Shown piece after piece: positions 1 to 64,000 of a stretch of 64,000 bases of DNA. Origin of the DNA: Selenomonadaceae bacterium (lineage in GTDB: Bacteria; Bacillota; Clostridia; Oscillospirales; CAG-272); contig CAVBUH010000073.1 in the NCBI GenBank assembly GCA_963598415.1, positions 131,669-195,668 on the forward strand. The letters run 5' to 3'. The position numbers were made by a program, and so were the translations under genes. A model generated the notes under the pieces. The model was not told the origin of the DNA. It saw only the letters and a list, made by a program, of their open reading frames with translations, and made no database searches. The number at the start of each line of letters is the position of its first letter. Positions within the stretch are counted from its first letter, which is position 1.

Positions 1-1008
1 AACGGAAGCTCTGAGCATGGAACAGGGATCGGCATACTTACCGCGCCCTTCGGTGATCATTCTCGGAGCGGAGCCGTGAATTGCCTCAAACATAGCATAT
101 TTTTTGCCGATATTGGCAGAGCCGGCTGTTCCGACGCCTCCCTGAAATTCTGCCGCCTCGTCGGTAATAATATCACCGTAGAGATTCGGGAGAATAAAGA
201 CCTTAAAGTCGGTACGGCGCTTTTCATCGACGAGCTTTGCCGTCATGATATCGATAAACCAGTTGTCGGTTCTGATTTCGGGATACTCCTTGCCGATTTC
301 CTCGCAGATACGAAGAAACTTTCCATCGGTGGTTTTGATGATATTTGCTTTTGTAACAATGGAAACGTGATCTTTTCCGTTCTTTTTTGCATATTCGTAA
401 GCAAGACGGGCAATGCGGTTGCAGCCCTCTGTGGTAGTAACACAGAAATCAAGTGCAAGATCGTCGGTAACATGGATTCCCTGGCTTCCGACCGCATAGC
501 TTCCTTCAGTATTTTCACGGAAGAATGTCCAGTCGATTCCCTTGTCGGGAACTTTGACGGGGCGGACATTGGCGAAGAGGTCAAGCTTCTTTCTCATGGC
601 AACATTTGCCGACTCGATGTTAGGCCACGGATCTCCGGCACGGGGAGTAGTGGTGGGACCCTTGAGAATAACATCGCATTTGTAAAGCTCCTCCATAACG
701 TCGTCAGGAATGGCCTGCATATGTGCAACGCGGTTTTCAATGGTAAGTCCGTCTATCGTCTTGAAAACAATTCTGCCGTTTTTTACATCATCAGCGAGGA
801 GGTATTCAAGCACTTTTGCGGAAGCCTCTGTAATGATTGGACCGATGCCATCTCCGCCACAGACACCGATGGTGATTTTATCAAGCTTTGAATAGTCTAC
901 CGCGTCTCCCGCCGCGTTAATTTTTTCTACGCGTTCAAGCTGAGAGCGAAGTAGCGCCTCGTATTTGGTCAGAGCGGTTTGAATCTGGGTTTCGTAATTT
1001 CCTATCAT
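1..1008 (-). CDS. isocitrate/isopropylmalate dehydrogenase family protein, first 336 codons (3' end lies beyond window start)
   Basis: Absent from the ORF track because it runs off the window. Hand translation of the minus strand from ATG 1008 gives MIGNYETQIQ...ITIGVCGGDGIGPIITEAS...ILPNLYGDIITDEAAEFQGGVGTAGSANIG. This contains the N-L-Y-G-D-I-x-T-D signature of beta-decarboxylating dehydrogenases. The + ORF 76..891 is its shadow. Confidence 0.8.
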   Translation of the reverse strand, partial: MIGNYETQIQTALTKYEALLRSQLERVEKINAAGDAVDYSKLDKITIGVCGGDGIGPIITEASAKVLEYLLADDVKNGRIVFKTIDGLTIENRVAHMQAIPDDVMEELYKCDVILKGPTTTPRAGDPWPNIESANVAMRKKLDLFANVRPVKVPDKGIDWTFFRENTEGSYAVGSQGIHVTDDLALDFCVTTTEGCNRIARLAYEYAKKNGKDHVSIVTKANIIKTTDGKFLRICEEIGKEYPEIRTDNWFIDIMTAKLVDEKRRTDFKVFILPNLYGDIITDEAAEFQGGVGTAGSANIGKKYAMFEAIHGSAPRMITEGRGKYADPCSMLRASV

Positions 1009-1084
1009 ATTTTTTCCTTTTCTCCGGCGATAAATTTTCCGTTTGATTCGGAAGCCGCCGGTTTATTGATTTTGCTGATTGTTT

Positions 1085-1190
1085 TTATCCACAGTTTCAA
1101 CAGGGTTTTCCACAGGAGAGCAGAAGTATTTATGCCTATATTGTAGGATAATGTCGGAAATGTATCGCTTTTTGCACAGGGTGTGGAAAA
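1085..1190. promoter_or_regulatory. cluster of three DnaA-box-like 9-mers
   Basis: TTATCCACA (1085..1093, perfect consensus), TTTTCCACA (1106..1114), and TTTTCCACA on the minus strand (1182..1190). Confidence 0.5.
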
Positions 1191-1240
1191 ATCACAGGGG
1201 AAAACTATGAGAAAGTTTTGGTTGGAATAAGAGGAGTCCG

Positions 1241-2245
1241 CTATTCGCCGGTGGCAAAAGCGTTAAGCTCCGCACCTGCGGTATTTCCTGCAAGGAGCTC
1301 ATAATAAGTCTGAGCACCTATCATGGCGGCGTTATCTCCGCAGAGAAAACGAGGCGGGACATAGAAACGAATACCGCTGCTGCTTGTATAGGATTCAAGC
1401 GCTTTTCTCAGGTGAGAGTTTGCGGATACGCCTCCCGCAAGTACGAGCGAGCGGCATTTTCTGTTGGAAAAGGCAAGCTCCAGCTTTTTTATTACTGATG
1501 AGGTTACCGAAGCGGTAAAAGAGGCGGCAATATCGGCTTTGGGAATTTCTTCTCCTCGCTGCGTGATAGTATGAATATAATTGATAACATGTGTTTTTAA
1601 GCCGCTGAATGAAAAGTCAAGGCTTTCACCAGCGATTGCCGCGGAAGGAAAGGCAACAGTTCCGGGATTTCCAATTGAGGCAAGTCTGTCCATTTCCGCA
1701 CCTCCCGGATAAGGGATGCCCATAACCCTTGCCACCTTGTCAAACGCTTCTCCCATAGCGTCGTCTCTTGTTCTTCCGACAGTTTTGAAGTCGGTATATG
1801 AGTTTACTTCAATGATGGAGGTATGACCTCCGGAGGCAACAAGGGCGAGAAAAGGAGGCTGAAGCTCTGCGTAAGAAAGATAATTTGCCGCAACATGCCC
1901 CCTTATATGGTTAACCGGAACGAGAGGTATTCCGTTTGAAACGGCAAGCGATTTTGCAAAGTTAACGCCGACAAGCAGTGCGCCGATAAGACCGGGGCGG
2001 TTTGTCACTCCTACTGCGCCGATATCCGACAGCTGCAGATTTGCCTGCTTCAAAGCCTCATAGGTTATACGGCTTATGGCTTCTATATGCGCTCTGCCGG
2101 CGATTTCGGGAACAACACCGCCGTATAGCGCGTGAATTTCTATTTGCGAAGCGACGATATTGGAAAGAATTTTCCGTTCCTCTCCCATTTCTACAACAGC
2201 GGCCGAGGTTTCGTCGCATGAGCTTTCTATTGATAAAATATACAT
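1241..2245 (-). CDS. tsaD: tRNA N6-adenosine threonylcarbamoyltransferase TsaD
   Basis: 334 aa. MYILSIESSCDETSAAVV N-terminus and HIRGH metal motif typical of the Kae1/TsaD family. Confidence 0.95.
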   Translation of the reverse strand: MYILSIESSCDETSAAVVEMGEERKILSNIVASQIEIHALYGGVVPEIAGRAHIEAISRITYEALKQANLQLSDIGAVGVTNRPGLIGALLVGVNFAKSLAVSNGIPLVPVNHIRGHVAANYLSYAELQPPFLALVASGGHTSIIEVNSYTDFKTVGRTRDDAMGEAFDKVARVMGIPYPGGAEMDRLASIGNPGTVAFPSAAIAGESLDFSFSGLKTHVINYIHTITQRGEEIPKADIAASFTASVTSSVIKKLELAFSNRKCRSLVLAGGVSANSHLRKALESYTSSSGIRFYVPPRFLCGDNAAMIGAQTYYELLAGNTAGAELNAFATGE

Positions 2246-2249
2246 AAGG

Positions 2250-2735
2250 TCATTTTTCCTTTTCTGTCCCGGTGTAAAAGCGCTTTGTCATCAGTATCGC
2301 ATCCTCTGTCGGACGGCGGTAATATTTTTTTCTTTTTCCGTCAATCTCAAAACCGAATTTCTCATATAGTCTGCGCGCTGCGGAATTAGATTCTCTTACT
2401 TCAAGATGAAGGGAGGTAACGCCGTTTTTCTCGGCATATTCGATCAGCGCTTCGAGGAGCAGAGAACCGATGCCCTTTTCTCTGTAATCGGGCAGTACCG
2501 CAATGTTAGTGATATCGGCGGAATCAAGTACCGTATACATCCCTCCGCATCCGCAGATTGAGCCGGACACGGAATCGATCGCCATATAATAGGTGTACAT
2601 CGCATTTTCGCATACCGACGCGAAGGCTTCAGAGCTCCATGGGTTGCTGAAGCAGCGCGCTTCAAGTCTGACGATTTCTGCAATATGCGCGGTATCAAGA
2701 GGAAGAATGATGATTCCGTCATTCCGTGGTTTCAT
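2250..2735 (-). CDS. rimI: ribosomal-protein-alanine N-acetyltransferase (GNAT)
   Basis: 161 aa GNAT with acetyl-CoA motif REKGIGS. Sits 4 nt upstream of tsaD, the classical rimI-tsaD arrangement. Confidence 0.8.
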   Translation of the reverse strand: MKPRNDGIIILPLDTAHIAEIVRLEARCFSNPWSSEAFASVCENAMYTYYMAIDSVSGSICGCGGMYTVLDSADITNIAVLPDYREKGIGSLLLEALIEYAEKNGVTSLHLEVRESNSAARRLYEKFGFEIDGKRKKYYRRPTEDAILMTKRFYTGTEKEK

Positions 2736-3477
2736 TGCTGTTTCCTTCTTCGGTATCGGTTACAGGCTGGGAGTCTTCGTTATGAGTTCCTTCCAAATAG
2801 AGAGCAACCGTATCATCAGCCTTTACGCAACGCCCGGTTCCCCTGTCATAATAATAACGACCTTCGTTTGATACAATATATACGACATTATAATATATCC
2901 AAGTATAGCGTGATGAGGAGATACGGAGTGTATATACGGCGGTGCTGGAGTTCGGTTCGGCAACCGTTTTACCGTTAAGTACCTCGTTGACAATATGCAT
3001 CACATCGCTGTAGTCGTTTATATCTGCCATACGTACTACAGCGGAGGAATTGTCACGACATACCTGAATTCTTGTGGGATAAAACTCTTCAAGAGAGGGC
3101 AGCGTAGTATTTTCGTTGTAATACACTCCGAAGATTCCGTAATAATCCTCTGCCAGCCATTCGCTTGTGCTCATGCCGGTAATGGGATACATATAATTTC
3201 CGTCAAGCTTTCCGTATGGCTTTTGGGTGTAGGATACGGGTTCATAATTCTGTGGAGCGGCGAGATAGGTAATACCGTTTTCGTCGTCGATATATTTACC
3301 GTTGACGTTCTCTATCTTTACATAATGCGGGAGAGAGGCGATTATTGCAATTACGATGACGGCTGTCACACATATTGCCGAAATAAGGATAATAACATTT
3401 CTTTTCCGTGCTTTTTTCTGTTTATGCAGTGCCTTGCGCTCCGCAAGAAGCTTCTTGTTCTGAATTCTTTTACTCAA
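2719..3477 (-). CDS. hypothetical membrane-anchored protein
   Basis: 252 aa. Basic N-terminal tail, single TM (VIILISAICVTAVIVIAIIASL), then a Tyr-rich extracytoplasmic domain. No family recognised. Confidence 0.6.
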   Translation of the reverse strand: MSKRIQNKKLLAERKALHKQKKARKRNVIILISAICVTAVIVIAIIASLPHYVKIENVNGKYIDDENGITYLAAPQNYEPVSYTQKPYGKLDGNYMYPITGMSTSEWLAEDYYGIFGVYYNENTTLPSLEEFYPTRIQVCRDNSSAVVRMADINDYSDVMHIVNEVLNGKTVAEPNSSTAVYTLRISSSRYTWIYYNVVYIVSNEGRYYYDRGTGRCVKADDTVALYLEGTHNEDSQPVTDTEEGNSNETTE

Positions 3478-3487
3478 AATAAACCTC

Positions 3488-3988
3488 TCAGTACCCGAAC
3501 TGACCGCTTAAGCTGTCATCATCGGTGATCCAATCGGAAACCTCGATTATCCTGTACTTGTCAGGAGTATCTCTGACAATAACCTTTTCAATTCCCGCGT
3601 TGATAACCTGTCTTTTGCACATTGCGCAGCTTGAGGTACCGGGAATCAGTTCTCCGCTCTGTGGGTCAACAGAAGCCATATACAGTGTAGAGCCGATCAT
3701 TTCTTCTCTTGAAGCCGAGATAATAGCATTGGCTTCCGCGTGTATGGAGCGGCACATCTCATACCGCTCTCCGCGAGGGATGTTCAGCTTGTCCCTCATG
3801 CAGAACATAAGGTCGGAACAGTTTTTTCTTCCTCTCGGGGCACCGTTATAGCCTGTTGACACGATACAATCGTCTTTTACGATGATCGCGCCGTAATGCT
3901 TTCGGAGACAGGTACTTCTTTTCGCCACGGTTTGGGCAATATCAAGATAATAGTTGATTTTTGAAACTCTTTCCATAATATTCCTCAC
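3488..3988 (-). CDS. comEB: dCMP deaminase (ComEB-type cytidine/deoxycytidylate deaminase)
   Basis: 166 aa with zinc motifs HAEANAI and SCAMCKRQVINAG. Confidence 0.85.
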   Translation of the reverse strand: MRNIMERVSKINYYLDIAQTVAKRSTCLRKHYGAIIVKDDCIVSTGYNGAPRGRKNCSDLMFCMRDKLNIPRGERYEMCRSIHAEANAIISASREEMIGSTLYMASVDPQSGELIPGTSSCAMCKRQVINAGIEKVIVRDTPDKYRIIEVSDWITDDDSLSGQFGY

Positions 3989-3991
3989 GAA

Positions 3992-4861
3992 TTACAGTGT
4001 TTTTACAAATTCCTTGAGAAATGCAGTAAATTCCTCTCCGATTTCAGGGTGCTTTACCGCTTGCTCGACATTTGCCGTCATGAAGCCAAGCTTTGAGCCC
4101 ATATCATAGCGTTTTCCTTCAAAATCGACTCCAATCATACCGCCGCTTCGGCAGGTTACTTTCATAGCATCGGTAAGCTGGAGTTCTCCTCCGGCTCCGG
4201 GCTTTGTAACCTCGAGAATGTCATATATTTCCGGCGTGAGAAGCACCCGACCGAGGATTGAATAATTTGTCATGATTTCTTCCGGCTTTGGTTTTTCAAT
4301 CATGTCATATATTTTGTAGCGGTTTTTGTCCAGCCTGTCCATTCCCATGGTGCAGTAGCGGCAGACCAGCTCGGGCGGAACCTCTTTGATTCCGGCGACC
4401 GGCATCCCGTATGCTTCATAAGCTGAGATAAGCTGAGCGCAGACGGGCGTTTCCGAAAAGATAATGTCGTCTCCGTAGAGTACGACAAACGGATCGTTTC
4501 CCGTAAAAGATTTCGCTTTATAGATCGCGTGTCCGAGCCCCTTTGCTTCATGCTGGCGCAAAAAGGTGATATTGGCAATTTCCGCAATGCGGCGGATTTC
4601 TTCTATACGGGCTTCTTTACCGTCCGCGCGGAGCTTGTCCTCATATTCGGGAGAATAATCGAAATAGTCCTCGATCATATTTTTATTTCTTCCGGTTATG
4701 ATAAGAATGTCGGTGATTCCGCTTTTCGCCGCCTCATCGACAAGATACGAAATCGCGGGGCGGTCAACAATGGGGAGGATTTCTTTCGGCACCGATCTGG
4801 CAATCGGAAGCATTCTTGTACCGAGCCCTGCAGCGGGAATGACAGCTTTCGTTATTTTCAT
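3992..4861 (-). CDS. galU: UTP--glucose-1-phosphate uridylyltransferase
   Basis: 289 aa. N-terminal KAVIPAAGLGTRMLP nucleotidyl-transferase motif and overall GalU-like sequence. Confidence 0.92.
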   Translation of the reverse strand: MKITKAVIPAAGLGTRMLPIARSVPKEILPIVDRPAISYLVDEAAKSGITDILIITGRNKNMIEDYFDYSPEYEDKLRADGKEARIEEIRRIAEIANITFLRQHEAKGLGHAIYKAKSFTGNDPFVVLYGDDIIFSETPVCAQLISAYEAYGMPVAGIKEVPPELVCRYCTMGMDRLDKNRYKIYDMIEKPKPEEIMTNYSILGRVLLTPEIYDILEVTKPGAGGELQLTDAMKVTCRSGGMIGVDFEGKRYDMGSKLGFMTANVEQAVKHPEIGEEFTAFLKEFVKTL

Positions 4862-4973
4862 ATTGCTTGTCCTTTCGAAATATGATGATATTTCTTCTTA
4901 TCAGTATACCATAAACAGCATACGGTTTACAAGAGTTTTTTATTTTATATTTTGTAATTATCGCTGTATTGCC

Positions 4974-5474
4974 TCATACGCTTGCACGGAGCTTCAGCTC
5001 GGAGGCGAAATCCTCTCCGCACTGGATGCGCACAGATGACAGTTCTCCGTTTGTCTCAAAAAGCAGAATATAGGATTCTGCCGGAAACATATCGGCGCAA
5101 AAATTCATTCGTGACGAGAGATGACCGTATTCTTCCTTTAAATTCTTGGACTTTGTATACGGAATAACAGCGGTCATATTTTTCAGATTAAGTGTGAGAA
5201 CGGAAAAACGCTTTTTTCCCTGTGTTCTGATAATGGTCATTCTGTTTCTTTTTAAGATTTCATCAGCCGGATCGAGGATGTACTCATATCCCGAAAGCAG
5301 ATACCGCTGAGAAATTTGAATGACGGCTACCAAGGAGGCGAGCATAAGAATCTGCCATATTCCTCTCCATCCGATTTCAAGAGAGGAAAAAATTCCGCAC
5401 AGAAGCGCGAGAAGGAAGAAAAGTACGCATACTACCTTTGCCGTTCCGCGGCGGCGCAAACAAATGTATGTCAT
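4974..5474 (-). CDS. hypothetical membrane protein (two TM helices plus soluble C-terminal domain)
   Basis: 166 aa. ATGA start/stop overlap with the upstream phosphoesterase gene suggests translational coupling. Confidence 0.55.
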   Translation of the reverse strand: MTYICLRRRGTAKVVCVLFFLLALLCGIFSSLEIGWRGIWQILMLASLVAVIQISQRYLLSGYEYILDPADEILKRNRMTIIRTQGKKRFSVLTLNLKNMTAVIPYTKSKNLKEEYGHLSSRMNFCADMFPAESYILLFETNGELSSVRIQCGEDFASELKLRASV

Positions 5475-5977
5475 ATGCCGTTGTCCTCCCGGAAAACGGA
5501 ACAGTTAGTAATCAGTGCTCCGTTTTGAACCGTAATAAAGCCGAAGGTCGGACGGCAGGAATTTCCGATGCTTCCGGGGTTGAAAATATAGAGAGGTTTT
5601 TCGCCCGCCTGACCAGGAAGATATCTGTTATCAACGGTATGAGTATGTCCATACAGCACAATGTCTGCATTTCGGGAACGGGCATATTTTTCAAGCGCTT
5701 CGGTATCGTGCTTGACATTCATACTGTGACCGTGAAGTATCAGAAATTTTATTCCTTCCCATTCAAATTCTTTTTCTGAAGGAATGTCCTTGCGGAGACC
5801 GTCGCAGTTTCCGCGTACATAGGTGTAGATCCGCCGCCTGCGATCCCGCAGCTCCAATTTCTCGATATCGCTGATACCGTCTCCGAGATGGATGACGGCG
5901 TCTGCGCCGCACCTGTCGATAGCGACAGCCATCCGTGAAGTGTTTCCATGTGAATCGGAAAAAACCACTATATCCAT
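5471..5977 (-). CDS. YfcE-type metallophosphoesterase
   Basis: Calcineurin-like motifs DIVVFSDSHGN, GDG, GNCD, HGH. Start moved to ATG 5977, which is preceded by AAAGGAGAG. Confidence 0.8.
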   Translation of the reverse strand: MDIVVFSDSHGNTSRMAVAIDRCGADAVIHLGDGISDIEKLELRDRRRRIYTYVRGNCDGLRKDIPSEKEFEWEGIKFLILHGHSMNVKHDTEALEKYARSRNADIVLYGHTHTVDNRYLPGQAGEKPLYIFNPGSIGNSCRPTFGFITVQNGALITNCSVFREDNGI

Positions 5978-6406
5978 ATGCTCTCCTTTTTGGATTATAC
6001 CGGATAGCCAATTGTAAAACCGCGCTTTACAATGGAGGATTGCGCAGCGGGGATACGCGCGCTTATCTCCGGCGGCAAAAATCAAGACTTTTTGTCGCTC
6101 TCCTCGGCGCGCGCAGACTCGCTTGGCTCGTCTTAAAGATGTTTTTTCATCGGCAAAGTCGTTGAAAAAACGGATGTTATTATCAATCGCTGACTTTTAC
6201 AATCGGCTATGCTTATACCGGAATTATTGAATATAACTGATAATATGCGTACTGTCGTGAAGGTGCGTACTGTCTGAAGCAGCCGCTCGCCTATCCTCAG
6301 GTAACATTTTTTATTATTATAGCATAGAATGATAATGATTACCACACAAATATGTAAATTTATCGGTATGAAACAATCTGAATATAAAAAAGAAAGGCAG
6401 ATCGAT

Positions 6407-6649
6407 ATGGAAATAAATAAAGAAACACTTAACAAAATTAAGGCTCTTGATGATGAACAGCTCAAGGCGGCAATCGGAGATATAGCTGATGCGCTCGGTG
6501 CAACGCCTCAGCAGAAAAGGCGTGCGCAGAATAATTCAAAACTAATTAAAAAGAAGATTCTTACATCGAATGAGAATGAACTTCGCCGGCAGATCAATAA
6601 AATTACGCCGGAGCAGCAGAATGAAATAGCTCGGAAGCTTAAATTTTAA
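6407..6649 (+). CDS. small hypothetical protein (80 aa, Lys/Gln-rich helical)
   Basis: In-frame ATG 6407 preceded by GAAAGG. First of three consecutive small + strand ORFs. Confidence 0.45.
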   Translation: MEINKETLNKIKALDDEQLKAAIGDIADALGATPQQKRRAQNNSKLIKKKILTSNENELRRQINKITPEQQNEIARKLKF

Positions 6650-6684
6650 TGCGCAGCATTTTAACGTTTTAAGGGGGGATTTCA

Positions 6685-7026
6685 TTGGATGGTAACATAT
6701 CCGAAATGCTGCAAAGCGTACTCAGCGATCCCGGAGCGATGAAGAAGCTGATGGGGGTGGCAGAGAATCTTATGGGCGGTACGGATAAAAATGAACAGAA
6801 GGAAAGTATCTCGACATCTTCTTCGGAGCAGGAAAAAGACAATGCTGCAAAAGAGGTTTCGGTGGTTGAACATAAGAAACGTAAGCCGGGAAATGACGAA
6901 AGAATCGCGCTGATCTCCGCACTTCGTCCGTATTTATCGGAGGAAAGACGAAAGACAGCCGACAGTCTTATCAAGATGCTGAAAATGCTTAAGCTTGCCG
7001 ATCTTAACAAGTTGATGAAAGAATAG
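6685..7026 (+). CDS. hypothetical protein (113 aa)
   Basis: ORF track, GGGGGG RBS just upstream. Low-complexity acidic centre flanked by helical ends. Confidence 0.5.
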   Translation: MDGNISEMLQSVLSDPGAMKKLMGVAENLMGGTDKNEQKESISTSSSEQEKDNAAKEVSVVEHKKRKPGNDERIALISALRPYLSEERRKTADSLIKMLKMLKLADLNKLMKE

Positions 7027-7037
7027 AACCGAAAGGA

Positions 7038-7595
7038 ATGGTCATATCAATGTATACAAGAAGCTACGGCAATCAGAGGAACGGCGTCAGAACCCAGCTC
7101 CCCCCTGATTATGGGGGAACGGCGCTTGTAATAAAACAGCCGGAAGCTCAGAGCGAAAATAAATACGCCGTGGGGTATGACGACAAAAACGGCGGAATTA
7201 TGGCAGAGCGCCGTTCAAGACGTCAGATGGGACAGAGCAGGGAAAGAGCAGAAGCGCCGCGTCGAACAGATACAACGGCGAGAAGAAGCCTTGACGATGA
7301 CCGCCAAAGACATAATACGGAAAATAGGGATAATAAAGACGACTTCCGTCCTCCGTTCGGCGGAGAAACGGGAGCGGAGACGGAAGAAACGGCAGTTTCT
7401 ACATCTTCCGATGAAGGAAAATTGTTTTCTCTGAAAGGGAAGGTATTTGATCCGGAGCATTTGAAAAGCGATGATCTTCTTCTTCTTGGATTACTCTTTC
7501 TGCTGTTTCATGATGACACCGACGGGGAGGTTGGAAGAGAAGGCTGCCGAGAGGCACTTTTGATACTTGCGGTTCTGTATCTGTCGGGATTGTGA
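7038..7595 (+). CDS. hypothetical Arg/Asp-rich protein with hydrophobic Leu-rich C-terminus
   Basis: 185 aa. PPDYGGTA motif near the N-terminus, DDLLLLGLLFLLF...LLILAVLYLSGL at the C-terminus. Followed by a terminator. Confidence 0.5.
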   Translation: MVISMYTRSYGNQRNGVRTQLPPDYGGTALVIKQPEAQSENKYAVGYDDKNGGIMAERRSRRQMGQSRERAEAPRRTDTTARRSLDDDRQRHNTENRDNKDDFRPPFGGETGAETEETAVSTSSDEGKLFSLKGKVFDPEHLKSDDLLLLGLLFLLFHDDTDGEVGREGCREALLILAVLYLSGL

Positions 7596-7638
7596 GAAGA
7601 GAGAAACAGTTTTTTATCTGAATATAAAAAAGAAAAAT

Positions 7639-7673
7639 AACCGGGTTGCCGTATATGCGGTGATCCGGTTTTA
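7639..7673 (+). terminator. Rho-independent terminator after 7038..7595
   Basis: AACCGG...CCGGTT stem followed by TTTTAT. Confidence 0.6.
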
Positions 7674-7790
7674 TGAATATCAAAGATGACTTTATATAGA
7701 TACAGCCCTGATTTTCTTGATGCATGAAAATGGTGAACATATGAGATCGATACAAGTAAAAGATTTCTGATATAAAAGCATGATTTATTC

Positions 7791-7830
7791 TTAAGGCAAT
7801 ACCGCCGGGTTTTGACGGTATTGCCTTAAG
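7791..7830. repeat. terminus-only mini-hairpin of the TTAAGG repeat
   Basis: TTAAGGCAATACCGCCGGGTTTTGACGGTATTGCCTTAA: the two termini are joined with no core. Confidence 0.8.
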
Positions 7831-8035
7831 TGTGATGTATAATGAAGAAAGAGATCACTTTATACTTGCCGACGCGGATGCGATATATAAAATAACTTAG
7901 CCGGATTGTGATCCGATATGATTTTGAAGATGGAATTTTCTGTATTGTGCCGGCAAAGTCGGAGGGAATACAGATCCGGCGGCAAGAACTGTATGATGAA
8001 GAAGCGTCGCTGTTTCGGATGGTCTTATTCTCAAG

Positions 8036-8788
8036 TCAGTGGAGTCTGCCAAGGGAGGAGAGCGCTTCATTCCGCAGCCCTTCGGTAAGAGCGGCAAAAA
8101 GAAAACGAGGAATCCTCCGTATACGGGGCATTCTTGAAGGCTCCGATATAAGACGCCATAGCCACTCAAGATGCATCCGTATCATCATTTTCGGCGCACG
8201 CCGGCTGATTTCTGCGTATATATTTACGCTGCCTCCGAGCCCGACATAAAGTTTTGCCCCGTCATAACGGTGCTCGTTTATCCAAAGCTCCTGAAGCGGT
8301 GAGCCGAGACAAACGAATACCGCATCGGCGCGGCTGTTTTTTATTTCGTCTGCGGCTTCGGAGAGAGAGGAAAAACCGTCGCGGAAGCCTGCTGTTATAA
8401 GCTTCGGATAACGGCATTGAAGCCCTTCGGCGGCTTTTTCGGCAACGCCATTCCTGCCTCCGAGGATGAAAAGGCGGTATCCCCGGGCAGCGCATTCCTC
8501 TGCAATTTTCAACCCAAGATCTACTCCTGCTACCTTTCCTCCGGCAATCGGTTTTCCTGCGAGCTTTGATGCCAGAATGACGCCGTCTCCGTCGGCTGTC
8601 GAAATGTCGGAGGAATTAAGAATTGCAAGAAATCCGGGATTTTCTCTTGCGTTTTCAGCTATTTCTGAGTTCGGGGTAAAAACCGTACAGACGCCCTTGT
8701 CGATTTCCGTAAATATTTTATCCGTAATGCCGTTTAGTGTATCGTCGTTAAATTCTATACCGCATATATTTGTTCTTAGGCTTTTCAT
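8036..8788 (-). CDS. tagA: WecB/TagA/CpsF family glycosyltransferase
   Basis: 250 aa with typical TagA-family core (FILGG...VFVCLGSPLQE). Confidence 0.85.
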   Translation of the reverse strand: MKSLRTNICGIEFNDDTLNGITDKIFTEIDKGVCTVFTPNSEIAENARENPGFLAILNSSDISTADGDGVILASKLAGKPIAGGKVAGVDLGLKIAEECAARGYRLFILGGRNGVAEKAAEGLQCRYPKLITAGFRDGFSSLSEAADEIKNSRADAVFVCLGSPLQELWINEHRYDGAKLYVGLGGSVNIYAEISRRAPKMMIRMHLEWLWRLISEPSRMPRIRRIPRFLFAALTEGLRNEALSSLGRLH

Positions 8789-8809
8789 GACGTTTCTCCG
8801 TTCATTTAT

Positions 8810-8935
8810 ATTATGGGGCGCCTCTAAAAATTCACTGCCCCAATCCGGCTCGATCTGTTTTCCGTCATTAGTCGCAAAAATTCTTGACAGATGGTTACTC
8901 TGTCTGCGGAATTTTTGTTTAGACTGACGAAAAAA
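8810..8935 (+). repeat. diverged relative of the TTAAGG repeat (Y variant)
   Basis: CCGGCTCGATCTGTTTTCCGTCATTAGTCGCAAAAA aligns with CCGGCTCAATCTGTTTTTTATCATTCGTCACAAAAA at about 56010. Confidence 0.45.
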
Positions 8936-9029
8936 TCACTTTGCCGTCTATGCACGCTGAATTATTAGAAGTCCCTTATATTGAGTATTTCCGTTATTTT
9001 TTATTTTTATTTCCATTTGTGTCATAATA

Positions 9030-9216
9030 ATGTCTGCTGAACAACCGAAAAACGGGGCAATAATCCAAATTTCTATGTTTTTAGGTTGTTCATGTGCAAG
9101 GTTTTTTATACTTGTGCATATAATCCTTGCTCTACAGACGGTATTCAATAGAAGCTGAACTCCAAAAAGTCTGCTTTTGCGTTATGCGAACGCATTTGCG
9201 GTTATTCAGCAGACAT
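9030..9216. repeat. second palindromic repeat family (termini ATGTCTRCTGAA)
   Basis: ATGTCTGCTGAA at 9030..9041 and TTCAGCAGACAT at 9205..9216. Shares the termini and a GTGCAAGGTTT segment with 45997..46403. Confidence 0.55.
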
Positions 9217-9262
9217 ATAATACAGATCATAAAAAAACGACCGATTTTCCTTTATGATATTA

Positions 9263-9432
9263 TTGAAAGCAACGTCGATTGGTTCACGGTTATCGTCATA
9301 ATGACACATATACTTGCCTGTTTTCCGTCATACTTCACAAACATTGTCGACTGAGGAGCTGCTCTTGTCTCCTCAATTGATATTGTCTGACAAAAAATCT
9401 GACGGGAACTGTTAGGTTTAGCAACAGTACCC
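9263..9432 (+). repeat. TTAAGG-terminus repeat, degenerate full-length copy
   Basis: Contains TTTTCCGTCATACTTCACAAACATTGTCGACTGAGGAGCTGCTCTTGTCTCCTCAATTGATATTGTCTGACAAAAAATC. Termini are decayed. Confidence 0.7.
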
Positions 9433-9516
9433 TCATTTTTTCGGCAGGACAACGAAAAATGGTAAATTGGACGTTTTTGACCGTCCCTATTTGATTTTTG
9501 TGCTTTTTCAAAGTCA

Positions 9517-9579
9517 GGATTATGAATTTTGTCCGCAAAGCCCGCCTTCGCGGAGCTTTGCACGTTAGTGCAATAGCCC
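9517..9579 (+). repeat. fragment related to the Z module
   Basis: GGATTATGAATTT...CCGCAAAGCCCGCCTTCGCGGAGC...GCACGTTAGTGC resembles the 3' part of the Z module at 38120..38210 and 60700..60800. Confidence 0.4.
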
Positions 9580-9634
9580 AATTATACTCCGGCAGGGTTG
9601 TTTTAAAATTTACATTTACTTTTTGTATTTTGAA

Positions 9635-9663
9635 TTGACAAATGTTATATTGTGTGATATAAT
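9635..9663 (+). promoter_or_regulatory. sigma-A promoter for the DeoR/2-oxoacid dehydrogenase genes
   Basis: TTGACA-17 nt-TATAAT with a TG extension. Confidence 0.65.
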
Positions 9664-9752
9664 GACATTGATTTTGTTAAAATAAACATCACTCGGATAT
9701 TGCATAACTAATTATATGAATCACAAAAAATAGTGTAAAGGACGGACGGAAA

Positions 9753-10517
9753 ATGAGTTCCCCGAGAAGAAATGAAATACGAGAGCTTTTGCAGACCAAG
9801 CCGTTTATTTCCCTGCATGATCTTGAAGCAATGTTCCCGGATGTATCAAGCATGACACTGCGTCGTGATATCGAGTATTTTGAAAAACAGGGCGAAGCGA
9901 TAAAGGTTCGCGGAGGCGCTCGCTCCATGAAATTCATTACTACTTCCATGGAGGATGCTTTCAACCTCAGGCTTCATGAGAATGCTGGGGCGAAGGAAAA
10001 GGTTGCTCGCCGCGCGCTGTCTCTGCTTGAAACGGGAAGATCGATATTTCTTGATTCCGGCACAACGGTGCTGAGACTTGCCGAGATGCTTCCCGATGAT
10101 CGTATTACTGTGACAACAACCGGTCTTAATGTTGCAATCGAGCTTATGAAGAAGGATCTTCCAATTGTGAATATTGTCGGAGGTATGATTAACCGTGATA
10201 ATATTACGGTTTCCGGGAATCAGTCGATAAGCTTTATCGAAAGTATAAATATTGATCTTGCTTTTATTGTTCCCTCTGGAGTTTCAGCTAAGGATGGTCT
10301 TACCTGCGGAAATTATATTGAATGCGAGTTAAAAAAGCTGGTTGTCCAAAAGGCACGGAAGGTAGTGCTTCTTATGGACAGCTCCAAGCTGAATAAAAGC
10401 CTGCCCTATACTTTTTGTTCTATCGATGATATCGATTGCATTATATCCGATGAGGAGCTTCCCTACGATATTACCGAACGTGCACAGCGTGCGGGAATAT
10501 CGATACTTACCGCATAA
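9753..10517 (+). CDS. DeoR family transcriptional regulator
   Basis: 254 aa. N-terminal HTH (ISLHDLEAMFPDVSSMTLRRDIEYFE) plus DeoR C-terminal sugar-binding-type domain. Confidence 0.9.
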   Translation: MSSPRRNEIRELLQTKPFISLHDLEAMFPDVSSMTLRRDIEYFEKQGEAIKVRGGARSMKFITTSMEDAFNLRLHENAGAKEKVARRALSLLETGRSIFLDSGTTVLRLAEMLPDDRITVTTTGLNVAIELMKKDLPIVNIVGGMINRDNITVSGNQSISFIESINIDLAFIVPSGVSAKDGLTCGNYIECELKKLVVQKARKVVLLMDSSKLNKSLPYTFCSIDDIDCIISDEELPYDITERAQRAGISILTA

Positions 10518-10588
10518 ATCGCCGTTGGCGTTTTATATATTTTTTAAATTATTACTCATTGTTTTTAAATGATTAAGGAGGAATTTCA

Positions 10589-11896
10589 ATGGCACAGGTT
10601 GTTATTATGCCCCGTCAGGGACAAAGCGTTGAAAGCTGTGTTATCACCGAGTGGAAGAAAAAAGTCGGAGATAAAGTCGCGGTTAAGGACGTGCTTTTTT
10701 CCTACGAGACTGACAAATCATCATTTGACGAGCTTTCCGAGACAGAAGGAACGCTGCTTGCTGTTTTTGCTGAGGAGGGAGACGATGTTGAATGCCTGCG
10801 TCCGGTCTGTGTGATCGGAAATGAAGGAGAAGATATATCTGCTCTTATTCCGAAGGAAGAGGCTGCTTCTTCCGCCGCACCGGAGGAGAAAAAAACACCG
10901 GAGGAGCCCGTGAAGGAGACTGTCTCTGTACCGGCGTCCGTTTCCAAGGCTGTTTCCGACGCTGCTGTGGCTGACGATGGTAGATTGAAAATATCGCCGA
11001 GAGCCAGACATCTTGCAGAGCGCACCGACGCGGATCTTTCACGTGCGGTTCCTACCGGTCCTAACGGAAGAATTATTGAGCGTGATGTAAACGCTTTGCT
11101 TGATAAAGGCTTTACCAACGCAGGAAAAGCGGTTGAAGAGGCAAAGGCAGCGGAGATGCCTGCTGCGGCGCCCGCAGCAGCGCCTGCTACGGCTCAGACG
11201 GCTTCCGAATATACCGATGTAAAGCTTCCCAATATCAGAAAAGTCATTGCGAAATCCATGCATGCGTCGCTGTCCAATATGGCACAGCTTACGCTAAATT
11301 CCTCCTTCGACGCAACTCAGGTTATGGCATATCGCGCGCTTCTTAAAGCAAATGCCGAGAAGCTTGGTATGAGTAATATCACTCTGAACGATATCGTTTT
11401 GTATGCGGTTGCTAAAACGCTTCCGATGTTTAAGGATTTGAATGCTCATTATCTTGATGATAAGGATGTTATTCGTTATTTCAATACCGTTAACCTCGGA
11501 ATCGCGGTTGATACCGAGCGCGGATTGCTGGTTCCCACCGTGTTTGGCGCGGAGAAGCTTTCACTTAACGATCTTGCCAGAGAGGCAAAGAGCGTTATTA
11601 CCGCTGCTCAGAAGGGACAGATTTCTCCCGATAAACTGAAGGGGGCTTCCTTTACTGTTACAAACCTCGGAGCTATGGGAATTGAGAGCTTTACTCCTGT
11701 TGTGAATCCTCCTCAAACCGGTATCCTCGGTGTAGGTTCCATTATGTATCGTCTTAAGTCCGACGGAAGTACTTATCCGGCAATGGGGCTGTCGCTTACC
11801 TTTGATCACCGTGCGCTTGACGGTGCGCCGGCAGCTAAGTTCCTTAAGGCTTTGTGCGATAATCTTGCAAATTTCAATTTACTTCTTGCTAAATAA
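10589..11896 (+). CDS. 2-oxoacid dehydrogenase E2 (dihydrolipoamide acyltransferase)
   Basis: 435 aa. Lipoyl domain with ETDKSSF lipoyl-lysine motif, Ala/Pro linkers, catalytic FDHRALDG. Confidence 0.92.
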   Translation: MAQVVIMPRQGQSVESCVITEWKKKVGDKVAVKDVLFSYETDKSSFDELSETEGTLLAVFAEEGDDVECLRPVCVIGNEGEDISALIPKEEAASSAAPEEKKTPEEPVKETVSVPASVSKAVSDAAVADDGRLKISPRARHLAERTDADLSRAVPTGPNGRIIERDVNALLDKGFTNAGKAVEEAKAAEMPAAAPAAAPATAQTASEYTDVKLPNIRKVIAKSMHASLSNMAQLTLNSSFDATQVMAYRALLKANAEKLGMSNITLNDIVLYAVAKTLPMFKDLNAHYLDDKDVIRYFNTVNLGIAVDTERGLLVPTVFGAEKLSLNDLAREAKSVITAAQKGQISPDKLKGASFTVTNLGAMGIESFTPVVNPPQTGILGVGSIMYRLKSDGSTYPAMGLSLTFDHRALDGAPAAKFLKALCDNLANFNLLLAK

Positions 11897-11918
11897 TGAA
11901 AGGTAGCGGTGATATTTA

Positions 11919-13280
11919 ATGTACGATCTTATCATTCTCGGCGGAGGTCCCGCCGGATACAATGCGGCGGAAAGAGCCGCTCACGGAGGGCTTAAAACTC
12001 TTCTTATCGAAGGCAGAGCGCTCGGCGGCGTTTGCCTCAACGAAGGCTGTGTGCCTACCAAGACGCTTCTTTATTCCGCAAAAATTTTCGACTATGCCAA
12101 GCACAGCGCGGAGTATGGCGTAAAATTTGACGGCGCTTCTATTGACCATTCCGCCGTTATCGACAGAAAAGGCAGAGTTGTAAAGACCCTTGTCGGAGGA
12201 ATCGGCGCTTCTATGAAGAGAGCCGGCGTTGAAGTCGTAAATGCCTACGGGGAGATTCTCGGCAGAGATTCCGAGGGCTTTACGGTAAAGGCGGGAGACA
12301 AAGAGTACAAGGGCACCAAGCTTCTGATTTGTACCGGATCAGTAGCGGCGGTTCCCCCGATTCCCGGCTTGCGTGAGGCGGTTGCTTCCGGCTTTGCGAT
12401 GACCAACCGCGAAATTCTGGATATGAAGAAGGTTCCGGAAAAGCTTGTTGTTATCGGCGGCGGCGTTATCGGACTTGAAATGGCTTCCTACTTTAATTCT
12501 ATCGGTACCAAGGTTACGGTAATCGAAATGCTTGACCATATTGCCGGTCCCACCGACAGTGAAATCAGCAAAATTCTATATAAGAATTATGTCAAAAAGG
12601 GTGTTGAGTTCCTCCTCGGAGCAAAGGTTACCTCTGTCGGAACCGATTGTGTAAATTATGAACTCGGCGGAAAAGAGCAGAGCGCCAAGGCTGACGCAGT
12701 GCTCGTTTCGATTGGAAGACGTGCTATGACGCAGGGAATCGGACTTGAAAGCATCGGCGTTCTTACCGAAAGAGGCGCGATCGTAACCAATGACAGACTT
12801 GAGACAAATGTTGCCAATGTTTGGGCTGCCGGAGATGTAAACGGGAAATCAATGCTTGCGCATACCGCTTACCGCGAAGGTGAAGTCGCTGTTAACAATA
12901 TGCTCGGAAAGCCGGACAGAATGAATTATAACTCTGTTCCTGCGGTGATATATACCAATCCTGAAGTGGCTTCTGTCGGAGAAACCTCGGAAACCGTTAA
13001 AGCTAAGGGACTTGACGCAAAGGTCGAAAGCTTTACCCTCAAATACAGCGGACGCTATATTGCCGAAAACGAAGGCGGTGACGGTATCGTTAAGCTCATT
13101 ATCGATAAGGAGCACCGTAAGGTTATCGGTGTACATATGATCGGTAACTACGCTTCCGAAATTATATACGGGGCAGCGCTGATGGTTGACCGCGAGATGA
13201 GAGTGGAGCAGGTTCAGAAGATTGTCTTCCCGCATCCTACCGTCGGTGAGGTTATCAGAGAAGCTATGTTTATGATTTGA
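11919..13280 (+). CDS. lpdA: dihydrolipoyl dehydrogenase (E3)
   Basis: 453 aa. GGGPAGY FAD motif and redox disulfide GGVCLNEGCVPTK. Confidence 0.95.
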   Translation: MYDLIILGGGPAGYNAAERAAHGGLKTLLIEGRALGGVCLNEGCVPTKTLLYSAKIFDYAKHSAEYGVKFDGASIDHSAVIDRKGRVVKTLVGGIGASMKRAGVEVVNAYGEILGRDSEGFTVKAGDKEYKGTKLLICTGSVAAVPPIPGLREAVASGFAMTNREILDMKKVPEKLVVIGGGVIGLEMASYFNSIGTKVTVIEMLDHIAGPTDSEISKILYKNYVKKGVEFLLGAKVTSVGTDCVNYELGGKEQSAKADAVLVSIGRRAMTQGIGLESIGVLTERGAIVTNDRLETNVANVWAAGDVNGKSMLAHTAYREGEVAVNNMLGKPDRMNYNSVPAVIYTNPEVASVGETSETVKAKGLDAKVESFTLKYSGRYIAENEGGDGIVKLIIDKEHRKVIGVHMIGNYASEIIYGAALMVDREMRVEQVQKIVFPHPTVGEVIREAMFMI

Positions 13281-13317
13281 AAATGTAAAATAAAACAGTA
13301 ATAAGGAGATAAAAATC

Positions 13318-15804
13318 ATGCCAAAGAGTCAATTTGTAGATCCCAAAAAAGCCTTTGAATCCGGTTATATTCATTTTACCGATATTCCGGTATGCCAGTA
13401 TAATAAAACCTTAGAGGAAGAGAAAGCTCTCTACAGTAAAGAGGATTTCATGCGTATCTATCGCGACATGGCAATCATTCGCGAGTTTGAAACCATGCTC
13501 AATGAGGTTAAGGTAAAGAGCGAATATAACGGCGTTAAGTATAATAACCCCGGTCCTGCTCACCTTTCGATAGGGCAGGAGGCTTCCGCGGTCGGTGAGG
13601 CCTACAGTCTTGATATCAACGACTATTCCTTTGGTTCCCACAGAAGCCATGGCGAAATCCTTGCAAAGGGCCTTTCTTCCATTCATAAGCTTGACGACAA
13701 AGAACTGTATGATATTATGAAAGAATTTCTCGACGGTTCTGTTCTGAATGTTGTCGAGAAGCATATGAATGCCGGCGGAAATGTAAAGGAGCTTGCTATA
13801 AACTTCCTTCTTTACGGCGCTCTTGCCGAGATTTTTGCCCGTACAACCGGATTTAACCGCGGTCTCGGCGGATCTATGCACGCGTTCTTTATTCCTTTCG
13901 GACTTATGCCAAACAACGCTATTGTCGGTGCGTCTGCTCCGATCGCTCTCGGAGCTGCGCTTTATAAGAGAGCCAATCATAAGCCCGGTATCGTGGTTTC
14001 CAACTGCGGCGACGGCGCAACCGGACGCGGACCTGTTCTTGAGTCCTTTAACTTTGCCTCTATGGATCAGATTACCAAGCTTTGGGGCATGAACGGCAAG
14101 TACAGCGACGGCGGTATGCCGATTCTCTTCAATGTATTCAACAATCACTACGGAATGGGCGGACAGACACGTGGAGAGACAATGGGCTTTGATATGGTAG
14201 CCCGTCTCGGAGCAGGCTTCAATCCCGACCAGATGCATGCTGAGCGCGTAAACGGATATGATCCGCTTGCCGTTATTGACGCGGTTTCGAGAAAGAAGCA
14301 GCTTCTCCTTGAGGGCAAAGGTCCCGCACTTCTTGACGTCGTAACCTACCGTGTATCAGGACATTCGCCTTCTGATTCCTCTACCTACCGTACTCAGGAG
14401 GAGATTGAAGCATGGAAGGCGGCAGATCCGATTCTTGCCTTCAAGAGTAAGCTTATTCTCGGCGGAATTGCTACCGAAAACGAAATTTCGACTCTCAATG
14501 AAGAAATCACGAATCGTATGACAGAGATTATGAAGCTTGCTATCAATGATGAAATTTCTCCCAGAATGGATCTGAACAAGGATCCCGATGCCATTGCTTC
14601 CATAATGTTCTCCAATCAGAAGGTTGTAAGCATGGATCCTTCCAGAGAAGCCGAAATGCTTATGCCTAAAGAAGAGTGTCCGAGAGTAAAGGACATTGCG
14701 GGTAAAGTCCGTAAGGCTACCGATGATAACGGAAAGCCGGTTTCCAAGATGAAGATGTACAACATCTGCGACGGTCTTTTCGAGCCGATTATCGATAAAT
14801 ATTATGATGATCCTACGCTTATTGCCTATGGTGAGGATAACCGTGATTGGGGCGGCGCATTCGGCGTATACAAGAAGATGACCGAGGCGGTTCCTTATCA
14901 CAGATTCTTTAATTCACCTATTTCCGAGTCCGCTATTGTCGGATCGGCGGTTGGCTACGCAATGTGCGGCGGACGCGCGATTGTAGAGCTTATGTATGCA
15001 GACTTTATCGGATGCGCGGGCGATGAAATTTTCAACCAGATGGCTAAATGGCAGGCCATGTCCGCCGGAATTCTTAAGATGCCGATCATCCTTCGTGTTT
15101 CCGTCGGTTCTAAATACGGCGCACAGCATTCTCAGGATTGGACTGCTCTTACTGCACATATTCCCGGACTTAAGGTCGTATTCCCGGCAACTCCTTCCGA
15201 TGCAAAGGGACTTATGACAAGCGCTCTTGACGGAACGGATCCGGTTGTCTTCTTTGAATCACAGAGAATTTACGGAATCGGCGAGCAGTTCCTTCCCGAC
15301 GGTGTTCCCACAGGTCATTACGAGGTTAAGCTCGGCGATCCCGATGTTAAGAAAGTCGGTAAGGATGTAACCATTCTTACAATCGGCGCTGTTCTTTACA
15401 GAGCTCTTGACGCTGCTAAGACGCTTGAAGAAAAATACGGAATTTCGGCAGAAATTATTGATGCGCGTTCTATCGTTCCGTTTGATTACAGCAAGGTTAT
15501 CGAGTCTGTTAAGAAGACCGGAAAGATTCTCATTGTGGGCGATGCCTGCGAGCGCGGATCTGTTATGAAGGATATGGCGGCCAATATTCAGGAATTTGCT
15601 TTTGATTATCTTGACGCTCCCGCTGTTGCTCTCGGATCCCGCAATTGGATCACACCTGCCCATGAGCTTGAGGAGGCTTTCTTCCCCTATCCGGATGCTA
15701 TCATTGATGCGATCCATGAGAAGCTTATTCCGATCCCGGGATATGTTCCTACTCATGACTACTCTGATATAGAGAAAATCGAGAGAGCCAAGAAGGGACT
15801 TTGA
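13318..15804 (+). CDS. 2-oxoacid dehydrogenase E1 component, fused alpha and beta subunits (TPP-dependent)
   Basis: 828 aa. N-terminal half has the TPP motif GDGATGRGPVLESFNFA. C-terminal half is a transketolase-like pyrimidine-binding plus C-terminal domain. Confidence 0.9.
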   Translation: MPKSQFVDPKKAFESGYIHFTDIPVCQYNKTLEEEKALYSKEDFMRIYRDMAIIREFETMLNEVKVKSEYNGVKYNNPGPAHLSIGQEASAVGEAYSLDINDYSFGSHRSHGEILAKGLSSIHKLDDKELYDIMKEFLDGSVLNVVEKHMNAGGNVKELAINFLLYGALAEIFARTTGFNRGLGGSMHAFFIPFGLMPNNAIVGASAPIALGAALYKRANHKPGIVVSNCGDGATGRGPVLESFNFASMDQITKLWGMNGKYSDGGMPILFNVFNNHYGMGGQTRGETMGFDMVARLGAGFNPDQMHAERVNGYDPLAVIDAVSRKKQLLLEGKGPALLDVVTYRVSGHSPSDSSTYRTQEEIEAWKAADPILAFKSKLILGGIATENEISTLNEEITNRMTEIMKLAINDEISPRMDLNKDPDAIASIMFSNQKVVSMDPSREAEMLMPKEECPRVKDIAGKVRKATDDNGKPVSKMKMYNICDGLFEPIIDKYYDDPTLIAYGEDNRDWGGAFGVYKKMTEAVPYHRFFNSPISESAIVGSAVGYAMCGGRAIVELMYADFIGCAGDEIFNQMAKWQAMSAGILKMPIILRVSVGSKYGAQHSQDWTALTAHIPGLKVVFPATPSDAKGLMTSALDGTDPVVFFESQRIYGIGEQFLPDGVPTGHYEVKLGDPDVKKVGKDVTILTIGAVLYRALDAAKTLEEKYGISAEIIDARSIVPFDYSKVIESVKKTGKILIVGDACERGSVMKDMAANIQEFAFDYLDAPAVALGSRNWITPAHELEEAFFPYPDAIIDAIHEKLIPIPGYVPTHDYSDIEKIERAKKGL

Positions 15805-15828
15805 TCTCAGCTTCTTAGACATTTTGTC

Positions 15829-16005
15829 TTAAGGCAGCACTGTGCAGTCACGGCTTGCTCCTTGATGGCATTCTGCTTGCCTGTTTCCCGTCAACTTCAC
15901 AGTTTTTGTTGGCATAGGGGCCCGCTCCTGTTTCCTCAATTTGTATCGTTTGACGAAAAATAGATCGTGCAGCTGTATTGTCAAAAACTGGCAGTATTGC
16001 CTTAA
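15829..16005 (+). repeat. TTAAGG-terminus repeat, full-length copy (subfamily 2)
   Basis: TTAAGGCAGCACTG...GGCAGTATTGCCTTAA. Lies between the E1 stop codon and the operon terminator. Confidence 0.85.
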
Positions 16006-16006
16006 A

Positions 16007-16046
16007 AGTGCTTTTCCCGTTTTTTTCGGGAGAAGCACTTTTTTTA
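16007..16046 (+). terminator. Rho-independent terminator of the 2-oxoacid dehydrogenase operon
   Basis: AGTGCTTTTCCCG-TTTTTTT-CGGGAGAAGCACT followed by TTTTTTT. Confidence 0.8.
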
Positions 16047-16056
16047 TTCGGTATTA

Positions 16057-16085
16057 TTGCAAAATCGCTATAAAAAGGTTATAAT
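16057..16085 (+). promoter_or_regulatory. sigma-A promoter for the LysR gene
   Basis: TTGCAA-17 nt-TATAAT. Confidence 0.55.
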
Positions 16086-16135
16086 ATTCTCAGGGTATTT
16101 TTTGATATACAGCGTATCGAAATCGGAGGCAAGAC

Positions 16136-17062
16136 ATGAATATCATATATTTGAAATATGCTGTTGAGGTAGCGAAAACCTGCTCGATAAGCAAAGCAGC
16201 GGAAAATCTGTATATGGGACAGCCGAATTTGAGCCGAGCAATAAGAGAGCTTGAAGAATCCCTGGGGCTGACAATATTTGTACGTTCTCCCCACGGCGTT
16301 AAAACCACACCGGAGGGTGAGGAATTTCTCTCCTATGCGAAGAATATTCTGCGGCAGATAGATGAGGTGGAAGCGGTTTATACTCAGGGGAAAAAGCACA
16401 GGAAGACTTTTTCGGTATCGGTTCCCCGTTCAAGCTATATATCTTATGCCTTTTCGGAATTTGCCTCAAAGCTGACGGAAGTATCGCCGGTCGATCTTTT
16501 TTATAAAGAAACCAACGCGCAGAGGGCGATTAACAATGTCATAGACGGGGGCTATAATCTTGGTATTATCAGGTTTCAAACAGGATATGAGCAATATTTT
16601 GAACAGCTTTTGCGTGAAAAAGAACTAAATTCCGAGCTTATTTCGGAGTTTTCATATTTCCTTCTCATGTCCGAAGAGCATCCTCTTGCGGGAAAGGAGA
16701 ATATCAGCTATGACGATCTCTCTCACTATACGGAAATTGCTCATGCCGACCCCTATGTTCCGTCTATATCGATGGCTACGGTAAGAAAGGAAGAGCTTCC
16801 TGATATTACAGAACGTCGTATTTTTGTTTTTGAGCGGGCAAGTCAGTTTGATTTGCTTTCAAAGGTTCCGGAAACTTTTATGTGGGTTTCTCCGATTCCT
16901 GACGGACTGCTTGAAAAATACCGACTGATACAGAAGCGCTGTGTAAACAATACCAAGCTTTATCGCGATATGCTGATATACAAAAAATCGTATAAGCTTT
17001 CCGAGCTTGATAAGGATTTTATAACAGAAGTGGTCAGAGCCAAAAGACTTTATTTGAAATGA
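16136..17062 (+). CDS. LysR family transcriptional regulator
   Basis: 308 aa. N-terminal HTH (ISKAAENLYMGQPNLSRAIRELEESLG). Confidence 0.9.
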   Translation: MNIIYLKYAVEVAKTCSISKAAENLYMGQPNLSRAIRELEESLGLTIFVRSPHGVKTTPEGEEFLSYAKNILRQIDEVEAVYTQGKKHRKTFSVSVPRSSYISYAFSEFASKLTEVSPVDLFYKETNAQRAINNVIDGGYNLGIIRFQTGYEQYFEQLLREKELNSELISEFSYFLLMSEEHPLAGKENISYDDLSHYTEIAHADPYVPSISMATVRKEELPDITERRIFVFERASQFDLLSKVPETFMWVSPIPDGLLEKYRLIQKRCVNNTKLYRDMLIYKKSYKLSELDKDFITEVVRAKRLYLK

Positions 17063-17107
17063 AAAACTATATATTTTTGGATATATATCTATATGCCTAT
17101 TAAGCAT

Positions 17108-17136
17108 ATCACAGCAGTGAATGATTGTGATATAAT
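17108..17136 (+). promoter_or_regulatory. candidate promoter of the kinase-hydS-hydA operon
   Basis: ATCACA-17 nt-TGaTATAAT (extended -10). Leaves a leader of about 125 nt. Confidence 0.45.
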
Positions 17137-17267
17137 AATATCGGAGAAGAATTGGTTGTCGTCTCGATTTGCGGCATCCTGAGTGCTCTCACAGGTAAGA
17201 CAGCATAACGGATTGCTGATTGTATCTCTTGGTTCCCGGATTATGCGCAACAGAAAGGATTGGTTAC

Positions 17268-18023
17268 ATGAATCTTGACAGAATTATCGCAGTCAGAAAC
17301 AATAAGACGGTTTTCAGAGACGGAGCCCGTGTTATAAAGGTTTTTGATAGCGATTTTACAAAGGCGGAAATATTAAGCGAGGCTCTTAATCAGGCGTTGG
17401 TTGAGGAGACGGGGCTTCATATTCCGGGAATTATTGAGGTAACTTCCGTGGACGGAAAATGGGCAATCGTTTCGGAATATATAAAAGGAAAAACTCTTGC
17501 TCAGCTTATGAAGGAAAATCCTTCGGAAAAAGATAGTTATATTTCTCTCATGGTAAAGCTGCAGACGGATATATTTTTGAAAACAGTGCCTACGCTTCCC
17601 AAGCTTCGGGACAAGCTGCACCGGAAAATATGCGAGGCAAAGCTTGACGCAACAGTCAGATTTGACCTGCATAATCGGCTTGACGCTATGCCGAAGCATA
17701 CCGAGCTGTGTCATGGGGATTTCAATCCCTCGAATATTACGATTGCAGAGGACGGCGTGCCCTATATTCTCGATTGGTCTCACGCTGCAGCGGGAGATGC
17801 TGCTGCCGATGTCGCACAGACTTATTTTATGCTTCTTTATGAAGGAGACAGCGGAGCGGCGGAAAAATATCTTGACCTTATTTGTTCCCAAGGCGGTATG
17901 GACAGAGAATATATAAAGAGATGGTTCCCGATTGTGGCGGCGGCCGATTCCGTAAGAGGCATGCCGGAGGAAAAAGAATTCTATTATAAGTGGGCAACGA
18001 ATTTAAAAATCGGGGAGGAATAG
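17268..18023 (+). CDS. APH/choline-kinase-fold phosphotransferase
   Basis: Catalytic loop HGDFNPSNI and ILDWSHA motif. Start set at ATG 17268, preceded by GAAAGGA. Confidence 0.75.
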   Translation: MNLDRIIAVRNNKTVFRDGARVIKVFDSDFTKAEILSEALNQALVEETGLHIPGIIEVTSVDGKWAIVSEYIKGKTLAQLMKENPSEKDSYISLMVKLQTDIFLKTVPTLPKLRDKLHRKICEAKLDATVRFDLHNRLDAMPKHTELCHGDFNPSNITIAEDGVPYILDWSHAAAGDAAADVAQTYFMLLYEGDSGAAEKYLDLICSQGGMDREYIKRWFPIVAAADSVRGMPEEKEFYYKWATNLKIGEE

Positions 18024-18029
18024 AACGGG

Positions 18030-18269
18030 ATGAAAATAACAGTATGCATCGGAAGCTCCTGTCATCTCAAGGGTTCAAGGCAGGTAGTGGAAGTATTTCA
18101 GCGCCTTATTGCCGAAAACGGTCTTAAGGACAGAGTAGAGCTTAACGGAACCTTTTGTATGGGAGATTGCCGCTGCGGAGTTTGTATTACGATCGACGGC
18201 GAAAGGCTGTCGGTAAGTCCAGACACTGCCGAAGCGGTTTTTAACGAAAGAGTTCTTGCCGGGCTATAA
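18030..18269 (+). CDS. thioredoxin-like [2Fe-2S] ferredoxin (NuoE/HydC-like)
   Basis: 79 aa. Cys pattern CIGSSC...CMGDC (C-x4-C ... C-x3-C). Confidence 0.7.
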   Translation: MKITVCIGSSCHLKGSRQVVEVFQRLIAENGLKDRVELNGTFCMGDCRCGVCITIDGERLSVSPDTAEAVFNERVLAGL

Positions 18270-18307
18270 AGTGGGAACCGATTTTTGATTATTCAGAGGA
18301 AAAGAAT

Positions 18308-18565
18308 ATGATGATTATCATGATTTGCGTAGGAAGCTCCTGTTGTCTGAAGGGCTCCTACGAGTTGATCGAGCTTTTCAAGGCGGCAATTGCGTCTTAT
18401 GCGCTTGATGACGAAGTCACGCTCGCCGGCAATTTCTGCACCGGAAATTGCAATAGGGTGGGGGTGACAATACAGATAGATGATAAAATATATACGGGAA
18501 TAACCCCGGCGGGTTTTGACGTCTTTTTTAAAGAGCACGTTCTCAAACCTCTCGGAAGAGTTTGA
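18308..18565 (+). CDS. thioredoxin-like [2Fe-2S] ferredoxin (second copy)
   Basis: 85 aa paralog of 18030..18269 with CVGSSC...CTGNC. Confidence 0.7.
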   Translation: MMIIMICVGSSCCLKGSYELIELFKAAIASYALDDEVTLAGNFCTGNCNRVGVTIQIDDKIYTGITPAGFDVFFKEHVLKPLGRV

Positions 18566-18621
18566 AGTGAAAAAGAGGGAGAAAGTCCCCGGATTTTGGC
18601 GGCGAAAGGAGATGTTTATCG

Positions 18622-20298
18622 ATGTCTGACTGCTTAAGACTAAAAAAATCAAATTGTAAAAACTGCTATAAATGTATACGTCACTGTCCTGTGAAAGCGA
18701 TACGCTTTTCCGGGAATCAAGCCAATATCATCGGAAACGAGTGTATTCTGTGCGGTCAATGCTTTGTGGTATGTCCGCAGAACGCAAAAGAGATTACCAG
18801 CGAGACCGAAAAGGTTAAGGTGATGATACAGAGCGGCGTTCCGGTGATTGTAAGTCTTGCGCCTTCCTTTGCCGCTGATTATGACGGGGTAGGGATAGAT
18901 AATATGCGAAAGGCGCTGAAAGCGCTGGGATTTACCGATGCTGAGGAAACGGCTGTCGGAGCTACTATCGTAAAAAACGAATACCAGAGAATGTTAAGAG
19001 AAGAACACAGAGATATTTTGATTTCTTCCTGCTGTCATTCCGTTAATCTTCTGATACAGAAGTATTTTCCGTCGGCATTGCCCTATCTTGCCGATACTCT
19101 TTCTCCGATGCAGGCGCATTGCCGTGACATAAAGCGGCGAAATCCCGAGGCGCAGACGGTATTTATCGGACCTTGCGTTGCCAAAAAGGATGAGGCGGAT
19201 TATTACGGAGGCTATACCGACGCGGTACTTACCTTCGAGGAGCTTGCCGAGTGGATGAAGGACGCGGGCGTTGTGCCGGAGCGCGGCAGAGATAACGATG
19301 AAAACAGCCGCGCACGCTTTTTTCCTACAGCCGGGGGTATTCTCAAAACCATGGAAGAACGGCTTCCGGACTATACTTATATTGAGACGGACGGTGTTGA
19401 AAAATGTATCGAAGCACTTCGGGATATTACCGAGGGAAATGTACATAAATGTTTTATAGAAATGTCGGCATGCGTGGGAAGCTGTATCGGCGGACCGGTT
19501 ATGGAAAAATATCATCGTTCTCCCATTGTGAATTATACCTCTATTGCCGCATATGCGGGAAAAAAGGATTTCAAAACAGAGCAGCCGGACGGCGGCGAGC
19601 TTCATAAAATACTCGAACCGATTGAAAGACGGCTTTCTTATCCTTCCGAATCGGAAATACGCGAGGTTCTGCGTCAGATGGGAAAAACAAAGCCGGAGGA
19701 CGAGCTGAACTGCGGCTCCTGCGGTTATGACACCTGTCGGGAAAAGGCAGTTGCCGTATATCACGGCAAGGCGGAAATTTCGATGTGCCTGCCTTATCTG
19801 AAAGAGAAAGCCGAGAGCTTTTCCGATAATATTGTAAATAATTCTCCGAACGGGATCATTGTTCTGAATGACAAGCTGGAGGTTCAGAAAATTAATCCGG
19901 CTGCGATGAAAATAATGAATATCCGTCTTGCCGCCGATGTTCTCGGAGAGCCGGTGGTAAGGATAATGGATCCCAGACCTTTTCTTGATGTTCTTCAAAG
20001 CCGAAAGGGCGCTCCGTCAACGAAAATTTATCTTGCCGAGTACGGTAAATATGCAGAACAGAGCATTGTTTTTGATAATGAATATCATTTGCTTATCTGT
20101 TTGATACGAGATATTACCGAGGAAGAAAATGAGCGCCGCCGGAAAGAGGAAATAAGTGGGCAGACCGCTGAAATTGCAGACCGCGTGGTAGATAAACAGA
20201 TGCGCATTGTGCAGGAAATCGCTTCTCTTCTCGGAGAAACCGCCGCAGAGACAAAGATAGCGCTTACAAAGCTGAAGGAGTCGATCAGAGATGAATAA
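18622..20298 (+). CDS. hydS: sensory [FeFe]-hydrogenase-like protein with C-terminal PAS domain (HydS type)
   Basis: 558 aa. Two 4Fe-4S ferredoxin motifs. H-cluster motifs SSCCH, GPCVAKKDE, EMSACVGSCIGG. Extra Cx2Cx4Cx16C motif (CGSCGYDTC-16-C). PAS-like region (NSPNGIIVLNDKLEVQKINPAAMKIMN...) and a coiled-coil tail. Confidence 0.85.
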   Translation: MSDCLRLKKSNCKNCYKCIRHCPVKAIRFSGNQANIIGNECILCGQCFVVCPQNAKEITSETEKVKVMIQSGVPVIVSLAPSFAADYDGVGIDNMRKALKALGFTDAEETAVGATIVKNEYQRMLREEHRDILISSCCHSVNLLIQKYFPSALPYLADTLSPMQAHCRDIKRRNPEAQTVFIGPCVAKKDEADYYGGYTDAVLTFEELAEWMKDAGVVPERGRDNDENSRARFFPTAGGILKTMEERLPDYTYIETDGVEKCIEALRDITEGNVHKCFIEMSACVGSCIGGPVMEKYHRSPIVNYTSIAAYAGKKDFKTEQPDGGELHKILEPIERRLSYPSESEIREVLRQMGKTKPEDELNCGSCGYDTCREKAVAVYHGKAEISMCLPYLKEKAESFSDNIVNNSPNGIIVLNDKLEVQKINPAAMKIMNIRLAADVLGEPVVRIMDPRPFLDVLQSRKGAPSTKIYLAEYGKYAEQSIVFDNEYHLLICLIRDITEEENERRRKEEISGQTAEIADRVVDKQMRIVQEIASLLGETAAETKIALTKLKESIRDE

Positions 20299-21463
20299 TC
20301 TTTGCGCAGAGGTGGGCTGGAAAAGCATAAATCATGTGGGCGAGGAGCTTTGCGGCGACCATGTCGATATTGTAAGTCAGGGGGAGGATTCACAGGTGAT
20401 TGTCCTTGCCGACGGACTCGGAAGCGGCGTAAAAGCGAGTATTCTCTCTACCCTTACTTCGAAAATAATATCTACTATGATGGCGGAGGGGCTTTCTATT
20501 GAGGATTGCGTTGAGACGATTGCCGCTACACTCCCTATATGCTCGGTGAGGGGAGTAGCGTATTCTACTTTTACGATCATACATCTGATTGATAATGAAT
20601 ATGCAGAGTTGATACAGTACGATAACCCCGGAGTCATTTTAATCCGCGATTATAACAGCTGCGAGTATCCGAAAACCGAGATCAGCGTCGGCGGTAAAAA
20701 AATAATCAGATCCAAAATAAAGCTGAGAGAGAACGACATATTTATAGCAATGAGCGACGGCTGTCCGCATGCCGGGATCGGTACTGCCTATAATTTCGGC
20801 TGGCAGCTTTCTGATATTGCTTCCTTTATGGAGGGAATCGCCTATGCCGGATATACGGCGAAAACGCTTGCTACCATGCTGGTTGACGAATGCAATAAGC
20901 TTTATGGGGAGCGTCCCGGAGACGACGCTACCGCCTGCGTTGTCAAAATCAGAAGGAGGGAACCGATGAATATTCTGTTCGGTCCTCCGTCAAACCGCGA
21001 CGATTGCAATCGTATGATGGCGTTGTTTTTTTCCAAGGAAGGAAAGCATATTGTCTGCGGAGGCACGACAGCGTCGATTGCCGCAAAGTATCTCGGAAAG
21101 CAGGTCAAAACCAGCCTTGCTTTTGAAGATAAGGAAATCCCTCCGATTTCCGAAATTGAGGGTGTTGATCTTGTTACCGAAGGCGTTATTACGGTAAACA
21201 AGGTATTAACCTATGCTAAGGACTATCTTGCCGATAATAAGTCCTATGAGCATTGGGGGTTCAAACGTGACGGTGCATCTCTTATCAGCAGAATGCTGTT
21301 TGAGGAGGCAACCGATATCAACTTTTATGTCGGCAGAGCGGTTAATCCGGCACATCAGAATCCGGATTTGCCGATTAATTTCAATATTAAAATGAATCTT
21401 GTTGAAGCGCTTTCGGAATGTCTGACCAAAATGGGAAAAAGGATAAAGGTCAGTTATTTCTGA
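20291..21463 (+). CDS. PP2C/SpoIIE-family serine phosphatase with unknown C-terminal domain
   Basis: 390 aa. GDHVDIV...VLADGLGSGVKASI...AMSDGCPHAG...GDDATACVVKI. 8-nt overlap with hydS. About 170 aa C-terminal extension without a recognised family. Confidence 0.85.
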   Translation: MNNLCAEVGWKSINHVGEELCGDHVDIVSQGEDSQVIVLADGLGSGVKASILSTLTSKIISTMMAEGLSIEDCVETIAATLPICSVRGVAYSTFTIIHLIDNEYAELIQYDNPGVILIRDYNSCEYPKTEISVGGKKIIRSKIKLRENDIFIAMSDGCPHAGIGTAYNFGWQLSDIASFMEGIAYAGYTAKTLATMLVDECNKLYGERPGDDATACVVKIRRREPMNILFGPPSNRDDCNRMMALFFSKEGKHIVCGGTTASIAAKYLGKQVKTSLAFEDKEIPPISEIEGVDLVTEGVITVNKVLTYAKDYLADNKSYEHWGFKRDGASLISRMLFEEATDINFYVGRAVNPAHQNPDLPINFNIKMNLVEALSECLTKMGKRIKVSYF

Positions 21464-21499
21464 TTGCGTACGATATCTATAGGAAAGGCTGTCAATCCC

Positions 21500-22924
21500 A
21501 TGAGAAAATTTGATACGAAGGTACAGCATCTGAAATATAAGGTGCTCCGCGAGGTAGCACGCCATGCGTGGAACGGAACACTTTTTGAAAATATGACGGA
21601 TATTCCGAAGCAGATTGTTCCCGGCAATGTTCCGACCATGCGATGCTGCGTTTATAAAGAAAGAGCCATTCTCTCGGAGCGGGTAAAGCTGGCGATAGGC
21701 GGAGATACCTCCAATCCGAACGTCATAGAGGTCATTGAAATTGCCTGTGACGAGTGTCCTGTCGGAGGATATGAGGTGACAAATGCCTGCCGCGGCTGTC
21801 TTGCGCATCGGTGTGAGGATGTCTGCAAGCGGGGTGCTATCAGCTTTGATCATCAGCAAAAGGCTCATATTGACAAGAGTAAGTGCGTGGAGTGCGGCGC
21901 TTGCGCGAAGGTATGCCCCTATACGGCGATTATGAATTATAAACGCCCCTGTGAAAATGCCTGCAAAGTAAAGGCAATCTCTATGAGTGAGACAAAGGCG
22001 GCAAAAATCGACAATAACAAGTGCATTTCCTGCGGCGCCTGCGTTTATCAATGCCCCTTTGGAGCTATCTCCGACAAATCCTTTATTTTGAATGTGATTG
22101 ATCTGATCAAAAAAAGCGAAAATAATTCCGAATATAAGGTGTATGCCGTTGTGGCGCCGTCAATATCAAGTCAGTTTACCTATGCAAAGCTCGGTCAGGT
22201 AATAAGCGGAATCAAGGCGCTCGGTTTTCATACTGTTGTTGAGGCGGCGCTCGGCGCCGATATGGTAGCCGACGCCGAATCGAGAGAGCTTGTTGAAAAG
22301 GGTGTTCTCACAAGCTCCTGCTGTCCTGCTTTCGTTGATTATATAGAAAAGCAGTTCCCTCAGCTGAAAAATTATGTATCGCATAATCTCTCGCCGATGG
22401 CTACGATTGCAAAGTACATAAAGAGTCAGGACTCTTCTGCAAAAGTAGTGTTTATAGGTCCCTGTACAGCAAAGAAAATGGAGTTTCAGAAACCGGAGGT
22501 TCACAAGTATATCGATATAGCTATGACATTTGAGGAGCTTCAGGCACTTTTTGACAGCAGAGATCTCGATATTACCTCAATGGAGGAGGGCGTACTTGAC
22601 AATGCTTCCTACTTCGGAAGAATTTTTGCGCGCTGCGGCGGGCTTGCCGACGCGGTGCGGGAGGGACTTAAGGAGCACGGGAACGAAGATTTTGAATTGA
22701 GAGCCATTTCCTGTGACGGCATTGAAGAGTGCCGTACCGCACTTCTCAAGCTCTCGAAAAAAGTCGGAAATACCAATTTCATTGAGGGTATGGCTTGTGT
22801 CGGCGGCTGTATAGGTGGCGCCGGGTGTCTTACTCACGGTGAAAAGAACAAGGCAGAAGTTGATAAGTATGGAAAAGAAGCTTATGAAAAAACGATTGCA
22901 GACGCGATTTCCGTTTTGAAATAG
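21500..22924 (+). CDS. hydA: catalytic [FeFe]-hydrogenase
   Basis: Complete H-cluster motifs TSSCCPAF, GPCTAKKME, EGMACVGGCIGGAG, plus two 4Fe-4S ferredoxin motifs. Start set at ATG 21500 after AGGAAAGG. Confidence 0.88.
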   Translation: MRKFDTKVQHLKYKVLREVARHAWNGTLFENMTDIPKQIVPGNVPTMRCCVYKERAILSERVKLAIGGDTSNPNVIEVIEIACDECPVGGYEVTNACRGCLAHRCEDVCKRGAISFDHQQKAHIDKSKCVECGACAKVCPYTAIMNYKRPCENACKVKAISMSETKAAKIDNNKCISCGACVYQCPFGAISDKSFILNVIDLIKKSENNSEYKVYAVVAPSISSQFTYAKLGQVISGIKALGFHTVVEAALGADMVADAESRELVEKGVLTSSCCPAFVDYIEKQFPQLKNYVSHNLSPMATIAKYIKSQDSSAKVVFIGPCTAKKMEFQKPEVHKYIDIAMTFEELQALFDSRDLDITSMEEGVLDNASYFGRIFARCGGLADAVREGLKEHGNEDFELRAISCDGIEECRTALLKLSKKVGNTNFIEGMACVGGCIGGAGCLTHGEKNKAEVDKYGKEAYEKTIADAISVLK

Positions 22925-22974
22925 TAAAGCACTTATAATTGAATTTGACAAAACGGGTTTTGGATGAAATAAGA

Positions 22975-23022
22975 AGATGAACTATCATCGCTATTGCAGG
23001 CGATAGTTCATCTTTCTGTTTT
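22975..23022. terminator. bidirectional terminator between hydA and the DapA-family gene
   Basis: 12-bp stem AGATGAACTATC/GATAGTTCATCT followed by TTCTGTTTTT. Confidence 0.7.
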
Positions 23023-24005
23023 TATAAGATTGGTGTTTGATCTTTGATTGACGGGTTTAAAAAGATTTCCTCTGCTTTCTTTGATATTTTTGCATATTGG
23101 TCGGCAGTCAGCCGCATGTATTCTGTAAAATCTTCGGTGGGGCGGCAGCGGCAATGGATTGAAATCGGAAGCTGTTCATACCGATTCAGGTAGTATTTTG
23201 CACAGCAAGGATAGGCAAGAAGCGCAAAATCGGAGGCGGAACCGAGGTAGGATTGAAGCAGTGCGGCTTTTTCGGAGTTGTAATTCGTGTTTATCAGTTC
23301 TGAATAGAGTTTGGGATGAATGTTTCCCATAACACCGCTGAAGCCACTTGCACCGAGGCGAAGCGAATATAACAGCGTTGTGCTGTTCGCATTAAAAAGA
23401 CACATTCCGCTTTCCCGTATAATGTTAAGTCTTGCCGCAAGCATCTTCTCATCGCAGCAGGTATCCTTGATAAAGAGAAAACGATTGGTCGCTGCGCACC
23501 ATTTCAGCATATTTTCGTTTAAAAGCCGTTTATACGGTTCCGGACTTTCATATAGCCCGAGCGGTATGGCGGAGGGAAGACGGGAGATCAGTTTTTCGGT
23601 ATCTGAAATCCATTTTTTATCTCCGGTTTCCGCGATATCCATACGGTTCGTAACGAGAATCAGAGCGTCAGGTTCTGCGGCTGCTATTCCGTTAAGTTCT
23701 GCGACCTGCTCATCAAAATGATTGGAAACATGACCTGAGGCGACTATTTTCATTTTTCTTCCCGAGCTATCGAGGCCTTCCAATCGGTTTCTTTCCGATA
23801 TAACGGCTTGAACGAGTTTGGTTCTTTCTTCGGAAGTGAGATGACGGATTTCGCTTGATTGGCAGGCGGCAAAAATACCGTCGCATCCCTGTTTCCAATA
23901 CCATTCGGTAAGCTTTTTGACTCCTTCATAGTCAATTTTTCCGTCAGAACAATACGGTGTGATCATTGTCGGATATACGCCGCGGCATTCGGATTTGGTC
24001 AACAT
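23022..24005 (-). CDS. dihydrodipicolinate synthase/N-acetylneuraminate lyase family protein
   Basis: 327 aa. N-terminal GVYPTMITPY...DGKIDYEGVKKL pattern typical of DapA/NanA-family aldolases. Confidence 0.8.
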   Translation of the reverse strand: MLTKSECRGVYPTMITPYCSDGKIDYEGVKKLTEWYWKQGCDGIFAACQSSEIRHLTSEERTKLVQAVISERNRLEGLDSSGRKMKIVASGHVSNHFDEQVAELNGIAAAEPDALILVTNRMDIAETGDKKWISDTEKLISRLPSAIPLGLYESPEPYKRLLNENMLKWCAATNRFLFIKDTCCDEKMLAARLNIIRESGMCLFNANSTTLLYSLRLGASGFSGVMGNIHPKLYSELINTNYNSEKAALLQSYLGSASDFALLAYPCCAKYYLNRYEQLPISIHCRCRPTEDFTEYMRLTADQYAKISKKAEEIFLNPSIKDQTPIL

Positions 24006-24258
24006 GTTAAATAGGATGTTTCCTTTCTGTTTGGCAGTTATGATTTATTTTCCGAGGTTCTTCTCTGCCATTTTTTCATATTTCTCCATAAGGGAATTGA
24101 AACTTGTTTCCACTTCAAGCGTTAATTCCTTCTTCTTTTTTTCAATTATATCTTGACTAAAACTGTATTTCAATGCTTTTTTAGGACATTAACTTGAATA
24201 AAAAGGACAAAATATGATATTTGCCGGATATTTGCAAAAAATATCGGTGTATTACTTC

Positions 24259-24287
24259 TTGACATTATTGTAAATGTTTAATATAAT
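24259..24287 (+). promoter_or_regulatory. sigma-A promoter for the AraC-family gene
   Basis: Perfect TTGACA-17 nt-TATAAT. Confidence 0.65.
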
Positions 24288-24441
24288 ATCTTAAATATAG
24301 TGATTGCAGTAAAAATGCGACGGCGCTTTTCCAAAGGGTTTGGGGATTATGCGGCGCTTAACGAAAAAAGATAAACCCATATTTTCGTGTCGATATTATG
24401 CAGTATCCCCTAAAATGCAACAGTCGAGGGAGGTTGTGCAA

Positions 24442-25326
24442 ATGGAATCGGGTTTTGATGAAAATGAGATGCGGCAGACACAACGACTTAATTATATTTC
24501 ATCTTTTTCCATATCTTATCCGTTGGAGACGGAACTTCGGTATTTCAAAAAACATTTACGCGGAATCAATTACTTCGAGCTTCGTCATTACCCGCATAGT
24601 CATCCTTTTTTTGAGCTTCATTTTCCCGACGGGGAGAGCATGAATATGATAATAGAAGGAGAAAACGTTACCGTTCCGGCAGAGGGCGGAATCCTGATTT
24701 TTCCCGATTGTATTCATTATTGGGATGAGAACAATACTGCATCGCGTCATTTCTCGATTGCCTTTACCGTGAAAAACCAATCGGTAGAATCTTATATAAT
24801 GGAGCTAAAATCGGATATGAATTATATTCTTTATGGGAAAACCGAGGTTGTGAGCTTTGTTCTCTCATATGCTCTCCGCGCGATGGATAACGATTATAAT
24901 ACAAGAGTGTCGCTTCTCAAAAGTCTTACTTCGATATTTATGAATGAAATCATACAGGATTTCAATTCACGCAGCAAACATAAGGTTACTGAGATTTCCA
25001 AGCCGTCACGGACAGCGCTTGCAAAGAAATATATTGCGGAAAATGTCCGATCGGGACTCAGTGTATCAGAGGTTTCACGAAAGCTTCACCTTAGCGAGAA
25101 ACAGTTAAACCGCCTTTTTGTTAAGAATGAGGGAATTTCAGTTTCACAGTATATCAGAAACAGACTATGCGAGGAAGCGGAGGCACAGCTTTTGCGCCAG
25201 GAACAAACGGTGAAAGAGATAAGCTACGAGTTGGGATTCTCGAGTGCAAGCTCTTTCTCTAAGTTTTTTAAGCTTCATAAAGGGCTTAGCCCGACGGAAT
25301 TTCGTTTGAAGTGTAACGAGAATTGA
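24442..25326 (+). CDS. AraC family transcriptional regulator
   Basis: Cupin-like N-terminal half, C-terminal double HTH (SEVSRKLHLSEKQLNRLF ... ISYELGFSSASSFSKFFK). Start at ATG 24442 after GAGGGAGG. Confidence 0.85.
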   Translation: MESGFDENEMRQTQRLNYISSFSISYPLETELRYFKKHLRGINYFELRHYPHSHPFFELHFPDGESMNMIIEGENVTVPAEGGILIFPDCIHYWDENNTASRHFSIAFTVKNQSVESYIMELKSDMNYILYGKTEVVSFVLSYALRAMDNDYNTRVSLLKSLTSIFMNEIIQDFNSRSKHKVTEISKPSRTALAKKYIAENVRSGLSVSEVSRKLHLSEKQLNRLFVKNEGISVSQYIRNRLCEEAEAQLLRQEQTVKEISYELGFSSASSFSKFFKLHKGLSPTEFRLKCNEN

Positions 25327-25561
25327 ATGAAATGTTTCGGATTCATTTTCTTCTTATCGTTAGATCACTATAAAAGTATACCAATTAGAAATAATATGTC
25401 CTAAAATGTCAAGAGGATGTCCTGAAATACCATGGACATCCTTTTTGTTATATGATAAAGTTATAAAAAAGAAGGCGAATCGGATGCTTGCCAAAGAAGA
25501 AAAGTTAATCGTGAAACCGGGATTTGTCTTCTCCAATATCCTCTCAGAAAGGATGGGAATC

Positions 25562-28324
25562 ATGATATTCTCAAAAAACATTTCTTTTAGTGGAACTGCT
25601 GTGATACGAAACTCACTTCTGTTTCTGTTATCTCTTTTCTGCTTCTGTTCATGTCAGAGCGGTTCCGAACAAAGTAAGGAGAGCGAAATAATAAAACCTG
25701 TTTCCTATATCTCATTAAGTGACTATGTCCTTGTTTGTCCCGAAAATGCCGATGCCTCTCTCAATCGCCTGTGCCTTGATATTCGCGATGCGGTGGAGGC
25801 GGAGACGAAGGTTAAGTTACTTTACAAGGATGATTTTATTAAGAATGGTGACGATAGTGAGATTGAAGGAAAAGAGATTCTTGTCGGAAATACGTCACGC
25901 AAGGAAAGCGATGAAGCGCTTAAAGAGCTTTCTTGCGCCCTTGACTATCGTATCTGTGTCATGGGTGACAAAATCGTGATCGTCGGTGGTTCAGAAGTTG
26001 CACTTCATGAAGCTATTTCTGATTTTATTCAAAATATTATTCAAGGAGAAAATGCTATGATTCCTGAAAATTATGACAAGCTGTACCGCTTTAATCGAGA
26101 GGAATATCTTGAGGTACTTAATCCGGTTCTTTCTTTTGATTTTAATGCTATTGAGAATAAGTGCGTAAAATCAAGCGACGGTATAGTTGAGGCAAGACTT
26201 ATCAATGCCTTGATCGAAGGTGGTTATTCCGGTACGGCTCCCCGTTTCCAATACAGTAAGAAGGGAGGAGCGGTTATGGAGCCGGGTACAATCGCCTCCC
26301 TTTGGGAAGGAAAGACAGGATATTCGGTTTCTATGTGGTTAATGCCCTATCAGTCGATTGATGCCACTATCCATTACCGTCTGCTTTCAGTATACGGCGA
26401 GCGCTCTAAGGAAATCCTTGCGATAGAATACAGTAGTCCGACTGTCTATGTTACCGTCCGCGATTCGGGGGATAAAGAAGCACAAAAGCTTTCTTTTACT
26501 TACAATCTGGATACCGCAGTTCCTCCTTTTAATGCTACGCATACCAACGACGGTGTTTGGCAGCTTCTAACCGTGACGGTTGATCGTGCCGGTAACGGTG
26601 TTAGGCTATATATCAACGGCATCGAGATTGCCGCCTTCGGTGATAAGATTGTTTTTGAAACAGATGCTCTTCCTGAACAAAGCAAAATAGTAGTTGGGGA
26701 TTGTATCGGCGGTGATGGTGAAACCTCTTCCCGTAGTTTCAATGGCGTTATCGATGATGTTATGTTCTTTGATCGTGCCCTCAGCGCTTCCGATGTCTAT
26801 GCACTTTATCTAACCTATGGTGAAAGCGAAACGCGTTCGATAACCGAAGATCAAGCCTTCCTTGATGCTATGATAGAAAAACTCGGTTCTAGTTTGGCCG
26901 TTAAAGCGGAAACATCGAATGTTATCTATTTAGGCCGAGTGGTTAAGGCGGATGTTACCGATTACTCGATTAAGAATACTGTAATCGACGACAAATTGTA
27001 TTTGCCCTCGAATCTCTGTGAACGGTACTTCGGAATCGTTGACGGGACTACGCTGACAATAGGGGAGACAAAGGTTGTCGGAAAGATGGTTAATACTGTG
27101 GCCTATTTCTCCGCTGTTGATATTTGCACAGCAATGGGATGGAACTATATCGATCAGGTGAGTACAAACGGTATGTTCTTACTGCTTGCTCCCGATTCCA
27201 ACATCGATGCCGACGCTGATACTGCTTATATTACTCGTATGATCCCTTTCTGTGAGGTCGGTGAGGATGAACCAACCATAACCGTGGAACAGACTCGTGT
27301 TGTTATCGCGGATTCGGATACTAAAGGAGGCAACTATACCTACAGTCCCTCAATCGTACATGTCGGTAACGCACTTTACGCCTCTCGCGACATCTCTTGT
27401 CTCTATACCGAAATTTTTCGCTCAGAAGATGAAGGTAAGACATGGAATTATGTCGGAAAGGTAGAAGGTATGTGGTGGGCAACCATTTTTGAAAATAACG
27501 GCGAACTGTATCTGATTGGACGTTATACGAGCGGCGGAATTTCCGGATCAGGTCCTCATTATATTGGCGTTACCAAGAGTACTGACGGCGGTGTGACCTG
27601 GAGCGATATCGATGCAACGAAGGGCGGCATCAGTTATGATGGCGGTAGAGGAGTTCATTGTGCACCAACACCGGTCCTTAAGCTGAATGGAAAAATTTAT
27701 CGTGTTTTTGAATCGACTTCGGGTGGGAATCGTGAATTTATCATTAGTGCCGATGAGAACAGCGATCTTCTTAATCCGAACAGTTGGACAATTTCTCAAT
27801 ACTTTAGTGGCTACGGCTTTCCGAATGAAGGTAATGCTGTTATGGGGCCTGACGGCAACGTTTGGATTCTGGCACGCTACACGGCAAATAATGCTTTTCT
27901 TATGCGACTGCTTGAGGATGGTAGGGTTGTCGGTTACAATGGTGACGGTTCCGCTTCCTTGATTGATTTTCCGAGTACTGCAAATAAGTTCACTTGTCGC
28001 TATGACGAAAAAACAGGCAAGTATATCGCACTTACCTGCCCACAGATGGATGTTAATTGTTACTATCAGCGCAATTACGCAGCACTTTGTGTCTCAGATG
28101 ATCTTATCCACTGGGAACTGAAAGAGATTCTTCTTTGCGACCGTGAAATTTGCAATGACACCGTATCGGTTGCCCAACACGCCTTCCAATATATTGATTG
28201 GATATTTGATGGTGATGATATTCTCTTTGTAGTACGTGAATCGGCAGAGGATGCCGCGAACTTCCATGACAGCAACTATTTGACACTTTACAGGATCGCG
28301 GAATACGCCAATCTTGTTAAGTAA
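25562..28324 (+). CDS. secreted/lipid-anchored LamG-domain plus BNR (sialidase-like beta-propeller) protein
   Basis: Signal peptide ending LFCFCSC. LamG-type signature NGVIDDVMFFDRALSASDVYALY. Two Asp-boxes, SEDEGKTW and STDGGVTW, in the C-terminal half. Confidence 0.75.
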   Translation: MIFSKNISFSGTAVIRNSLLFLLSLFCFCSCQSGSEQSKESEIIKPVSYISLSDYVLVCPENADASLNRLCLDIRDAVEAETKVKLLYKDDFIKNGDDSEIEGKEILVGNTSRKESDEALKELSCALDYRICVMGDKIVIVGGSEVALHEAISDFIQNIIQGENAMIPENYDKLYRFNREEYLEVLNPVLSFDFNAIENKCVKSSDGIVEARLINALIEGGYSGTAPRFQYSKKGGAVMEPGTIASLWEGKTGYSVSMWLMPYQSIDATIHYRLLSVYGERSKEILAIEYSSPTVYVTVRDSGDKEAQKLSFTYNLDTAVPPFNATHTNDGVWQLLTVTVDRAGNGVRLYINGIEIAAFGDKIVFETDALPEQSKIVVGDCIGGDGETSSRSFNGVIDDVMFFDRALSASDVYALYLTYGESETRSITEDQAFLDAMIEKLGSSLAVKAETSNVIYLGRVVKADVTDYSIKNTVIDDKLYLPSNLCERYFGIVDGTTLTIGETKVVGKMVNTVAYFSAVDICTAMGWNYIDQVSTNGMFLLLAPDSNIDADADTAYITRMIPFCEVGEDEPTITVEQTRVVIADSDTKGGNYTYSPSIVHVGNALYASRDISCLYTEIFRSEDEGKTWNYVGKVEGMWWATIFENNGELYLIGRYTSGGISGSGPHYIGVTKSTDGGVTWSDIDATKGGISYDGGRGVHCAPTPVLKLNGKIYRVFESTSGGNREFIISADENSDLLNPNSWTISQYFSGYGFPNEGNAVMGPDGNVWILARYTANNAFLMRLLEDGRVVGYNGDGSASLIDFPSTANKFTCRYDEKTGKYIALTCPQMDVNCYYQRNYAALCVSDDLIHWELKEILLCDREICNDTVSVAQHAFQYIDWIFDGDDILFVVRESAEDAANFHDSNYLTLYRIAEYANLVK

Positions 28325-28521
28325 AGGCACCCCCCTAAAAGTGCAGGGATAACTATGTCAAAAATTGGTGATGACGACCAATTTTGGAGGCTTTCAAGCC
28401 TCATATATAACGATTTTTTGGCGTGGGTGCGTTTCAACACTCAAAAATCGTAAAAGTTTGCATTTGAAACGCAAAATCTAAGTTCGGAAATCAATTTTTT
28501 GAGGTTTCCAAAATAAAAAAT

Positions 28522-28538
28522 TTGTGGCACTGCCACAA
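28522..28538. promoter_or_regulatory. 8-1-8 perfect palindrome (candidate operator)
   Basis: TTGTGGCA-C-TGCCACAA, located 5 nt upstream of the RBS of 28555..29451. Confidence 0.4.
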
Positions 28539-28554
28539 GAAAGAGGTATTTACC

Positions 28555-29451
28555 ATGAAACGAACTCTTGTAGCACTTTTCCTTGTTTTCACCATGCTAT
28601 CTACTCTCGGTATGATGGTATCGGCAGAAACGACTGCCAACAGCGCTAACGGCAGGTATGCCGGAACTTATCTGGACATTGACTTCGATAGCACCGCTGA
28701 TGTTAAGACCACAGTAGCTCCTACTGATTCCTCGATGGCGATCAAGGACGGTGTCCTAAAAGTGTCCACTTCCCTGACTTCGGTTGCAGCTAATCAAGCT
28801 TTCGACTTTGAACTCAATGTTCCTGAAACCACCATTGATATGTCAAAACCCTTTACTTACTCCTTCCGTCTTCGTATGAGCGGTGCCGCTGCCGGTTTTG
28901 CCCAGTTCGTTACTGACCTTGCTGATAATTCTAAGCTGGCACAGATTTCGACCGATGGCAAGTTTGGAGTAGCTCAGTTTGCTGCCGCTAGCGTTAACAC
29001 AAACGCCAATACTGTTGCTTCGGAAACAGGACTGACCAACCTGAAGGACGGTAATTGGCATACCATAGATATCCTTTTGACTCCCGTTGAGAACGGTAAC
29101 GGTAAATGTGAATTTGTTGCTTATATCGACAATGTTGAAATCTATGACTCTACTGGTGCCGAAAATCAGAATACCGCTCTTGAAGATAAATTCTATACCC
29201 ATACCTTTACCGATAACACGATCAGTAGTTTTATTCTTAAGTTGTGGCTCATGAGTAGTTTCACCAGTGAAGAGGCATGGACCCTTGAAATGGACTACTT
29301 CCGTGTTGGTGACGGTACTCTCAATTCTGACAACACCGATAATAACGGGAATACTAACCCCAGCACCGCTGACATAACCCTGTCGACCGCTATCGTCTCG
29401 GTTGTCATAGTGATCAGTACTGCAGTGATTTCCAAGAAGCATGCAAAATAA
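28555..29451 (+). CDS. secreted LamG-like protein with C-terminal membrane anchor
   Basis: Signal peptide MKRTLVALFLVFTMLSTLGMMVSA, jelly-roll-like NWHTIDILL segment, C-terminal TM AIVSVVIVISTAVISKKHAK. Confidence 0.6.
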   Translation: MKRTLVALFLVFTMLSTLGMMVSAETTANSANGRYAGTYLDIDFDSTADVKTTVAPTDSSMAIKDGVLKVSTSLTSVAANQAFDFELNVPETTIDMSKPFTYSFRLRMSGAAAGFAQFVTDLADNSKLAQISTDGKFGVAQFAAASVNTNANTVASETGLTNLKDGNWHTIDILLTPVENGNGKCEFVAYIDNVEIYDSTGAENQNTALEDKFYTHTFTDNTISSFILKLWLMSSFTSEEAWTLEMDYFRVGDGTLNSDNTDNNGNTNPSTADITLSTAIVSVVIVISTAVISKKHAK

Positions 29452-29477
29452 GAAAAATTTTATTTTGAAATGAACAT

Positions 29478-29531
29478 AACAAAACTACGCAAAATTCTAA
29501 AACATATGAGAAGGTTTTGCGTAGTTTTGTT
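29478..29531 (+). terminator. 17-bp perfect hairpin between 28555..29451 and 29549..31036
   Basis: AACAAAACTACGCAAAA-N20-TTTTGCGTAGTTTTGTT. Confidence 0.5.
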
Positions 29532-29548
29532 AGTAAAGGAGAGGTATT

Positions 29549-31036
29549 ATGAAAAAAATAATTGTTGCGCTTTTGACGGTGACCTTACTTGTATGCAGTA
29601 TCGTCTCTTGCAACTTTGGCGATGATAATCCTGACGATGTCTCAACGAGCAATACGGCGGATGATGAGACTTCCGGTACAGTCGAAACAACCGAGGATCC
29701 TCTTTATGCTGATCCTGCTCTTGAAAGGCAGGATTTCGGCGGACGGGATTTTGTTTTTCTTGAGCGTGATCGGACTAATTATATGGAATTCGGTATCTAT
29801 GAGGATAGCGCTAACAAAGTGGATGCTGCTGTCTTCGCTCGTAATTTAGCAATTCAAGAAAAATACAATGTCACGATTAAGACGAATAAATATGGATTTA
29901 ATGAGGCAGTTACGTATGCTTCGACACAAATCGCAGCGAATTCATTGGATTTCGATGTGATCGACGAAGGTTTTGAGTATCATATGATGCTTGCCAGCAG
30001 CGGTTATATCTATGATATCGATAGTGTTCCCGTTGTTAATACAGCAAAACATTATTGGATGCAGGATGTTCTTGATGATTCCAGTATTGCGAACAAGAAT
30101 TATTTTCTTGTCTCATATGCGAATATAAATACCTTGAATGCGACCGGTGTTGTTTTTTTCAATACAGAGCTTATTGACGATCTGAAGCTTGAATCTCCCT
30201 ATGATTTGGTGCGTAACAATGAATGGACTTATGACAAAATGTTCGAAATGAGCAAGTTGGCGTATAAAGACAACGGCGACAATGTTTTCTCTTACGATGA
30301 CACTTTTGGATCGGTAACGACAAATGCGGTCACGGAGTGTATGCTTGCTGGTATGGGAGGAGAGCTTATCACAAAGGATAAGGACGATATGCCCGAGTTG
30401 AATCTCAATAATGAAAAAACCATTGATATTATTACCAAGATTGTGGAATACTGGGCGGATGATTCTTCTCTTCATATTAACCGTTATTCTTCCTATCAGT
30501 CACCGAATAATGGTGGGAATCTGCTTAGTGATACTATGCTTGCAGGTCGTGCTCTTTTTATGCCTGAATTGCTTTATCAATTGAACGGATTTGCCGATTC
30601 CGATTTTATTATTGGAATGCTGCCGTTGCCCAAATTTGACGAGAAACAGGAATATTATTGGTCTTATGTTCATCAGACACATGGTACCGCTTTTTCGGTC
30701 CCGATTATTATGGAAGGTGAACAGCTGCAGCAGACAGGTACTATTCTTGAGGATATAGCCTACATCTCCTATTATGATATTCGTCCCGTGTTCTATGATG
30801 AAAATCTGAAGATTCGCCGTGCGCAGGATACAGAATCCTCTGAAATGCTTGATATTATCTTCTCTCATATTCGAGTTGATCTCGGTATTATTCTGCATCG
30901 TAACGGTATTGCTCCCAACACTCTTATTCGTAATTTTGTTTTGAATAAAAATACCTCTTTCGTCAGCTCTATCGAAGGTGAATCGCTCAATTACCAAGCG
31001 AAACTTGACGAATACGTTGATAAGCTGTCCGGCTGA
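29549..31036 (+). CDS. extracellular solute-binding-like lipoprotein (orphan)
   Basis: 495 aa. Lipobox IVSC after MKKIIVALLTVTLLV. Overall ABC substrate-binding-protein-like composition. No permease or ATPase genes adjacent. Confidence 0.7.
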   Translation: MKKIIVALLTVTLLVCSIVSCNFGDDNPDDVSTSNTADDETSGTVETTEDPLYADPALERQDFGGRDFVFLERDRTNYMEFGIYEDSANKVDAAVFARNLAIQEKYNVTIKTNKYGFNEAVTYASTQIAANSLDFDVIDEGFEYHMMLASSGYIYDIDSVPVVNTAKHYWMQDVLDDSSIANKNYFLVSYANINTLNATGVVFFNTELIDDLKLESPYDLVRNNEWTYDKMFEMSKLAYKDNGDNVFSYDDTFGSVTTNAVTECMLAGMGGELITKDKDDMPELNLNNEKTIDIITKIVEYWADDSSLHINRYSSYQSPNNGGNLLSDTMLAGRALFMPELLYQLNGFADSDFIIGMLPLPKFDEKQEYYWSYVHQTHGTAFSVPIIMEGEQLQQTGTILEDIAYISYYDIRPVFYDENLKIRRAQDTESSEMLDIIFSHIRVDLGIILHRNGIAPNTLIRNFVLNKNTSFVSSIEGESLNYQAKLDEYVDKLSG

Positions 31037-31093
31037 GTGAAAGACGAAAGACGATTCGAATCGGAATCGTGACGATAAAAAAAGTATATGAAG

Positions 31094-31130
31094 ATACCCA
31101 CCACATTGATTGGGATGTGGTGGGTATTTG
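31094..31130 (+). terminator. Rho-independent terminator after 29549..31036
   Basis: ATACCCACCACAT-N8-ATGTGGTGGGTAT followed by TTG. Confidence 0.6.
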
Positions 31131-31305
31131 ACTATTCAAGCGTGAATTTATTAGTATTCGTTATTCAAGAATTGTATGGTGCTCATTTTTATGATATACT
31201 AAGAATAACTTTTCTATAGAGAAATTTTTTGATTGTACCGTTACCCTGCCGGGAAAAAAGTTGTCTTTATAATTGAAGATCTTCAAACCGTGAAAGGAGA
31301 AACCG

Positions 31306-31866
31306 ATGGAGGATTCCCGTATTATCGCACTGTACCGAGAGCGATCCGAGGAGGCAGTTTCAGAAACCGAGAAGAAATACGGAAAAATGTGCCGCAGTAT
31401 TGCAAGAAATATTTTGCGTAATGAAGCTGATGCGGAAGAATGCACCTCCGATGTCTATCTTACCGTATGGAACTGTATTCCGCCGCAGGAGCCGTACGAT
31501 TTTTGTGCGTACATAGCAAAAATCACACGGAACCTTGCCTTTAACCGCAGAAAAGCTAAAGGCCGGCAAAAACGCGGAGGGGGCAGATGCGATGCAGTCC
31601 TGGAGGAGTTGTCGGCTGTTTTACAGGACACCGAAGACATTGAGGATATAAGCGAAGGGCTTCGTATAAGAGAACTTATTGAGAGATATCTTTTCAGTAT
31701 AGATTCTGACAAGCGAAAAGGCTTTGTTATGCGATATTGGTTTTGCGATTCGATTTCGGATATTGCGCTTTCTCTCGGTATGAGTAAAGGGCAGGTAAAG
31801 ATGATGCTTCTCCGCACACGGAAAGATTTAAAGATTTATCTTGAAAAGGAGGACGTCAGTATATGA
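31306..31866 (+). CDS. ECF-type RNA polymerase sigma-70 family factor
   Basis: 186 aa. Region 2 (DVYLTVWNCIPPQEPYDFCAYIAKITRNLAFN) and region 4 HTH (ISDIALSLGMSKGQVKMMLLRTRKDL). Confidence 0.88.
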   Translation: MEDSRIIALYRERSEEAVSETEKKYGKMCRSIARNILRNEADAEECTSDVYLTVWNCIPPQEPYDFCAYIAKITRNLAFNRRKAKGRQKRGGGRCDAVLEELSAVLQDTEDIEDISEGLRIRELIERYLFSIDSDKRKGFVMRYWFCDSISDIALSLGMSKGQVKMMLLRTRKDLKIYLEKEDVSI

Positions 31867-33083
31867 ATAAAGATAAATTGTCTCGGATCATCGGAGAGCT
31901 TGACGACCGTATTGTCAGCGAGAGCGCGGGTGCCCGTATATCCTCGGGTAGGTCAGAGACGGTGCCGGAGAAAAAGAGAAGAGGTATTGGACGATGGATT
32001 GAGGCGGCAGCGTGTCTGCTTATCGTTACAGGAATGATAGGAGCTGCGGTTATTCTGCCGTCTCTGACGAAAAAGAGCGGACCAGCAAGCACCGGGGCAG
32101 AGACATATATATCGTCCAATATATTGATCGATACGGGGAACGATATGCCGAATCAGATGGGAGAGATGATTCCCGTTATCTATAAGAGCGCTCTGTTTTG
32201 TTGGGGATACAACGGCAATGTAGACGGTTGGAATAAGGCTGTGGTTATCCGCAGCAAGAATGAACTGACAGAATATATTGAGGAGAGAAAAGAAAAGAAC
32301 CCTTTGGTTGTTCCGGATGTCGAAGATGAAAAGTTAATATCACAGATAACCGATGCGTATTTGAAATGGGAAAAAGATATGCTGGATTTTTCCGATTCAT
32401 ACAGTGACGAATACTTTGAAACGCACGACCTTATAGTGCTTCCGATAGAAGCGGCAAGCGGCAGCTTTCGGTATATGCTTTCCTCGCTTGTCAGGCAAGA
32501 AGCGGGAGTGGTGACAGTGGTGGTGAACACTTATATGCCCGAGGTATATACAGATGATCTGCGTGAATTTTGCTGGCTTATTGAAACAGGTGAAAAACTC
32601 GGAGCCGATGAAACGGTAGAGGTAAGTTTTTGCGAAACAGATGATACGGCCAAAGCTTCTTACTTCAGAGTCGGTGTGTATGATGATGACTGTACGGAGC
32701 CGAAATGTACGCTGATCCGGTCGCGGGATGAGCTTGAAAAACACCTTCAACGCTATCTTGAAAATTCCGATGAGCTTGACGCGATGAAGGATACGCTGGA
32801 TCGATACACGGATGATTATTTCAAGACAAATTATCTCGCGATGGTCGGTGCCAGTGTCGGAAGCGGTTCTTATAGGCTGAATGTACGATCCTTGCTCAAT
32901 GATTGGTCCGGAATTGAGGTTATGCTTGAGACCGTAACAGAAAAAGGGGCGAATGTGACTGCCGATGAAGCATCATGGACAGTTATCATTGAAGGAGAAG
33001 GAATACTTCCCGATGACATTAAGGCGAGCGTCCGCAGCGACTTCAGAGAGGTTGACAGCGAGGAGTTTGAACAGTATCGCTGA
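31863..33083 (+). CDS. putative anti-sigma factor, single-pass membrane protein with duplicated extracytoplasmic domain
   Basis: ATGA overlap with the sigma gene. TM WIEAAACLLIVTGMIGAAVILPSL. Two homologous C-terminal modules. Confidence 0.6.
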   Translation: MNKDKLSRIIGELDDRIVSESAGARISSGRSETVPEKKRRGIGRWIEAAACLLIVTGMIGAAVILPSLTKKSGPASTGAETYISSNILIDTGNDMPNQMGEMIPVIYKSALFCWGYNGNVDGWNKAVVIRSKNELTEYIEERKEKNPLVVPDVEDEKLISQITDAYLKWEKDMLDFSDSYSDEYFETHDLIVLPIEAASGSFRYMLSSLVRQEAGVVTVVVNTYMPEVYTDDLREFCWLIETGEKLGADETVEVSFCETDDTAKASYFRVGVYDDDCTEPKCTLIRSRDELEKHLQRYLENSDELDAMKDTLDRYTDDYFKTNYLAMVGASVGSGSYRLNVRSLLNDWSGIEVMLETVTEKGANVTADEASWTVIIEGEGILPDDIKASVRSDFREVDSEEFEQYR

Positions 33084-33098
33084 TTCCCGTTTGTTTTA

Positions 33099-33275
33099 TT
33101 AAGGAAATACTATTGGAGTACGGCTTGCGTCTTGACGGCATATCTGCTTGTTCATTTTCCGTCACACTTCATAAAATTCGTCGGCAGAGTAGCCTCTCTT
33201 GCCTTCTCATTTTGTATCGTTGATGGAAAATATGACTTCGCATCTGTATCGTCAGAACCCGGCGGTATTGCCATA
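33099..33275 (+). repeat. TTAAGG-terminus repeat, full-length copy (subfamily 2, decayed termini)
   Basis: TTAAGGAAATAC...CCCGGCGGTATTGCCATAA. Core CATTTTCCGTCACACTTCATAAAATTCGTCGGCAGAG. Confidence 0.8.
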
Positions 33276-33757
33276 AATGAAGCATTAAAGCGAAAGAACA
33301 CTTGTCTCTGCTTTTCGTGATGTTCTTAACGGATAGTGGGTAGCCGGAAGGTATAAAAACCTTCCGGCTGCTGCTTTGGCACCTATGTTTTTCTTGTGTT
33401 ACGGTACTTTTGTGGATTCTCTGCTCCTAAAGTGCCCTCTTGCTCTTAATGATGGTACTACTTCGGAGAAAAAGCAAAAATGTCGAAAAAAACTTGTGCG
33501 GTCGGCAACGCCGTCCGATGTGAGCCGAGTCGAGAGGCGTTTGCGCCCCGACTCTTTCTCCTGCTTGATTTTCAACCCAATAAAAAGCTTGAAAAGTTAC
33601 CGCAAATCTTTCAAAATCCCCCTTGGCTAACCTCGTTCTCAAATCGCCCGGAATAGGCGTTTTTCTTTTTGGTTGTTTGTCGTTTCGCTTTTCCCGGTAC
33701 ACGGGCAACACGAGGAATATCTACAGTGTTGGCTTTGTTTTTTTCTTTGGAAGGCAA

Positions 33758-35089
33758 TCATCTGTATTCCGCTGTAAAGATGTTAATGCGCTCTTTTTTC
33801 AAGAGAAACGCATACGCCGCAAGAGACACGATGCTGTCGAAGGCGTTGCCAATACCGAACAGCAGAGCAATTCCGACGAGTGTGGGCACCCATGCACCCG
33901 TTACATAAAGAACAAATGCGATACCGTAATAGACGATATTGGTTACCACTGATTCGAACAGCATATATTTCGTCTTGCCGAGCCCGTAGAAGGTAGAGTC
34001 GAATACATTTTGGATGGCGTAGAGAACGTAGAAGCCAACGAGAAGCAGAACGAGTTCAAAGAGTTTATCCACGTCAGTGAAGCCGAGCACATACGTCATA
34101 AACGGTTTCCAGCCGGGAATGCTCACGAACCACAGCGCTGAGATGATCGCCGTGATTCCGAAATAGCCCAACGTATTTTTACGAATGTTTTCTTTATCTG
34201 CAGCTACCTCTTGCTTAATGAGTTCTCCCAACTGGAGTACGGGCAGAAGAAGCCACCCCCATATGAAATTATTTGCCACCCAATAGGTGCCTTGTTCTCC
34301 TACAACGTTGACCATTCGCACGATCATCACCATATAGGTAACGTTGCGGACAAGAGATTCCACGCCCGATATTCTGCCGATCTTAACGAATTCTTTCGTC
34401 CATGAGAAATCCGGCTTTGCCTTGGTGAATATTTTGATTTTTTCTTTGGCGAGAAGAACGACCGATACGGCAAGCAGAAGCGCATTGACGATTATGTTGG
34501 AATAGCCGATGCCGTTCACACCGAGGTGCGCCGACACAGGCAAGTTTGACACGAGAAAGGTATCTGAAACAAGGCATAGAACGAGCCGCGCACCGGTAAG
34601 TACGTAAAGATATTTGCTCTTATTCACCGTTACTAATATGACGAGAGCGAACTGCGAGAGGATGGAGAAAATATTGGCAATGCTTTCGATGCGTATGTAG
34701 GATGCTGAGGCTTCGACGATGCTTGCCTCAGTTGCCATCAGCTTCAGCAGCGGTTCTGCGAACATTAGCACTACAGCAGAAAGCACAGCATATACGCCGA
34801 AGGAAATTAGCATACCGGTTCGTACGCAATTAGTGAATTTTGCTTTATCGTCTTTTACCTTGCCAACGAAATAGAACAGTGGCAGAATGATGGCTTCATT
34901 CAGAATTTCATAAATCAGATTGACCCATGAGAGCTGTCCCGCAATTGAGTAAGAATATTCGCCCGGTAACTGTCCGAGGAAAAATACGCGCACCGTGGTG
35001 TAGACGGTCGGTGTAAGCCCGAGGACGAGCAATGCGAAAAAGAGCTTGTAATTGATTCTGCTAAGCGACAGTTTGAGCTTGGGAAACAT
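33758..35089 (-). CDS. MATE/MOP-superfamily efflux transporter
   Basis: 443 aa, about 12 predicted TM helices, MATE-like sequence. Confidence 0.75.
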   Translation of the reverse strand: MFPKLKLSLSRINYKLFFALLVLGLTPTVYTTVRVFFLGQLPGEYSYSIAGQLSWVNLIYEILNEAIILPLFYFVGKVKDDKAKFTNCVRTGMLISFGVYAVLSAVVLMFAEPLLKLMATEASIVEASASYIRIESIANIFSILSQFALVILVTVNKSKYLYVLTGARLVLCLVSDTFLVSNLPVSAHLGVNGIGYSNIIVNALLLAVSVVLLAKEKIKIFTKAKPDFSWTKEFVKIGRISGVESLVRNVTYMVMIVRMVNVVGEQGTYWVANNFIWGWLLLPVLQLGELIKQEVAADKENIRKNTLGYFGITAIISALWFVSIPGWKPFMTYVLGFTDVDKLFELVLLLVGFYVLYAIQNVFDSTFYGLGKTKYMLFESVVTNIVYYGIAFVLYVTGAWVPTLVGIALLFGIGNAFDSIVSLAAYAFLLKKERINIFTAEYR

Positions 35090-35292
35090 ATCCGTCGCCT
35101 CCTGTTGTTATTAGCAAAAAGGACAAAAGAAAGACATCTGCATACAATCGCAGATACCAAAAAAACGACAACGCTCCCGTCACCCCATGTCTGCTACCAT
35201 AAGTGCGATTCGCCGGAAGTTACCGAAAATCTGTCAGGTTTGCGGTAAGCTTCCCAATTGCCATAGCAATCGCTTAAAGTCACTATTTGCTT
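35090..35292 (-). promoter_or_regulatory. long structured 5' leader of the MATE gene (candidate cis-regulatory RNA, class unknown)
   Basis: On the minus strand, closing stem GCGATT/AATCGC encloses an 11-bp hairpin GGAAGCTTACCG...CGGTAACTTCC. A T7 run follows, about 60 nt before the RBS GGAGG. Confidence 0.3.
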
Positions 35293-35298
35293 ATGATT

Positions 35299-35327
35299 AT
35301 TCTATCATTTTTAATTGCGGAAGTCAA
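35299..35327 (-). promoter_or_regulatory. sigma-A promoter for the MATE gene
   Basis: Minus strand TTGACT-17 nt-TAGAAT. Implies a 5' UTR of about 200 nt. Confidence 0.55.
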
Positions 35328-35567
35328 TAAAAATTCCATTGCAGTTACAATTTGTCTTTTCATCTTATTCGGTTTTGGTTTTCTTCGTTAAGGGCATCAC
35401 GCTTTGGAGTGGTGGGTATTTTTTGATTTGCCTAACGGGTTATTGAGAAAGGTTTTCCGAACAGAAATATGCGTCTGCCGAAAACGGTGTTTTCGGCTAA
35501 TATTCTTTCCCTCTTTCTTGTTAAGAAAGAGGCGGGGAATGGGGCAGCGCCCCAAAATAATTATAAT

Positions 35568-36785
35568 TTACTTTTCTGCACTGTCAGCCGCACAAACCGC
35601 AGTGGAAAAGGCGATTTGAAGATTAAACCCGCCGGTATATCCGTCAACATCGATAATTTCACCCGCAAAATACAGTCCTTTCACAAGTTTGGATTCCATT
35701 GTTTTCGGGTTAATCTCCTTGGTGGAAACCCCTCCCTTTGTGATGATTGCTTCCTCTATCGGGCGGAAGCGGGAAAGTCTCACAGGAAAGGATTTAAGCA
35801 GAGAGATGATTCTGCGGCGTTCCTCTCTGGTTATGGAATTTACCTTCTTATTGGGATCAATTCCGCTTAGCGAGACGAAAACAGGAATCATTTTCGAGGG
35901 AAGAAGAGCACCGAGGGAATTGGAAAAATCCCGATTGATATTTTTCGAAAAATCAGAGAGAAGGCGGCTGTCAAGTGTTTTTTCATCGAGCGCCGGCTTG
36001 AGGTCGATGACAAGGGTGTATTTTCCCGGTTCAAGGTCGGGAATCATGGAGGAAGCCGATAGTATCATAGGACCTGTCACTCCAAAATGAGTGAACATCA
36101 TTTCTCCGAAGTCAGAATATGCTTCTTTTCCGTCACTTCTTATCATTACGGCGGAAACATTTTTTAGTGACAGTCCTTGCATTTCCGCACAGAAACGGTC
36201 GGGCGATTCTATCGGTACAAGGGAGGGAGAAAGCTTTGTTACCGTGTGACCGAGCTCTTTGGCAAAGCGATAGCCGTCGCCGTCAGAGCCTGTTTTGGGA
36301 TATGACATTCCGCCTGTGCAGAGTATGACCGCATCGAAGCGGTAATGTTTTCCTCCTGCGATAAGTCCCGTAACAGAACCATCCTCAGCGGTTATTTCGG
36401 AGACTCTTTTATTTACAGTATGTCCTTTTACGATATCGCGCAGAGCATGAACGATATCTCCTGCACGATCGGATTTCGGAAAGACGCGGTTTCCTCGTTC
36501 TGTTTTGAGAGGCACGCCGTGCTCTTCAAAAAAATTCATGGTATCCAAACAGGAGAAGGCACTGTATGCGGAATAGAGAAAACGGGAATTGGTCGGAATG
36601 TTCGCCATGAATTCTTCGGCTGTGCAGTTGTTGGTTATATTGCATCTGCCTTTACCTGTGATGCCGAGCTTAAGACCGAGCCTGTCGTTTCTTTCGAACA
36701 GGGTAACATCGGCACTGCCGGAAATAAGCCTTGCCGCCGCCATCATACCAGCAGCGCCGCCTCCTACTATTGCGATTTTTTTCAT
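35568..36785 (-). CDS. NAD(P)/FAD-dependent oxidoreductase (HI0933/BaiN-like flavoprotein)
   Basis: MKKIAIVGGGAAGMMAAARL Rossmann start, C-terminal GGFNLQ motif region. Start trimmed to ATG 36785. Confidence 0.85.
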   Translation of the reverse strand: MKKIAIVGGGAAGMMAAARLISGSADVTLFERNDRLGLKLGITGKGRCNITNNCTAEEFMANIPTNSRFLYSAYSAFSCLDTMNFFEEHGVPLKTERGNRVFPKSDRAGDIVHALRDIVKGHTVNKRVSEITAEDGSVTGLIAGGKHYRFDAVILCTGGMSYPKTGSDGDGYRFAKELGHTVTKLSPSLVPIESPDRFCAEMQGLSLKNVSAVMIRSDGKEAYSDFGEMMFTHFGVTGPMILSASSMIPDLEPGKYTLVIDLKPALDEKTLDSRLLSDFSKNINRDFSNSLGALLPSKMIPVFVSLSGIDPNKKVNSITREERRRIISLLKSFPVRLSRFRPIEEAIITKGGVSTKEINPKTMESKLVKGLYFAGEIIDVDGYTGGFNLQIAFSTAVCAADSAEK

Positions 36786-36923
36786 TTGTTTTATGACTTT
36801 GCCTTTGATTTTGCAAAGGTCTCCTTTTCTGCCGGGATTAAGCAGGCTGCGCTTAACCAAGATTGCCGGCTGCTTTTCGGCAAAGACTCAAAACCGTCAG
36901 GCGGTTGCCCGACGCGTGGCCTT

Positions 36924-37787
36924 TTACACTTTATCTTTGTCGTAAACGTCGTATTCGTCCCATATTTTTTCGAGTCGGCTGAATACATCTTCAAGCTCAG
37001 TCTGTTTTTTGCGAGACACTGCCACGATAAGAGCGTCGATTATGCTGAGAGGAGCGACAAGGGAATCAACAAAGGACGCCATATCACTTTTGGCATAGAG
37101 CTTTGAATCGGCATAAGGCGCGATCGGAGAGCGGTCGCTGTCGGTGAGAGCGATGATATGCGCTTTTTGCGAACGTGCATATTCAACGGCACTGATGATC
37201 CGTTTTGAATAGCGGGGAAAGCTGATTGCGATAACCGCATCTTTATCGGATACACGCAGGAGCTGTTCAAAAACCTCGCTTCCGCTTGTGGTCTGTACGA
37301 GCGATACGCGTTCAAACATGAATCGGAAATTAAATGCGAGAAAATTTGCTAAAGACGCTGAGCTTCTCATTCCGATTATATAAATCTTGCGTGAGTTCAT
37401 AAGCGCGTCTACCGCACTGTCAAAATCCTTTCTGCTTACGCTTTCAAGGGTGGCGCGTATTTTGGAAATATCGGAATTGAGAACGCTTTCCAGTACGTCT
37501 CCGTTTCCGATCCGATCATTTGTTACCTCCATACGCTGAACAGGGGTAAGCTTCATTCTGATCAGCTCCTGAAGAGCCGTCTGAAGCTCCGGATAGCCTT
37601 CAAAGCCGAGAGCGGAGGCAAATCTTACGACGGTGGACTCGCTGACGCCTGTTACTTCTCCGAGCTTTGAGGCAGTCATAAAGGCCGCTTTATCGTAATT
37701 GGCGATGAGATAACTGCCGATAGATCGCTGTCCTTTTGAAAATTCCGGGATCATGTCTTTTATTCTGTCAAGAAGATCGTTTTTCAT
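36924..37787 (-). CDS. MurR/RpiR family transcriptional regulator
   Basis: HTH_6-like N-terminus (QRSIGSYLIANYDKAAFMTASKLGEVTGVSESTVVRFA) plus SIS domain. Start at ATG 37787 after GGAAGG. Confidence 0.88.
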   Translation of the reverse strand: MKNDLLDRIKDMIPEFSKGQRSIGSYLIANYDKAAFMTASKLGEVTGVSESTVVRFASALGFEGYPELQTALQELIRMKLTPVQRMEVTNDRIGNGDVLESVLNSDISKIRATLESVSRKDFDSAVDALMNSRKIYIIGMRSSASLANFLAFNFRFMFERVSLVQTTSGSEVFEQLLRVSDKDAVIAISFPRYSKRIISAVEYARSQKAHIIALTDSDRSPIAPYADSKLYAKSDMASFVDSLVAPLSIIDALIVAVSRKKQTELEDVFSRLEKIWDEYDVYDKDKV

Positions 37788-37959
37788 ATGCCTTCCGCTT
37801 ATCATCGAAATCAGATGAAAGCCCTCCGTTTGTGATGGTTTATGAATCGGACTTTGCCGTTTCCTGCAATTTGAGTCTGTTATTACGCAAAAAAATACAC
37901 GCATAACCGGATATGCAGGCTGAAGCGGTATATCCTTCATAATGCGAATTATTATCTCA

Positions 37960-37988
37960 ATTATAGAGTTAAAAATGAAATTTGTCAA
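37960..37988 (-). promoter_or_regulatory. sigma-A promoter for the RpiR-family gene
   Basis: Minus strand perfect TTGACA-17 nt-TATAAT. 5' UTR of about 165 nt. Confidence 0.65.
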
Positions 37989-38028
37989 GAGGCGGAATGA
38001 ATATTCGGGAAATGAATCAAAAAATAAC

Positions 38029-38351
38029 GGGCTGTTGCGTTAAGCAACAAGCCCGGCATCTTCCCGGTTGGGAAACCGGGAAGATGCCGAATCGGGTGTT
38101 TTTGACTGTATTTTCTTTGGATTATTATGAATTTAAATGGTCAAAATTACGGATTTCATCCGCAAAACCCGACTTCGTGGGGCAGTCGCACTAACGTGCT
38201 ACTGCCCCTTGATCCTGCATAAATGGGTTCGTATGAATTTTATTTTGTATCCGAAAACAGAAAATATGACAATTCGGCATTTTCATCAACTGCCGCTGTA
38301 AGAGCATCAAAGCCAGATGTGAATTGTGAAAATTCCGCAGTATTGCCTTAA
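38029..38351 (+). repeat. composite element: 154-nt Z module plus TTAAGG-repeat right terminus
   Basis: 38029..38182 differs at only 6 positions from 60616..60769 in my hand alignment. It ends ...CCGCAGTATTGCCTTAA at 38351. Confidence 0.8.
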
Positions 38352-38635
38352 GCTCTGAAATTATAACCGCAGTCATGGCAGTAATAAATCCTTTTGTGGT
38401 TTGAAAACCATTTTTTAGCCTGCCAAACATGACCTTTACCGCTTACCTTATGTATAATCGCCATCCACCAATCATAAAAAATAAAAACCATAAATCCGAT
38501 CATCCATTTGATCATCAACCATAGAAAGTACCAAATCCCAAATAATATCAAAAATAAACATCCGTGTTTACTTGATTCATTTGAAAGCTGTACTTTGGTG
38601 CTGCCGCATTTCGGACATTTTTGATTGATCGCCAT
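38348..38635 (-). CDS. small zinc-ribbon membrane protein
   Basis: 95 aa. CPKC ... CHDC cysteine pairs flank two hydrophobic helices. GGGAGGA RBS 10 nt upstream of ATG 38635. Confidence 0.55.
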   Translation of the reverse strand: MAINQKCPKCGSTKVQLSNESSKHGCLFLILFGIWYFLWLMIKWMIGFMVFIFYDWWMAIIHKVSGKGHVWQAKKWFSNHKRIYYCHDCGYNFRA

Positions 38636-38824
38636 TTTATTTATTGTTCCTCCCAAATTTTAAAAGTATAACGATTAAAGGTTATCGTACTGAAAAACGC
38701 GGCTTCAATTCCGCCAAACAGGCGTATGCAGTATAGGTGCTTATATACGGGAATATATAGTTGAAATTACATTAAAAAGTCTGGTTATACAAGCATAATT
38801 ATCCCCAATAAATATAAGTTAACA

Positions 38825-39005
38825 TAAGGCAACACCGTTGGATTCACGGCTTGCGCCTTGATTGCAATCTGCTTGCCCGTTTCTCGCCATTACTTCAAAA
38901 GTGCCTTCGGCAGAGGAATCGCGCTTGCTTCCTCAATTTGTATCGTCTGATGAAAAGTATGACTGTGCATCTGTATCCCATCAGAATCCGTCGGTATTGC
39001 CTTAA
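38825..39005 (+). repeat. TTAAGG-terminus repeat, full-length copy (subfamily 2)
   Basis: TAAGGCAACACCGTTGGATTC...GAATCCGTCGGTATTGCCTTAA (about 25 nt inverted termini). Central stem GAGGAA/TTCCTC. Confidence 0.85.
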
Positions 39006-39153
39006 ATCATTTGAGTGCGGTTTATAATTAAAAAATTATTCGGTAAATATGATATATAATATATTAAACCACGTTATTTTTACAATTGCAAGCGTTGGAT
39101 GTATTTTTGTATAACTTTTTTCTTTTGTTTTATCTTAAATTCCGTGTCGGCTC

Positions 39154-39182
39154 TTTACAAATTCCATAAAATATATTATAAT
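39154..39182 (+). promoter_or_regulatory. sigma-A promoter for cysE-cysS
   Basis: TTTACA-17 nt-TATAAT. Confidence 0.6.
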
Positions 39183-39260
39183 TATCTGATAGTAGCTTTT
39201 GCGCGGATACTGTTTCGCCGAGCGCTTCGATAAAATCTGACTTTCAGGAGATTTGGCGAT

Positions 39261-39944
39261 ATGAACAGAGCAGAAAAAATCGCTTTGCTAACATATAAAA
39301 ATATCAGACAGGAGCTTTCCTCAATAAAGGAAAGGGATCCTGCGGCGACAAGCTCGCTTGAGGTAGCTTTGCTTTACTCCGGTTTTCATGCGGTGCTTGC
39401 TTACCGTATAGCCCATATTCTTCATGTGAGGGGATATATAATACCTGCAAGAATAATCAGTCAGACGGCTAAGTTTTTTACGGGGATAGAGATTCATCCC
39501 GGCGCAAAGATCGGTAAGGGTTTGTTTATTGATCACGGAAGCGGCGTCGTCATCGGAGAGACTGCCGAAATCGGAGATAATTGCACGCTTTATCAGGGAG
39601 TGACACTGGGAGGAACCGGAAAGGATATCGGAAAACGCCATCCTACCCTTGGTAATAATGTTATGATAGGAGCCGGCGCAAAGGTTTTGGGACCTTTTAA
39701 AATCGGAGACAATTCCAAAATAGCTTCTAATGCCGTGGTGCTATCGGAGGTGCCGCCGAATTCTACGGCGGTGGGAATCCCGGCGAGAGTAGTCAAAACC
39801 AATAATAAAAGAATTGATCTTGATCAGGTGCATATACCCGATCCCGTCTCTCAGGAGCTGTGCAGACTGCAGCATAAGATAGATTTACTCGAAAGAAAAC
39901 TTTCCGAGATGGAAAACGGAGAAAATAAAAATGAAACTGTATAA
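39261..39944 (+). CDS. cysE: serine O-acetyltransferase
   Basis: 227 aa. Hexapeptide-repeat region (GAKIGKGLFIDHGSGVVIGETAEIGDNCTLYQGVTLGG). Confidence 0.92.
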   Translation: MNRAEKIALLTYKNIRQELSSIKERDPAATSSLEVALLYSGFHAVLAYRIAHILHVRGYIIPARIISQTAKFFTGIEIHPGAKIGKGLFIDHGSGVVIGETAEIGDNCTLYQGVTLGGTGKDIGKRHPTLGNNVMIGAGAKVLGPFKIGDNSKIASNAVVLSEVPPNSTAVGIPARVVKTNNKRIDLDQVHIPDPVSQELCRLQHKIDLLERKLSEMENGENKNETV

Positions 39945-41328
39945 TACGCTGACCAGAAGCAAGGATGAGTTTGTAACAAACGAACCGGGGAAAGTGAAAA
40001 TGTATACCTGCGGTCCGACGGTTTATCATTTTGCTCATATCGGCAACCTTCGTACCTATATTATGGAAGATGTGCTGGTAAGAGCGCTGGACTATCTTGG
40101 CTACGATGTGACGCGGGTGATGAATATTACCGATGTGGGACATCTTTCCGGAGATTCCGATGACGGAGAGGATAAAATGCTCAAAGGCGCGAAGCGCGAG
40201 CATAAAACCGTAATGGAAATCGCAAAATATTATACGGAAGCTTTCTTTAAGGACTGTGAGGCTCTCAATATAAGGCGCCCCGACGTGGTTCAGCCGGCAA
40301 CAGGCTGTATTGCGGAGTTTATCGGTATGATACAGAAGCTGCTTGCCGACGGATACGCTTATGTTTCGGGCGGAAATGTTTATTTTGATATTTCAAAGCT
40401 TGAGAAGTATTATGTATTCGGGGACCATGACGCCGAAAATCTTGAGGTAGGCGTAAGAGACGGAGTCGGAGAGGACGAAAATAAGCGGAATCCTGCCGAT
40501 TTTGCTCTTTGGTTCACAAAATCAAAGTTTGACGATCAGGAGCTCAAATGGGACAGTCCCTGGGGAGTGGGGTATCCCGGATGGCATATCGAGTGCTCGG
40601 CAATCTCTCTCAAATACTGCGGCGAATATCTCGATATTCATTGCGGCGGAATTGATAATGCTTTTCCTCATCATACAAATGAAATTGCACAGTCGGAGGC
40701 ATATCTCGGACATAAGTGGTGTAATTTCTGGTTTCATGTATTGCATCTCAATACGGCAAGCGGAAAAATGTCAAAATCCAAGGGGGAATTCCTGACTCTC
40801 AGTCTGCTTGAGGAAAAGGGCTATGATCCTCTTGCTTATCGGTTCTTCTGTCTTTTGTCTCATTACAGAAAGCCGCTTGTGTTTTCCTACGACGCCCTTG
40901 ACAACGCTGCTACCGCTTATTATAAGCTGAAAGCGCGGTGTGCGGCTCTGTCGGAGGACGGAGAGGTTGACAAAGCCGCGTTTGACGCGAAACGGGCAGA
41001 GTTTTCCGAAACCATCGGAAATGATATCAATACGTCTCTTGCCATAACGGCTGTTTATGATGTGCTGAAGGCGGATATGAATGACGCTACCAAGCGCGCC
41101 GTTATTGAGGATTTTGACCGCGTTCTTGCTCTTGACCTTACAAAGGTTCAGGAGAAAAAAGAGGATTCCGCCGAGAAGGAGGATTCCGCTATCATGGAGC
41201 AGATCGCCCTTCGTGCTGCTGCTAAAAAGGCAAAAAATTATGCCGAAGCGGACAGGATCAGGAATGAACTTGCTGCACAGGGTGTTACGCTTATTGATAC
41301 GCCGCAGGGAACGACATATAAACGCTGA
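39931..41328 (+). CDS. cysS: cysteine--tRNA ligase
   Basis: 465 aa. HIGN (HIGH-type) and KMSKS motifs. 14-nt overlap with cysE. Confidence 0.96.
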   Translation: MKLYNTLTRSKDEFVTNEPGKVKMYTCGPTVYHFAHIGNLRTYIMEDVLVRALDYLGYDVTRVMNITDVGHLSGDSDDGEDKMLKGAKREHKTVMEIAKYYTEAFFKDCEALNIRRPDVVQPATGCIAEFIGMIQKLLADGYAYVSGGNVYFDISKLEKYYVFGDHDAENLEVGVRDGVGEDENKRNPADFALWFTKSKFDDQELKWDSPWGVGYPGWHIECSAISLKYCGEYLDIHCGGIDNAFPHHTNEIAQSEAYLGHKWCNFWFHVLHLNTASGKMSKSKGEFLTLSLLEEKGYDPLAYRFFCLLSHYRKPLVFSYDALDNAATAYYKLKARCAALSEDGEVDKAAFDAKRAEFSETIGNDINTSLAITAVYDVLKADMNDATKRAVIEDFDRVLALDLTKVQEKKEDSAEKEDSAIMEQIALRAAAKKAKNYAEADRIRNELAAQGVTLIDTPQGTTYKR

Positions 41329-41413
41329 TTTTTCCGCAGGAGAAGAGGGGAGAACGATATATAAACGTCGGTTCTTCAGACTCCGCTCTCGTAGGCGGAC
41401 AGGACGGCGGTTT

Positions 41414-41465
41414 TTAAGGTCATGCCGCCAAGGCGCAAGCCGTGAACCCGGTGGTGTTACCTTAA
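41414..41465 (-). repeat. truncated TTAAGG repeat (one end only, about 50 nt)
   Basis: CCAAGGCGCAAGCCGTGAACCCGGTGGTGTTACCTTAA matches the reverse complement of the left arm of the copy at 38825. Confidence 0.65.
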
Positions 41466-41529
41466 GTTCCTGGCTGCCGTTTTATGCGTCGGTCTTATTG
41501 AAAAACGATCTGATAAAAGGATTGGGTTT

Positions 41530-43026
41530 ATGAAAAAAAAGAGCTTGCTTGCGTTTATTCTGATATCGCTTGTTTTATTTTCCTCCTGCGGAATCATAAC
41601 CATAAACAGGGGGACGGTCCAGACATCGGGAGAGAGCGATACAACCGATACCGATATATCCTTACCGACCTATGTGTCAAAGGATTATCCCACTGAAACC
41701 GAAACGGACGGGATGGAGATATCAAAGGATAAAATTGCATTGCTTCCCGATGCGGATTTGGACGGTAAATCGGTTTTTTTTGCTGTGGCAGAAGAGACGG
41801 GAAACATTTTTAACGAAGAAGCGGGTATATATGCACAGTCGGTGCTGTACAGAAATCAACTCGTGAATGAAAAGTATAAAACAAAGCTTATCACACTGAA
41901 AAAAAGCGCGTCGGTGCTCTTTGATGAAGTCAAATCTGCCGATAAATCGGGAGATTATTTCGCTGATTTCGCGGTTATCCAATATGCGAAGATCGGAAGC
42001 TATTATGCGGGCGGTTATTTGCGGAATCTGAAATCGTTGTCTTATGCTGAGCTTTCCGACGATTGTTATAATCAAAGCGCGATGGAACAGCTTACTCTCG
42101 GCGGATATACCGTTGGAGCGGTTGGTTATGCCACAGAGCAAATTGAGCATTACTCTTGTCTCTATTTTAATAAAACGCTTGCCGAAAAGTATGACATATC
42201 GCTTGATTACGAAAGTATTTATTCCGGAGATTTTACCTGGGATGTTTTTCTTGAAATGCTGAAGCGTATTCCGGAAGAAACGGCGTCCTTTGTGAGCGAG
42301 ATTGATAATGACGAACTGATAGCCGCATCCTTCTTTTCTTCCGGGCAGACCTATCTTTCTTCAGACAATGACGGAGAAGGGTTAGGTCTTTCATGCAGTA
42401 CAGAGGCTTCTGCATCGCTTATTGCCTCTTTGAAGGAGCTTTTGGCTTTAAAGACCGACAGTATCAAAAAGGAAGTGCTGAGCGATGCGGAATCGGGAAC
42501 CGAGACAGTAACGCAGGAGATTACTTTATCGGGAGCGGATGTATTTTTGGAAGGGGAGGCACTTTTCTGCTTCGGAAGTCTCGGAACGATGAACATACTG
42601 GAAAACTGCGGGTTTAAATGGGAGGCACTTCCGCTTCCGAAAATAAATGCGTCGGATAAATCATACAGTACGTCGGTTTCTTCCGATGCACCGATTATTA
42701 CCGCGCTTGCGTCGGGAGAGAATATCGATACGATAGGCTATGTCCTGAGAGCTCTGAATGTCGCTTCGTTCGGATATTTAAAATATGATTTTTACAGAAA
42801 TGCAGAAAAAAATCTGATAACCGGTGTAAATACCCTTGATATGATAGATTTTATATGCGAGAATCCGATATATGATCATGCGTCGATGTTCGGAGGCTCC
42901 TATAAGGCGTTAAGAGAGGGAACATATATGGCGTTTATTTCGGCTGCGGAGGGAAGCCGTAGCTTTGAGTACTATCTTTCCAAAAATGCTTCCGCACTTA
43001 ATAAGTATTTGGCGTCACTGCGGTGA
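41530..43026 (+). CDS. extracellular solute-binding-like lipoprotein (orphan, distant paralog of 29549..31036)
   Basis: 498 aa. Signal peptide with LFSSC lipobox-like end. Same overall architecture as 29549..31036. Confidence 0.65.
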   Translation: MKKKSLLAFILISLVLFSSCGIITINRGTVQTSGESDTTDTDISLPTYVSKDYPTETETDGMEISKDKIALLPDADLDGKSVFFAVAEETGNIFNEEAGIYAQSVLYRNQLVNEKYKTKLITLKKSASVLFDEVKSADKSGDYFADFAVIQYAKIGSYYAGGYLRNLKSLSYAELSDDCYNQSAMEQLTLGGYTVGAVGYATEQIEHYSCLYFNKTLAEKYDISLDYESIYSGDFTWDVFLEMLKRIPEETASFVSEIDNDELIAASFFSSGQTYLSSDNDGEGLGLSCSTEASASLIASLKELLALKTDSIKKEVLSDAESGTETVTQEITLSGADVFLEGEALFCFGSLGTMNILENCGFKWEALPLPKINASDKSYSTSVSSDAPIITALASGENIDTIGYVLRALNVASFGYLKYDFYRNAEKNLITGVNTLDMIDFICENPIYDHASMFGGSYKALREGTYMAFISAAEGSRSFEYYLSKNASALNKYLASLR

Positions 43027-43059
43027 ATTGTTAAATTTATATGAACAGGAACATTGCCG

Positions 43060-43088
43060 TTTACAAATGCGAAATTATGTGATATACT
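43060..43088 (+). promoter_or_regulatory. sigma-A promoter for rpsO
   Basis: TTTACA-17 nt-TGaTATACT. Confidence 0.6.
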
Positions 43089-43192
43089 GTTTAAGTATCG
43101 CGTTGTCCCGGCTTCCGGGGAAAGGGCTTTTGCCGATTCACCCGCCGGCTGCTGAGGCATACGCTTATAATAATTTATTGAGGTGAAAAAAC
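43089..43192 (+). promoter_or_regulatory. rpsO 5' leader (possible S15 autoregulatory structure)
   Basis: About 100 nt leader with GC-rich pairing segments (CCCGGCTTCCGGGG, CCGCCGGC) ending at the RBS GAGGTG. Confidence 0.3.
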
Positions 43193-43456
43193 ATGACACC
43201 AGAAATCAAAAAGGGTATTATCGAAAAATATGCCACCCATGAGGGCGATACCGGTTCCCCTGAAGTGCAGATTGCGATTCTTACTTATAGAATCAATAAT
43301 CTGACCGAACATCTTAAGTCCAATGATAAGGATCATCACAGCCGCCGCGGACTTCTTAAAATGGTCGGACACAGAAGAAACCTGTTGGGTTATCTCATGA
43401 AAACGGATATCGAAAGATATCGTGCTATCATTGAAAAGCTCGGAATCAGAAAGTAA
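43193..43456 (+). CDS. rpsO: 30S ribosomal protein S15
   Basis: 87 aa. [14 protein letters not shown] and [15 protein letters not shown] motifs. Confidence 0.97.
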
Positions 43457-43457
43457 T

Positions 43458-43500
43458 ACCGGGCGGGGTCAGGAGCATCAACAGCCCCACCGGCAGTTTT
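43458..43500 (+). terminator. rpsO terminator/attenuator hairpin
   Basis: ACCGGGCGGGG...CCCCACCGG followed by CAGTTTT. Confidence 0.55.
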
Positions 43501-43754
43501 GAATTGCTCTTAAAGTGGGGAACTGAACCTTAATGCGGTCCGGTTCCTCATTACTGCGTTTATAGCTTCGTAAGTATTTGCGGGGATTATATAATTTTTG
43601 GAAGGCGCTCTTTTTTGCGAGCGTTTTCCCCACGTTTGCGGCGGAGGTCTAATTTCCCGCCGAAGAATGTACGGTTCAGATTTCTGAACGTATGGAAGGT
43701 CCTTTATGTCGCGGGTACATATCGGACAAGATGTTTTTTGATGGAGGAAAAAGA

Positions 43755-45917
43755 ATGTTTGAAAATTACAAGGTATTTGAATACACAATGGCGGGAAGAC
43801 CGCTGAAGATCGAAACGGGAAAGCTTGCCGGACTCGCAAACGGCTCCTGTCTTGTCAGATACGGTGATACTGCTATTCTTGCAACGGCTACCGCAAGCGC
43901 AAAGCCTCGCGATGGAATCGATTTTCTGCCCCTTTCGGTAGATTTTGAGGAGAGACAGTATTCTGTAGGCAAAATTCCCGGAGGCTATTTCAGAAGAGAG
44001 GGAAAACCCTCCGAAAAGGCAATCCTTACCTCCCGTGTGATCGACCGTCCGATACGTCCCCTATTCCCGAAGGATCTTCGTAACGATGTGGCACTGAACC
44101 TGACGGTTATGTCGGTGGATAATGACTGTTCTCCTGAAATTTCGGCAATGATCGGAGCTTCTATTGCGCTTTCTATCTCGGATATTCCGTGGAACGGTCC
44201 GATTGCCGGTGTTTTCGTCGGACTCGTCGATGGGGAATATGTGATAAATCCTACCGCTGCACAGCGTGAAAAAAGTGTTCTTGAGCTTACTGTTGCCGGC
44301 TCTGCCGAAAAAGTCGTTATGATTGAGGCAGGAGCAAAGGAAGTTTCCGATGACGAGATGTTCAATGCTATTATGCTTGCTCATGAGGAGATAAAAAAGC
44401 TGGTTGCTTTTATCAACAACATTGTCAGAGAGATCGGAAAACCGAAATTCAGCTATCCTTCCTGCGAATTCGACCACGATATGTTCGACAAAGTGTTCGA
44501 TTTCTGCGAGAAAGACGTCATGTTTGCCCTTGATACCGATGACAAAACGGTTCGCGACGAGAGAATGGTACCGATAAAGGATGCGATTGTTGAAAAATTT
44601 AGCGAGGAATATCCCGATATCGAAACAAGAATGGAAGAGCTTGTATATAAAATTCAGAAAAAAATCGTGCGTCGCTGGCTTGTCAATGATAAGAAGCGTG
44701 TGGATGGCAGAAGAATGGATGAAATCCGTCCGCTTGATGCAGAGATTGATTTGCTTCCGAGAGCGCATGGGTCAGGGCTTTTTACAAGAGGACAGACGCA
44801 GGTACTGACGGTTGCGACGCTCGGAACGCTCGGAGATCAGCAGATGCTCGACGGTATCGATGAGGAAGAATCCAAGAGATATATGCACCACTATAATATG
44901 CCCGGTTACTCAACCGGTGAAGCAAAACCGGTGCGTTCTCCCGGAAGACGTGAAATCGGTCACGGTGCACTTGCAGAGCGTTCTCTCGTGCCGGTTCTTC
45001 CTTCTGTTGAGGAGTTCCCTTATGCTATTCGCTGCGTTTCCGAGGTGCTTTCCTCAAACGGTTCTACTTCTCAGGCTTCTGTCTGCGGTTCTACCCTTGC
45101 CCTCATGGCGGCAGGCGTGCCGATTAAAGCTCCGGTTGCCGGTATTTCCTGTGGTCTTATTACAGAGGATGATGGAAGCTGGACTACCATGATTGATATT
45201 CAGGGACTTGAGGATTTCTACGGAGATATGGATTTTAAGGTGGCAGGTACTCACAAGGGTATTACCTCCATTCAGATGGATCTGAAAATTGACGGTCTTA
45301 CTCCTGAAATCATTCGCGCTGCTCTCGAAACGACTCATAAGGGACGCGATTATATTATTGATGAAGTTATCCTCAAGGCAATAGACAAGCCGAGAGATGA
45401 GGTATCAGAATATGCGCCCAAGATGATAAGTCTTAAGATAGATCCTGAGAAAATTGGTGATGTTATCGGACCTAAAGGTAAGGTGATTCAGAAAATTCAG
45501 GCTGAAACCGGAACAGAAATCAGCATTGAGGATGATGGTTCTATCTTCATTGCCGCGGTAAAACGCGACGGCGGTCTTGCGGCTGAAGCTGCGATCAGAA
45601 ATATTGTTTTTGAACCGGAAATCGGCGCGGTTTATGAGGGAACGGTTACCCGTGTGATTCCGATCGGTGCATTTGTTGAATTTGCCCCCGGAAAAGAAGG
45701 ATTGGTTCATATTTCCAAACTTGCTCATACAAGAGTGGAAAAGGTCGAGGATGTTTGCAATGTCGGGGATAAGCTCGCCGTGAAATTCCTCGGTGTTGAT
45801 GAGAAGGGCAGAATGAACCTCTCTCATAAGGATACGATTCCGCGTCCTGAGGGAGCGGAAGAGACGGAGTCTATCGAACGTCCCCGCAGACCGTTCAGGC
45901 CGAGACGCGAGCACTGA
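43755..45917 (+). CDS. pnp: polyribonucleotide nucleotidyltransferase (PNPase)
   Basis: Two RNase PH domains, KH and S1 domains. Start at ATG 43755 after GGAGG. Confidence 0.96.
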   Translation: MFENYKVFEYTMAGRPLKIETGKLAGLANGSCLVRYGDTAILATATASAKPRDGIDFLPLSVDFEERQYSVGKIPGGYFRREGKPSEKAILTSRVIDRPIRPLFPKDLRNDVALNLTVMSVDNDCSPEISAMIGASIALSISDIPWNGPIAGVFVGLVDGEYVINPTAAQREKSVLELTVAGSAEKVVMIEAGAKEVSDDEMFNAIMLAHEEIKKLVAFINNIVREIGKPKFSYPSCEFDHDMFDKVFDFCEKDVMFALDTDDKTVRDERMVPIKDAIVEKFSEEYPDIETRMEELVYKIQKKIVRRWLVNDKKRVDGRRMDEIRPLDAEIDLLPRAHGSGLFTRGQTQVLTVATLGTLGDQQMLDGIDEEESKRYMHHYNMPGYSTGEAKPVRSPGRREIGHGALAERSLVPVLPSVEEFPYAIRCVSEVLSSNGSTSQASVCGSTLALMAAGVPIKAPVAGISCGLITEDDGSWTTMIDIQGLEDFYGDMDFKVAGTHKGITSIQMDLKIDGLTPEIIRAALETTHKGRDYIIDEVILKAIDKPRDEVSEYAPKMISLKIDPEKIGDVIGPKGKVIQKIQAETGTEISIEDDGSIFIAAVKRDGGLAAEAAIRNIVFEPEIGAVYEGTVTRVIPIGAFVEFAPGKEGLVHISKLAHTRVEKVEDVCNVGDKLAVKFLGVDEKGRMNLSHKDTIPRPEGAEETESIERPRRPFRPRREH

Positions 45918-45954
45918 AAAATAAAGAATAATTGTTTTCCTACAAAGAATGCAA

Positions 45955-45995
45955 AATAAAGATGCGAGTTGTATTTACAGCTCGCATCTTTATTT
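45955..45995 (+). terminator. pnp terminator
   Basis: AAATAAAGATGCGAG-loop-CTCGCATCTTTATTT. Confidence 0.75.
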
Positions 45996-45996
45996 A

Positions 45997-46403
45997 ATGT
46001 CTACTGAACAAGTCAAAAAAGCGGCTGCTATGAGGTATTCAGAGCATTTTTGACTTGTCTAAGTGCAAGGTTTTTAAGGCAATACTGCCGGGTGCACAGC
46101 TAACGCCTTTATTGCGCATTTGCTTGCATCTTTTCCGTCATACTTCACAAATTTCGTCGGCAGAGGAGTCACTCTTGCCTCCTCAATTTGTATTGTCTGA
46201 CGAAAAATCCGGCGGCGCGACTGCACAATAACCATTGTGCGGTATTGCCTTAAAAACCTTGCACTTAGGTGTTGCGTTTTCATGAAATCAGTAGTTCATC
46301 AAGGAATATCTGCCCCATATAAAAACATTATATACTGCTGTTTTTATATGGGGTATGGCTTTGCCACGCCAATCATTCGCAAAGCGAATGATTCAGTAGA
46401 CAT
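45997..46403. repeat. second palindromic repeat family copy carrying a nested TTAAGG repeat
   Basis: ATGTCTACTGAA at 45997..46008 and TTCAGTAGACAT at 46392..46403. The interior is a chain of perfect hairpins with the 180-nt element inserted into one of them. Confidence 0.55.
46074..46253 (+). repeat. TTAAGG-terminus imperfect-palindrome repeat, full-length type copy (subfamily 1)
   Basis: TTAAGGCAATACTGCCGG...core CTTTTCCGTCATACTTCACAAATTTCGTCGGCAGAGGAG-N10-CTCCTCAATTTGTATTGTCTGACGAAAAATC...GTGCGGTATTGCCTTAA. Flanked by the perfect inverted repeat CTAAGTGCAAGGTTT / AAACCTTGCACTTAG. Confidence 0.9.
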
Positions 46404-46405
46404 TA

Positions 46406-46434
46406 TTTACAATTAGAAATTTTTGTGGTATACT
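46406..46434 (+). promoter_or_regulatory. sigma-A promoter for the response regulator/kinase genes
   Basis: TTTACA-17 nt-TATACT. Begins 3 nt after the right terminus of the palindromic repeat. Confidence 0.55.
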
Positions 46435-46478
46435 TTTTATAGCAATTTATTAACAGTTCCAATATGGGGAGAAAAGCT

Positions 46479-47153
46479 ATGTATCGTATACTGATAATTG
46501 AAGACGACCGTCAAATATCCTCAGCGCTAAAGCGCGGTCTTACCGCATGGGGATACGATGCCTGTGAGACCGAAGATTTCAGAGAAATAATAAATATTTT
46601 TTCTGAGTACTCACCTCATCTTGTTCTCCTTGATGTGTCTCTTCCGTTTTATGACGGGTATTATTGGTGCAGGGAAATACGGAAAATATCAAGTGTGCCG
46701 GTGATATTCATATCTTCTGCATCGGATAATATGAATATTGTTATGGCTATGAATATGGGCGGAGATGATTTTGTGGCAAAGCCCTTTGACATGAGTGTGC
46801 TTACAGCGAAAATTCAGGCTGTTCTCCGTCGCACCTATGATTTTGGAGGACAGGCAATGTTTCCCGAACATCTGGGAGCAAGACTGGATACATCGGGGGC
46901 TTGCCTTATCTATGAAGGAAGAAAGATAGAACTGACAAAGAACGAGTATAGGATTCTGCTTACACTTCTTCAGCGTAAGGGAAATATTGTCAGTAGAAGC
47001 ACTCTTATGGAAAAGCTGTGGGAAACCGATTGTTACGTTGATGAGAATACTCTGACCGTAAATATGACAAGACTCAGAAAAAAGCTTGACGCTGAAGGGC
47101 TTCCTGATTTTATTGTCACCAAAAAAGGGCTTGGTTATCTTATTGAAAGGTGA
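46479..47153 (+). CDS. OmpR-family response regulator (BceR-like)
   Basis: MYRILIIEDD receiver start, winged-helix C-terminus (GLGYLIER). Confidence 0.92.
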   Translation: MYRILIIEDDRQISSALKRGLTAWGYDACETEDFREIINIFSEYSPHLVLLDVSLPFYDGYYWCREIRKISSVPVIFISSASDNMNIVMAMNMGGDDFVAKPFDMSVLTAKIQAVLRRTYDFGGQAMFPEHLGARLDTSGACLIYEGRKIELTKNEYRILLTLLQRKGNIVSRSTLMEKLWETDCYVDENTLTVNMTRLRKKLDAEGLPDFIVTKKGLGYLIER

Positions 47154-47160
47154 ACATCAG

Positions 47161-48144
47161 ATGTTTTTTAAGTATTTGAAACGGCGTGCGGGCGATATAT
47201 TTCTGATTGGTGTTTTCAGCGTGATTTTTGCCGGAATATTCGCTTTGTTCGATTTAGAGTCGGCGGCAGTTGGATATGGAGCAATGCTTTGTGCGGCTGT
47301 TACAGCACTGTTCGTTTTTTTTGACTATCGAAGGTTCTCCGCATATTGCGGAAGGCTTGCTGTACTGAAAAATGAAATAACCCTTACTCTTGACAATTTG
47401 CCGGTTCCCCATGATCCGATCGGGAAAGAATATACGGAGCTTATTAAAGAGCTTTTCAGCGAGCTTCGGCATGTTGCGGATATGAATGAAAACCGACGCA
47501 GAGAAACCGATGAATATTATACCGTTTGGGTACATCAAATAAAAACCCCGATATCTGCCATGCGGCTTTTGCTGAGCGAGAGAGACGATGAAGAATCGAA
47601 AGAGCTTCTTGAAGAACTGTTTCGGATAGAACAGTATGTGGAAATGGTTATGATAAGGCTTCGTCTTGGGTCTGACAGTACGGATTACGTCCTTAGGGAG
47701 TGCAATATAAATAAGATAACCAGAACGGCGGTGAGAAAGTTTGCACCGCAGTTTATAAGAAAAAAGCTTGGACTTCATTACAATGTTCCTGATTTGAAGG
47801 TTATAACCGATGAAAAGTGGCTGTCCTTTGTTATTGAACAGTTGTTATCGAATTCACTTAAATATACTTCCTGCGGAACGATTTCGATCTATATGAGGGA
47901 GCCGCTGACGCTTGTGATAAGCGATACGGGCATCGGAATCAGTTCGGAGGATCTGCCGCGGATATTTGAAAACGGCTATACGGGGCTGACAGGACGGCTT
48001 GACAAGAAGGCCTCCGGAATCGGGCTTTATTTGTGCCGAATGATCTGTGACCGTCTTGGTCACAGAATCTATGCGGAATCCGCAGTGGGAGAGGGAACGT
48101 CGGTTATGATATGTCTTGATTCTGTGAAAATAAAACCGGAATAG
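47161..48144 (+). CDS. intramembrane-sensing histidine kinase (BceS-like)
   Basis: Two N-terminal TM helices with almost no extracellular loop, H-box VHQIKTPISA, HATPase motifs DTGIGI and GIGLYL. Confidence 0.88.
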   Translation: MFFKYLKRRAGDIFLIGVFSVIFAGIFALFDLESAAVGYGAMLCAAVTALFVFFDYRRFSAYCGRLAVLKNEITLTLDNLPVPHDPIGKEYTELIKELFSELRHVADMNENRRRETDEYYTVWVHQIKTPISAMRLLLSERDDEESKELLEELFRIEQYVEMVMIRLRLGSDSTDYVLRECNINKITRTAVRKFAPQFIRKKLGLHYNVPDLKVITDEKWLSFVIEQLLSNSLKYTSCGTISIYMREPLTLVISDTGIGISSEDLPRIFENGYTGLTGRLDKKASGIGLYLCRMICDRLGHRIYAESAVGEGTSVMICLDSVKIKPE

Positions 48145-48148
48145 CTGT

Positions 48149-48226
48149 TTCTTACTGAAGTGTAAGAATGAGAAGGGGAAATGTAAGCCAAAACTATGGC
48201 AGGACGTTTTCCCTTTCTGGTATAAT
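48149..48226 (+). promoter_or_regulatory. BceR-type operator plus activator-dependent promoter of the ABC genes
   Basis: Inverted repeat TTCTTAC-TGAAGT-GTAAGAA (48149..48168), a further TGTAAG downstream, -10 TATAAT at 48221..48226 with a poor -35. Confidence 0.5.
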
Positions 48227-48303
48227 TTATGCGTAAGAACAGGATCCATCAGTGCCGAGCTTATGGTGCGGTGGGGAAATTTTAGAAAGGAACGGTTATT
48301 CAT

Positions 48304-49068
48304 ATGAATGTTCTTGAAGTTAAAAATCTGAGAAAAGTATATACAACACGTTTTGGAGGGAGCCGCGTTACTGCTCTTGAGAATGTGAGCTTTGAGGTTC
48401 AGGAAGGTGAGTATGTGGCGATTATGGGAGAATCGGGATCCGGAAAAACCACTTTACTCAATATAATTGCCTCTCTTGATAAGCCTACCTCCGGCAGTGC
48501 AGTTCTCGGAGGGATTGATCTTTGTAAAGTAAAGGATAAAGATATTGCGGTTTTTCGGAGAAATAACCTTGGTTTTGTTTTTCAGGATTTTAATTTGCTT
48601 GACTCTTTTTCTGTAAGAGATAATATTTTTCTTCCCCTTGTTCTCGCGGGCAAGAGTTATGCAGAGATGGAAAGACGCTTGACTCCGATTGCTTACGAGC
48701 TGGGAATCGGGGAGCTTCTTTCAAAATTTCCCTATGAGATATCGGGAGGGCAAAAGCAGAGGGCAGCGGTAGCACGAGCTTTGATTACCGAACCGAAAAT
48801 TATTCTTGCCGACGAGCCTACGGGAGCGCTTGACTCCCGTTCCTCTGACGAGCTTCTGCGCCTTTTTGCGGAGATCAATGAAAAGGGACAGACAATCCTG
48901 ATGGTCACGCATTCTGCTAAGGCGGCAAGCCGAGCCGGACGTGTACTTTTTATCAAAGACGGGACAGTGTTTCATCAGCTTTACCGCGGCGACTGCAGCG
49001 ATGAGGAAATGTATCAAAAAATTTCCGATACTTTGACGATCATTGCGACCGGAGGGCACGATAGATGA
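48304..49068 (+). CDS. ABC transporter ATP-binding protein (BceA-like)
   Basis: Walker A GESGSGKTT, signature ISGGQKQR, Walker B ILADEPTGALD. Confidence 0.93.
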   Translation: MNVLEVKNLRKVYTTRFGGSRVTALENVSFEVQEGEYVAIMGESGSGKTTLLNIIASLDKPTSGSAVLGGIDLCKVKDKDIAVFRRNNLGFVFQDFNLLDSFSVRDNIFLPLVLAGKSYAEMERRLTPIAYELGIGELLSKFPYEISGGQKQRAAVARALITEPKIILADEPTGALDSRSSDELLRLFAEINEKGQTILMVTHSAKAASRAGRVLFIKDGTVFHQLYRGDCSDEEMYQKISDTLTIIATGGHDR

Positions 49069-51086
49069 AATCAGGACTTTATATACGCCTTGCGGCTGGA
49101 AACATAAGAAAAAACAGAAAAATATATCTGCCGTATATTTTGACATGCGTCTGTATGATAGCGATTTTCTATATTCTTGCTTTTCTTTCAAAGGATCCGG
49201 GAGTTGGTGAGATAAGAGGAGGGCGTACACTTGGAACGATTCTCGGCTTTGGTTATATTACAATAGCGATTTTCTCCTCTTTATTTCTTTTCTATACCAA
49301 CAGTTTTATTGTGAAGCGCAGAAGAAAAGAGCTTGGTCTCTATAATGTTCTCGGAATGGGAAAGCGGCATATTGCAGCAGTTATGTTTTGTGAAAATGCT
49401 ATGGTCGGTATGCTTGGACTGATATTGGGGCTTGGTTCGGGAATTCTTCTGTCAAAACTGTCGCAAATGTGTCTTTTCAAACTTATGGGAAGTGTTGCGC
49501 CGTTTGAGTTTTATGTTAATATTCCGGTTGGGGTGATAACTGTCGTGATCTATTCAGCGGTGTTTTTCCTTATTTATTTAAGTTCCCTGCGAAAACTCGG
49601 CACGGCAAGTCCAATAGAGCTTCTCCGTGAAAGTAGTGTCGGTGAAAAAGAGCCCAAGGGAAACTTTCTTATATCCTTCTTGGGATTGATATTAATTGGC
49701 ATAGGGTATTATTTAGCGTTGACGATAAAAGAACCAATCGAAGCGATGGCTTGGTTCTTTGTGGCGGTTATACTTGTTATCATCGGAACATATTGCTGCT
49801 TTATTTCGGGAAGTGTAACTTTTTTGCGATTGCTAAAAAAGAATAAGAAATATTATTATTCACCGAAGCATTTTACCTCTGTGTCGGGGATGACCTATAG
49901 AATGAAACGGAATGGAGCGGGGCTCGCTTCTATCTGTATTCTTTCGACAATGGTTTTAGTTACGCTTTCTTCTGTTACTTGTTTGTATGTGGGAAAAACG
50001 GAGTCTTTACGCTCAATATATCCGAGACAGATAATCTTGGGGCTCGATCACTCGGACGACATGACGGCTGATCTGATAAAAACCGTGATAGACGATACTA
50101 TGAACGATTTTCAAGCGAAAATGGAAAAATACAGAAGCTATCGCTATTTTTCAGGTTATGTGAGAGAAGAGAGTGGGAATATTGATTTTGACAGAGCAGG
50201 GGCATCCTCGCTGATTCGCATATTCGCGATAACCTATGAGGATTATACAGACGGTCAGGGAAAAGCTCCGCTTAAGGATGGGGAAGCGTTGGTATTTTAT
50301 GTGAATGGAGATACACCGGAAAAGATTACCTTTACCAATGGAAAAAGCTATAAGGTTACGGGAAACCCCGACGCGGAAAATTTCCTTTTATCGGGTTCCT
50401 ATGAATCCAGCGGTATTTGGGTGGTATTACCCGGAGATGAGGACATTGACGGGCTTGTCAAAATGTATGCAGACATAAATTTTTCCGGTTCACCCGAAAT
50501 GAGCTTTCCGAATTTTTATTTCGGATTTGATATTGATGCTCCGCAGGATACAAGGCTGAATATTTATGATAAGCTATCCGAAAGACTGAGTGAAAATATG
50601 TCGAAAAGTGAATCGGTTACCTACTATTCTTATTCCATGAGTGGTTCCGATATCAATGAGGCAGATTTCTTTGGAACATATTCAGGTTTATTTTTTATAG
50701 GTATTTTTCTGGGAGCTGCCTTTATTCTTGCTACGATACTGATTATGTACTACAAGCAGGTTACCGAGGGGTATGAGGATCAGTCGCGTTTTGATATTAT
50801 GCAGAAGGTTGGAATGACAAAGTCGGAGATTCGTTCTACGGTAAATTCTCAGGTAATAACGGTATTCTTTCTCCCACTGATAGCTTCCGGCGTGCATATG
50901 GCTTTTGCTTTTTCGATGATTAACAGAGTGCTGATACTGTTTAATCTGGATAATATCAAACTGTTTCTATTTACATCGGGTGCTGCATTCTTAATTTTTG
51001 CGGTATTTTATGTTATTGTTTATCTTGTTACGTCAAGGGCATATTTCGGAATTGTAAGCTCTGTCCCCGACAGGAGAATCGCGTGA
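49065..51086 (+). CDS. FtsX-family ABC permease with large extracellular domain (BceB-like)
   Basis: 673 aa, about 10 TM helices, roughly 200 aa loop between helices. ATGA overlap with the ATPase gene. Confidence 0.9.
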   Translation: MKSGLYIRLAAGNIRKNRKIYLPYILTCVCMIAIFYILAFLSKDPGVGEIRGGRTLGTILGFGYITIAIFSSLFLFYTNSFIVKRRRKELGLYNVLGMGKRHIAAVMFCENAMVGMLGLILGLGSGILLSKLSQMCLFKLMGSVAPFEFYVNIPVGVITVVIYSAVFFLIYLSSLRKLGTASPIELLRESSVGEKEPKGNFLISFLGLILIGIGYYLALTIKEPIEAMAWFFVAVILVIIGTYCCFISGSVTFLRLLKKNKKYYYSPKHFTSVSGMTYRMKRNGAGLASICILSTMVLVTLSSVTCLYVGKTESLRSIYPRQIILGLDHSDDMTADLIKTVIDDTMNDFQAKMEKYRSYRYFSGYVREESGNIDFDRAGASSLIRIFAITYEDYTDGQGKAPLKDGEALVFYVNGDTPEKITFTNGKSYKVTGNPDAENFLLSGSYESSGIWVVLPGDEDIDGLVKMYADINFSGSPEMSFPNFYFGFDIDAPQDTRLNIYDKLSERLSENMSKSESVTYYSYSMSGSDINEADFFGTYSGLFFIGIFLGAAFILATILIMYYKQVTEGYEDQSRFDIMQKVGMTKSEIRSTVNSQVITVFFLPLIASGVHMAFAFSMINRVLILFNLDNIKLFLFTSGAAFLIFAVFYVIVYLVTSRAYFGIVSSVPDRRIA

Positions 51087-51098
51087 AAAAATATCTTT

Positions 51099-51129
51099 CC
51101 GGAGCGGCATTTCGCCGCTCCGTATTTTT
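51099..51129 (+). terminator. terminator of the Bce-like ABC operon
   Basis: CGGAGCGGC-ATTTC-GCCGCTCCG followed by TATTTTT. Confidence 0.8.
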
Positions 51130-51268
51130 GTAATCTGAAAACTAACCGCTGAGCGAGTGGTCAGACTGAAGAAACAGCATTTTGCAGGAGATACCCTGCT
51201 TCTTTCTTGAGAAGAAAGAGAAAATGAAAGGTATAGGAAAAAACGGCGTTTTGGGCAGATAAAAGTTT

Positions 51269-51446
51269 TTAAGGTAATACCGCACAATGATTATTGTACA
51301 GTTGCGCCGCCAGATTTTTCATCAGGCAAACAAATTGAGGAGGTAAGAGCGACGCCTCTGCCGATAAAATTTGTGAAGTATGACGGAAAAGACGCGAGCA
51401 ATTGCGCAATGAAGGAGTTAGCCGTGCTCCGTTGGTGTTGCCTTAA
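51269..51446 (-). repeat. TTAAGG-terminus repeat, full-length copy (subfamily 1, only inverted-orientation copy)
   Basis: TTAAGGTAATACCGCACAATGATTATTGT...GAGGAGGTAAGAGCGACGCCTCTGCCGATAAAATTTGTGAAGTATGACGGAAAAG...GTTGGTGTTGCCTTAA. Confidence 0.85.
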
Positions 51447-51533
51447 GGATTGTTATGAAATCGCTGAATCTATTGGAAATGCAGATTTCCGAGATAATTT
51501 ATTGAATGGTAAGACAAAAAACGAAGGGATTGA

Positions 51534-51582
51534 TTAAGGCAACACCGACGGGGCACAGTGGTGCTGTCTTAAGTATATAGTA
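51534..51582. repeat. terminus-only mini-hairpin of the TTAAGG repeat
   Basis: TTAAGGCAACACCGACGGGGCACAGTGGTGCTGTCTTAA. Confidence 0.65.
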
Positions 51583-51839
51583 CGGAAAAATTACAAGTGT
51601 GAATGTTATGCTGTCCGAAAATAGAATAATGCTTAAATGACCATATTGCTGTGACGAGAATACGATGAAATAGGTTTGCGGTTGCGGAGAAATTTTGTAC
51701 TATCATTTTGTTAAAAGGAGTTTCGGTTCTGTTGATACTATGACTTGGCGGATTGAGAAAGCTGATCGTTTAACCGATGCTTCTGATTTTCAAGAGAACT
51801 CACCATCAGATTCCGGTAAGAAAGAAATAGATATTTCCC

Positions 51840-51868
51840 TTGTAAAATATGGAGCAGTGTGATATAAT
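51840..51868 (+). promoter_or_regulatory. sigma-A promoter for 51913..52608
   Basis: TTGTAA-17 nt-TGaTATAAT. Confidence 0.55.
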
Positions 51869-51912
51869 ATCATACATCGTGTTTGACGCGTTACACATGG
51901 AAGGAAAAGAAA

Positions 51913-52608
51913 ATGCTTCGTAAAACAAAGAAAATCGGAAAAATGAATGAGGCTGCATGGCTTCTCGGAATCATCCTGTGTTCTCTCGGGGTGGCGCTCT
52001 GTACAAAAGCCGGATTCGGACTGTCTATGATAGCTGCTCCTGCCTATATTCTTCATTTAAAGCTTGTTTCATTCTCTGCTTTTTTCACACAGGGGACCTG
52101 CGAATATCTTTGGCAAGGTTTTTTACTGATTGTGATGTGTATCGGAGTACAGCGCTTTCGAATCAAGTATTTATTGGCATTTGTGACGGGGATTCTCTTC
52201 GGCTGTTCTCTCGATATGTGGCTGTCGGTATTCGGCGGAGGAACCGTTTATGCTTCTATGGCGGGAAGAATACTCTGTTTTGCTCTTGGAGAAGCCGTGA
52301 CGGCACTTGCTGTGGCTTTTTATTTCAGAACCTCCCTCCCGCTTCAGATATATGAGCTTATCGTGACGGAATTTGCCGACAGATATCATATAGTAAACGA
52401 CAGAATGAAGCTGATAAACGATGTCACGATGCTTGCCGTGTCGGTAATGCTTGCTTTGCTGTTAAACGGCGTGCTTGACGGGATCGGAATCGGAACTCTT
52501 ATCATAACGGGAGTAAACGCGGTACTAATAGGCTTGTTCGGCAAGCTGCTTGACAGGTTTTTCAGCTTTGAGCCAAAATTTCCGAGACTTTGCAGGGCGC
52601 TTTCCTGA
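51913..52608 (+). CDS. hypothetical integral membrane protein (about 6 TM)
   Basis: ORF track, start trimmed to ATG 51913 after GGAAGGAAAAG. Hydrophobic throughout. Confidence 0.55.
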   Translation: MLRKTKKIGKMNEAAWLLGIILCSLGVALCTKAGFGLSMIAAPAYILHLKLVSFSAFFTQGTCEYLWQGFLLIVMCIGVQRFRIKYLLAFVTGILFGCSLDMWLSVFGGGTVYASMAGRILCFALGEAVTALAVAFYFRTSLPLQIYELIVTEFADRYHIVNDRMKLINDVTMLAVSVMLALLLNGVLDGIGIGTLIITGVNAVLIGLFGKLLDRFFSFEPKFPRLCRALS

Positions 52609-52696
52609 GATTAACGATATTGACATATTTCAGACTATATTGTATAATGATGTAAACAGAATTAGAAAATCATAATCTTCGGAGGATAATGATAAG

Positions 52697-53719
52697 ATGA
52701 GCATTGAAAAAAAGCTGTTCGGACTTTACGGCTGCAAAGAGGTTTTTGCTTATACTCTTAAGAACAGAAACGGAGCGTATGTAACGATACTTACCTATGG
52801 CGGTATTATGAACCGTCTTTATGTTCCTGACAGAGAAGGGAAGCTTTCGGACATCGTCTGCGGCTTTGACAGTGTTGAGGACTATATTGCCGACCGTGCC
52901 AGCTATACCGGCTCTATTATCGGAAGGTATGGCAACAGGATTTCCGGCGGCGGCTTTGAACTGAACGGAAAAAGATATGCAGTGGCGCTTAATGAGAACG
53001 GAAAATGCCATCTCCACGGCGGGAATGTCGGCTTCAATCGTCGACTTTGGGACGCTGAAATGTTTCCCGGAAACGGTGAGGATCGGTTAGCGCTTACGCT
53101 TTTTTCGCCTGACGGTGAAGAGGGATATCCCGGAAATCTTTTCGTAAAAGTGACCTATACCTTTGATGACTCCAATGCGCTTACCATACATTATGAGGCG
53201 GATACCGACTGCGACACGGTTCTTAATATGACAAGCCATACCTATTACAATTTGAACGGCTATGACGGAGGCTCCGTTATGGAGCAGGAGCTTTTTATTG
53301 ACGCTGACAGTTACGACGAAGTGAACGAGCTTCTTGTACCGACAGGAACACCGGTTTCTGTCGCGGGAACCGACTTTGATTTCAGAAAGATGCGTCCGAT
53401 ATCGCGTGGATATGACCATAATTTTGTTCTCAATGGAAGAAATGGGGAGCTTCGTCTTGCAGCAAAGGCTTATGATCCGAAATCCGGGCGTACGCTCACG
53501 CTCTATACCGATCTTCCGGCCGTTCAGCTTTATACTGCGGTGGGAATGAACGGAAAGACAAACTTTAAGGGCGGAGTGCCGCAGAGACTTCTTCATGCTT
53601 TTTGTCTTGAGACTCAATACAGTCCCGATACCCCCAACCGTCCCTACATGCCTCAGTGTGTGGTAAAAGCGGGGGAAAAGTACGATACCGTTACTAAATT
53701 GGTTTTTGGAATTAAGTAA
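52697..53719 (+). CDS. galM: aldose 1-epimerase (galactose mutarotase)
   Basis: 340 aa. GRYGNRI, HLHGG and FCLETQ motifs of the mutarotase family. Confidence 0.92.
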   Translation: MSIEKKLFGLYGCKEVFAYTLKNRNGAYVTILTYGGIMNRLYVPDREGKLSDIVCGFDSVEDYIADRASYTGSIIGRYGNRISGGGFELNGKRYAVALNENGKCHLHGGNVGFNRRLWDAEMFPGNGEDRLALTLFSPDGEEGYPGNLFVKVTYTFDDSNALTIHYEADTDCDTVLNMTSHTYYNLNGYDGGSVMEQELFIDADSYDEVNELLVPTGTPVSVAGTDFDFRKMRPISRGYDHNFVLNGRNGELRLAAKAYDPKSGRTLTLYTDLPAVQLYTAVGMNGKTNFKGGVPQRLLHAFCLETQYSPDTPNRPYMPQCVVKAGEKYDTVTKLVFGIK

Positions 53720-53768
53720 GAAAATCAAAAAGGGTGAATGTAGATTTGCTTTCACTTGTTAAAAATAT

Positions 53769-53816
53769 CCTCGCCTTTCGACAGTTTAACCGCTTTCCGA
53801 AGGCGAGGCTTTTTTT
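53769..53816 (+). terminator. galM terminator
   Basis: CCTCGCCTT...AAGGCGAGG followed by CTTTTTTT. Confidence 0.75.
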
Positions 53817-53993
53817 AGGCAGCACCGTCGGATTCACGGCTAACGCCTTTGCTGCGCATATGCTTGCATCTATTCCGTCAACCTTCACAAATTTCGTCGG
53901 CAGAGGAGTCACTCTTGCCTCCTCAATTGGTATTGTCTGACGAAAAATCTGGCGGCGCAACTGCACAACAATCATTGTGTGATATTGCCTTAA
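53815..53993 (+). repeat. TTAAGG-terminus repeat, full-length copy (subfamily 1)
   Basis: Starts TTAGGCAGCACCG (one A lost), ends GTGATATTGCCTTAA. Immediately follows the galM terminator. Confidence 0.85.
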
Positions 53994-54051
53994 ATTTATA
54001 CCACCTTTTCCCGAATATTCTACAAGCAATCATCGTTGTAATATGATAAAA

Positions 54052-54227
54052 TTAAGGCAATACCGCTGGGTGCACAGCTAACGCCTTTATGGGTATTTGC
54101 TTGCATCTATTCCGTCAACCTTCACAAATTTTGTCGGCAGAGGAGTCCTCTTGCTTCCTCAATTTGATTGTCTGACGAAAAATCTGGCGGCGCAACCGCA
54201 CAACAATCATTGTGTGGTATTGTCTTC
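54052..54227 (+). repeat. TTAAGG-terminus repeat, full-length copy (subfamily 1, decayed right end)
   Basis: TTAAGGCAATACCGCTGGGTGCACAGC...GTGTGGTATTGTCTTCA. Lies 58 nt after the previous copy. Confidence 0.8.
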
Positions 54228-54266
54228 ATGTCATGAATATAAAGAATCCTTTCGGAGGAAACAGCT

Positions 54267-55916
54267 ATGAGTACAAAATATACAATAGGACTTGATTTCG
54301 GGACGCTTTCGGGACGCGCGGTACTTGTGTCGGTCGAAGACGGAAGAGAGCTTGGATATAAGGAATACGAGTATCCGCATTCGGTGATGGATAAAGAGCT
54401 TCCTACAGGGAAAAAGCTCGGAGCGGACTTTGCGCTTCAGTATCCGCAGGATTATCTTGATGTTTTAAAAAACACGGTTCCCTCGCTTCTTGACGAGTGC
54501 GGAGTGGATAAAAACGATGTTATCGGCGTCGGAGTCGATTTTACCGCCTGCACGGTTATGCCGGTTTATACCGACGGGACGCCACTTTGTATGACTGAAA
54601 AATATAAAGACGAGCCCAATGCTTATGTCAAGCTTTGGAAGCATCACAGCGCACAGAAGTATGCCAATATGATCAATCAAGCTGCCGAAAGGCGGGGAGA
54701 AGCTTGGCTTAAAAGATACGGCGGAAAAACCTCCTGCGAATGGGCGTTTGCGAAAATGCTGGAAACCTTTTACGAAGCTCCCGAAGTATACCGAGACGCT
54801 GATCTGTACATGGAAGCGGGGGATTGGCTTATATGGAAGCTCTGCGGAAAAATAAAAAGAAGCGCCTGCATGGCAGGTTATAAAGCGCTTTGGAGTAAGG
54901 AAACCGGGTATCCGTCAAGAGCTTTCTTTTCGGAGCTTGGAGTAGGTTTTGAGGGGGCGGCGGATAAACTGAAAGGAGAGGTAGTTGCTGCCGGAGCTCC
55001 CTGCGGATTTATGACAAAAGAGGCAGCGGATCTCTGCGGACTTACGGAAAACACTGCCGTTGCTGCCTGTATAATAGACGCACATGCTGCGGTTCCCTCG
55101 CTCGGCGGAAGCTGTGACGGAAAGATGCTGATGATCATCGGTACGTCAACCTGTCATATTTGTCTTTCGAAATCGCTCGCTTATGTCGAAGGAATCTGCG
55201 GTGTGGTTGAGGACGGTGTTATGCCGGGATATTATGCTTATGAGGCAGGGCAGGCTTGTGTGGGAGACAGCTTCTCCTGGTATATAGATAACTGTATTCC
55301 CGAAAGAATCAGAGCGGCGGCGAAAGAACGGGGGATCAATATCCATAAATATCTTCGTACTCTTGCGGAAAGAAAAAAACCGGGAGAAAATCGGCTTATT
55401 GCTCTTGATTGGTGGAACGGAAACCGCTCGGTGCTTTCCGACAGTTCTCTCTCCGGAATGATTGTCGGACTTAATCTGAATACTCAGCCAGAGGATATCT
55501 ATCGTGCTCTTATTGAATCTACTGCTTACGGAACGCGAAAGATTATTGAGAATTACGCTGCAAACGGTATTCCTGTAAATGAAATATATGCTACCGGCGG
55601 AATTGCGGATAAAGATGCCTTTACTATGCAGATTTATGCGGACGTTCTCGGCCGCAGCATTAAAATAGCCGGTGCTTCAAACGGCCCCGCACTCGGATCG
55701 GCAATATTTGCGGCAGCGGCAGCGGGAAAGTGCGCAGGCGGTTATGATGATCCCTTTGAAGCGTCTTCGGCAATGAGCCGCGTCAGAGATACGGTATATG
55801 AGCCTGTTTCCGAAAATGTAGAGATTTATAATCGTCTTTATGCTGAATATGAGAAGCTGCACGATTATTTCGGCAGAGGTGGCAATGATGTCATGAAAAA
55901 ACTCAGAGAATTTTAA
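54267..55916 (+). CDS. araB: ribulokinase (FGGY family)
   Basis: 549 aa. YTIGLDFGTLSGRAVLV N-terminus and overall AraB-like sequence. Confidence 0.9.
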   Translation: MSTKYTIGLDFGTLSGRAVLVSVEDGRELGYKEYEYPHSVMDKELPTGKKLGADFALQYPQDYLDVLKNTVPSLLDECGVDKNDVIGVGVDFTACTVMPVYTDGTPLCMTEKYKDEPNAYVKLWKHHSAQKYANMINQAAERRGEAWLKRYGGKTSCEWAFAKMLETFYEAPEVYRDADLYMEAGDWLIWKLCGKIKRSACMAGYKALWSKETGYPSRAFFSELGVGFEGAADKLKGEVVAAGAPCGFMTKEAADLCGLTENTAVAACIIDAHAAVPSLGGSCDGKMLMIIGTSTCHICLSKSLAYVEGICGVVEDGVMPGYYAYEAGQACVGDSFSWYIDNCIPERIRAAAKERGINIHKYLRTLAERKKPGENRLIALDWWNGNRSVLSDSSLSGMIVGLNLNTQPEDIYRALIESTAYGTRKIIENYAANGIPVNEIYATGGIADKDAFTMQIYADVLGRSIKIAGASNGPALGSAIFAAAAAGKCAGGYDDPFEASSAMSRVRDTVYEPVSENVEIYNRLYAEYEKLHDYFGRGGNDVMKKLREF

Positions 55917-55933
55917 CAGGACTGAAAAAAGAT

Positions 55934-55972
55934 CTCCGGAAGCTTCTTGATTGGAAACTTCCGGAGGTTTCT
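55934..55972 (+). terminator. araB terminator
   Basis: CTCCGGAAG-loop-CTTCCGGAG followed by GTTTCTT. Confidence 0.7.
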
Positions 55973-55974
55973 TA

Positions 55975-56100
55975 TTAAGGGGATCTCTAATAATTTATTG
56001 CACAAGCCCGGCTCAATCTGTTTTTTATCATTCGTCACAAAAAGGGTCTCTCTTATAGCATTAGCTTGTTGTGAACGCTATGTACAATCCTAACAAAAAA
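55975..56100 (+). repeat. diverged relative of the TTAAGG repeat (Y variant)
   Basis: Starts TTAAGGGGATCTC. It is followed at about 56093..56139 by a 20-bp-arm palindrome, AACAAAAAAATCAAGGTCAT-TTAAGGA-ATGTCCTTGATTTTTTTGTT. Confidence 0.45.
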
Positions 56101-56264
56101 ATCAAGGTCATTTAAGGAATGTCCTTGATTTTTTTGTTACTTTTGTATATGGTTCTATCTCAAAAATTCAATTTGAGACAGCCCCTTTGGGTTTAGAGTG
56201 ACGATTGCCGTCTGTGGACATTGAATGATCAAAGGGTGTCTTAATCATCAAATGAAGATATGTT

Positions 56265-57752
<1,488 letters not shown>

Positions 57753-57927
57753 TCATAATATAAAACGCTTATTAACTAATAATTATATATTAAATGTCGT
57801 ATTATGTCAATAATGACTGCGGCACAAAAAAAGGTTTTAATATATTAAATTTTTGAATAAAGAGTGCAATTTCCGTGAGAGTATTGTATAATTATTTTAT
57901 ACTACATAATATATCGGGGAAGCAGCA

Positions 57928-58833
57928 TTGAAAAGACTTCATATATTTAATCCCGTGGCGGGAGGCGGACATTCACCGGAACTGCTAACTAAGGGTGCAG
58001 CAAACGGGGAAGAGGTTTATGTTACATCGGGGATCGGAGACGCGGAACGTTTTGTATATGAGATGTGTAGGAGCCGTTCCGAGGTTCATTTTGTTGTATA
58101 CGGAGGTGACGGAACTCTTAACGAGGCGGCAAACGGAATTATCAATGCCGGCGCAGGGGAGAGAACTCTGCTTTCTGTCGTGCCGGCAGGAACAGGAAAT
58201 GATTTTGCACGTTCATTTCCCGAAAAGGATAATATCAGGCGTATCGATGCGATGAGGTATCGCTTTTTTGCAGAGAACGATTCAACAAAAAAGTCTGAGG
58301 AAAGATATGCGGTCAATATTATAAATTTCGGTTTTGACAGCCGAGTTGTACGAAAGACCGATTTTTATAAGAAAGTGTTTCCCGGAAGCGCCGCCTATGC
58401 AGCGGGGGTTGCCGATACGTTCTGTCATAAGATCGGAGAGGATTGGCTGGTTGAGCTTGAGTACGATAACGGAGAGATTGAAAAATTCAACTCAAGATTT
58501 ACACTTGCCCTTGCCGCGAATTGTCAGTATTACGGCGGAGGTTTTCGGTCGGCTCCCCTTGCCGATCCGTCGGATGGATTAATCGATTTTATAGCGATTC
58601 AAAAAGTTTCAAGGATGACCTTCATTCGGTTGATTGGAGATTATAAGAAGGGGACGCATCTTGATCCTGTTATGAAAAAGCCGTTTGATAAATTTAACGG
58701 GTGTATGGTATACAGGAAATGTAAAAGTATAAATATAAGCGGAATAAACGATCTTTGTTCTGACGGCGAAATTGAAAAAGCTTTTGCAATAAAGATAAGT
58801 GTTGCTCCGGGAGTTTTGCGAATCGCTACTTAA
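57928..58833 (+). CDS. diacylglycerol/lipid kinase family protein (YegS/DagK-like)
   Basis: 301 aa, TTG start. GGDGTLNEAANG and PAGTGNDFAR motifs. Confidence 0.85.
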   Translation: MKRLHIFNPVAGGGHSPELLTKGAANGEEVYVTSGIGDAERFVYEMCRSRSEVHFVVYGGDGTLNEAANGIINAGAGERTLLSVVPAGTGNDFARSFPEKDNIRRIDAMRYRFFAENDSTKKSEERYAVNIINFGFDSRVVRKTDFYKKVFPGSAAYAAGVADTFCHKIGEDWLVELEYDNGEIEKFNSRFTLALAANCQYYGGGFRSAPLADPSDGLIDFIAIQKVSRMTFIRLIGDYKKGTHLDPVMKKPFDKFNGCMVYRKCKSINISGINDLCSDGEIEKAFAIKISVAPGVLRIAT

Positions 58834-58898
58834 AGTGAAACCGAATCTGAAATAGATAGATCACAGGTTCGTTTTTTTCTACGAAAGGCATAGTCAAA

Positions 58899-60377
58899 AT
58901 GAAGAAGTATATTATGGCGCTGGATCAGGGAACAACAAGCTCCCGGTGTATTATTTTTGATAAACAAGGAACGCCGGTTTCCGCCGTACAGGAGGAGTAC
59001 CGTCAGATCTATCCGCAGCCGGGGTGGGTGGAGCATGATCCGGAGGATATCTGGCGTTCGCAGTATAGCTGCGCTTTAAGAGCGCTTTCGCAGAGCGGAC
59101 TTTCTTTCTCGGATATTGCCGCGGTCGGAATCACAAATCAGAGAGAGACGACCGTTGTTTGGGATAGAAAAACGGGGAAGCCGATTTCTAATGCGATTGT
59201 GTGGCAATGCCGGAGAACGGCTGAATACTGCGAGGAAATTCGACGTTCCGGATTTGATGTGAACATCAAATCAAAAACAGGGCTTGTCGTTGACGCTTAT
59301 TTTTCACTGACTAAAGTGAAGTGGATTCTTGATCATATCGACGGTGCGGCGGAGCTTGCCGGCAAAGGACGCCTTGCCTTCGGAACCGTTGACAGCTGGC
59401 TGATATGGAGGTTGACAGAAGGGAAGCGACATGTTACCGATGTCAGCAATGCCTCACGGACGATGATGTATAATATTCGTACGAAAAAATGGGATTCCGA
59501 TATTCTTTTGCAGTTTGGAATACACGACAGTATGCTTCCGGAGATTTGTCCTTCAAGCGGATATTTCGGAGAGACGACTGTGTTCGGAGGGACAATTCCG
59601 ATATGCGGAGTTGCAGGGGATCAGCAGGCTTCGCTATTCGGACAAAGATGTTTTGGAGAGGGAAGCGTAAAAAATACCTACGGCACCGGCTGTTTTATGC
59701 TTATGAATACCGGAACACATCCGATCACGTCATCAAACGGGCTGATAACGACGGTTGCCTGGCAGATCGGTGATAAGGTGACATATGCTCTGGAGGGTTC
59801 GGTATTTATTGCCGGTGCGGCAATCCAGTGGTTGAGAGACGGACTTGGTATTATCGAAAGCTCTCGGGAGAGCGAGAGAATGGCTTGCAGTGTGTCCGAT
59901 ACAAACGGTGTTTATTTTGTTCCTGCTTTTACCGGGCTCGGCGCTCCCTATTGGGATTCCGATGCCAGAGGACTGATTTGTGGACTGACAAGAGGCACCC
60001 AAAAGGAACATATTGTTCGAGCAGCTCTTGAAGCAATGGTATATCAGACCGACGATGTGCTGAAAATAATGACGTCCGATTCGGGAGTGCCGGTAACGGC
60101 ATTGAAAATCGACGGAGGTGCCTCGGCTAATAATTTTCTTTCTTCTTTTCAGGCGAACATTTCGGGTATTACCGTTGAAAGACCTGATTGCGTAGAGACT
60201 ACGGCGCTTGGCGCTGCTTATCTTGCAGGGCTTGGCTGCGGAATGTACGCTTCTCCCGAAGAAATAACCGCGCTTGAAAATCCAAAAACGATCTTTCGTC
60301 CTGCTATGAGCATAAGCGAGAGAGCTTTCCTGCGCGATGGTTGGCATAATGCAGTAAACAGGGCAAAATCACGATAA
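58899..60377 (+). CDS. glpK: glycerol kinase
   Basis: 492 aa. [23 protein letters not shown] and other canonical GlpK motifs. Confidence 0.97.
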
Positions 60378-60519
60378 AGCCAAAAAGAGATATGAGGTCG
60401 GAAATCCGTATTATTGTCATGCCCAATCACTTTTTCTGTGATAACCTATTATTTATAAACAGCAGGGCGGTGCGCATTAACGCGCACCGCCTCATAAATC
60501 TAAAAAAAGAATCGGTTGT

Positions 60520-60858
60520 TTAAGGCATACCGCACAATTACCTGCTTGCATATTTTCCGACATTCGTCACAAAAAATAACGCAATAGGAGCCGCTATTGC
60601 TTGTATTTTTTGTGCGGGCTGTTGCGTTAAGCAACAAGCCCGGCATTTTCCCGGTCAGGAAACCGGGAAAATGCCGAATCGGGTGTTTTTGACTGTATTT
60701 TCTTTGGATTATTATGAATTTAAATGGTCAAAATTGCGGATTTCATCCGCAAAATCCGACTTCGTGGGGCTGTTGTCGCACGTTAGTGAGACTGCCCCCT
60801 GAATCCCGAAAAATCTGACGGCGCATCTGTACTGTCATAACCGGCGGTATTGCCTTAA
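60520..60858 (+). repeat. composite element: TTAAGG termini enclosing the Z module
   Basis: Left end TTAAGGCATACCGCACAA, internal GGGCTGTTGCGTTAAGCAACAAGCCC and GGCATTTTCCCGGTCAGGAAACCGGGAAAATGCC hairpins, right end CCGGCGGTATTGCCTTAA. Confidence 0.8.
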
Positions 60859-60885
60859 GTGATGTCGGCAAAAAGCTTACGTTGT

Positions 60886-61800
60886 TCAGAATATTCCCGG
60901 AATCATAACGGCGAGAGCAAAGCCTGCGACAAAAGAGGCTGTATTTGCGACAAGTGCATAGACGGCGGCAAGCCATTTTTTATGCTTTCGTTCAGATAAT
61001 TTGTTCAGAAGAAGTGAATATACAATTGCTTCTGAAACAAATACAATCAATTCCAGCACGAAATAAGCCGCGATAAAAGCAAGATAACCATTTTTATAGT
61101 TAACAACATTCAAAAGTACATTAAGAAATATTTGCGTTGCTGTATTTATACCCGTAATAAATAATATTTGTTTTTTCGTGCGGTAACCGAAAATAAGGGC
61201 AATTCCGATTTCAATCAGGATCGTTGAGACGATGCGGACGGAAAGGGAGATCACTTCTTCGGTATAATGATATGATTGGTATGCTTTTATATAGATATTG
61301 CCGTTCAGGTCTTCATTTTGTTTCAAATAATCTTCCATGTTGACGGTGAAGTAGCTGTCGAAGGCGTAACGGTTATATATACTGCTGACGGCATAGACGT
61401 TGCTTTCGGGAAAGTAAAGAAGGATTTTAAATTCGGATGGTGGATAGTAGGTCCAAGCCAATTCCTTTGTTTGGTCAATGCGCCACACTGTCTGAAGAAA
61501 ATGATATCCGTCGGAGTCTTGATAATCAATAAAGGCTTTCCAAATATCGTATTCCGGGAAATGGTCGGTATAACCGTCATTTTTATTGTACAGAGCATTT
61601 TCCTCTGTGCCGTCCCATGCGAAAGCAGGTCCGGTGGACTCTGTTTTAGATAGAAGCGTTCCGTAACAGATTTCATTTCCGAGTCCTTTAAAGGCGATAC
61701 GAACGGAGGGCTTAGGTCCCATATCAGCGCTTACGGTTATCGGAATCAGAATCGATATCAGGAATGTGAGCGTTAATATATAAATCATTTTCTTTTTCAT
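60886..61800 (-). CDS. hypothetical protein: signal peptide, extracytoplasmic domain, C-terminal multi-TM region
   Basis: 304 aa. No family recognised. Confidence 0.6.
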   Translation of the reverse strand: MKKKMIYILTLTFLISILIPITVSADMGPKPSVRIAFKGLGNEICYGTLLSKTESTGPAFAWDGTEENALYNKNDGYTDHFPEYDIWKAFIDYQDSDGYHFLQTVWRIDQTKELAWTYYPPSEFKILLYFPESNVYAVSSIYNRYAFDSYFTVNMEDYLKQNEDLNGNIYIKAYQSYHYTEEVISLSVRIVSTILIEIGIALIFGYRTKKQILFITGINTATQIFLNVLLNVVNYKNGYLAFIAAYFVLELIVFVSEAIVYSLLLNKLSERKHKKWLAAVYALVANTASFVAGFALAVMIPGIF

Positions 61801-61947
61801 AAAATCACCCTTTGCGGGAAAAATATTTCGCTGTTCCGCCCGATTTTCGATAAAGAAATTTTTTCGTTATGAGCGTTTCGGAGGATTTGGGTAAATAAAT
61901 CCATATCATGAATGGTTTACCGTGACGCGGCATGTCCCGTAAAAGTA

Positions 61948-62346
61948 TTAATCGGAAACGTCCGTATGTTCTGTATCATCGATATCTTCTTCGTTATGCA
62001 TAAATTCTCTGAGACCTACGCGTCTTTCCAAACGTTCTTTTTCGACCATGTCAGAAAGCATATTCTTAACGTCCTTCGGCTTTTTGATATGTTTGATATC
62101 GAATTCAGGACTTGTCTTGTCGCCGGAACAGCAGTGTATTGTACCGAGACCGAAGAGCCTTTCCACGAATGAACGCTTCAGGGTTATGTCCATAATTCTG
62201 TAAAGTCTGATTTCATCCTCTGTGCGGGAAAATAAGCCGGTATCCACAATCAGCTTATTCTCGGTAAGACAATATCTTGTAAATGACCACGGCAGTCCGA
62301 ATACAGTGCGTTTCCTGTCTTTCCAAATTATTTTTTCGGATTCCAT
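61948..62346 (-). CDS. bacterial PH-domain (bPH_2/DUF304-like) protein
   Basis: 132 aa. LTENKLIVDTGLFSRTEDEIRLYRIMDITLKRSFVERLFGLGTI pattern typical of bPH domains. Confidence 0.65.
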   Translation of the reverse strand: MESEKIIWKDRKRTVFGLPWSFTRYCLTENKLIVDTGLFSRTEDEIRLYRIMDITLKRSFVERLFGLGTIHCCSGDKTSPEFDIKHIKKPKDVKNMLSDMVEKERLERRVGLREFMHNEEDIDDTEHTDVSD

Positions 62347-62509
62347 ATGTATATTCCCTCATTTCTTTTATTTTTTAATAAATCTGATTTTACAAAGATT
62401 ACCGATATTTGATATTTATATCGTGAGAAAAAATGTTTACTCAGCAAGTTCTTTTTAGTATATTATATCATACGAGAATTGATAATACAATATATTTGCC
62501 GGTGGGCTT

Positions 62510-63475
62510 TTATTTTTTTGTCAAAAGAGAGCAAAGCTTTCTCTTATATGCTCTGAATTTGATTGCTTTCGGATGATAATGGCTCATAAAAAATTCAAAG
62601 TGATCATTGTCCATAGATTTTTCAAGGGATTTCCATGCGGTATGAAAAGAGATTTTATACTGTGGGGGTATATCCTTGCATTTTCCGGCTTGTTCGGCTT
62701 GAAAATATAATGCGGCAATTTTTCTGTTCTTAACGTTTCTTGTTTTTTGAGATAATTCCGTTAAACCTTGTTTGGCATAAAACTCTTCTCTTTCTTCAAA
62801 GGCTTCAATGGCGTGATATCTTTTCAAGGTGAAAGCGGAATTCATGATGCTTCCGGGGACCGTATAGTAGTAATAAAGCTTGTCGCTTATTACCGCTACC
62901 CGCTCTGCTTTATAATACAGCTTGTATGTGATAAACTCATCTTCATGAATTTTGCCGAGCGGAAAGCGAAGGTTATCAAATAAATTTCTATGATATAATT
63001 TATTCCATGCAGTTACATACTTTACTGCTTCCTGATAAATTTTTTCACAGGCTTCAATTCCGGATATTGCTTCAACATCGAGAACTTCTTTCGGTATCGG
63101 AACAGCTTCTCCTTCATTCAACCTCTCTACATCCGCTATGCTGATATCAGCATGGCATTGGTCGATCGCATATTTAAGTGCGTAAAGACTGTCGCTCCGT
63201 ATGGCATCATCGCTGTCAACGAAGGTAACATATTCACCCTTCATAATATCAAGTCCTGCGTTTCGCGCGGAAGAGAGTCCGCCGTTTTCTTTATGCACAA
63301 CCCGGATCCGGTTATCCTTTTCCGCCCAGGCGTCGCACATGGCGGGGCAGTTGTCTGGGCTTCCGTCATCGACAAGAATCAATTCAAAATCGGTATAGGT
63401 TTGCGCAAGAATGCTTTTCACACAGCGGTCAAGATATTTTTCAACTTTGTATACGGGCACTATAACGGTAATCAT
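62510..63475 (-). CDS. family 2 glycosyltransferase
   Basis: 321 aa. MITVIVPVYKVEKYLDRCVKSILAQTY...LVDDGSPD...DSDD motifs. Confidence 0.9.
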   Translation of the reverse strand: MITVIVPVYKVEKYLDRCVKSILAQTYTDFELILVDDGSPDNCPAMCDAWAEKDNRIRVVHKENGGLSSARNAGLDIMKGEYVTFVDSDDAIRSDSLYALKYAIDQCHADISIADVERLNEGEAVPIPKEVLDVEAISGIEACEKIYQEAVKYVTAWNKLYHRNLFDNLRFPLGKIHEDEFITYKLYYKAERVAVISDKLYYYYTVPGSIMNSAFTLKRYHAIEAFEEREEFYAKQGLTELSQKTRNVKNRKIAALYFQAEQAGKCKDIPPQYKISFHTAWKSLEKSMDNDHFEFFMSHYHPKAIKFRAYKRKLCSLLTKK

Positions 63476-63491
63476 GTTATTTCCTTAAAGT

Positions 63492-64000
63492 TTATAAATT
63501 CTTTGGATCTTCAAATCCCTGTTCTTCACAATAATTGCTCATATAAAATTTTTTTAAATGATTTATGGGCAGAACAGTTGAAAGGTATATAATTTTATTT
63601 TTCACAGATAAATAGCGCTGTGGTATCGCTGTAATTTTCAATAAGTAGCGGAAATAATATTTAATAAAAACTCTTTTTAGTTCTTTATTTTCATGTTGCA
63701 GAATGGAAGCTTTTGCAAACTGAACAAGTAAATGATAGGCAGAGATGGCGGCGGAACGCTCTGCTTTACTTTTACGATAAAACATATAATGTTCATATCT
63801 GATATCAATCGCAATAAACTTTTTAGGAGATAGCGGAGAAAGCATAGCGCTTTTATCTTCGTTTTGCGGAAAAAAATAATAATAAAGAGGTGCTTTGCAA
63901 TTTAAAACTTTGTGTGCTTCATGGAGAACATAGGGATAAAGATGTAAATCCTCATAGGTAATCCCGACCTTAAAGCGGATATGATCAAAAATTCTTTTAA
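63492..64000 (-). CDS. glycosyltransferase-like protein, C-terminal part (5' end beyond window)
   Basis: The reading frame of track ORF 63492..63845 stays open upstream to position 64000 in my hand translation (KRIFDHIRFKVGITYEDLHLYPYVLHEAHKVLNCKAPLYYYFF...). It resembles the C-terminal half of the neighbouring GT2. Confidence 0.45.
   Translation of the reverse strand, partial: KRIFDHIRFKVGITYEDLHLYPYVLHEAHKVLNCKAPLYYYFFPQNEDKSAMLSPLSPKKFIAIDIRYEHYMFYRKSKAERSAAISAYHLLVQFAKASILQHENKELKRVFIKYYFRYLLKITAIPQRYLSVKNKIIYLSTVLPINHLKKFYMSNYCEEQGFEDPKNL

Follow-up and report, generated by a model that had tools for sequence, protein, structure and literature searches.

What does a hydrogen-sensing hydrogenase report to? 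On a 64,000-nucleotide stretch of DNA from a Selenomonadaceae bacterium, which we call the window, six genes on the + strand between positions 17268 and 22924 bring together a putative sensory [FeFe]-hydrogenase, two small ferredoxins, a kinase, a phosphatase and a catalytic hydrogenase. A preliminary description of the locus, made from the sequence alone, had proposed that the kinase and the phosphatase could form an H2-controlled switch, and had regarded the output target as missing. The arrangement itself is already known: the operon is a close counterpart of the hydrogen-sensing clusters described in Ruminococcus albus 7 and Clostridium thermocellum. The features to which the argument refers are the following.

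16136-17062, + strand: LysR-family transcriptional regulator, conserved upstream neighbour of the operon (Pfam HTH_1 64.6 bits, LysR_substrate 24.4 bits)
17080-17136, + strand: promoter region (promoter scan and sequence)
17268-18023, + strand: APH/choline-kinase-fold kinase, 251 aa (Pfam APH, catalytic residues)
18030-18269, + strand: thioredoxin-like [2Fe-2S] ferredoxin 1, 79 aa, NuoE/HydC C-terminal-domain type (Pfam 2Fe-2S_thioredx 27.3 bits)
18308-18565, + strand: thioredoxin-like [2Fe-2S] ferredoxin 2, 85 aa (Pfam 2Fe-2S_thioredx 29.8 bits)
18622-20298, + strand: HydS, putative H2-sensing group C [FeFe]-hydrogenase (Pfam, alignment to solved [FeFe] hydrogenases, PAS profile)
18640-18786: 2x[4Fe-4S] region of HydS
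18841-19497: H-domain of HydS
19705-19794: Cx2Cx4Cx16C cluster of HydS
about 19825-20121: putative PAS domain of HydS
about 20134-20295: hyper-conserved terminal helix of HydS
20291-21463, + strand: SpoIIE-type PP2C phosphatase with a C-terminal domain (Pfam SpoIIE, AlphaFold model, Foldseek)
20291-20956: phosphatase domain of the PP2C, aa 1-222
20957-21460: predicted alpha/beta C-terminal domain of the PP2C, aa 223-390
21500-22924, + strand: catalytic monomeric ferredoxin-dependent [FeFe]-hydrogenase, HydA2/HfsD orthologue (TIGR04105, R. albus identity)

The gene order and the spacing of 6, 38, 56, -8 and 36 nt given in the preliminary description hold on the ORF coordinates, and its domain calls—an APH-fold kinase, two 2Fe-2S proteins, HydS, a PP2C and a catalytic hydrogenase—are borne out by Pfam and NCBIfam. 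It had also named the interval between 18023 and 18622 as the place where a transcript end would count against it; terminator prediction finds no + strand terminator there, and at the level of sequence the six-gene cluster is confirmed as a real operon. The promoter scan places a -35-like ATCACA at 17108-17113 and a TG-extended -10 TATAAT at 17131-17136, separated by a 17-nt spacer. Position 17108, at which the preliminary description began, is the first base of this promoter-like ATCACA-17-TATAAT (17108-17136). A palindrome, GATATATATC, lies within the promoter region at 17080-17089, and the block ...TATCTATATG..ATTAAGCATATCAC...TGTGnTATAAT is kept in L169 and L171, the two closest of the relatives. 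We infer that the palindrome could be a LysR site, and the promoter at 17108-17136 is probably under the control of the conserved LysR neighbour, a homologue of which lies upstream in 41 of the 50 related loci among the matches listed, on the same strand in 40. This regulator, although within the window, had been left out of account. In its chromosomal setting in the window, the operon has a DeoR / 2-oxoacid dehydrogenase cluster on its flank.

The sensory character of HydS is suggested by several traits of its sequence. Pfam recognizes Fe_hyd_lg_C (161 bits), the FeS domain PF04060 (41.5 bits) and Fer4 / 4Fe-4S dicluster domains. The H-cluster motifs SSCCH, GPCVAKKDE and EMSACVGSCIGG align with the corresponding three Cys-containing motifs in group A enzymes of solved structure, SSCCH standing against their TSCCP. 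These motifs and the C-x2-C-x4-C-x16-C cluster, which the preliminary description had reported, are legible in the translation and recur in 64-66 of 66 orthologues among the matches listed (Cx2Cx4Cx16C in all 66). Its reading of motif 3 is likewise sound: EMSAC carries Ser in place of the Met of EGMACVGGC in HydA2 (the CpI M497 position), and alignment to solved enzymes adds a second replacement, Gly in IGPC at the CpI M353 position. Group C enzymes typically, albeit variably, have lost the proton-relay Cys (CpI C299); HydS departs from this in retaining the equivalent Cys (SCC/SCCH in 64 of 66 orthologues among the matches listed). The PAS domain is the weakest of the domain calls, weak but consistent. 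Pfam PAS_9 reaches 21.5 bits, under its cut-off of 27, so that the PAS-like region of the preliminary description falls short by this measure; it gains from a profile of 18 orthologous HydS C-termini, which matches three cytoplasmic PAS domains along one and the same stretch: that of CitA with E 7e-4 and 1e-3, that of WalK with E 0.035-0.07 and that of DcuS with E 0.2. The terminal helix that follows is nearly invariant among these 18 orthologues. Taken together, HydS is a putative group C (M2f, HydS-type) hydrogenase, and H2 sensing by this clade is putative as well.

The phosphatase gene overlaps hydS by 8 nt, as it does in 64 of 66 loci among the matches listed. Its product matches Pfam SpoIIE at 46.6 bits (cut-off 25) and is modelled by AlphaFold with a pLDDT of 90.5 and a pTM of 0.90; the closest folds to the model are 3pu9, SpoIIE (5mqh/5ucg) and RsbX (3w40), with Foldseek E values of 1e-10 to 3e-14 for 3pu9, 5mqh and 3w40. 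The conserved metal-binding Asp residues D23, D41, D149, D156 and D211-D212 are invariant in 41 homologues. The C-terminal region is confidently modelled as an alpha/beta domain (pLDDT 88.6 when modelled alone), to which Foldseek finds no PDB match at E<=1e-3; it has no STAS match, and the predicted fold is not STAS-like. Across 1072 representative clusters the domain nearly always occupies residues 221-390 in proteins about 390 aa long. It bears a glycine-rich CGGTT loop and faintly resembles the methylglyoxal synthase and SIS folds, which bind phosphate. As for the electron carriers and the catalytic enzyme, both ferredoxins exceed the 2Fe-2S_thioredx cut-off of 24.8 bits, and the C-x4-C...C-x3-C motif of the first is seen in translation. 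The HydA2-type hydrogenase scores 197 bits against Fe_hyd_lg_C and 569 bits against TIGR04105 (cut-off 450), covering profile positions 1-461 of 462, and its start at 21500 is consistent with the 474-aa orthologues of L169 and L171.

The kinase is of the APH/choline-kinase fold, neither Hanks type nor RsbW type, as judged from its sequence. It matches Pfam APH at 49.4 bits (cut-off 23.2) and RIO1 at 23.6 bits, and has the full APH set in invariant residues: K24 is the ATP-binding Lys, H149-G-D151-F-N-P-S-N156 forms the HxDxxxxN catalytic loop, and D169-W170 the metal-binding D-W motif. The best solved relative by sequence is the choline kinase LicA (4r77, E 2.6e-6). A Hanks-type Ser/Thr protein kinase was considered and rejected: there is no Pkinase match, the loop reads HGDFNPSN in place of HRDLKPxN, and only short catalytic-loop matches to StkP are found, at E of about 1e-3. 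The APH-fold family consists mostly of small-molecule kinases, a point against the control-operon reading set out below.

Which genes travel together? We compared 160 related loci, the best 80 of at least 594 matches and the best 80 of at least 549, so that all counts are biased to close relatives and the metagenome loci are redundant. Two units emerge from them: a constant one of ferredoxin, HydS and PP2C, and an accessory one of adhE and the APH-fold kinase. The sensor core comprises one or two 2Fe-2S ferredoxins, HydS and the overlapping, translationally coupled PP2C with its own C-terminal domain, and adjoins a catalytic hydrogenase; among the matches listed, the full set of HydS, PP2C and HydA2 is present in 56 of the 61 loci that come from different species genomes and have enough downstream DNA. 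The kinase adjoins HydS in 63 of 68 related loci, which sustains the synteny expected in the preliminary description, while adhE lies directly 5' of the kinase in 61 of 65 (median gap 28 nt) and rex lies upstream in 28 of 50, all among the matches listed. The units also occur apart. An adhE-kinase pair stands by itself in Collinsella and in 11 other kinase clusters that lack a nearby hydrogenase, and the kinase is seen with adhE but with neither HydS nor PP2C nearby in Collinsella and in 12 of the 14 testable kinase clusters from metagenomes; five further kinase loci (L035, L056, L059, L076 and L079) lack PP2C or HydS. Conversely, ferredoxin-HydS-PP2C stands without the kinase beside hydrogenases of group B (L165, L002) or of the bifurcating type (L166). 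PP2C thus stays with HydS and the kinase with adhE, which means that neither enzyme requires the other as its partner in the genome, and the dedicated pairing put forward in the preliminary description is not supported by co-occurrence.

The same comparison bears on the missing target. A tblastn search finds neither rex nor adhE in the 64-kb window, and both are also absent from L003, L026, L080, L169 and L171; the window operon is a minority variant without the two genes, which it appears to have lost. The kinase remains intact together with HydS in three adhE-less relatives, and in L169 and L171 its gene shares 4 nt with that of the first ferredoxin. It is true that the window yielded no target, as had been claimed, but the absence seems to be partly a matter of local gene loss, given the adhE upstream in most relatives, and the genomic candidates would be AdhE, Rex and the conserved upstream LysR.

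How, then, could the signal travel? We consider it probable that the locus is orthologous to the H2-responsive operon for fermentation control in R. albus 7 and C. thermocellum, with HydS here signalling via the PP2C; the window genes show one-to-one orthology with members of the R. albus cluster. H2 would be bound or turned over by HydS at an H-cluster detuned by the Met-to-Ser and Met-to-Gly replacements, and the resulting redox state would travel via the C-terminal four-Cys cluster and reach the PAS domain and, beyond it, the invariant helix. The helix may control the PP2C, whose reading frame overlaps that of HydS. The PP2C would dephosphorylate a putative target and so determine how far HydA2, and in relatives AdhE, is expressed or active at high H2. 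The kinase belongs to an APH family associated with AdhE; it may add the phosphate that the PP2C takes off or, alternatively, act on a small molecule.

The latter option leads to a tentative alternative, in which the kinase is tied to AdhE and phosphorylates a metabolite or cofactor with no mechanistic link to the PP2C, the two units having been joined under common H2 or redox regulation before adhE was lost. The best family matches of the kinase (APH, thiamine kinase, LicA choline kinase, and macrolide and hygromycin kinases) and the conservation of adhE-kinase as a unit across phyla agree with such a role. The matches to named small-molecule kinase families, however, all lie far under the family cut-offs, an AdhE-linked reaction offers no obvious substrate, and the kinase has been retained after adhE loss, its gene overlapping a ferredoxin gene in L169 and L171.

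We think it unlikely that kinase and PP2C form an antagonistic pair acting on one protein substrate encoded elsewhere, as an H2-gated switch resembling partner switching. The idea has been published for R. albus (PMC5707799), and it draws on the intact catalytic residues of both enzymes, their single operon in the 63 of 68 close relatives among the matches listed, and the persistence of the kinase with HydS-PP2C where adhE is absent (the window, L169, L171). It has to contend with the loci in which each partner occurs without the other and with a kinase of the APH/choline-kinase fold, neither Hanks type nor RsbW type. Nor do the scanned window ORFs of at least 80 aa contain a STAS domain, an anti-sigma antagonist or a GHKL (RsbW/SpoIIAB) kinase; the preliminary description was right in seeing no STAS or anti-sigma gene, and a partner-switching module was rejected.

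A more specific proposal, which we hold to be improbable, is that AdhE itself is the missing phospho-target. The APH-fold protein would be a dedicated AdhE kinase, conserved from Oscillospiraceae to Coriobacteriia, its mark would be removed by the HydS-gated PP2C in those lineages that sense hydrogen, and a metabolite input would enter via the PP2C C-terminal domain; if true, H2 partial pressure would switch the ethanol/acetate branch point at the post-translational level in addition to the transcriptional one. Equally doubtful is a HydS that senses nothing and is instead one subunit, serving catalysis or electron transfer, in a multi-subunit hydrogenase of the Hfs type (Fd, HydS, HydA2) modulated directly by the PP2C: the four hfs genes of Thermoanaerobacterium are treated as one hydrogenase, with HfsABC suggested to be active without HfsD (PMC13277313), the C299-equivalent Cys is kept and two dedicated ferredoxins lie beside HydS, but the two Met replacements, the extra four-Cys cluster and the putative PAS domain fit a low-activity sensory type (PMC8163306, PMC10055695), hydrogenase activity goes up, not down, when hfsB is deleted (PMC5707799), and the Fd-HydS-PP2C module adjoins unrelated hydrogenase types.

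The reading of the locus as an H2-responsive control operon is best judged against systems already described. With the RsbU/RsbV/RsbW and SpoIIE/SpoIIAA/SpoIIAB partner-switching modules the window phosphatase shares the SpoIIE/RsbU/RsbX PP2C fold, whereas the window has neither their STAS substrate nor their GHKL anti-sigma kinase, its kinase being of the APH fold and its PP2C C-terminal domain not STAS-like. The [NiFe] regulatory hydrogenase system HoxBC-HoxJ-HoxA of Ralstonia eutropha follows the same logic of a detuned hydrogenase, a PAS-containing partner and control of hydrogenase genes (PMC5707799), but belongs to an unrelated hydrogenase class and has a histidine kinase and response regulator as its output instead of a PP2C. 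Closer is the biochemically characterised HydS of Thermotoga maritima (group C, M2f), which shares with the window HydS the two N-terminal [4Fe-4S] motifs, Cx2Cx4Cx16C, and both M497 to Ser and M353 to Gly, and has a PAS domain where the window protein has a putative one (PMC8163306). It has Ala at the C299 position (PMC10055695), where the window clade keeps Cys, a difference that counts against the sensor reading; the window clade further differs in its PP2C partner from an overlapping reading frame.

By description, the hfsABCD operon of T. saccharolyticum encodes a PAS-containing hydrogenase (HfsB), a serine phosphatase (HfsC) and a HydA2-like enzyme (HfsD), with HfsA reported to be unlike known proteins and an APH-fold kinase not described there; genetic work on hfsB/C/D indicates that these genes act in regulation, with a link to adhE (PMC5707799, PMC11837493). 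The co-regulated C. thermocellum region Cthe_0422-0431 (PMC3848806), also compared by description, has the same layout, with Rex, AdhE, an 'aminoglycoside phosphotransferase', an Fe-S cluster domain protein and SpoIIE in a row, but precedes an NADH-linked multimeric hydrogenase (Cthe_0428-0430), not one of the monomeric HydA2 type. The closest counterpart is R. albus 7 pRUMAL01 (RUMAL_RS17345-17385), which encodes LysR, Rex, AdhE, a phosphotransferase, two 2Fe-2S ferredoxins, HydS, a SpoIIE phosphatase and HydA2. Six of the eight genes of this operon and the upstream LysR are present in the window, in the same order and on the same strand, at 55-76% amino acid identity: LysR 55%, the kinase 55% (to WP_013483408, annotated 'phosphotransferase'), the ferredoxins 60% each, HydS 68%, PP2C 76% and HydA2 75%. 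The hydS/PP2C junction overlaps in both, and the difference lies in rex and adhE, which R. albus has between LysR and the kinase and the window lacks. Zheng et al. 2014 are cited in PMC5707799 as having proposed for R. albus a relay from H2 through HydS and its PAS to the adjacent Ser/Thr kinase, and the eight-gene unit of this species responds to H2 111-fold, being down-regulated upon H2 removal (PMC6776011).

The six co-directional genes that follow the LysR gene form a compact array, and re-reading of the sequence returns the same ORFs and the same intergenic gaps (6, 38, 56, -8 and 36 nt, in order) as the preliminary description, each of whose domain assignments is upheld by Pfam and NCBIfam. 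No plus-strand terminator is predicted within the operon, the interval 18023-18622 included.

The operon and its upstream neighbour
16136-17062, + strand: LysR gene, conserved operon neighbour, upstream in relatives
17268-18023, + strand: APH-fold phosphotransferase, the kinase (Pfam, 49.4 bits)
18030-18269, + strand: thioredoxin-like 2Fe-2S protein 1 (Pfam, 27.3 bits)
18308-18565, + strand: thioredoxin-like 2Fe-2S protein 2 (Pfam, 29.8 bits)
18622-20298, + strand: HydS (H-domain 161 bits, PF04060 four-Cys domain 41.5 bits, two 4Fe-4S motifs)
20291-21463, + strand: SpoIIE-type PP2C phosphatase (Pfam, 46.6 bits)
21500-22924, + strand: HydA2, monomeric [FeFe]-hydrogenase (NCBIfam TIGR04105, 569 bits against a cut-off of 450)

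The feature as originally delimited begins exactly at a promoter-like site (17108-17136), whose -10 element carries a TG extension. The perfect palindrome GATATATATC (17080-17089), 18 nt past the LysR stop and ~20 nt ahead of the -35-like hexamer, is a possible LysR site; a similar element is found in L171, one of the window's two nearest relatives, and in the related locus L026. We considered the promoter inverted repeat ATCACA-N12-TGTGAT as a Rex box and dropped it, as its half-sites are oriented opposite to the Rex consensus. Rfam and tRNA scans of the whole window were empty, and the ~125-nt operon leader thus contains no known riboswitch.

How are these genes held together in other genomes? 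Species-representative genomes were scanned with a kinase alignment; at least 594 of them contain a relative, and the 80 best loci (58-62% identity) were analysed. Among these best 80, the Fd-Fd-HydS-PP2C-HydA2 set (Fd, ferredoxin-like 2Fe-2S protein) stands behind the kinase in 63 of 68 loci, the kinase being syntenic with HydS in these, and adhE immediately precedes the kinase gene in 61 of the 65 loci with enough DNA, at a median gap of 28 nt; LysR and Rex genes occur upstream in 41/50 and 28/50 loci, respectively. Within the same 80, four loci lack adhE as the window does (L003, L026, L031, L080), and five carry adhE-kinase without hydrogenase genes behind it (L035, L056, L059, L076, L079). 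Downstream of adhE-kinase in L059 (11797-17213), genes resemble NfnA/NfnB and the HydG/HydF maturases, a likeness seen in the N-terminal sequence only.

In the window's two nearest relatives, whose kinases are 86% and 75% identical to its own, the layout is exactly the same, upstream DeoR and 2-oxoacid dehydrogenase genes included, and the kinase is likewise kept while adhE and rex are lacking. In this lineage, absence of adhE is therefore a stable trait. The genes directly upstream in the window (9753-15804) encode a DeoR regulator, a lipoyl E2 acyltransferase, an E3 dihydrolipoamide dehydrogenase and an 828-aa fused E1 alpha-beta subunit, and constitute a 2-oxoacid or acetoin dehydrogenase cluster; the DeoR/E2/E3/E1 neighbours are also present in the close relatives L169 and L170.

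The association of the kinase with adhE extends beyond the hydrogenase genes. In Collinsella aerofaciens, a member of another phylum, the kinase (L083, 6965-7729) shares 37% identity with that of the window and 46-48% with the R. albus-type orthologues of the window protein, and it stands directly behind adhE with no hydrogenase nearby. A metagenome scan seeded with this protein gave at least 549 hits, and the best 80 loci (L084-L163) collapse at 80% identity into 16 kinase clusters; of the 14 testable clusters, 12 have adhE immediately upstream and only 2 have HydS downstream. The two-gene unit of adhE and kinase is conserved in Coriobacteriia and several other gut lineages without nearby hydrogenase genes, and none of the papers searched describes an association between adhE and an APH-fold kinase. 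Conversely, the phosphatase with its C-terminal domain occurs without the kinase as Fd-HydS-PP2C-HydA2 in Monoglobus, as Rex-Fd-HydS-PP2C-HydA2 in the related locus L165 and as HydC-HydB-HydA-Fd-HydS-PP2C in another, L166. The 8-nt overlap between the hydS stop and the PP2C start is kept in 64 of 66 orthologous loci. The constant unit is thus ferredoxin, HydS and PP2C, and the kinase goes with adhE; clusters of the Ruminococcus/Clostridium thermocellum type combine both units.

The HydS translation contains SSCCH, GPCVAKKDE, EMSACVGSCIGG and the additional Cx2Cx4Cx16C motif, and its H-cluster motifs align with those of solved enzymes. The previously noted replacement by Ser of the Met found in HydA2 (EGMACVGGC) is real, and HydS also has Gly at the position of M353 in the hydrogenase CpI; the T. 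maritima sensor TmHydS carries the same two substitutions (PMC8163306). HydA2 itself has Gly at the M353 position (FIGPCTAKK) and keeps Met at that of M497, so that the Gly substitution is not confined to the sensor paralogue. The HydS clade of the window retains the two Cys of the SCC motif, one of them equivalent to the CpI proton-relay residue C299, in 64 of 66 orthologues (L001-L082), whereas TmHydS has Ala at the C299 position. Judging from this retained Cys, the catalytic competence of the clade may exceed that of the characterised sensor.

The weakest element in the reading of the operon is the PAS-like region proposed for the HydS C-terminus. Pfam PAS_9 scores 21.5 bits there, below the cut-off of 27, but a profile of 18 orthologous C-termini matches the cytoplasmic PAS domains of CitA, WalK and DcuS (E 7e-4 to 0.2), all over the same 90-100 residues. 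The terminal helix (window 20134-20295, residues about 505-558) is more conserved than the putative PAS domain: the last 35 residues are near-invariant across 18 orthologues that diverge by 25-45% in the rest of this region and share only 53-74% identity over the C-terminal region. This near-invariance makes the helix the likeliest contact with PP2C, and it is probably an output or docking element.

The full-length PP2C model is confident (pLDDT 90.5, pTM 0.90), and its residues 1-222 superpose on SpoIIE, RsbU-like and RsbX phosphatases in Foldseek. Since the full-length search gave PP2C matches alone, the C-terminal domain was modelled separately (pLDDT 88.6). Residues 223-390 are predicted to form a five-stranded alpha/beta domain with the invariant segments GPP, CGGTT, DLVTEG and NPAH. 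It is found in 1072 representative protein clusters, at a near-constant position in proteins of ~390 aa, and has no Pfam family. The lone model gave zero Foldseek matches in the PDB at E<=1e-3, the nearest being methylglyoxal synthases (E 8.9e-3, TM 0.40-0.49); PDB sequence and profile searches returned nothing significant, with a SIS-domain isomerase as the top profile match (E 0.12). On these Foldseek, PDB and Pfam results we rejected a built-in STAS-like substrate. The glycine-rich loop leads us to guess that the domain might bind a phosphate ligand.

The residues K24, H149-G-D151-F-N-P-S-N156 and D169-W170 of the kinase are invariant, and since these are its catalytic residues the protein is probably an active enzyme. 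Its family matches are only small-molecule or minimal atypical kinases, all far under curated cut-offs, and its best solved relative is the choline kinase LicA (E 2.6e-6). The preliminary description had paired kinase and phosphatase in an H2-controlled switch. Such a switch is a less probable reading, since the two genes are distributed independently of each other and the kinase has an APH fold.

The best-supported account, which we hold to be moderately probable, leads from H2 through HydS and PP2C to a target. The detuned H-cluster of HydS would sense H2, the signal would reach the co-translated PP2C by way of the extra cluster, the PAS domain and the terminal helix, and the phosphatase would dephosphorylate a target controlling HydA2 and, in relatives, also AdhE. 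The anatomy and its conservation are observed directly, and the signalling steps are inferred from published expression and genetics of orthologues. The output target had been described as missing; our scan of the window ORFs of at least 80 aa likewise found no STAS or anti-sigma gene, but the gap is partly explained by the presence of adhE and rex in the same unit in most relatives and by the conserved LysR neighbour. The two-unit picture directs attention to AdhE, Rex and this neighbour instead of a STAS-type partner switch, and the association of adhE with the kinase puts AdhE first among the candidate phospho-targets. H2 sensing and the shift between acetate/H2 and ethanol in gut and rumen fermenters underlie interspecies hydrogen transfer and methane output, as well as engineered ethanol yield.

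Several regulatory loci lie elsewhere in the window. An ECF sigma factor gene (31306-31866, Sigma70_r2/r4), 8 kb from the operon and without a conserved link to it, has a 4-nt overlap with the start of a 406-aa ORF (locus 31306-33083) that has no Pfam match and may be its anti-sigma factor. An AraC-family regulator (24340-25326) lies just upstream of a 972-aa ORF (25406-28324) whose sole Pfam match is a Laminin_G_3/concanavalin-like domain. At 47086-51086, a histidine kinase (HATPase_c), an ABC ATPase and a 673-aa FtsX-type permease follow one another, as in peptide-sensing or detoxification modules.

A tblastn search of plasmid records located the counterpart of the operon on plasmid pRUMAL01 of R. 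albus 7, in the order LysR, Rex, AdhE, phosphotransferase, 2Fe-2S, 2Fe-2S, [FeFe]-hydrogenase domain protein, SpoIIE phosphatase and 4Fe-4S dicluster protein. The shared genes correspond one to one (LysR 55%, kinase 55%, ferredoxins 60% and 60%, HydS 68%, PP2C 76%, HydA2 75% identity), whereas rex and adhE are absent from the window, with no tblastn match anywhere in its 64 kb. HydS received its name in this R. albus cluster, and Zheng et al. (2014) reportedly placed the kinase, the phosphatase, Rex and the aldehyde/alcohol dehydrogenase among the genes of one transcription unit. Expression of the eight-gene R. albus cluster falls 111-fold once a partner organism consumes H2 (PMC6776011). The equivalents of HydS, PP2C and HydA2 in Thermoanaerobacterium are hfsB, hfsC and hfsD, whose mechanism the literature as of 2026 calls unknown (PMC11837493, PMC13277313). 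C. thermocellum has the same row, with Cthe_0422 (Rex), 0423 (AdhE), 0424 (aminoglycoside phosphotransferase), 0426 (Fe-S cluster domain protein) and 0427 (SpoIIE) followed by a multimeric hydrogenase, and the entire row is co-regulated (PMC3848806). The operon of the window is, therefore, a further case of an already described operon type and not a new kind of system.

Follow-up and report, generated by a model that had tools for sequence, protein, structure and literature searches.

A dispersed, palindrome-rich MITE of probable IS1182-family affinity in a Selenomonadaceae genome

Two mobile elements of the IS1182 family, IS1272 and TnSha1, always integrate into hairpins, deleting a part of the target and generating no duplication (PMC4923244), and they do so with little primary-sequence specificity and in either orientation (PMC4923244). 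Such hairpin replacement has so far been documented mainly for IS1272 in staphylococci. Independently, inverted repeats are known to undergo template switching from one arm to the other, which homogenises the arms, makes compensatory changes and inverts the spacers (PMC8794818, PMC8604942), and loop inversion of this kind is very rare in functional rRNA and other RNAs (PMC8794818). Both processes bear on a repeated module, here termed Z, that occurs twice in a 64,000-nt stretch of DNA from a Selenomonadaceae bacterium (the window). A preliminary description had noted these two copies for a compensatory double substitution in one hairpin, and had taken the module for either cargo (a terminator or sRNA module) mobilised by a TTAAGG-ended repeat or a recently active composite element. 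We consider it probable, with good confidence, that Z is a 173–184-nt non-autonomous MITE belonging to, or mobilised by, an IS1182-family insertion sequence (IS). It is a new MITE family, unusual in its insertion mode, in its palindromic inverted repeats and in a core conserved in structure across genera.

The two modules are indeed nearly identical: 38029-38186 (locus A) and 60616-60773 (locus B) align without gaps at 95.6–96% identity, and the six differences in 154 nt first reported become seven per 158 nt upon recounting (about 96% over 154–159 nt). The length of 154 nt was too short, for the unit continues up to a terminal hairpin, GGGGCAGTCGCAC-TAAC-GTGCTACTGCCCC, and its true spans are 38028-38208 and 60615-60798; the earlier alignment ended early because this hairpin is flipped, and bears a 3-nt insertion, in copy B. 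Alignment of 40 full copies from unrelated flanks places the boundaries at (C)GGGCTGTTGC ... GCGAC(T/A)GCCCC. On this basis, copy A is a 181-nt, full-length, long-form member of the IS1182-type MITE on the + strand (38028..38208), while copy B, at 60615..60798 on the same strand, is a 184-nt member with the long form of the second hairpin and, in its last hairpin, a GTTA loop and a TGT insertion. The two score 214.7 and 201.4 bits, respectively, with a covariance model (R1) derived from the 40 genomic copies.

The architecture is best described on the + strand of copy A. The left terminal hairpin H1 (38029..38054; GGGCTGTTGC-GTTAA-GCAACA(A)GCCC), with a 5' arm that matches the inverted repeat GGGGCTGTCGCAC of an IS1182-family IS at 9/13 positions, corresponds to the GGGCTGTTGC-GTTAA-GCAACAAGCCC hairpin that had been claimed to precede the compensated one. 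Next to it lies H2 (38055..38088), a perfect palindrome of 14–15 bp, followed by a central branched domain (38089..38178) made up of the helices GAATCGGGTG/ACCCGA-CTTC and TTTTGACTGT/ATGGTCAAAA together with H3 (TTACGGAT-TTC-ATCCGCAA, 38147-38165). The right terminal hairpin H4 (38179..38208) has arms that each copy the 13-bp inverted repeat of the IS. Its loop is inverted between the copies, being GGGGCAGTCGCAC-TAAC-GTGCTACTGCCCC in A and GGGGCTGT(TGT)CGCAC-GTTA-GTGAGACTGCCCC in B, where the hairpin lies at 60766..60798 on the + strand (GGGGCTGTTGTCGCAC-GTTA-GTGAGACTGCCCC).

The surroundings of the two copies differ. At locus A, Z lies about 55 nt to the left of a degenerate right half of an IS5-type TTAA MITE (38265..38351, + strand), recognised by alignment with other right halves and ending in ...GCAGTATTGCC with TTAA at 38348-38351; the left half is missing, and the observation that the right terminus alone was kept here is accordingly upheld. 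That MITE may have lost the left arm of its long hairpin when Z inserted. The unit does lie 3' of a small membrane-protein gene at this locus, as had been described, and it also lies 40 nt upstream of the perfect TTGACA-17-TATAAT promoter of the next gene. The T-runs said to follow the hairpins on the minus strand are found at locus A, where the T-run is flank and not element, and are not found at locus B.

The picture of a module confined to two loci does not survive a genome-wide blastn search of the organism's own assembly (3.88 Mb, 210 contigs), which yields 73 matches, 40 of them full length. These amount to a family of about 40 full and about 30 partial copies, 173–184 nt in length, with four hairpins and unrelated flanks; a count of conserved motifs gives 57–62 copies in the genome. 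Many of the matches that are not full length are cut by contig ends, the partial matches being deletion variants, contig ends or one rearranged copy, and none among them in this genome represents a longer element bounded by Z ends. Z is small, multi-copy and dispersed, with sharp common boundaries and no coding frame, an 8-nt indel between copies ruling out a conserved ORF—these are the attributes by which a MITE is recognised. Since most copies sit amid unrelated flanks outside TTAAGG elements, Z is an independent repeat that was nested in such elements later, and the diversity of flanks points to independent insertions of solo copies. By crude ORF calls, 46 copies occupy 19 convergent, 9 tandem co-oriented, 11 tandem anti-oriented and 7 divergent gene contexts, and for many of them the 3' end of a gene is no more than 90 nt away; the tandem contexts (9 versus 11) reveal no orientation bias with respect to the neighbouring genes.

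At locus B, Z does lie within TTAAGG-type termini, as first described: the composite, an IS5-type MITE with Z nested in it, spans 60520..60858 on the + strand, with TTAA at 60520-60523 and 60855-60858, termini GGCATACCGC...GCGGTATTGCC and a 24-nt internal deletion in its left arm. At least 10 copies share the MITE flanks of locus B around Z, and members of the same MITE subfamily at about 95% identity are free of Z (C7:54705-54845, C7:116805-116945 and C65:10355-10495), from which it follows that Z entered one MITE copy once and that the composite then multiplied. Z has entered or adjoined the MITE at 3 or more different positions. The composite still transposes as a unit and is polymorphic between strains: a conspecific metagenome contig (L123) carries it as GGCAATACCGC...[Z]...GGCGGTATTGCC with TTAA on both sides, and the window has at that site a single, empty TTAA (24291..24294, no strand assigned) between flanks of 99–100% identity. 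The host element has the TTAA duplication, the GGCAATACC-type inverted termini and the polymorphic insertion of an IS5-type TTAA MITE. The suggestion of a recently active composite element is borne out at locus B by this filled and empty pair and by the subfamily of at least 10 copies. The alleles of locus B vary further among strains, four contigs having internal deletions that leave a 78-nt terminus-only mini element and others the full composite, with strain L100 presenting a different Z variant between identical flanks.

Present-day movement is shown solely for the composite of MITE and Z. No solo insertion present in one strain and absent from another was found, every recovered site being filled; as all checkable solo sites are filled in the other strains, the solo copies look fixed and static now. 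One might take the travel of Z inside the IS5-type MITE, seen for copy B and no fewer than 10 others, as a sign that it has no mobility of its own and owes its spread to segmental duplication or to capture as cargo by the TTAAGG repeat. The census of copies refutes this, leaving it scarcely any probability: about 30 copies end at the same sharp boundaries within flanks that are unique and unrelated, some members of the host MITE are free of Z, and Z entered or adjoined the MITE at several positions, at least three. For the particular version in which the cargo is a terminator or sRNA module, there is in addition no Rfam family, no orientation bias and no T-run outside the flanks, and the termini match those of an IS1182-family element.

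How Z inserts is best seen from its flanks. Its copies lack a target duplication, with A favoured at -2 (23/40) and T at +1 and +2 (22/40 and 30/40) in their flanks. A search for TA, TTAA or longer direct repeats around Z found TTAA on both sides in 2 of about 30 independent copies, and in these two it is part of a target palindrome. In four repeat contexts, comparison with Z-free paralogues reveals that Z replaces the apex of a hairpin exactly, e.g., CTTAA[GCCCTTCTTTCAAGAAGGGC]TTAAG became CTTAA[Z]TTAAG, and AAAAAAGCA[GCCGCCATGCGGCA]TTCAGAGC became AAAAAAGCA[Z]TTCAGAGC. Two insertions lie off the apex, namely that of the composite progenitor, in a T-run 13 nt after a hairpin, and that of a copy on contig C69, at a MITE terminus. 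The flanks of solo copies have no excess of palindromy, the mean best stem being 4.0 nt against 3.5 nt in mismatched flank pairs.

A partner for Z emerges from a contig of the same species (L113), the first 125 nt of which are 100% identical to the end of contig C64 of the assembly. Here H1–H3 of Z run straight into a gene for a 541-aa transposase, which matches the IS1182-family model NF033551 with 349 bits (cut-off 270) and has the Pfam domains DUF772, DDE_Tnp_1 and DDE_Tnp_1_6. The identical protein recurs in 4,701 blocks of a public collection, in many gene contexts. The ends of the IS, as defined on 11 loci (L113 and ten others with the exact transposase), are GGGGCTGTCGCAC...GTGCGACAGCCCC, a perfect 13-bp inverted repeat, without duplication and between A-rich left and T-rich right flanks, giving the layout 5'-GGGGCTGTCGCAC-TAAC-GTGCGGCAGCTC ATTTTATATATCC...tnp...GGGCTGCCGC-(20 nt)-GTGCGACAGCCCC-3'. 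Both arms of H4 of Z are this 13-bp repeat (13/13 in the T variant). The left end of Z, with its 9 of 13 positions, is a weaker match than the right, and the left hairpin of Z-like elements in other genera matches at 11–12/13.

At a site between atpC and a convergent gene, a terminator hairpin has given way to the IS. In its empty form (L205) the site reads AGCAAAAAAA-GGACGTGTGAAAAAACAAATTCTTTTCACACGTCC-TTTTTACAG, where GGACGTGTGAAAAAACAAATTCTTTTCACACGTCC is a 35-nt terminator hairpin, and the filled site (L212) reads AGCAAAAAAA-[IS]-TTTTTACAG; the hairpin has been exchanged exactly, leaving A-tract, IS and T-tract in succession. The shared repeat and the shared mode of entry suggest that this transposase, or a close relative of it, moved Z. 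The own assembly has no intact IS1182-family transposase, tblastn finding an 88-aa fragment of 47% identity and the NF033551 search nothing above its cut-off, nor do the representative genomes of the other Z-bearing genera have a transposase of this family. Metagenome-assembled genomes are expected to lose IS copies often. The interior of Z is not visibly derived from the partner, R1 giving the IS ends a weak match of about 23 bits; judged from the sequence, the L113 junction could represent an insertion of the IS into H4 of a Z copy instead of common descent.

Other transposases were sought in the own genome. The IS110 enzyme (PF01548) is absent from it, a search for DDE_Tnp_1 (PF01609) recovers IS5-like pieces alone, and no multi-copy transposase ORF was found there. 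The Y1 enzyme (PF01797, Y1_Tnp) is also absent from the own genome, and this bears on a reading of Z as a REP/BIME- or REPIN-like element moved by a single-strand transposase of the RAYT or IS200/IS605 type. Z is composed entirely of hairpins, its terminal palindromes are homologous to each other and it has no target duplication, all of which would suit such an element, as would a modest strand asymmetry of folding and the solitary 34-nt hairpins of like type that number roughly 100 in one Z-bearing genome (G079). However, PF01797 is missing from G079, G066, G155 and G118 as well, and from 6/11 Z-bearing genomes altogether; the Y1 genes of other Z-bearing genomes have no Z-type hairpins at their flanks, no conserved GTAG or CGTC tag stands beside the palindromes, and the hairpin arms are the inverted repeat of a DDE-type, IS1182-family element. 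This reading is largely refuted, and we regard it as very improbable.

The paired substitution that first drew attention to Z is real. H2 reads GGCATCTTCCCGGT-TGGGAA-ACCGGGAAGATGCC at 38055-38088 and GGCATTTTCCCGGT-CAGGAA-ACCGGGAAAATGCC at 60642-60675 (+ strand), as had been written; the stem of copy B is the family consensus, a T-A pair of which has become C-G at 38060/38083 in locus A alone, and two further differences fall in the loop. Among 40 aligned copies, pair 35-58 is U-A in 39 and C-G in one, the C-G being unique to locus A, and strains L101 and L103 have the identical pair at the same locus within an unchanged copy A. By a rough count, copy A has five substitutions relative to the family consensus, and the chance that two of the five land on partners and restore pairing is, again roughly, 1–2%, making two independent hits unlikely. 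The pair is more readily understood as a one-step copying from arm to arm within the 14-bp palindrome and is, as such, weak evidence for an RNA.

This matters for the view that Z is a host-functional structured RNA—a mobile terminator or insulator, a 3'-UTR stabiliser or an sRNA—with its hairpins and the compensatory pair maintained by RNA selection. In favour of it, Z has an extremely stable fold, with a z-score of -12 as RNA (-14 as DNA), and its terminal GC-rich hairpins adjoin resident A and T tracts. Within the genome, however, pairing holds in 95.9% of cells against 95.6% in column shuffles. Double-sided changes occur in 15 cells, all in H2 and H4, and in none of H1 and the central helices (Fisher p = 3e-5), where 63 mismatches stand uncompensated. 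New mismatches are about equally G.T (about 46, our own subtraction of the four consensus G.U pairs from 192 counted) and A.C (52).

The loops tell the same tale, for they occur in both orientations across copies over unchanged stems. In H4, the longest perfect palindrome, about 17/54 loops (31%) are flipped, with some 37 of GTTA type and 17 of TAAC type; in H2, about 8/55, including the GT/AC apex of the short form; in H1, 3/57, to TTAAC; and in H3, which has a stem of 6–8 bp, 0/57. Functional RNAs very rarely show such inversion (PMC8794818). A single position in the H4 stem is found as A-T, T-A, A.A and T.T, with all of these combined with both loop orientations, and H2 exists with and without an 8-nt tandem duplication, so that its forms across copies are long, short (8 nt less) and loop-flipped. 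That compensation is confined to the two long perfect palindromes, where the loops also flip, suggests template switching at the level of DNA and not selection on RNA. Orthologous strain alleles likewise differ chiefly inside Z, e.g., at C7:192948 (long versus short or flipped H2) and at C40:23009 (GACA..TGCC versus the compensated GACA..TGTC), which is weaker evidence because metagenome assemblers may mix paralogues. Selection at the level of the element for intact inverted-repeat hairpins is a likely second contribution to the compensation.

Nor do the usual marks of an RNA gene accompany Z. An Rfam scan of 37900-38400 with E values up to 10 gave chance-level matches, none near the gathering score; no element-encoded U-run follows a hairpin, the T-runs sitting in the flanks; and a candidate internal promoter, TTGACT-N18-TATGAA, was not called by a promoter scan and is not conserved in other genera. 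Together with the want of orientation bias, these findings leave the reading of Z as a terminator or sRNA not supported.

A further argument for a functional RNA lies in the relatives of Z in other genera. No match was obtained by blastn in 40 relatives, nor for an exact 26-mer in GTDB genomes, plasmid and phage collections likewise gave nothing, and the homologues in other genera are reached by the covariance model alone. With it, strongly diverged full-length homologues are found in 11/150 other genomes of the same GTDB family, representing 11/97 genera, and one genome of another family also has them. In a cross-genus alignment of 35 sequences, 62/72 pairs change on both sides, and pairing holds in 93.4% of cells against 68.2% in shuffles and at most 47% with slid partners. 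This covariation is an upper bound because the structure of the model guided the alignment, and conversion from arm to arm can give covariation without selection. Even so, an eight-helix plan is clearly conserved, in at least seven genera, while the sequence turns over. G.T mismatches outnumber A.C across genera (75 versus 32), and the + strand folds slightly better, both of which speak for an RNA. The ends AA-GGGGC...GCCCC-TT are retained by every homologue. G079 has about 100 occurrences of the terminal motif per strand, often as a solitary 34-nt hairpin that follows a stop codon directly, with an A-run on one side and a T-run on the other, which also counts in favour of an RNA; these solitary hairpins look like minimal elements, two joined inverted repeats, seated in former terminators. 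The conserved interior may reflect a requirement of transposition or long-term conversion from arm to arm, and, as the conserved fold exceeds what a MITE needs, it may have an additional function. Weighing these observations against those within the genome, we consider selection for a host RNA to be unlikely as the explanation of Z.

The history that we favour is, therefore, that of a MITE of IS1182-family affinity. Each of its ends is a GC-rich hairpin composed of copies of the IS inverted repeat GGGGCTGTCGCAC, and its middle comprises the second long palindrome H2 and the branched central domain. The target of IS1272 is a DNA hairpin, typically that of an intrinsic terminator, which is cut and lost in part or in whole as the element inserts without duplication, and Z would have entered by a like step. 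Such a hairpin-replacing mode would place Z mostly at the 3' ends of genes, between the leftover A-tract and T-tract of a terminator, and would also place it in the hairpin apexes of other repeats; by the same token, it would account for the lack of duplication, the AA|Z|TT flanks, the gene-end sites, the replaced hairpins and the nesting in a hairpin-rich MITE. One such insertion would have been into an IS5-type TTAA MITE, with the composite then amplified by an IS5-type transposase, and it is because of this amplification that the module would look packaged in TTAAGG termini. Sequence change in solo copies would be dominated by palindrome-driven events—template switching between arms and conversion among copies—by which loops are flipped, the 8 nt of H2 are gained or lost and a mutation in one arm is copied into its partner. 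After the loss of the terminator, termination may be restored by the terminal hairpins.

An extension of this history can be offered tentatively, and we hold it to be rather doubtful. Z and the solitary hairpins of related genomes (about 100 in G079) may act as "terminator mimics", replacing the terminator hairpin of a gene with their own GC-rich one such that termination is restored and insertion becomes nearly free of cost, with the eight-helix core having a function of its own, whether as single-stranded DNA that folds during transposition or as an RNA domain of a 3' UTR.

These patterns explain a part of the dense and puzzling repeat content of this genome, which comes from an uncultured human-gut bacterium whose CysS is 82% identical to that of 'Firmicutes bacterium CAG:272'. 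It holds two nested MITE families that differ in transposition chemistry, and their composite is still moving. Z elements break assemblies, as attested by the many copies at contig ends, and they appear to mediate rearrangements between strains, as in contigs L102, L108, L112 and L128. More generally, these gut bacteria provide independent sequence evidence that IS1182-family elements replace terminator hairpins without duplication, and that this mode can yield MITEs of high copy number as well as solitary hairpins of the inverted repeat at the ends of genes. For RNA discovery, there is a caution: in mobile DNA that is palindromic, template switching between arms can be the source of compensatory changes and even of strong covariation, and loop inversions are its tell-tale sign.

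Set against the known systems, Z and its partner IS resemble IS1272 and TnSha1 of staphylococci (PMC4923244) in their insertion into hairpins or terminators, in either orientation and with little primary-sequence specificity, the partial or complete deletion of the hairpin and the lack of duplication. Unlike these, Z is neither an IS nor a transposon that carries genes but a non-coding derivative of 181 nt, its host is a gut bacterium, and its ends are perfect hairpins of the inverted repeat. With bacterial MITEs such as Correia/CREE, RUP and the IS5-type TTAA MITE of the same genome, Z shares small size, a non-coding, multi-copy and intergenic nature, termini that match an autonomous IS, and the nesting of one element in another; unlike MITEs in general, it generates no target-site duplication, targets structure rather than sequence, and has palindromic terminal repeats and a multi-helix interior that covaries across genera. 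REP/BIME and REPIN sequences are likewise high-copy extragenic palindromes at gene 3' ends, composed of two related hairpins with spacers, and the solitary hairpins of G079 extend that likeness; Z differs from REP/REPIN-RAYT systems in the absence of a Y1/RAYT gene or GTAG/CGTC tag and in its arms, which are the inverted repeats of a DDE transposon. Finally, as in quasipalindrome template-switch mutation (PMC8794818, PMC8604942), the compensatory pairs, loop inversions and extension or contraction of stems in Z are confined to long inverted repeats; unlike the cases described in single-copy RNA genes, the events in Z are spread over about 60 paralogues of a mobile element and reach a high frequency, with nearly a third of the loops of H4 flipped.

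Locus B (window 60520-60858), which in the window holds the composite, an IS5-type TTAA MITE with the Z repeat nested inside it, is reduced in four other strains (loci L091, L093, L094 and L096) to a 'terminus-only' form, a mini element of 78 nt (TTAAGGCATACCGCACAATTACCTGCCAGCGCCTTGACAGCGCATCTG...GGTATTGCCTTAAG). No single deletion can turn the window allele into this mini element or the reverse; thus, both descend from a full composite. At locus A, a perfect sigma-70 consensus promoter on the minus strand (TTGACA-17-TATAAT, 12/12; 37960-37988), which faces an RpiR/SIS-type regulator gene (36924-37941), lies 40 nt to the left of the Z copy, so that Z is bounded by this promoter on one side and by the small membrane-protein gene, at its 3' end, on the other.

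The polA flank of the Z copy at C43:126475 is fused via Z to the sequence that borders locus A on the right (window 38209 onward) in contigs from several independent samples (L102, L108 and L112), and in other contigs (L128 and L092) the left flank of locus B is fused to a different copy of the composite. Either the strains truly differ by rearrangements that the repeats have mediated, or chimeras have arisen repeatedly during assembly. Within a single copy (C40:22893-23132 of the window's genome), positions 1-124 of Z run in one orientation while positions 121-181 are inverted and shifted about 60 nt upstream, an arrangement also present in another strain (L126). Furthermore, a deletion variant of Z on an ERZ1106954 contig (L114) is about 96% identical to the copies in the window's genome, whereas the non-repeat parts of that contig reach only 83-88% identity, so that Z either is better conserved than its host genome or was transferred between sister species. 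At least two additional repeat families of the window's genome have themselves been targets for Z (C62:2900-3300, C23:35500-35770 and C73:126010-126290; C41:38700-38960, C78:1834-2024 and C29:121426-121619), one with the hairpin CTTAAGCCC..GGGCTTAAG and the second with the long palindrome GACAAGTCAAAAA...TTTTTGACTTGTC.

The IS1182-family IS, of about 1.9 kb and coding for a 541-aa transposase (L113:216-2069; L184-L193), appears to be extremely widespread among human-gut bacteria, with the identical transposase found in 4,701 indexed blocks of public assemblies. In one long-read contig, it exactly replaces the bidirectional terminator hairpin of atpC (filled site L212 versus empty site L205). 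In a genome of a related genus (G079), AAGGGRCTGTYGCA occurs about 100 times per strand, in many cases as solitary 34-nt perfect hairpins, with an A-run on one side and a T-run on the other, immediately past stop codons (e.g., L152, L154, L156 and L157). They resemble mini elements formed by the joining of two inverted repeats and lodged in terminator positions.

Follow-up and report, generated by a model that had tools for sequence, protein, structure and literature searches.

What are the repeats of about 180 bp that lie between the genes of this locus? The window, by which we mean the whole 64-kb stretch of DNA that was analysed, contains nine full copies of the repeat and five remnants, a density of roughly one copy per 7 kb. 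A preliminary description had left two identities standing, a MITE-like non-autonomous element and a structured RNA family; it had also proposed two readings of the TTAA found at the ends, either a target duplication or a part of the terminus. From comparisons at the sequence level we consider it very probable (about 0.88) that the repeats are copies of a MITE whose movement depends, in trans, on an ISBian1-like DDE transposase from the IS5 family.

Copies and derivatives of the repeat in the window

We searched the window with an nhmmer profile built from the eight full copies of the preliminary description. All eight were recovered at their original coordinates, with E-values from 1e-41 to 5e-58, and alignments agree. 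The profile matched four further stretches: 60539-60602, 60807-60858, 41422-41465 (minus strand) and, weakly, a core at 8855-8934. Beyond the full copies, the remnants are two ends-only minis of 39 nt and three fragments. The features are as follows, with a handle (c and the first position) for the copies discussed below.

7791..7829, plus strand: mini reduced to its two terminal repeats, TTAA GGCAATACCGCCGGG TTTTGAC GGTATTGCC TTAA (read from the sequence)
8855..8934, plus strand: decayed remnant of the central core, with both termini gone (nhmmer E 1.7e-5, model positions 55-134)
9263..9408, plus strand: c9263, MITE copy with a degenerate left end, TTGAAAGC (nhmmer E 1.7e-41)
9409-9579: member of a second repeat family, which removed the right end of c9263 (family search match)
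15829..16005, plus strand: c15829, full copy with TTAA on both sides (nhmmer E 3e-44)
33099..33276, plus strand: c33099, full copy with right flank ATAA (nhmmer E 3.2e-47)
38334..38351 (approximate), plus strand: solo right-terminus fragment, CCGCAGTATTGCCTTAA (sequence)
38825..39005, plus strand: c38825, full copy with the longest terminal repeat of the window, about 18-22 nt (nhmmer E 7e-49)
41422..41468, minus strand: solo left-arm fragment of about 45 nt, TTAA-ended (nhmmer E 1.3e-6, inverted repeat, sequence)
46074..46253, plus strand: c46074, full copy, the index copy (nhmmer E 4.7e-58)
51269..51446, minus strand: c51269, full copy, the only inverted one in the window (nhmmer E 8.5e-53)
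51534..51572, plus strand: ends-only mini, TTAA GGCAACACCGACGGGGCAC AGTGGTGCTGTC TTAA (read from the sequence)
53815..53993, plus strand: c53815, full copy, first of a tandem pair (nhmmer E 1.7e-56)
54052..54227, plus strand: c54052, full copy, second of the tandem pair, with a degenerate right flank, TTCA (nhmmer E 2.5e-51)
60520..60858, plus strand: full copy with a nested insertion, TTAA on both sides (nhmmer halves and alignment)
60615..60802, plus strand: nested member of the second, hairpin-rich repeat family, about 186-188 nt (family search)

Two boundaries differ from those given before. The supposed right-arm segment at 60808 is the right part (about 60803-60858) of the full copy 60520..60858, whose left arm occupies 60520-60612; an uninterrupted paralogue of this split copy lies at L196:6846-7025. 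The repeat nested in it, 96% identical to 38028-38212, is unrelated to the MITE and marks the split copy as a passive target. Its family has a diverged third member at 9409-9579, and this is where the other correction falls: position 9432, formerly the right end of c9263, is no MITE terminus, the copy being truncated at about 9408 and followed by the second repeat family. The ends and TTAA flanks of the mini at 7791..7829 are identical in kind to those of the full copies. As for c46074, it occupies precisely the loop of an older 19-bp hairpin (CTAAGTGCAAGGTTTTTAA / TTAAAAACCTTGCACTTAG).

The rest of the early picture of the window stands. Copies are intergenic, all of them between ordinary housekeeping genes, and the genes around them include PNPase, cysE/cysS, E1 dehydrogenase, sugar kinases and two-component systems. 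The neighbours of c15829 are an E1 dehydrogenase gene and a LysR gene, and the fragment 41422..41468 lies between cysS and the next gene; the window has no tRNA genes. Alignment of the copies gives the same two right-arm subfamilies, with length differences that are not multiples of three. Eight of the nine units share one orientation, c51269 being the exception. The window was said to lack a transposase, and a tblastn search of it found no relative of the partner-IS transposase described below.

The only open reading frames that cross a copy are 9252-9581 and 53712-54029, both on the minus strand. In related contigs, the gene called at the position of the latter has no Pfam match on record, and we take both frames as spurious. 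More generally, gene callers place ORFs of 87-110 aa, which we regard as spurious, across copies; on two window copies these have 105-109 aa.

Spread of the family in Clostridia

Further copies were sought outside the window and found, across several groups of Clostridia. In a first scan, of species-representative genomes, the 17-base pattern was too loose: its 109 loci were mostly chance matches, and the real members were picked out by nhmmer. Genuine copies occur in MAGs labelled Acutalibacteraceae, Faecousia, Ruminococcus, Ruminiclostridium, Anaerotignum and Clostridium sp. CAG:448, among others. A stricter pattern scan of metagenome contigs returned at least 120 loci; among those listed, where the record name gives a source, it is mostly a human-gut metagenome assembly. 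The window itself is 99.7-100% identical to the human-gut MAG GCA_900556615.1 and to contigs of sample ERZ1106976.

Run over the 1.85 Mb of loci from the scans, nhmmer gave 256 hits without overlap, of which 172 span the full length. Copies measure 162-198 nt, and the 130 unique flanked ones have length modes of 170 and 180 nt; beyond the 4-mer, their flanks are unconserved. Both collection scans demanded core motifs, which inflates core conservation by ascertainment: the near-invariance of TTCCGTCA..CTTCACAAA and TCTGACGAAA is therefore partly by construction. Among plasmids there was a single partial match, in Subdoligranulum variabile; among phages, the matches were four faecal contigs named 'Bacteriophage sp.' that carry no annotation; the core-motif pattern had zero matches in viral contigs.

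Numerous contigs have one of their ends within a copy, which is what a high-copy repeat that breaks assemblies should produce. This suggests that the MITE is one cause of the fragmented assemblies of these organisms.

A branched quasi-palindrome

The index copy c46074 folds far better than shuffled sequences on both strands (z -6.2 and -6.75). The whole unit had been described as one long imperfect hairpin. Its extensive pairing is borne out but its single-hairpin form is not: the fold is branched, with a terminal stem, a left-arm hairpin and a long central hairpin, to which the c46074 type adds a right-arm hairpin. We derived the consensus structure with RNAalifold on gap-filtered columns and tallied pairs on 71 copies less than 93% identical. 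Standard pairs fill 87% of the cells, against 36-44% when the partners are slid, and both sides change in 35 of the 57 pairs; none of 500 shuffles reached the observed values. The apical stem is kept between species and genera with entirely different sequences. As for the GAGGAG/CTCCTC stem singled out earlier, it is possible in the subfamily of the window but indistinguishable from GGCAGAG/CTCTTGCC, both being about 93% paired. The interior thus shows strong covariation, though this does not tell DNA from RNA.

These properties (folding of both strands beyond that of shuffles, 87% of cells paired, 35 of 57 pairs covarying, an apical stem that outlasts its sequence between genera) are also what speaks for structured non-coding RNA genes or cis-regulatory RNAs, with the 180-nt fold as the functional product. 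Several observations weigh against such an identity. No model of Rfam 15 matches at gathering or permissive thresholds; with the covariance models run on the window, nothing passed the gathering thresholds and the E-value mode gave chance-level matches only. The orientation of 129 unique copies relative to their neighbours is random (30 sense-tandem, 24 antisense-tandem, 29 divergent and 20 convergent), with no bias by GC skew or by majority coding strand; the eight-to-one bias seen above is local to the window. Neither strand is favoured by the wobble-type mismatches: we count 233 G·U cells and 214 A·C cells, an A·C being a G·U on the other strand. There is no promoter-like or terminator-like site in or beside c46074. 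Finally, the target duplications, empty sites, ends-only minis and partner IS set out in the following sections all point to a transposon. With no Rfam match, random orientation and strand-symmetric mismatches, we set aside the RNA family that the preliminary description had offered as an identity, and regard it as very unlikely.

The interior of the MITE is a branched quasi-palindrome, and its pairing is upheld to the same degree on either strand. Given the random orientation, the balance of G·U and A·C cells and the lack of an Rfam match, the structure looks like one of DNA, and we take the pairing as a DNA-level property of the element, not as that of a strand-specific RNA.

Covariation of this strength is not obviously needed by a purely passive MITE. 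One speculative answer, which we think unlikely, is that the interior hairpin is a functional module: either a DNA structure for the IS5-type transposase or a host factor, or an RNA hairpin that, in either orientation, would insulate nearby transcripts or take part in their processing.

TTAA is a duplicated target

Terminal inverted repeats of 16-17 bp, GGCAAYACCGCRCAAT ... ATTGYGCGGTRTTGCC, are kept across the 71 diverged copies, in which the terminal stem (helix 1) is 90% paired. TTAA flanks both sides in 85 of the 130 unique flanked copies. Since TTAA is its own reverse complement, these copies are uninformative as to which of the two, duplication or terminal base pair, it is. Copies flanked by another 4-mer are informative. 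At eight loci a non-TTAA flank is matched directly on the other side (TTAG twice, TTCA, CTAA, TAAA, TGAA, ATAA and TTTA), and among the 130 copies no non-TTAA flanks match as inverted complements. Given this direct match, the element proper is GGCAAYACCGCRCAAT ... ATTGYGCGGTRTTGCC, without TTAA.

TTAA is a 4-bp target-site duplication that lies outside the terminus. The direct repeats of non-TTAA flanks and the empty sites with a single 4-mer (below) decide for the first of the two readings proposed earlier; flanks that never form inverted complements exclude the other, in which TTAA belonged to the terminus. A duplication of TA only is ruled out by the 4-bp direct repeats.

Filled and empty sites in related genomes

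Empty sites were looked for, and two orthologous sites have exactly one 4-mer. At the first, L150 reads ...GACGT TCAA ATCCGC... where L153, L175 and L200 read ...GACGT TTAA-MITE-TTAA ATCCGC.... At the second, near position 6085, the window itself is empty (...GGCAAAAA TCAA GAC...) and L226 has TTAA-MITE-TTAA. Both clean empty sites thus carry TCAA where the filled alleles carry TTAA. This may be an effect of ascertainment, sites that had drifted off TTAA staying empty.

Other sites are occupied in the window and vacant in relatives. The genome GCA_964311565.1 has about 92% nucleotide identity to the window in flanking sequence and the same gene order, and contains zero copies in 18 kb syntenic with the regions that hold c15829, c51269, c53815 and c54052. 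In this relative, c15829 is missing at the orthologous site (L282), and the counterpart of the segment 51123-51898, which carries c51269, is missing as well (L281). Likewise, c46074 is missing at the same site in L111, L229 and L163, the first of which is about 98% identical to the window. Presence/absence polymorphism between related genomes therefore extends to several sites (L150/L153, window/L226, L281, L282 and L111).

At two of these sites the unoccupied allele is not a single TTAA. It reads TTAA-TC-TTAA at the c15829 site (L282) and TTAA-GTTATTTTAT-TTAA at the c46074 site (L111 and L163), where L229 has the spacer GTTGATTTAC. For such TTAA-filler-TTAA alleles we see three possible origins: a deletion that left almost nothing of the element, an excision footprint, or an indel that has nothing to do with it. 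We lean away from footprints and mention them as a doubtful possibility; if they are such, the MITE departs by a cut-and-paste route and the broken ends are then joined, for which there are few documented cases in bacteria.

Strains at least 99.7% identical to the window share its insertions, with two exceptions, both at the tandem pair. L131 has one recombinant copy in place of c53815 and c54052, and in L122 synteny is lost exactly at the end of c53815. Copies of the MITE lie only between genes, act as recombination substrates, are hit by other repeats and break short-read assemblies.

An IS5-family element with the same ends

An autonomous IS with the same termini was also searched for, and found. 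Scanning viral contigs with the terminal-repeat pattern gave 15 loci, none of which has the MITE interior. One of them, L266, carries at 1579-2712 an IS of 1134 bp with TTAA on both sides and the ends GGCAACACCGCACAG / TTGCGCGGTGTTGCC. Its single ORF of 325 aa matches Pfam DDE_Tnp_1 (PF01609) and DUF772 (PF05598), and scores 314 bits with the NCBIfam model NF033581, 'IS5 family transposase', for a cut-off of 140. Removal in silico of the IS and one TTAA restores a host ORF of 125 aa. The transposase has more than 7,900 close relatives, mostly on contigs of about 1.1-1.3 kb, a size typical of collapsed repeats. From the contigs of two such relatives came further copies of the IS (L267-L279), with 1134-1136 bp, one ORF of 321-325 aa, ends GGCAATACCGCACAG / ...CGGTGTTGCC and direct duplications CTAA, TTAA, TTAT and TAAG. 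Overall, the ends of the IS elements are GGCAAYACCGCACAG...CGGTGTTGCC, at 1134-1136 bp.

Elements of the IS5 group are about 1.1-1.2 kb long, with one ORF, repeats of about 16 bp beginning with GG, and a 4-bp duplication at YTAR-like targets. The partner IS fits this group in size, single ORF and 4-bp duplication; the duplications of the MITE are mostly TTAA. By its sequence the partner belongs to the IS5 family, with a predicted DDE transposase of IS5 type. A protein 89% identical to the L266 transposase, P0020, has the NCBI name 'IS5 family transposase ISBian1', which ties the partner to ISBian1 indirectly, through a name. ISBian1, an IS5-like element of ISfinder, is known mainly for adjoining tet(W) in Bifidobacterium animalis, and it has been reported from a human ileal Clostridia isolate as well (PMC8319848).

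The same ends enclose different interiors, with TTAA flanks, at L262 (2238-2440) and L061 (4608-4882), as expected from a transposase that recognises the ends only. Minis of 35-80 nt with these ends and flanks occur in the collected loci too, and in L213 and L157 a truncated gene of a related transposase abuts a MITE. Within the MITE-bearing loci, a search for inverted termini 0.4-4 kb apart gave neighbouring MITEs only, plus one candidate of 1567 bp, at 4384-5956 of L167. We rejected this as an autonomous element: on inspection, its 335-aa ORF is unlike a transposase.

Flanks and partner together bear on two other transposon types. TTAA has a central TA, and the size and hairpin shape of the repeat resemble those of Correia, RUP and ERIC; an IS630/Tc1-mariner-type MITE would duplicate that TA, with the outer T and A as preferred context. 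The matched flanks TGAA/TGAA and TTCA/TTCA, however, lack a TA at their centre; in CTAA, TTAG, TAAA and ATAA the duplication covers every one of the four bases; and the autonomous element that shares these ends encodes a transposase of the IS5 family and shows 4-bp duplications that include TTAT and TAAG. We attach very little credence to this type. The same holds for a REP/BIME-like or IS200/IS605-derived palindrome that a Y1 (HUH) transposase would mobilise in single-stranded form. The extensive palindrome and its symmetry at the DNA level would suit it; but elements of this kind are not known to carry terminal inverted repeats or to make a target duplication, and here both are present, with a partner that encodes a DDE enzyme.

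A small protein-coding gene or gene fragment, at which the slight depletion of stops in the plus-strand frames (about one stop per frame) and the 105-109-aa ORFs, held spurious, across two window copies might hint, is scarcely credible: no frame is conserved or consistently open across the 71 copies, the best being open in at most 21 of them, inspected cross-genus copies have no open frame, and lengths modulo 3 are spread 28/25/18.

Proposed mobilisation and decay

The features of the MITE class are all there at the sequence level: terminal repeats, target duplication, a noncoding body, dispersed copies, polymorphism and a partner IS. The MITE-like identity first suggested is thereby given substance, with a 4-bp duplication that prefers TTAA, terminal repeats of 16-17 bp and an IS5-family partner, by which the MITE is grouped with the IS5 family.

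We propose the following pathway for the MITE. An ISBian1-like transposase acting in trans would bind the two ends of the element and either cut it out or copy it. The MITE would then be inserted at a 4-bp target, preferably TTAA, which a staggered cut would duplicate. We infer both this mobilisation and the residence of the partner IS in the present genome; the partner is known from loci outside the window. The palindromic interior may assist in juxtaposing the two ends; alternatively, hairpin-templated repair may maintain it. Once inserted, copies would decay by internal deletion with their duplications retained, as the size series suggests: from full copies to 65-80 nt and on to minis of 35-44 nt.

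Significance and comparison with known systems

In an uncultured Clostridia lineage of the human gut, this MITE family takes up much of the room between genes; it is also present in MAGs of several other Clostridia groups. It is notable for its density, its spread across genera and its maintained palindromic interior. Copies coincide with rearrangements at the strain level, and insertion polymorphisms could be used for strain tracking. The link to ISBian1-like elements gives a testable candidate for the mobilising enzyme.

Correia elements of Neisseria, ERIC/IRU of enterobacteria and RUP of Streptococcus pneumoniae are also short, intergenic, imperfect palindromes with terminal inverted repeats; as in this MITE, there are many copies that fold into long hairpins. 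The term 'ERIC-like' of the preliminary description is apt as an analogy of shape, but not beyond shape. These three have a TA duplication or are not known to have a partner of IS5 type, whereas the MITE has a 4-bp duplication, an IS5-family partner and a gut-Clostridia host; the comparison is one of described features.

The MITE is a new family of a well-known element type, and neither a new RNA nor a new mechanism. We found no earlier description of it in the literature searched. A 2024 review of MITEs defines those of prokaryotes by direct repeats, terminal inverted repeats and a noncoding core, with roles in genome plasticity, and makes no mention of gut MITEs of Clostridia/Firmicutes or of a TTAA target (PMC10969869). 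The architecture of this MITE matches the generic prokaryotic one of that review.

With ISBian1-like IS5 elements the comparison is one of ends against interiors. The IS has 1134-1136 bp and a transposase ORF; the MITE has 170-180 bp and encodes nothing. Similarity between them ends after about 14-17 terminal bases, so the MITE is no simple internal deletion of the IS copies sampled. Up to that point the two are alike: both have the ends GGCAAYACCGC...GCGGTRTTGCC, a 4-bp direct duplication at TTAA-like sites, and hosts in the human gut.

Insertion sites and unoccupied alleles

The MITE copy c46074 of the window lies exactly within the loop of a 19-bp perfect hairpin (CTAAGTGCAAGGTTTTTAA / TTAAAAACCTTGCACTTAG, window 46059-46077 and 46250-46268), which predates the insertion and is found MITE-free in other strains. 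At three unoccupied loci orthologous to window 46074-46253 (L111 2764-2781, L229 and L163), the site reads TTAA-GTTATTTTAT-TTAA (with a variant spacer in L229) and not one lone TTAA; similarly, the unoccupied orthologue of window 15829-16005 in the relative GCA_964311565.1 (L282 3861-3870) is TTAA-TC-TTAA. These alleles look like footprints of MITE excision or extreme deletion remnants. Both clean empty sites, at about 11500 of locus L150 (reverse strand) and about 6085 of the window, carry TCAA, and the matching filled alleles have TTAA on each side. The shared TCAA may be an ascertainment effect: targets that drifted from TTAA would remain empty.

Several MITE copies share one identical insertion position within a further dispersed repeat, 140 nt or longer; this repeat could be a favoured target of the MITE, or the two could together form a composite element.

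Copies of the dispersed repeat, by fetched locus
L224 5657: interrupted by a MITE
L196 8533: interrupted by a MITE
L235 2692: interrupted by a MITE
L231 1556: interrupted by a MITE
L227 1589-1727: uninterrupted
L227 197-326: uninterrupted
L235 10299-10429: uninterrupted
L167 9491-9603: uninterrupted

Compared with locus L281 of the same relative (5133-5284), the whole segment 53816-56268 of the window is absent there. It holds the tandem MITE pair and the gene of a 549-aa FGGY sugar kinase, and the left boundary of the indel falls together with the start of c53815, the first copy of that pair.

Other repeats of the window

A second repeat family, separate from the MITE, has units close to 186 nt in length that fold into four strong hairpins (MFE about -93 kcal/mol); neither a target duplication nor terminal inverted repeats are obvious.

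Members of the second family
Window 38028-38212: no match to Rfam in E-value mode (the member covered)
Window 60615-60802: member
Window 9409-9579: member
L161 7204-7383: member in a fetched locus
Several contig ends: further members

Two of its three window copies are contained in MITE copies or adjoin them; c60520 is split and c9263 truncated, each by a copy of this family. Between the 3' hairpins at window 38170-38200 and 60770-60800 the stem is conserved and the loop reverse-complemented (GTCGCAC-TAAC-GTGCTAC versus GTTGCAC-GTTA-GTGCGAC); judging from these two forms, the terminal hairpin looks as if it had been flipped between copies.

A 62-nt direct repeat (window 18015-18076 and 18296-18357, 73% identity) falls on the starts of two small 2Fe-2S thioredoxin-like genes that lie side by side. 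It is therefore probably the trace of a tandem gene duplication, without connection to the MITE.

Elements sharing the MITE ends, and possible vehicles

Further MITE subfamilies share the terminal repeats and TTAA flanks around unrelated interiors (L262 2238-2440, L061 4608-4882 and the contig ends of L252, L257, L259, L261 and L263); one of them often turns up where IMG/VR 'viral' contigs end. Two other loci (L213 196-777 and L157 4485-5066) each hold an IS5-type transposase gene that is truncated, has a terminal repeat of its own and stands directly next to a MITE copy. The gene product corresponds to residues 167-325 of the L266 protein, the transposase of the presumed autonomous partner, with 65-69% identity.

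Four GenBank contigs from faeces, unannotated and labelled 'Bacteriophage sp.' (MT835489.1, MT835480.1, MT835885.1 and MT836531.1), contain full-length MITE copies at 70-73% identity, and a right arm is present on the Subdoligranulum variabile plasmid OY725837.1. These contigs and the plasmid are possible vehicles for the spread of the MITE between genera.
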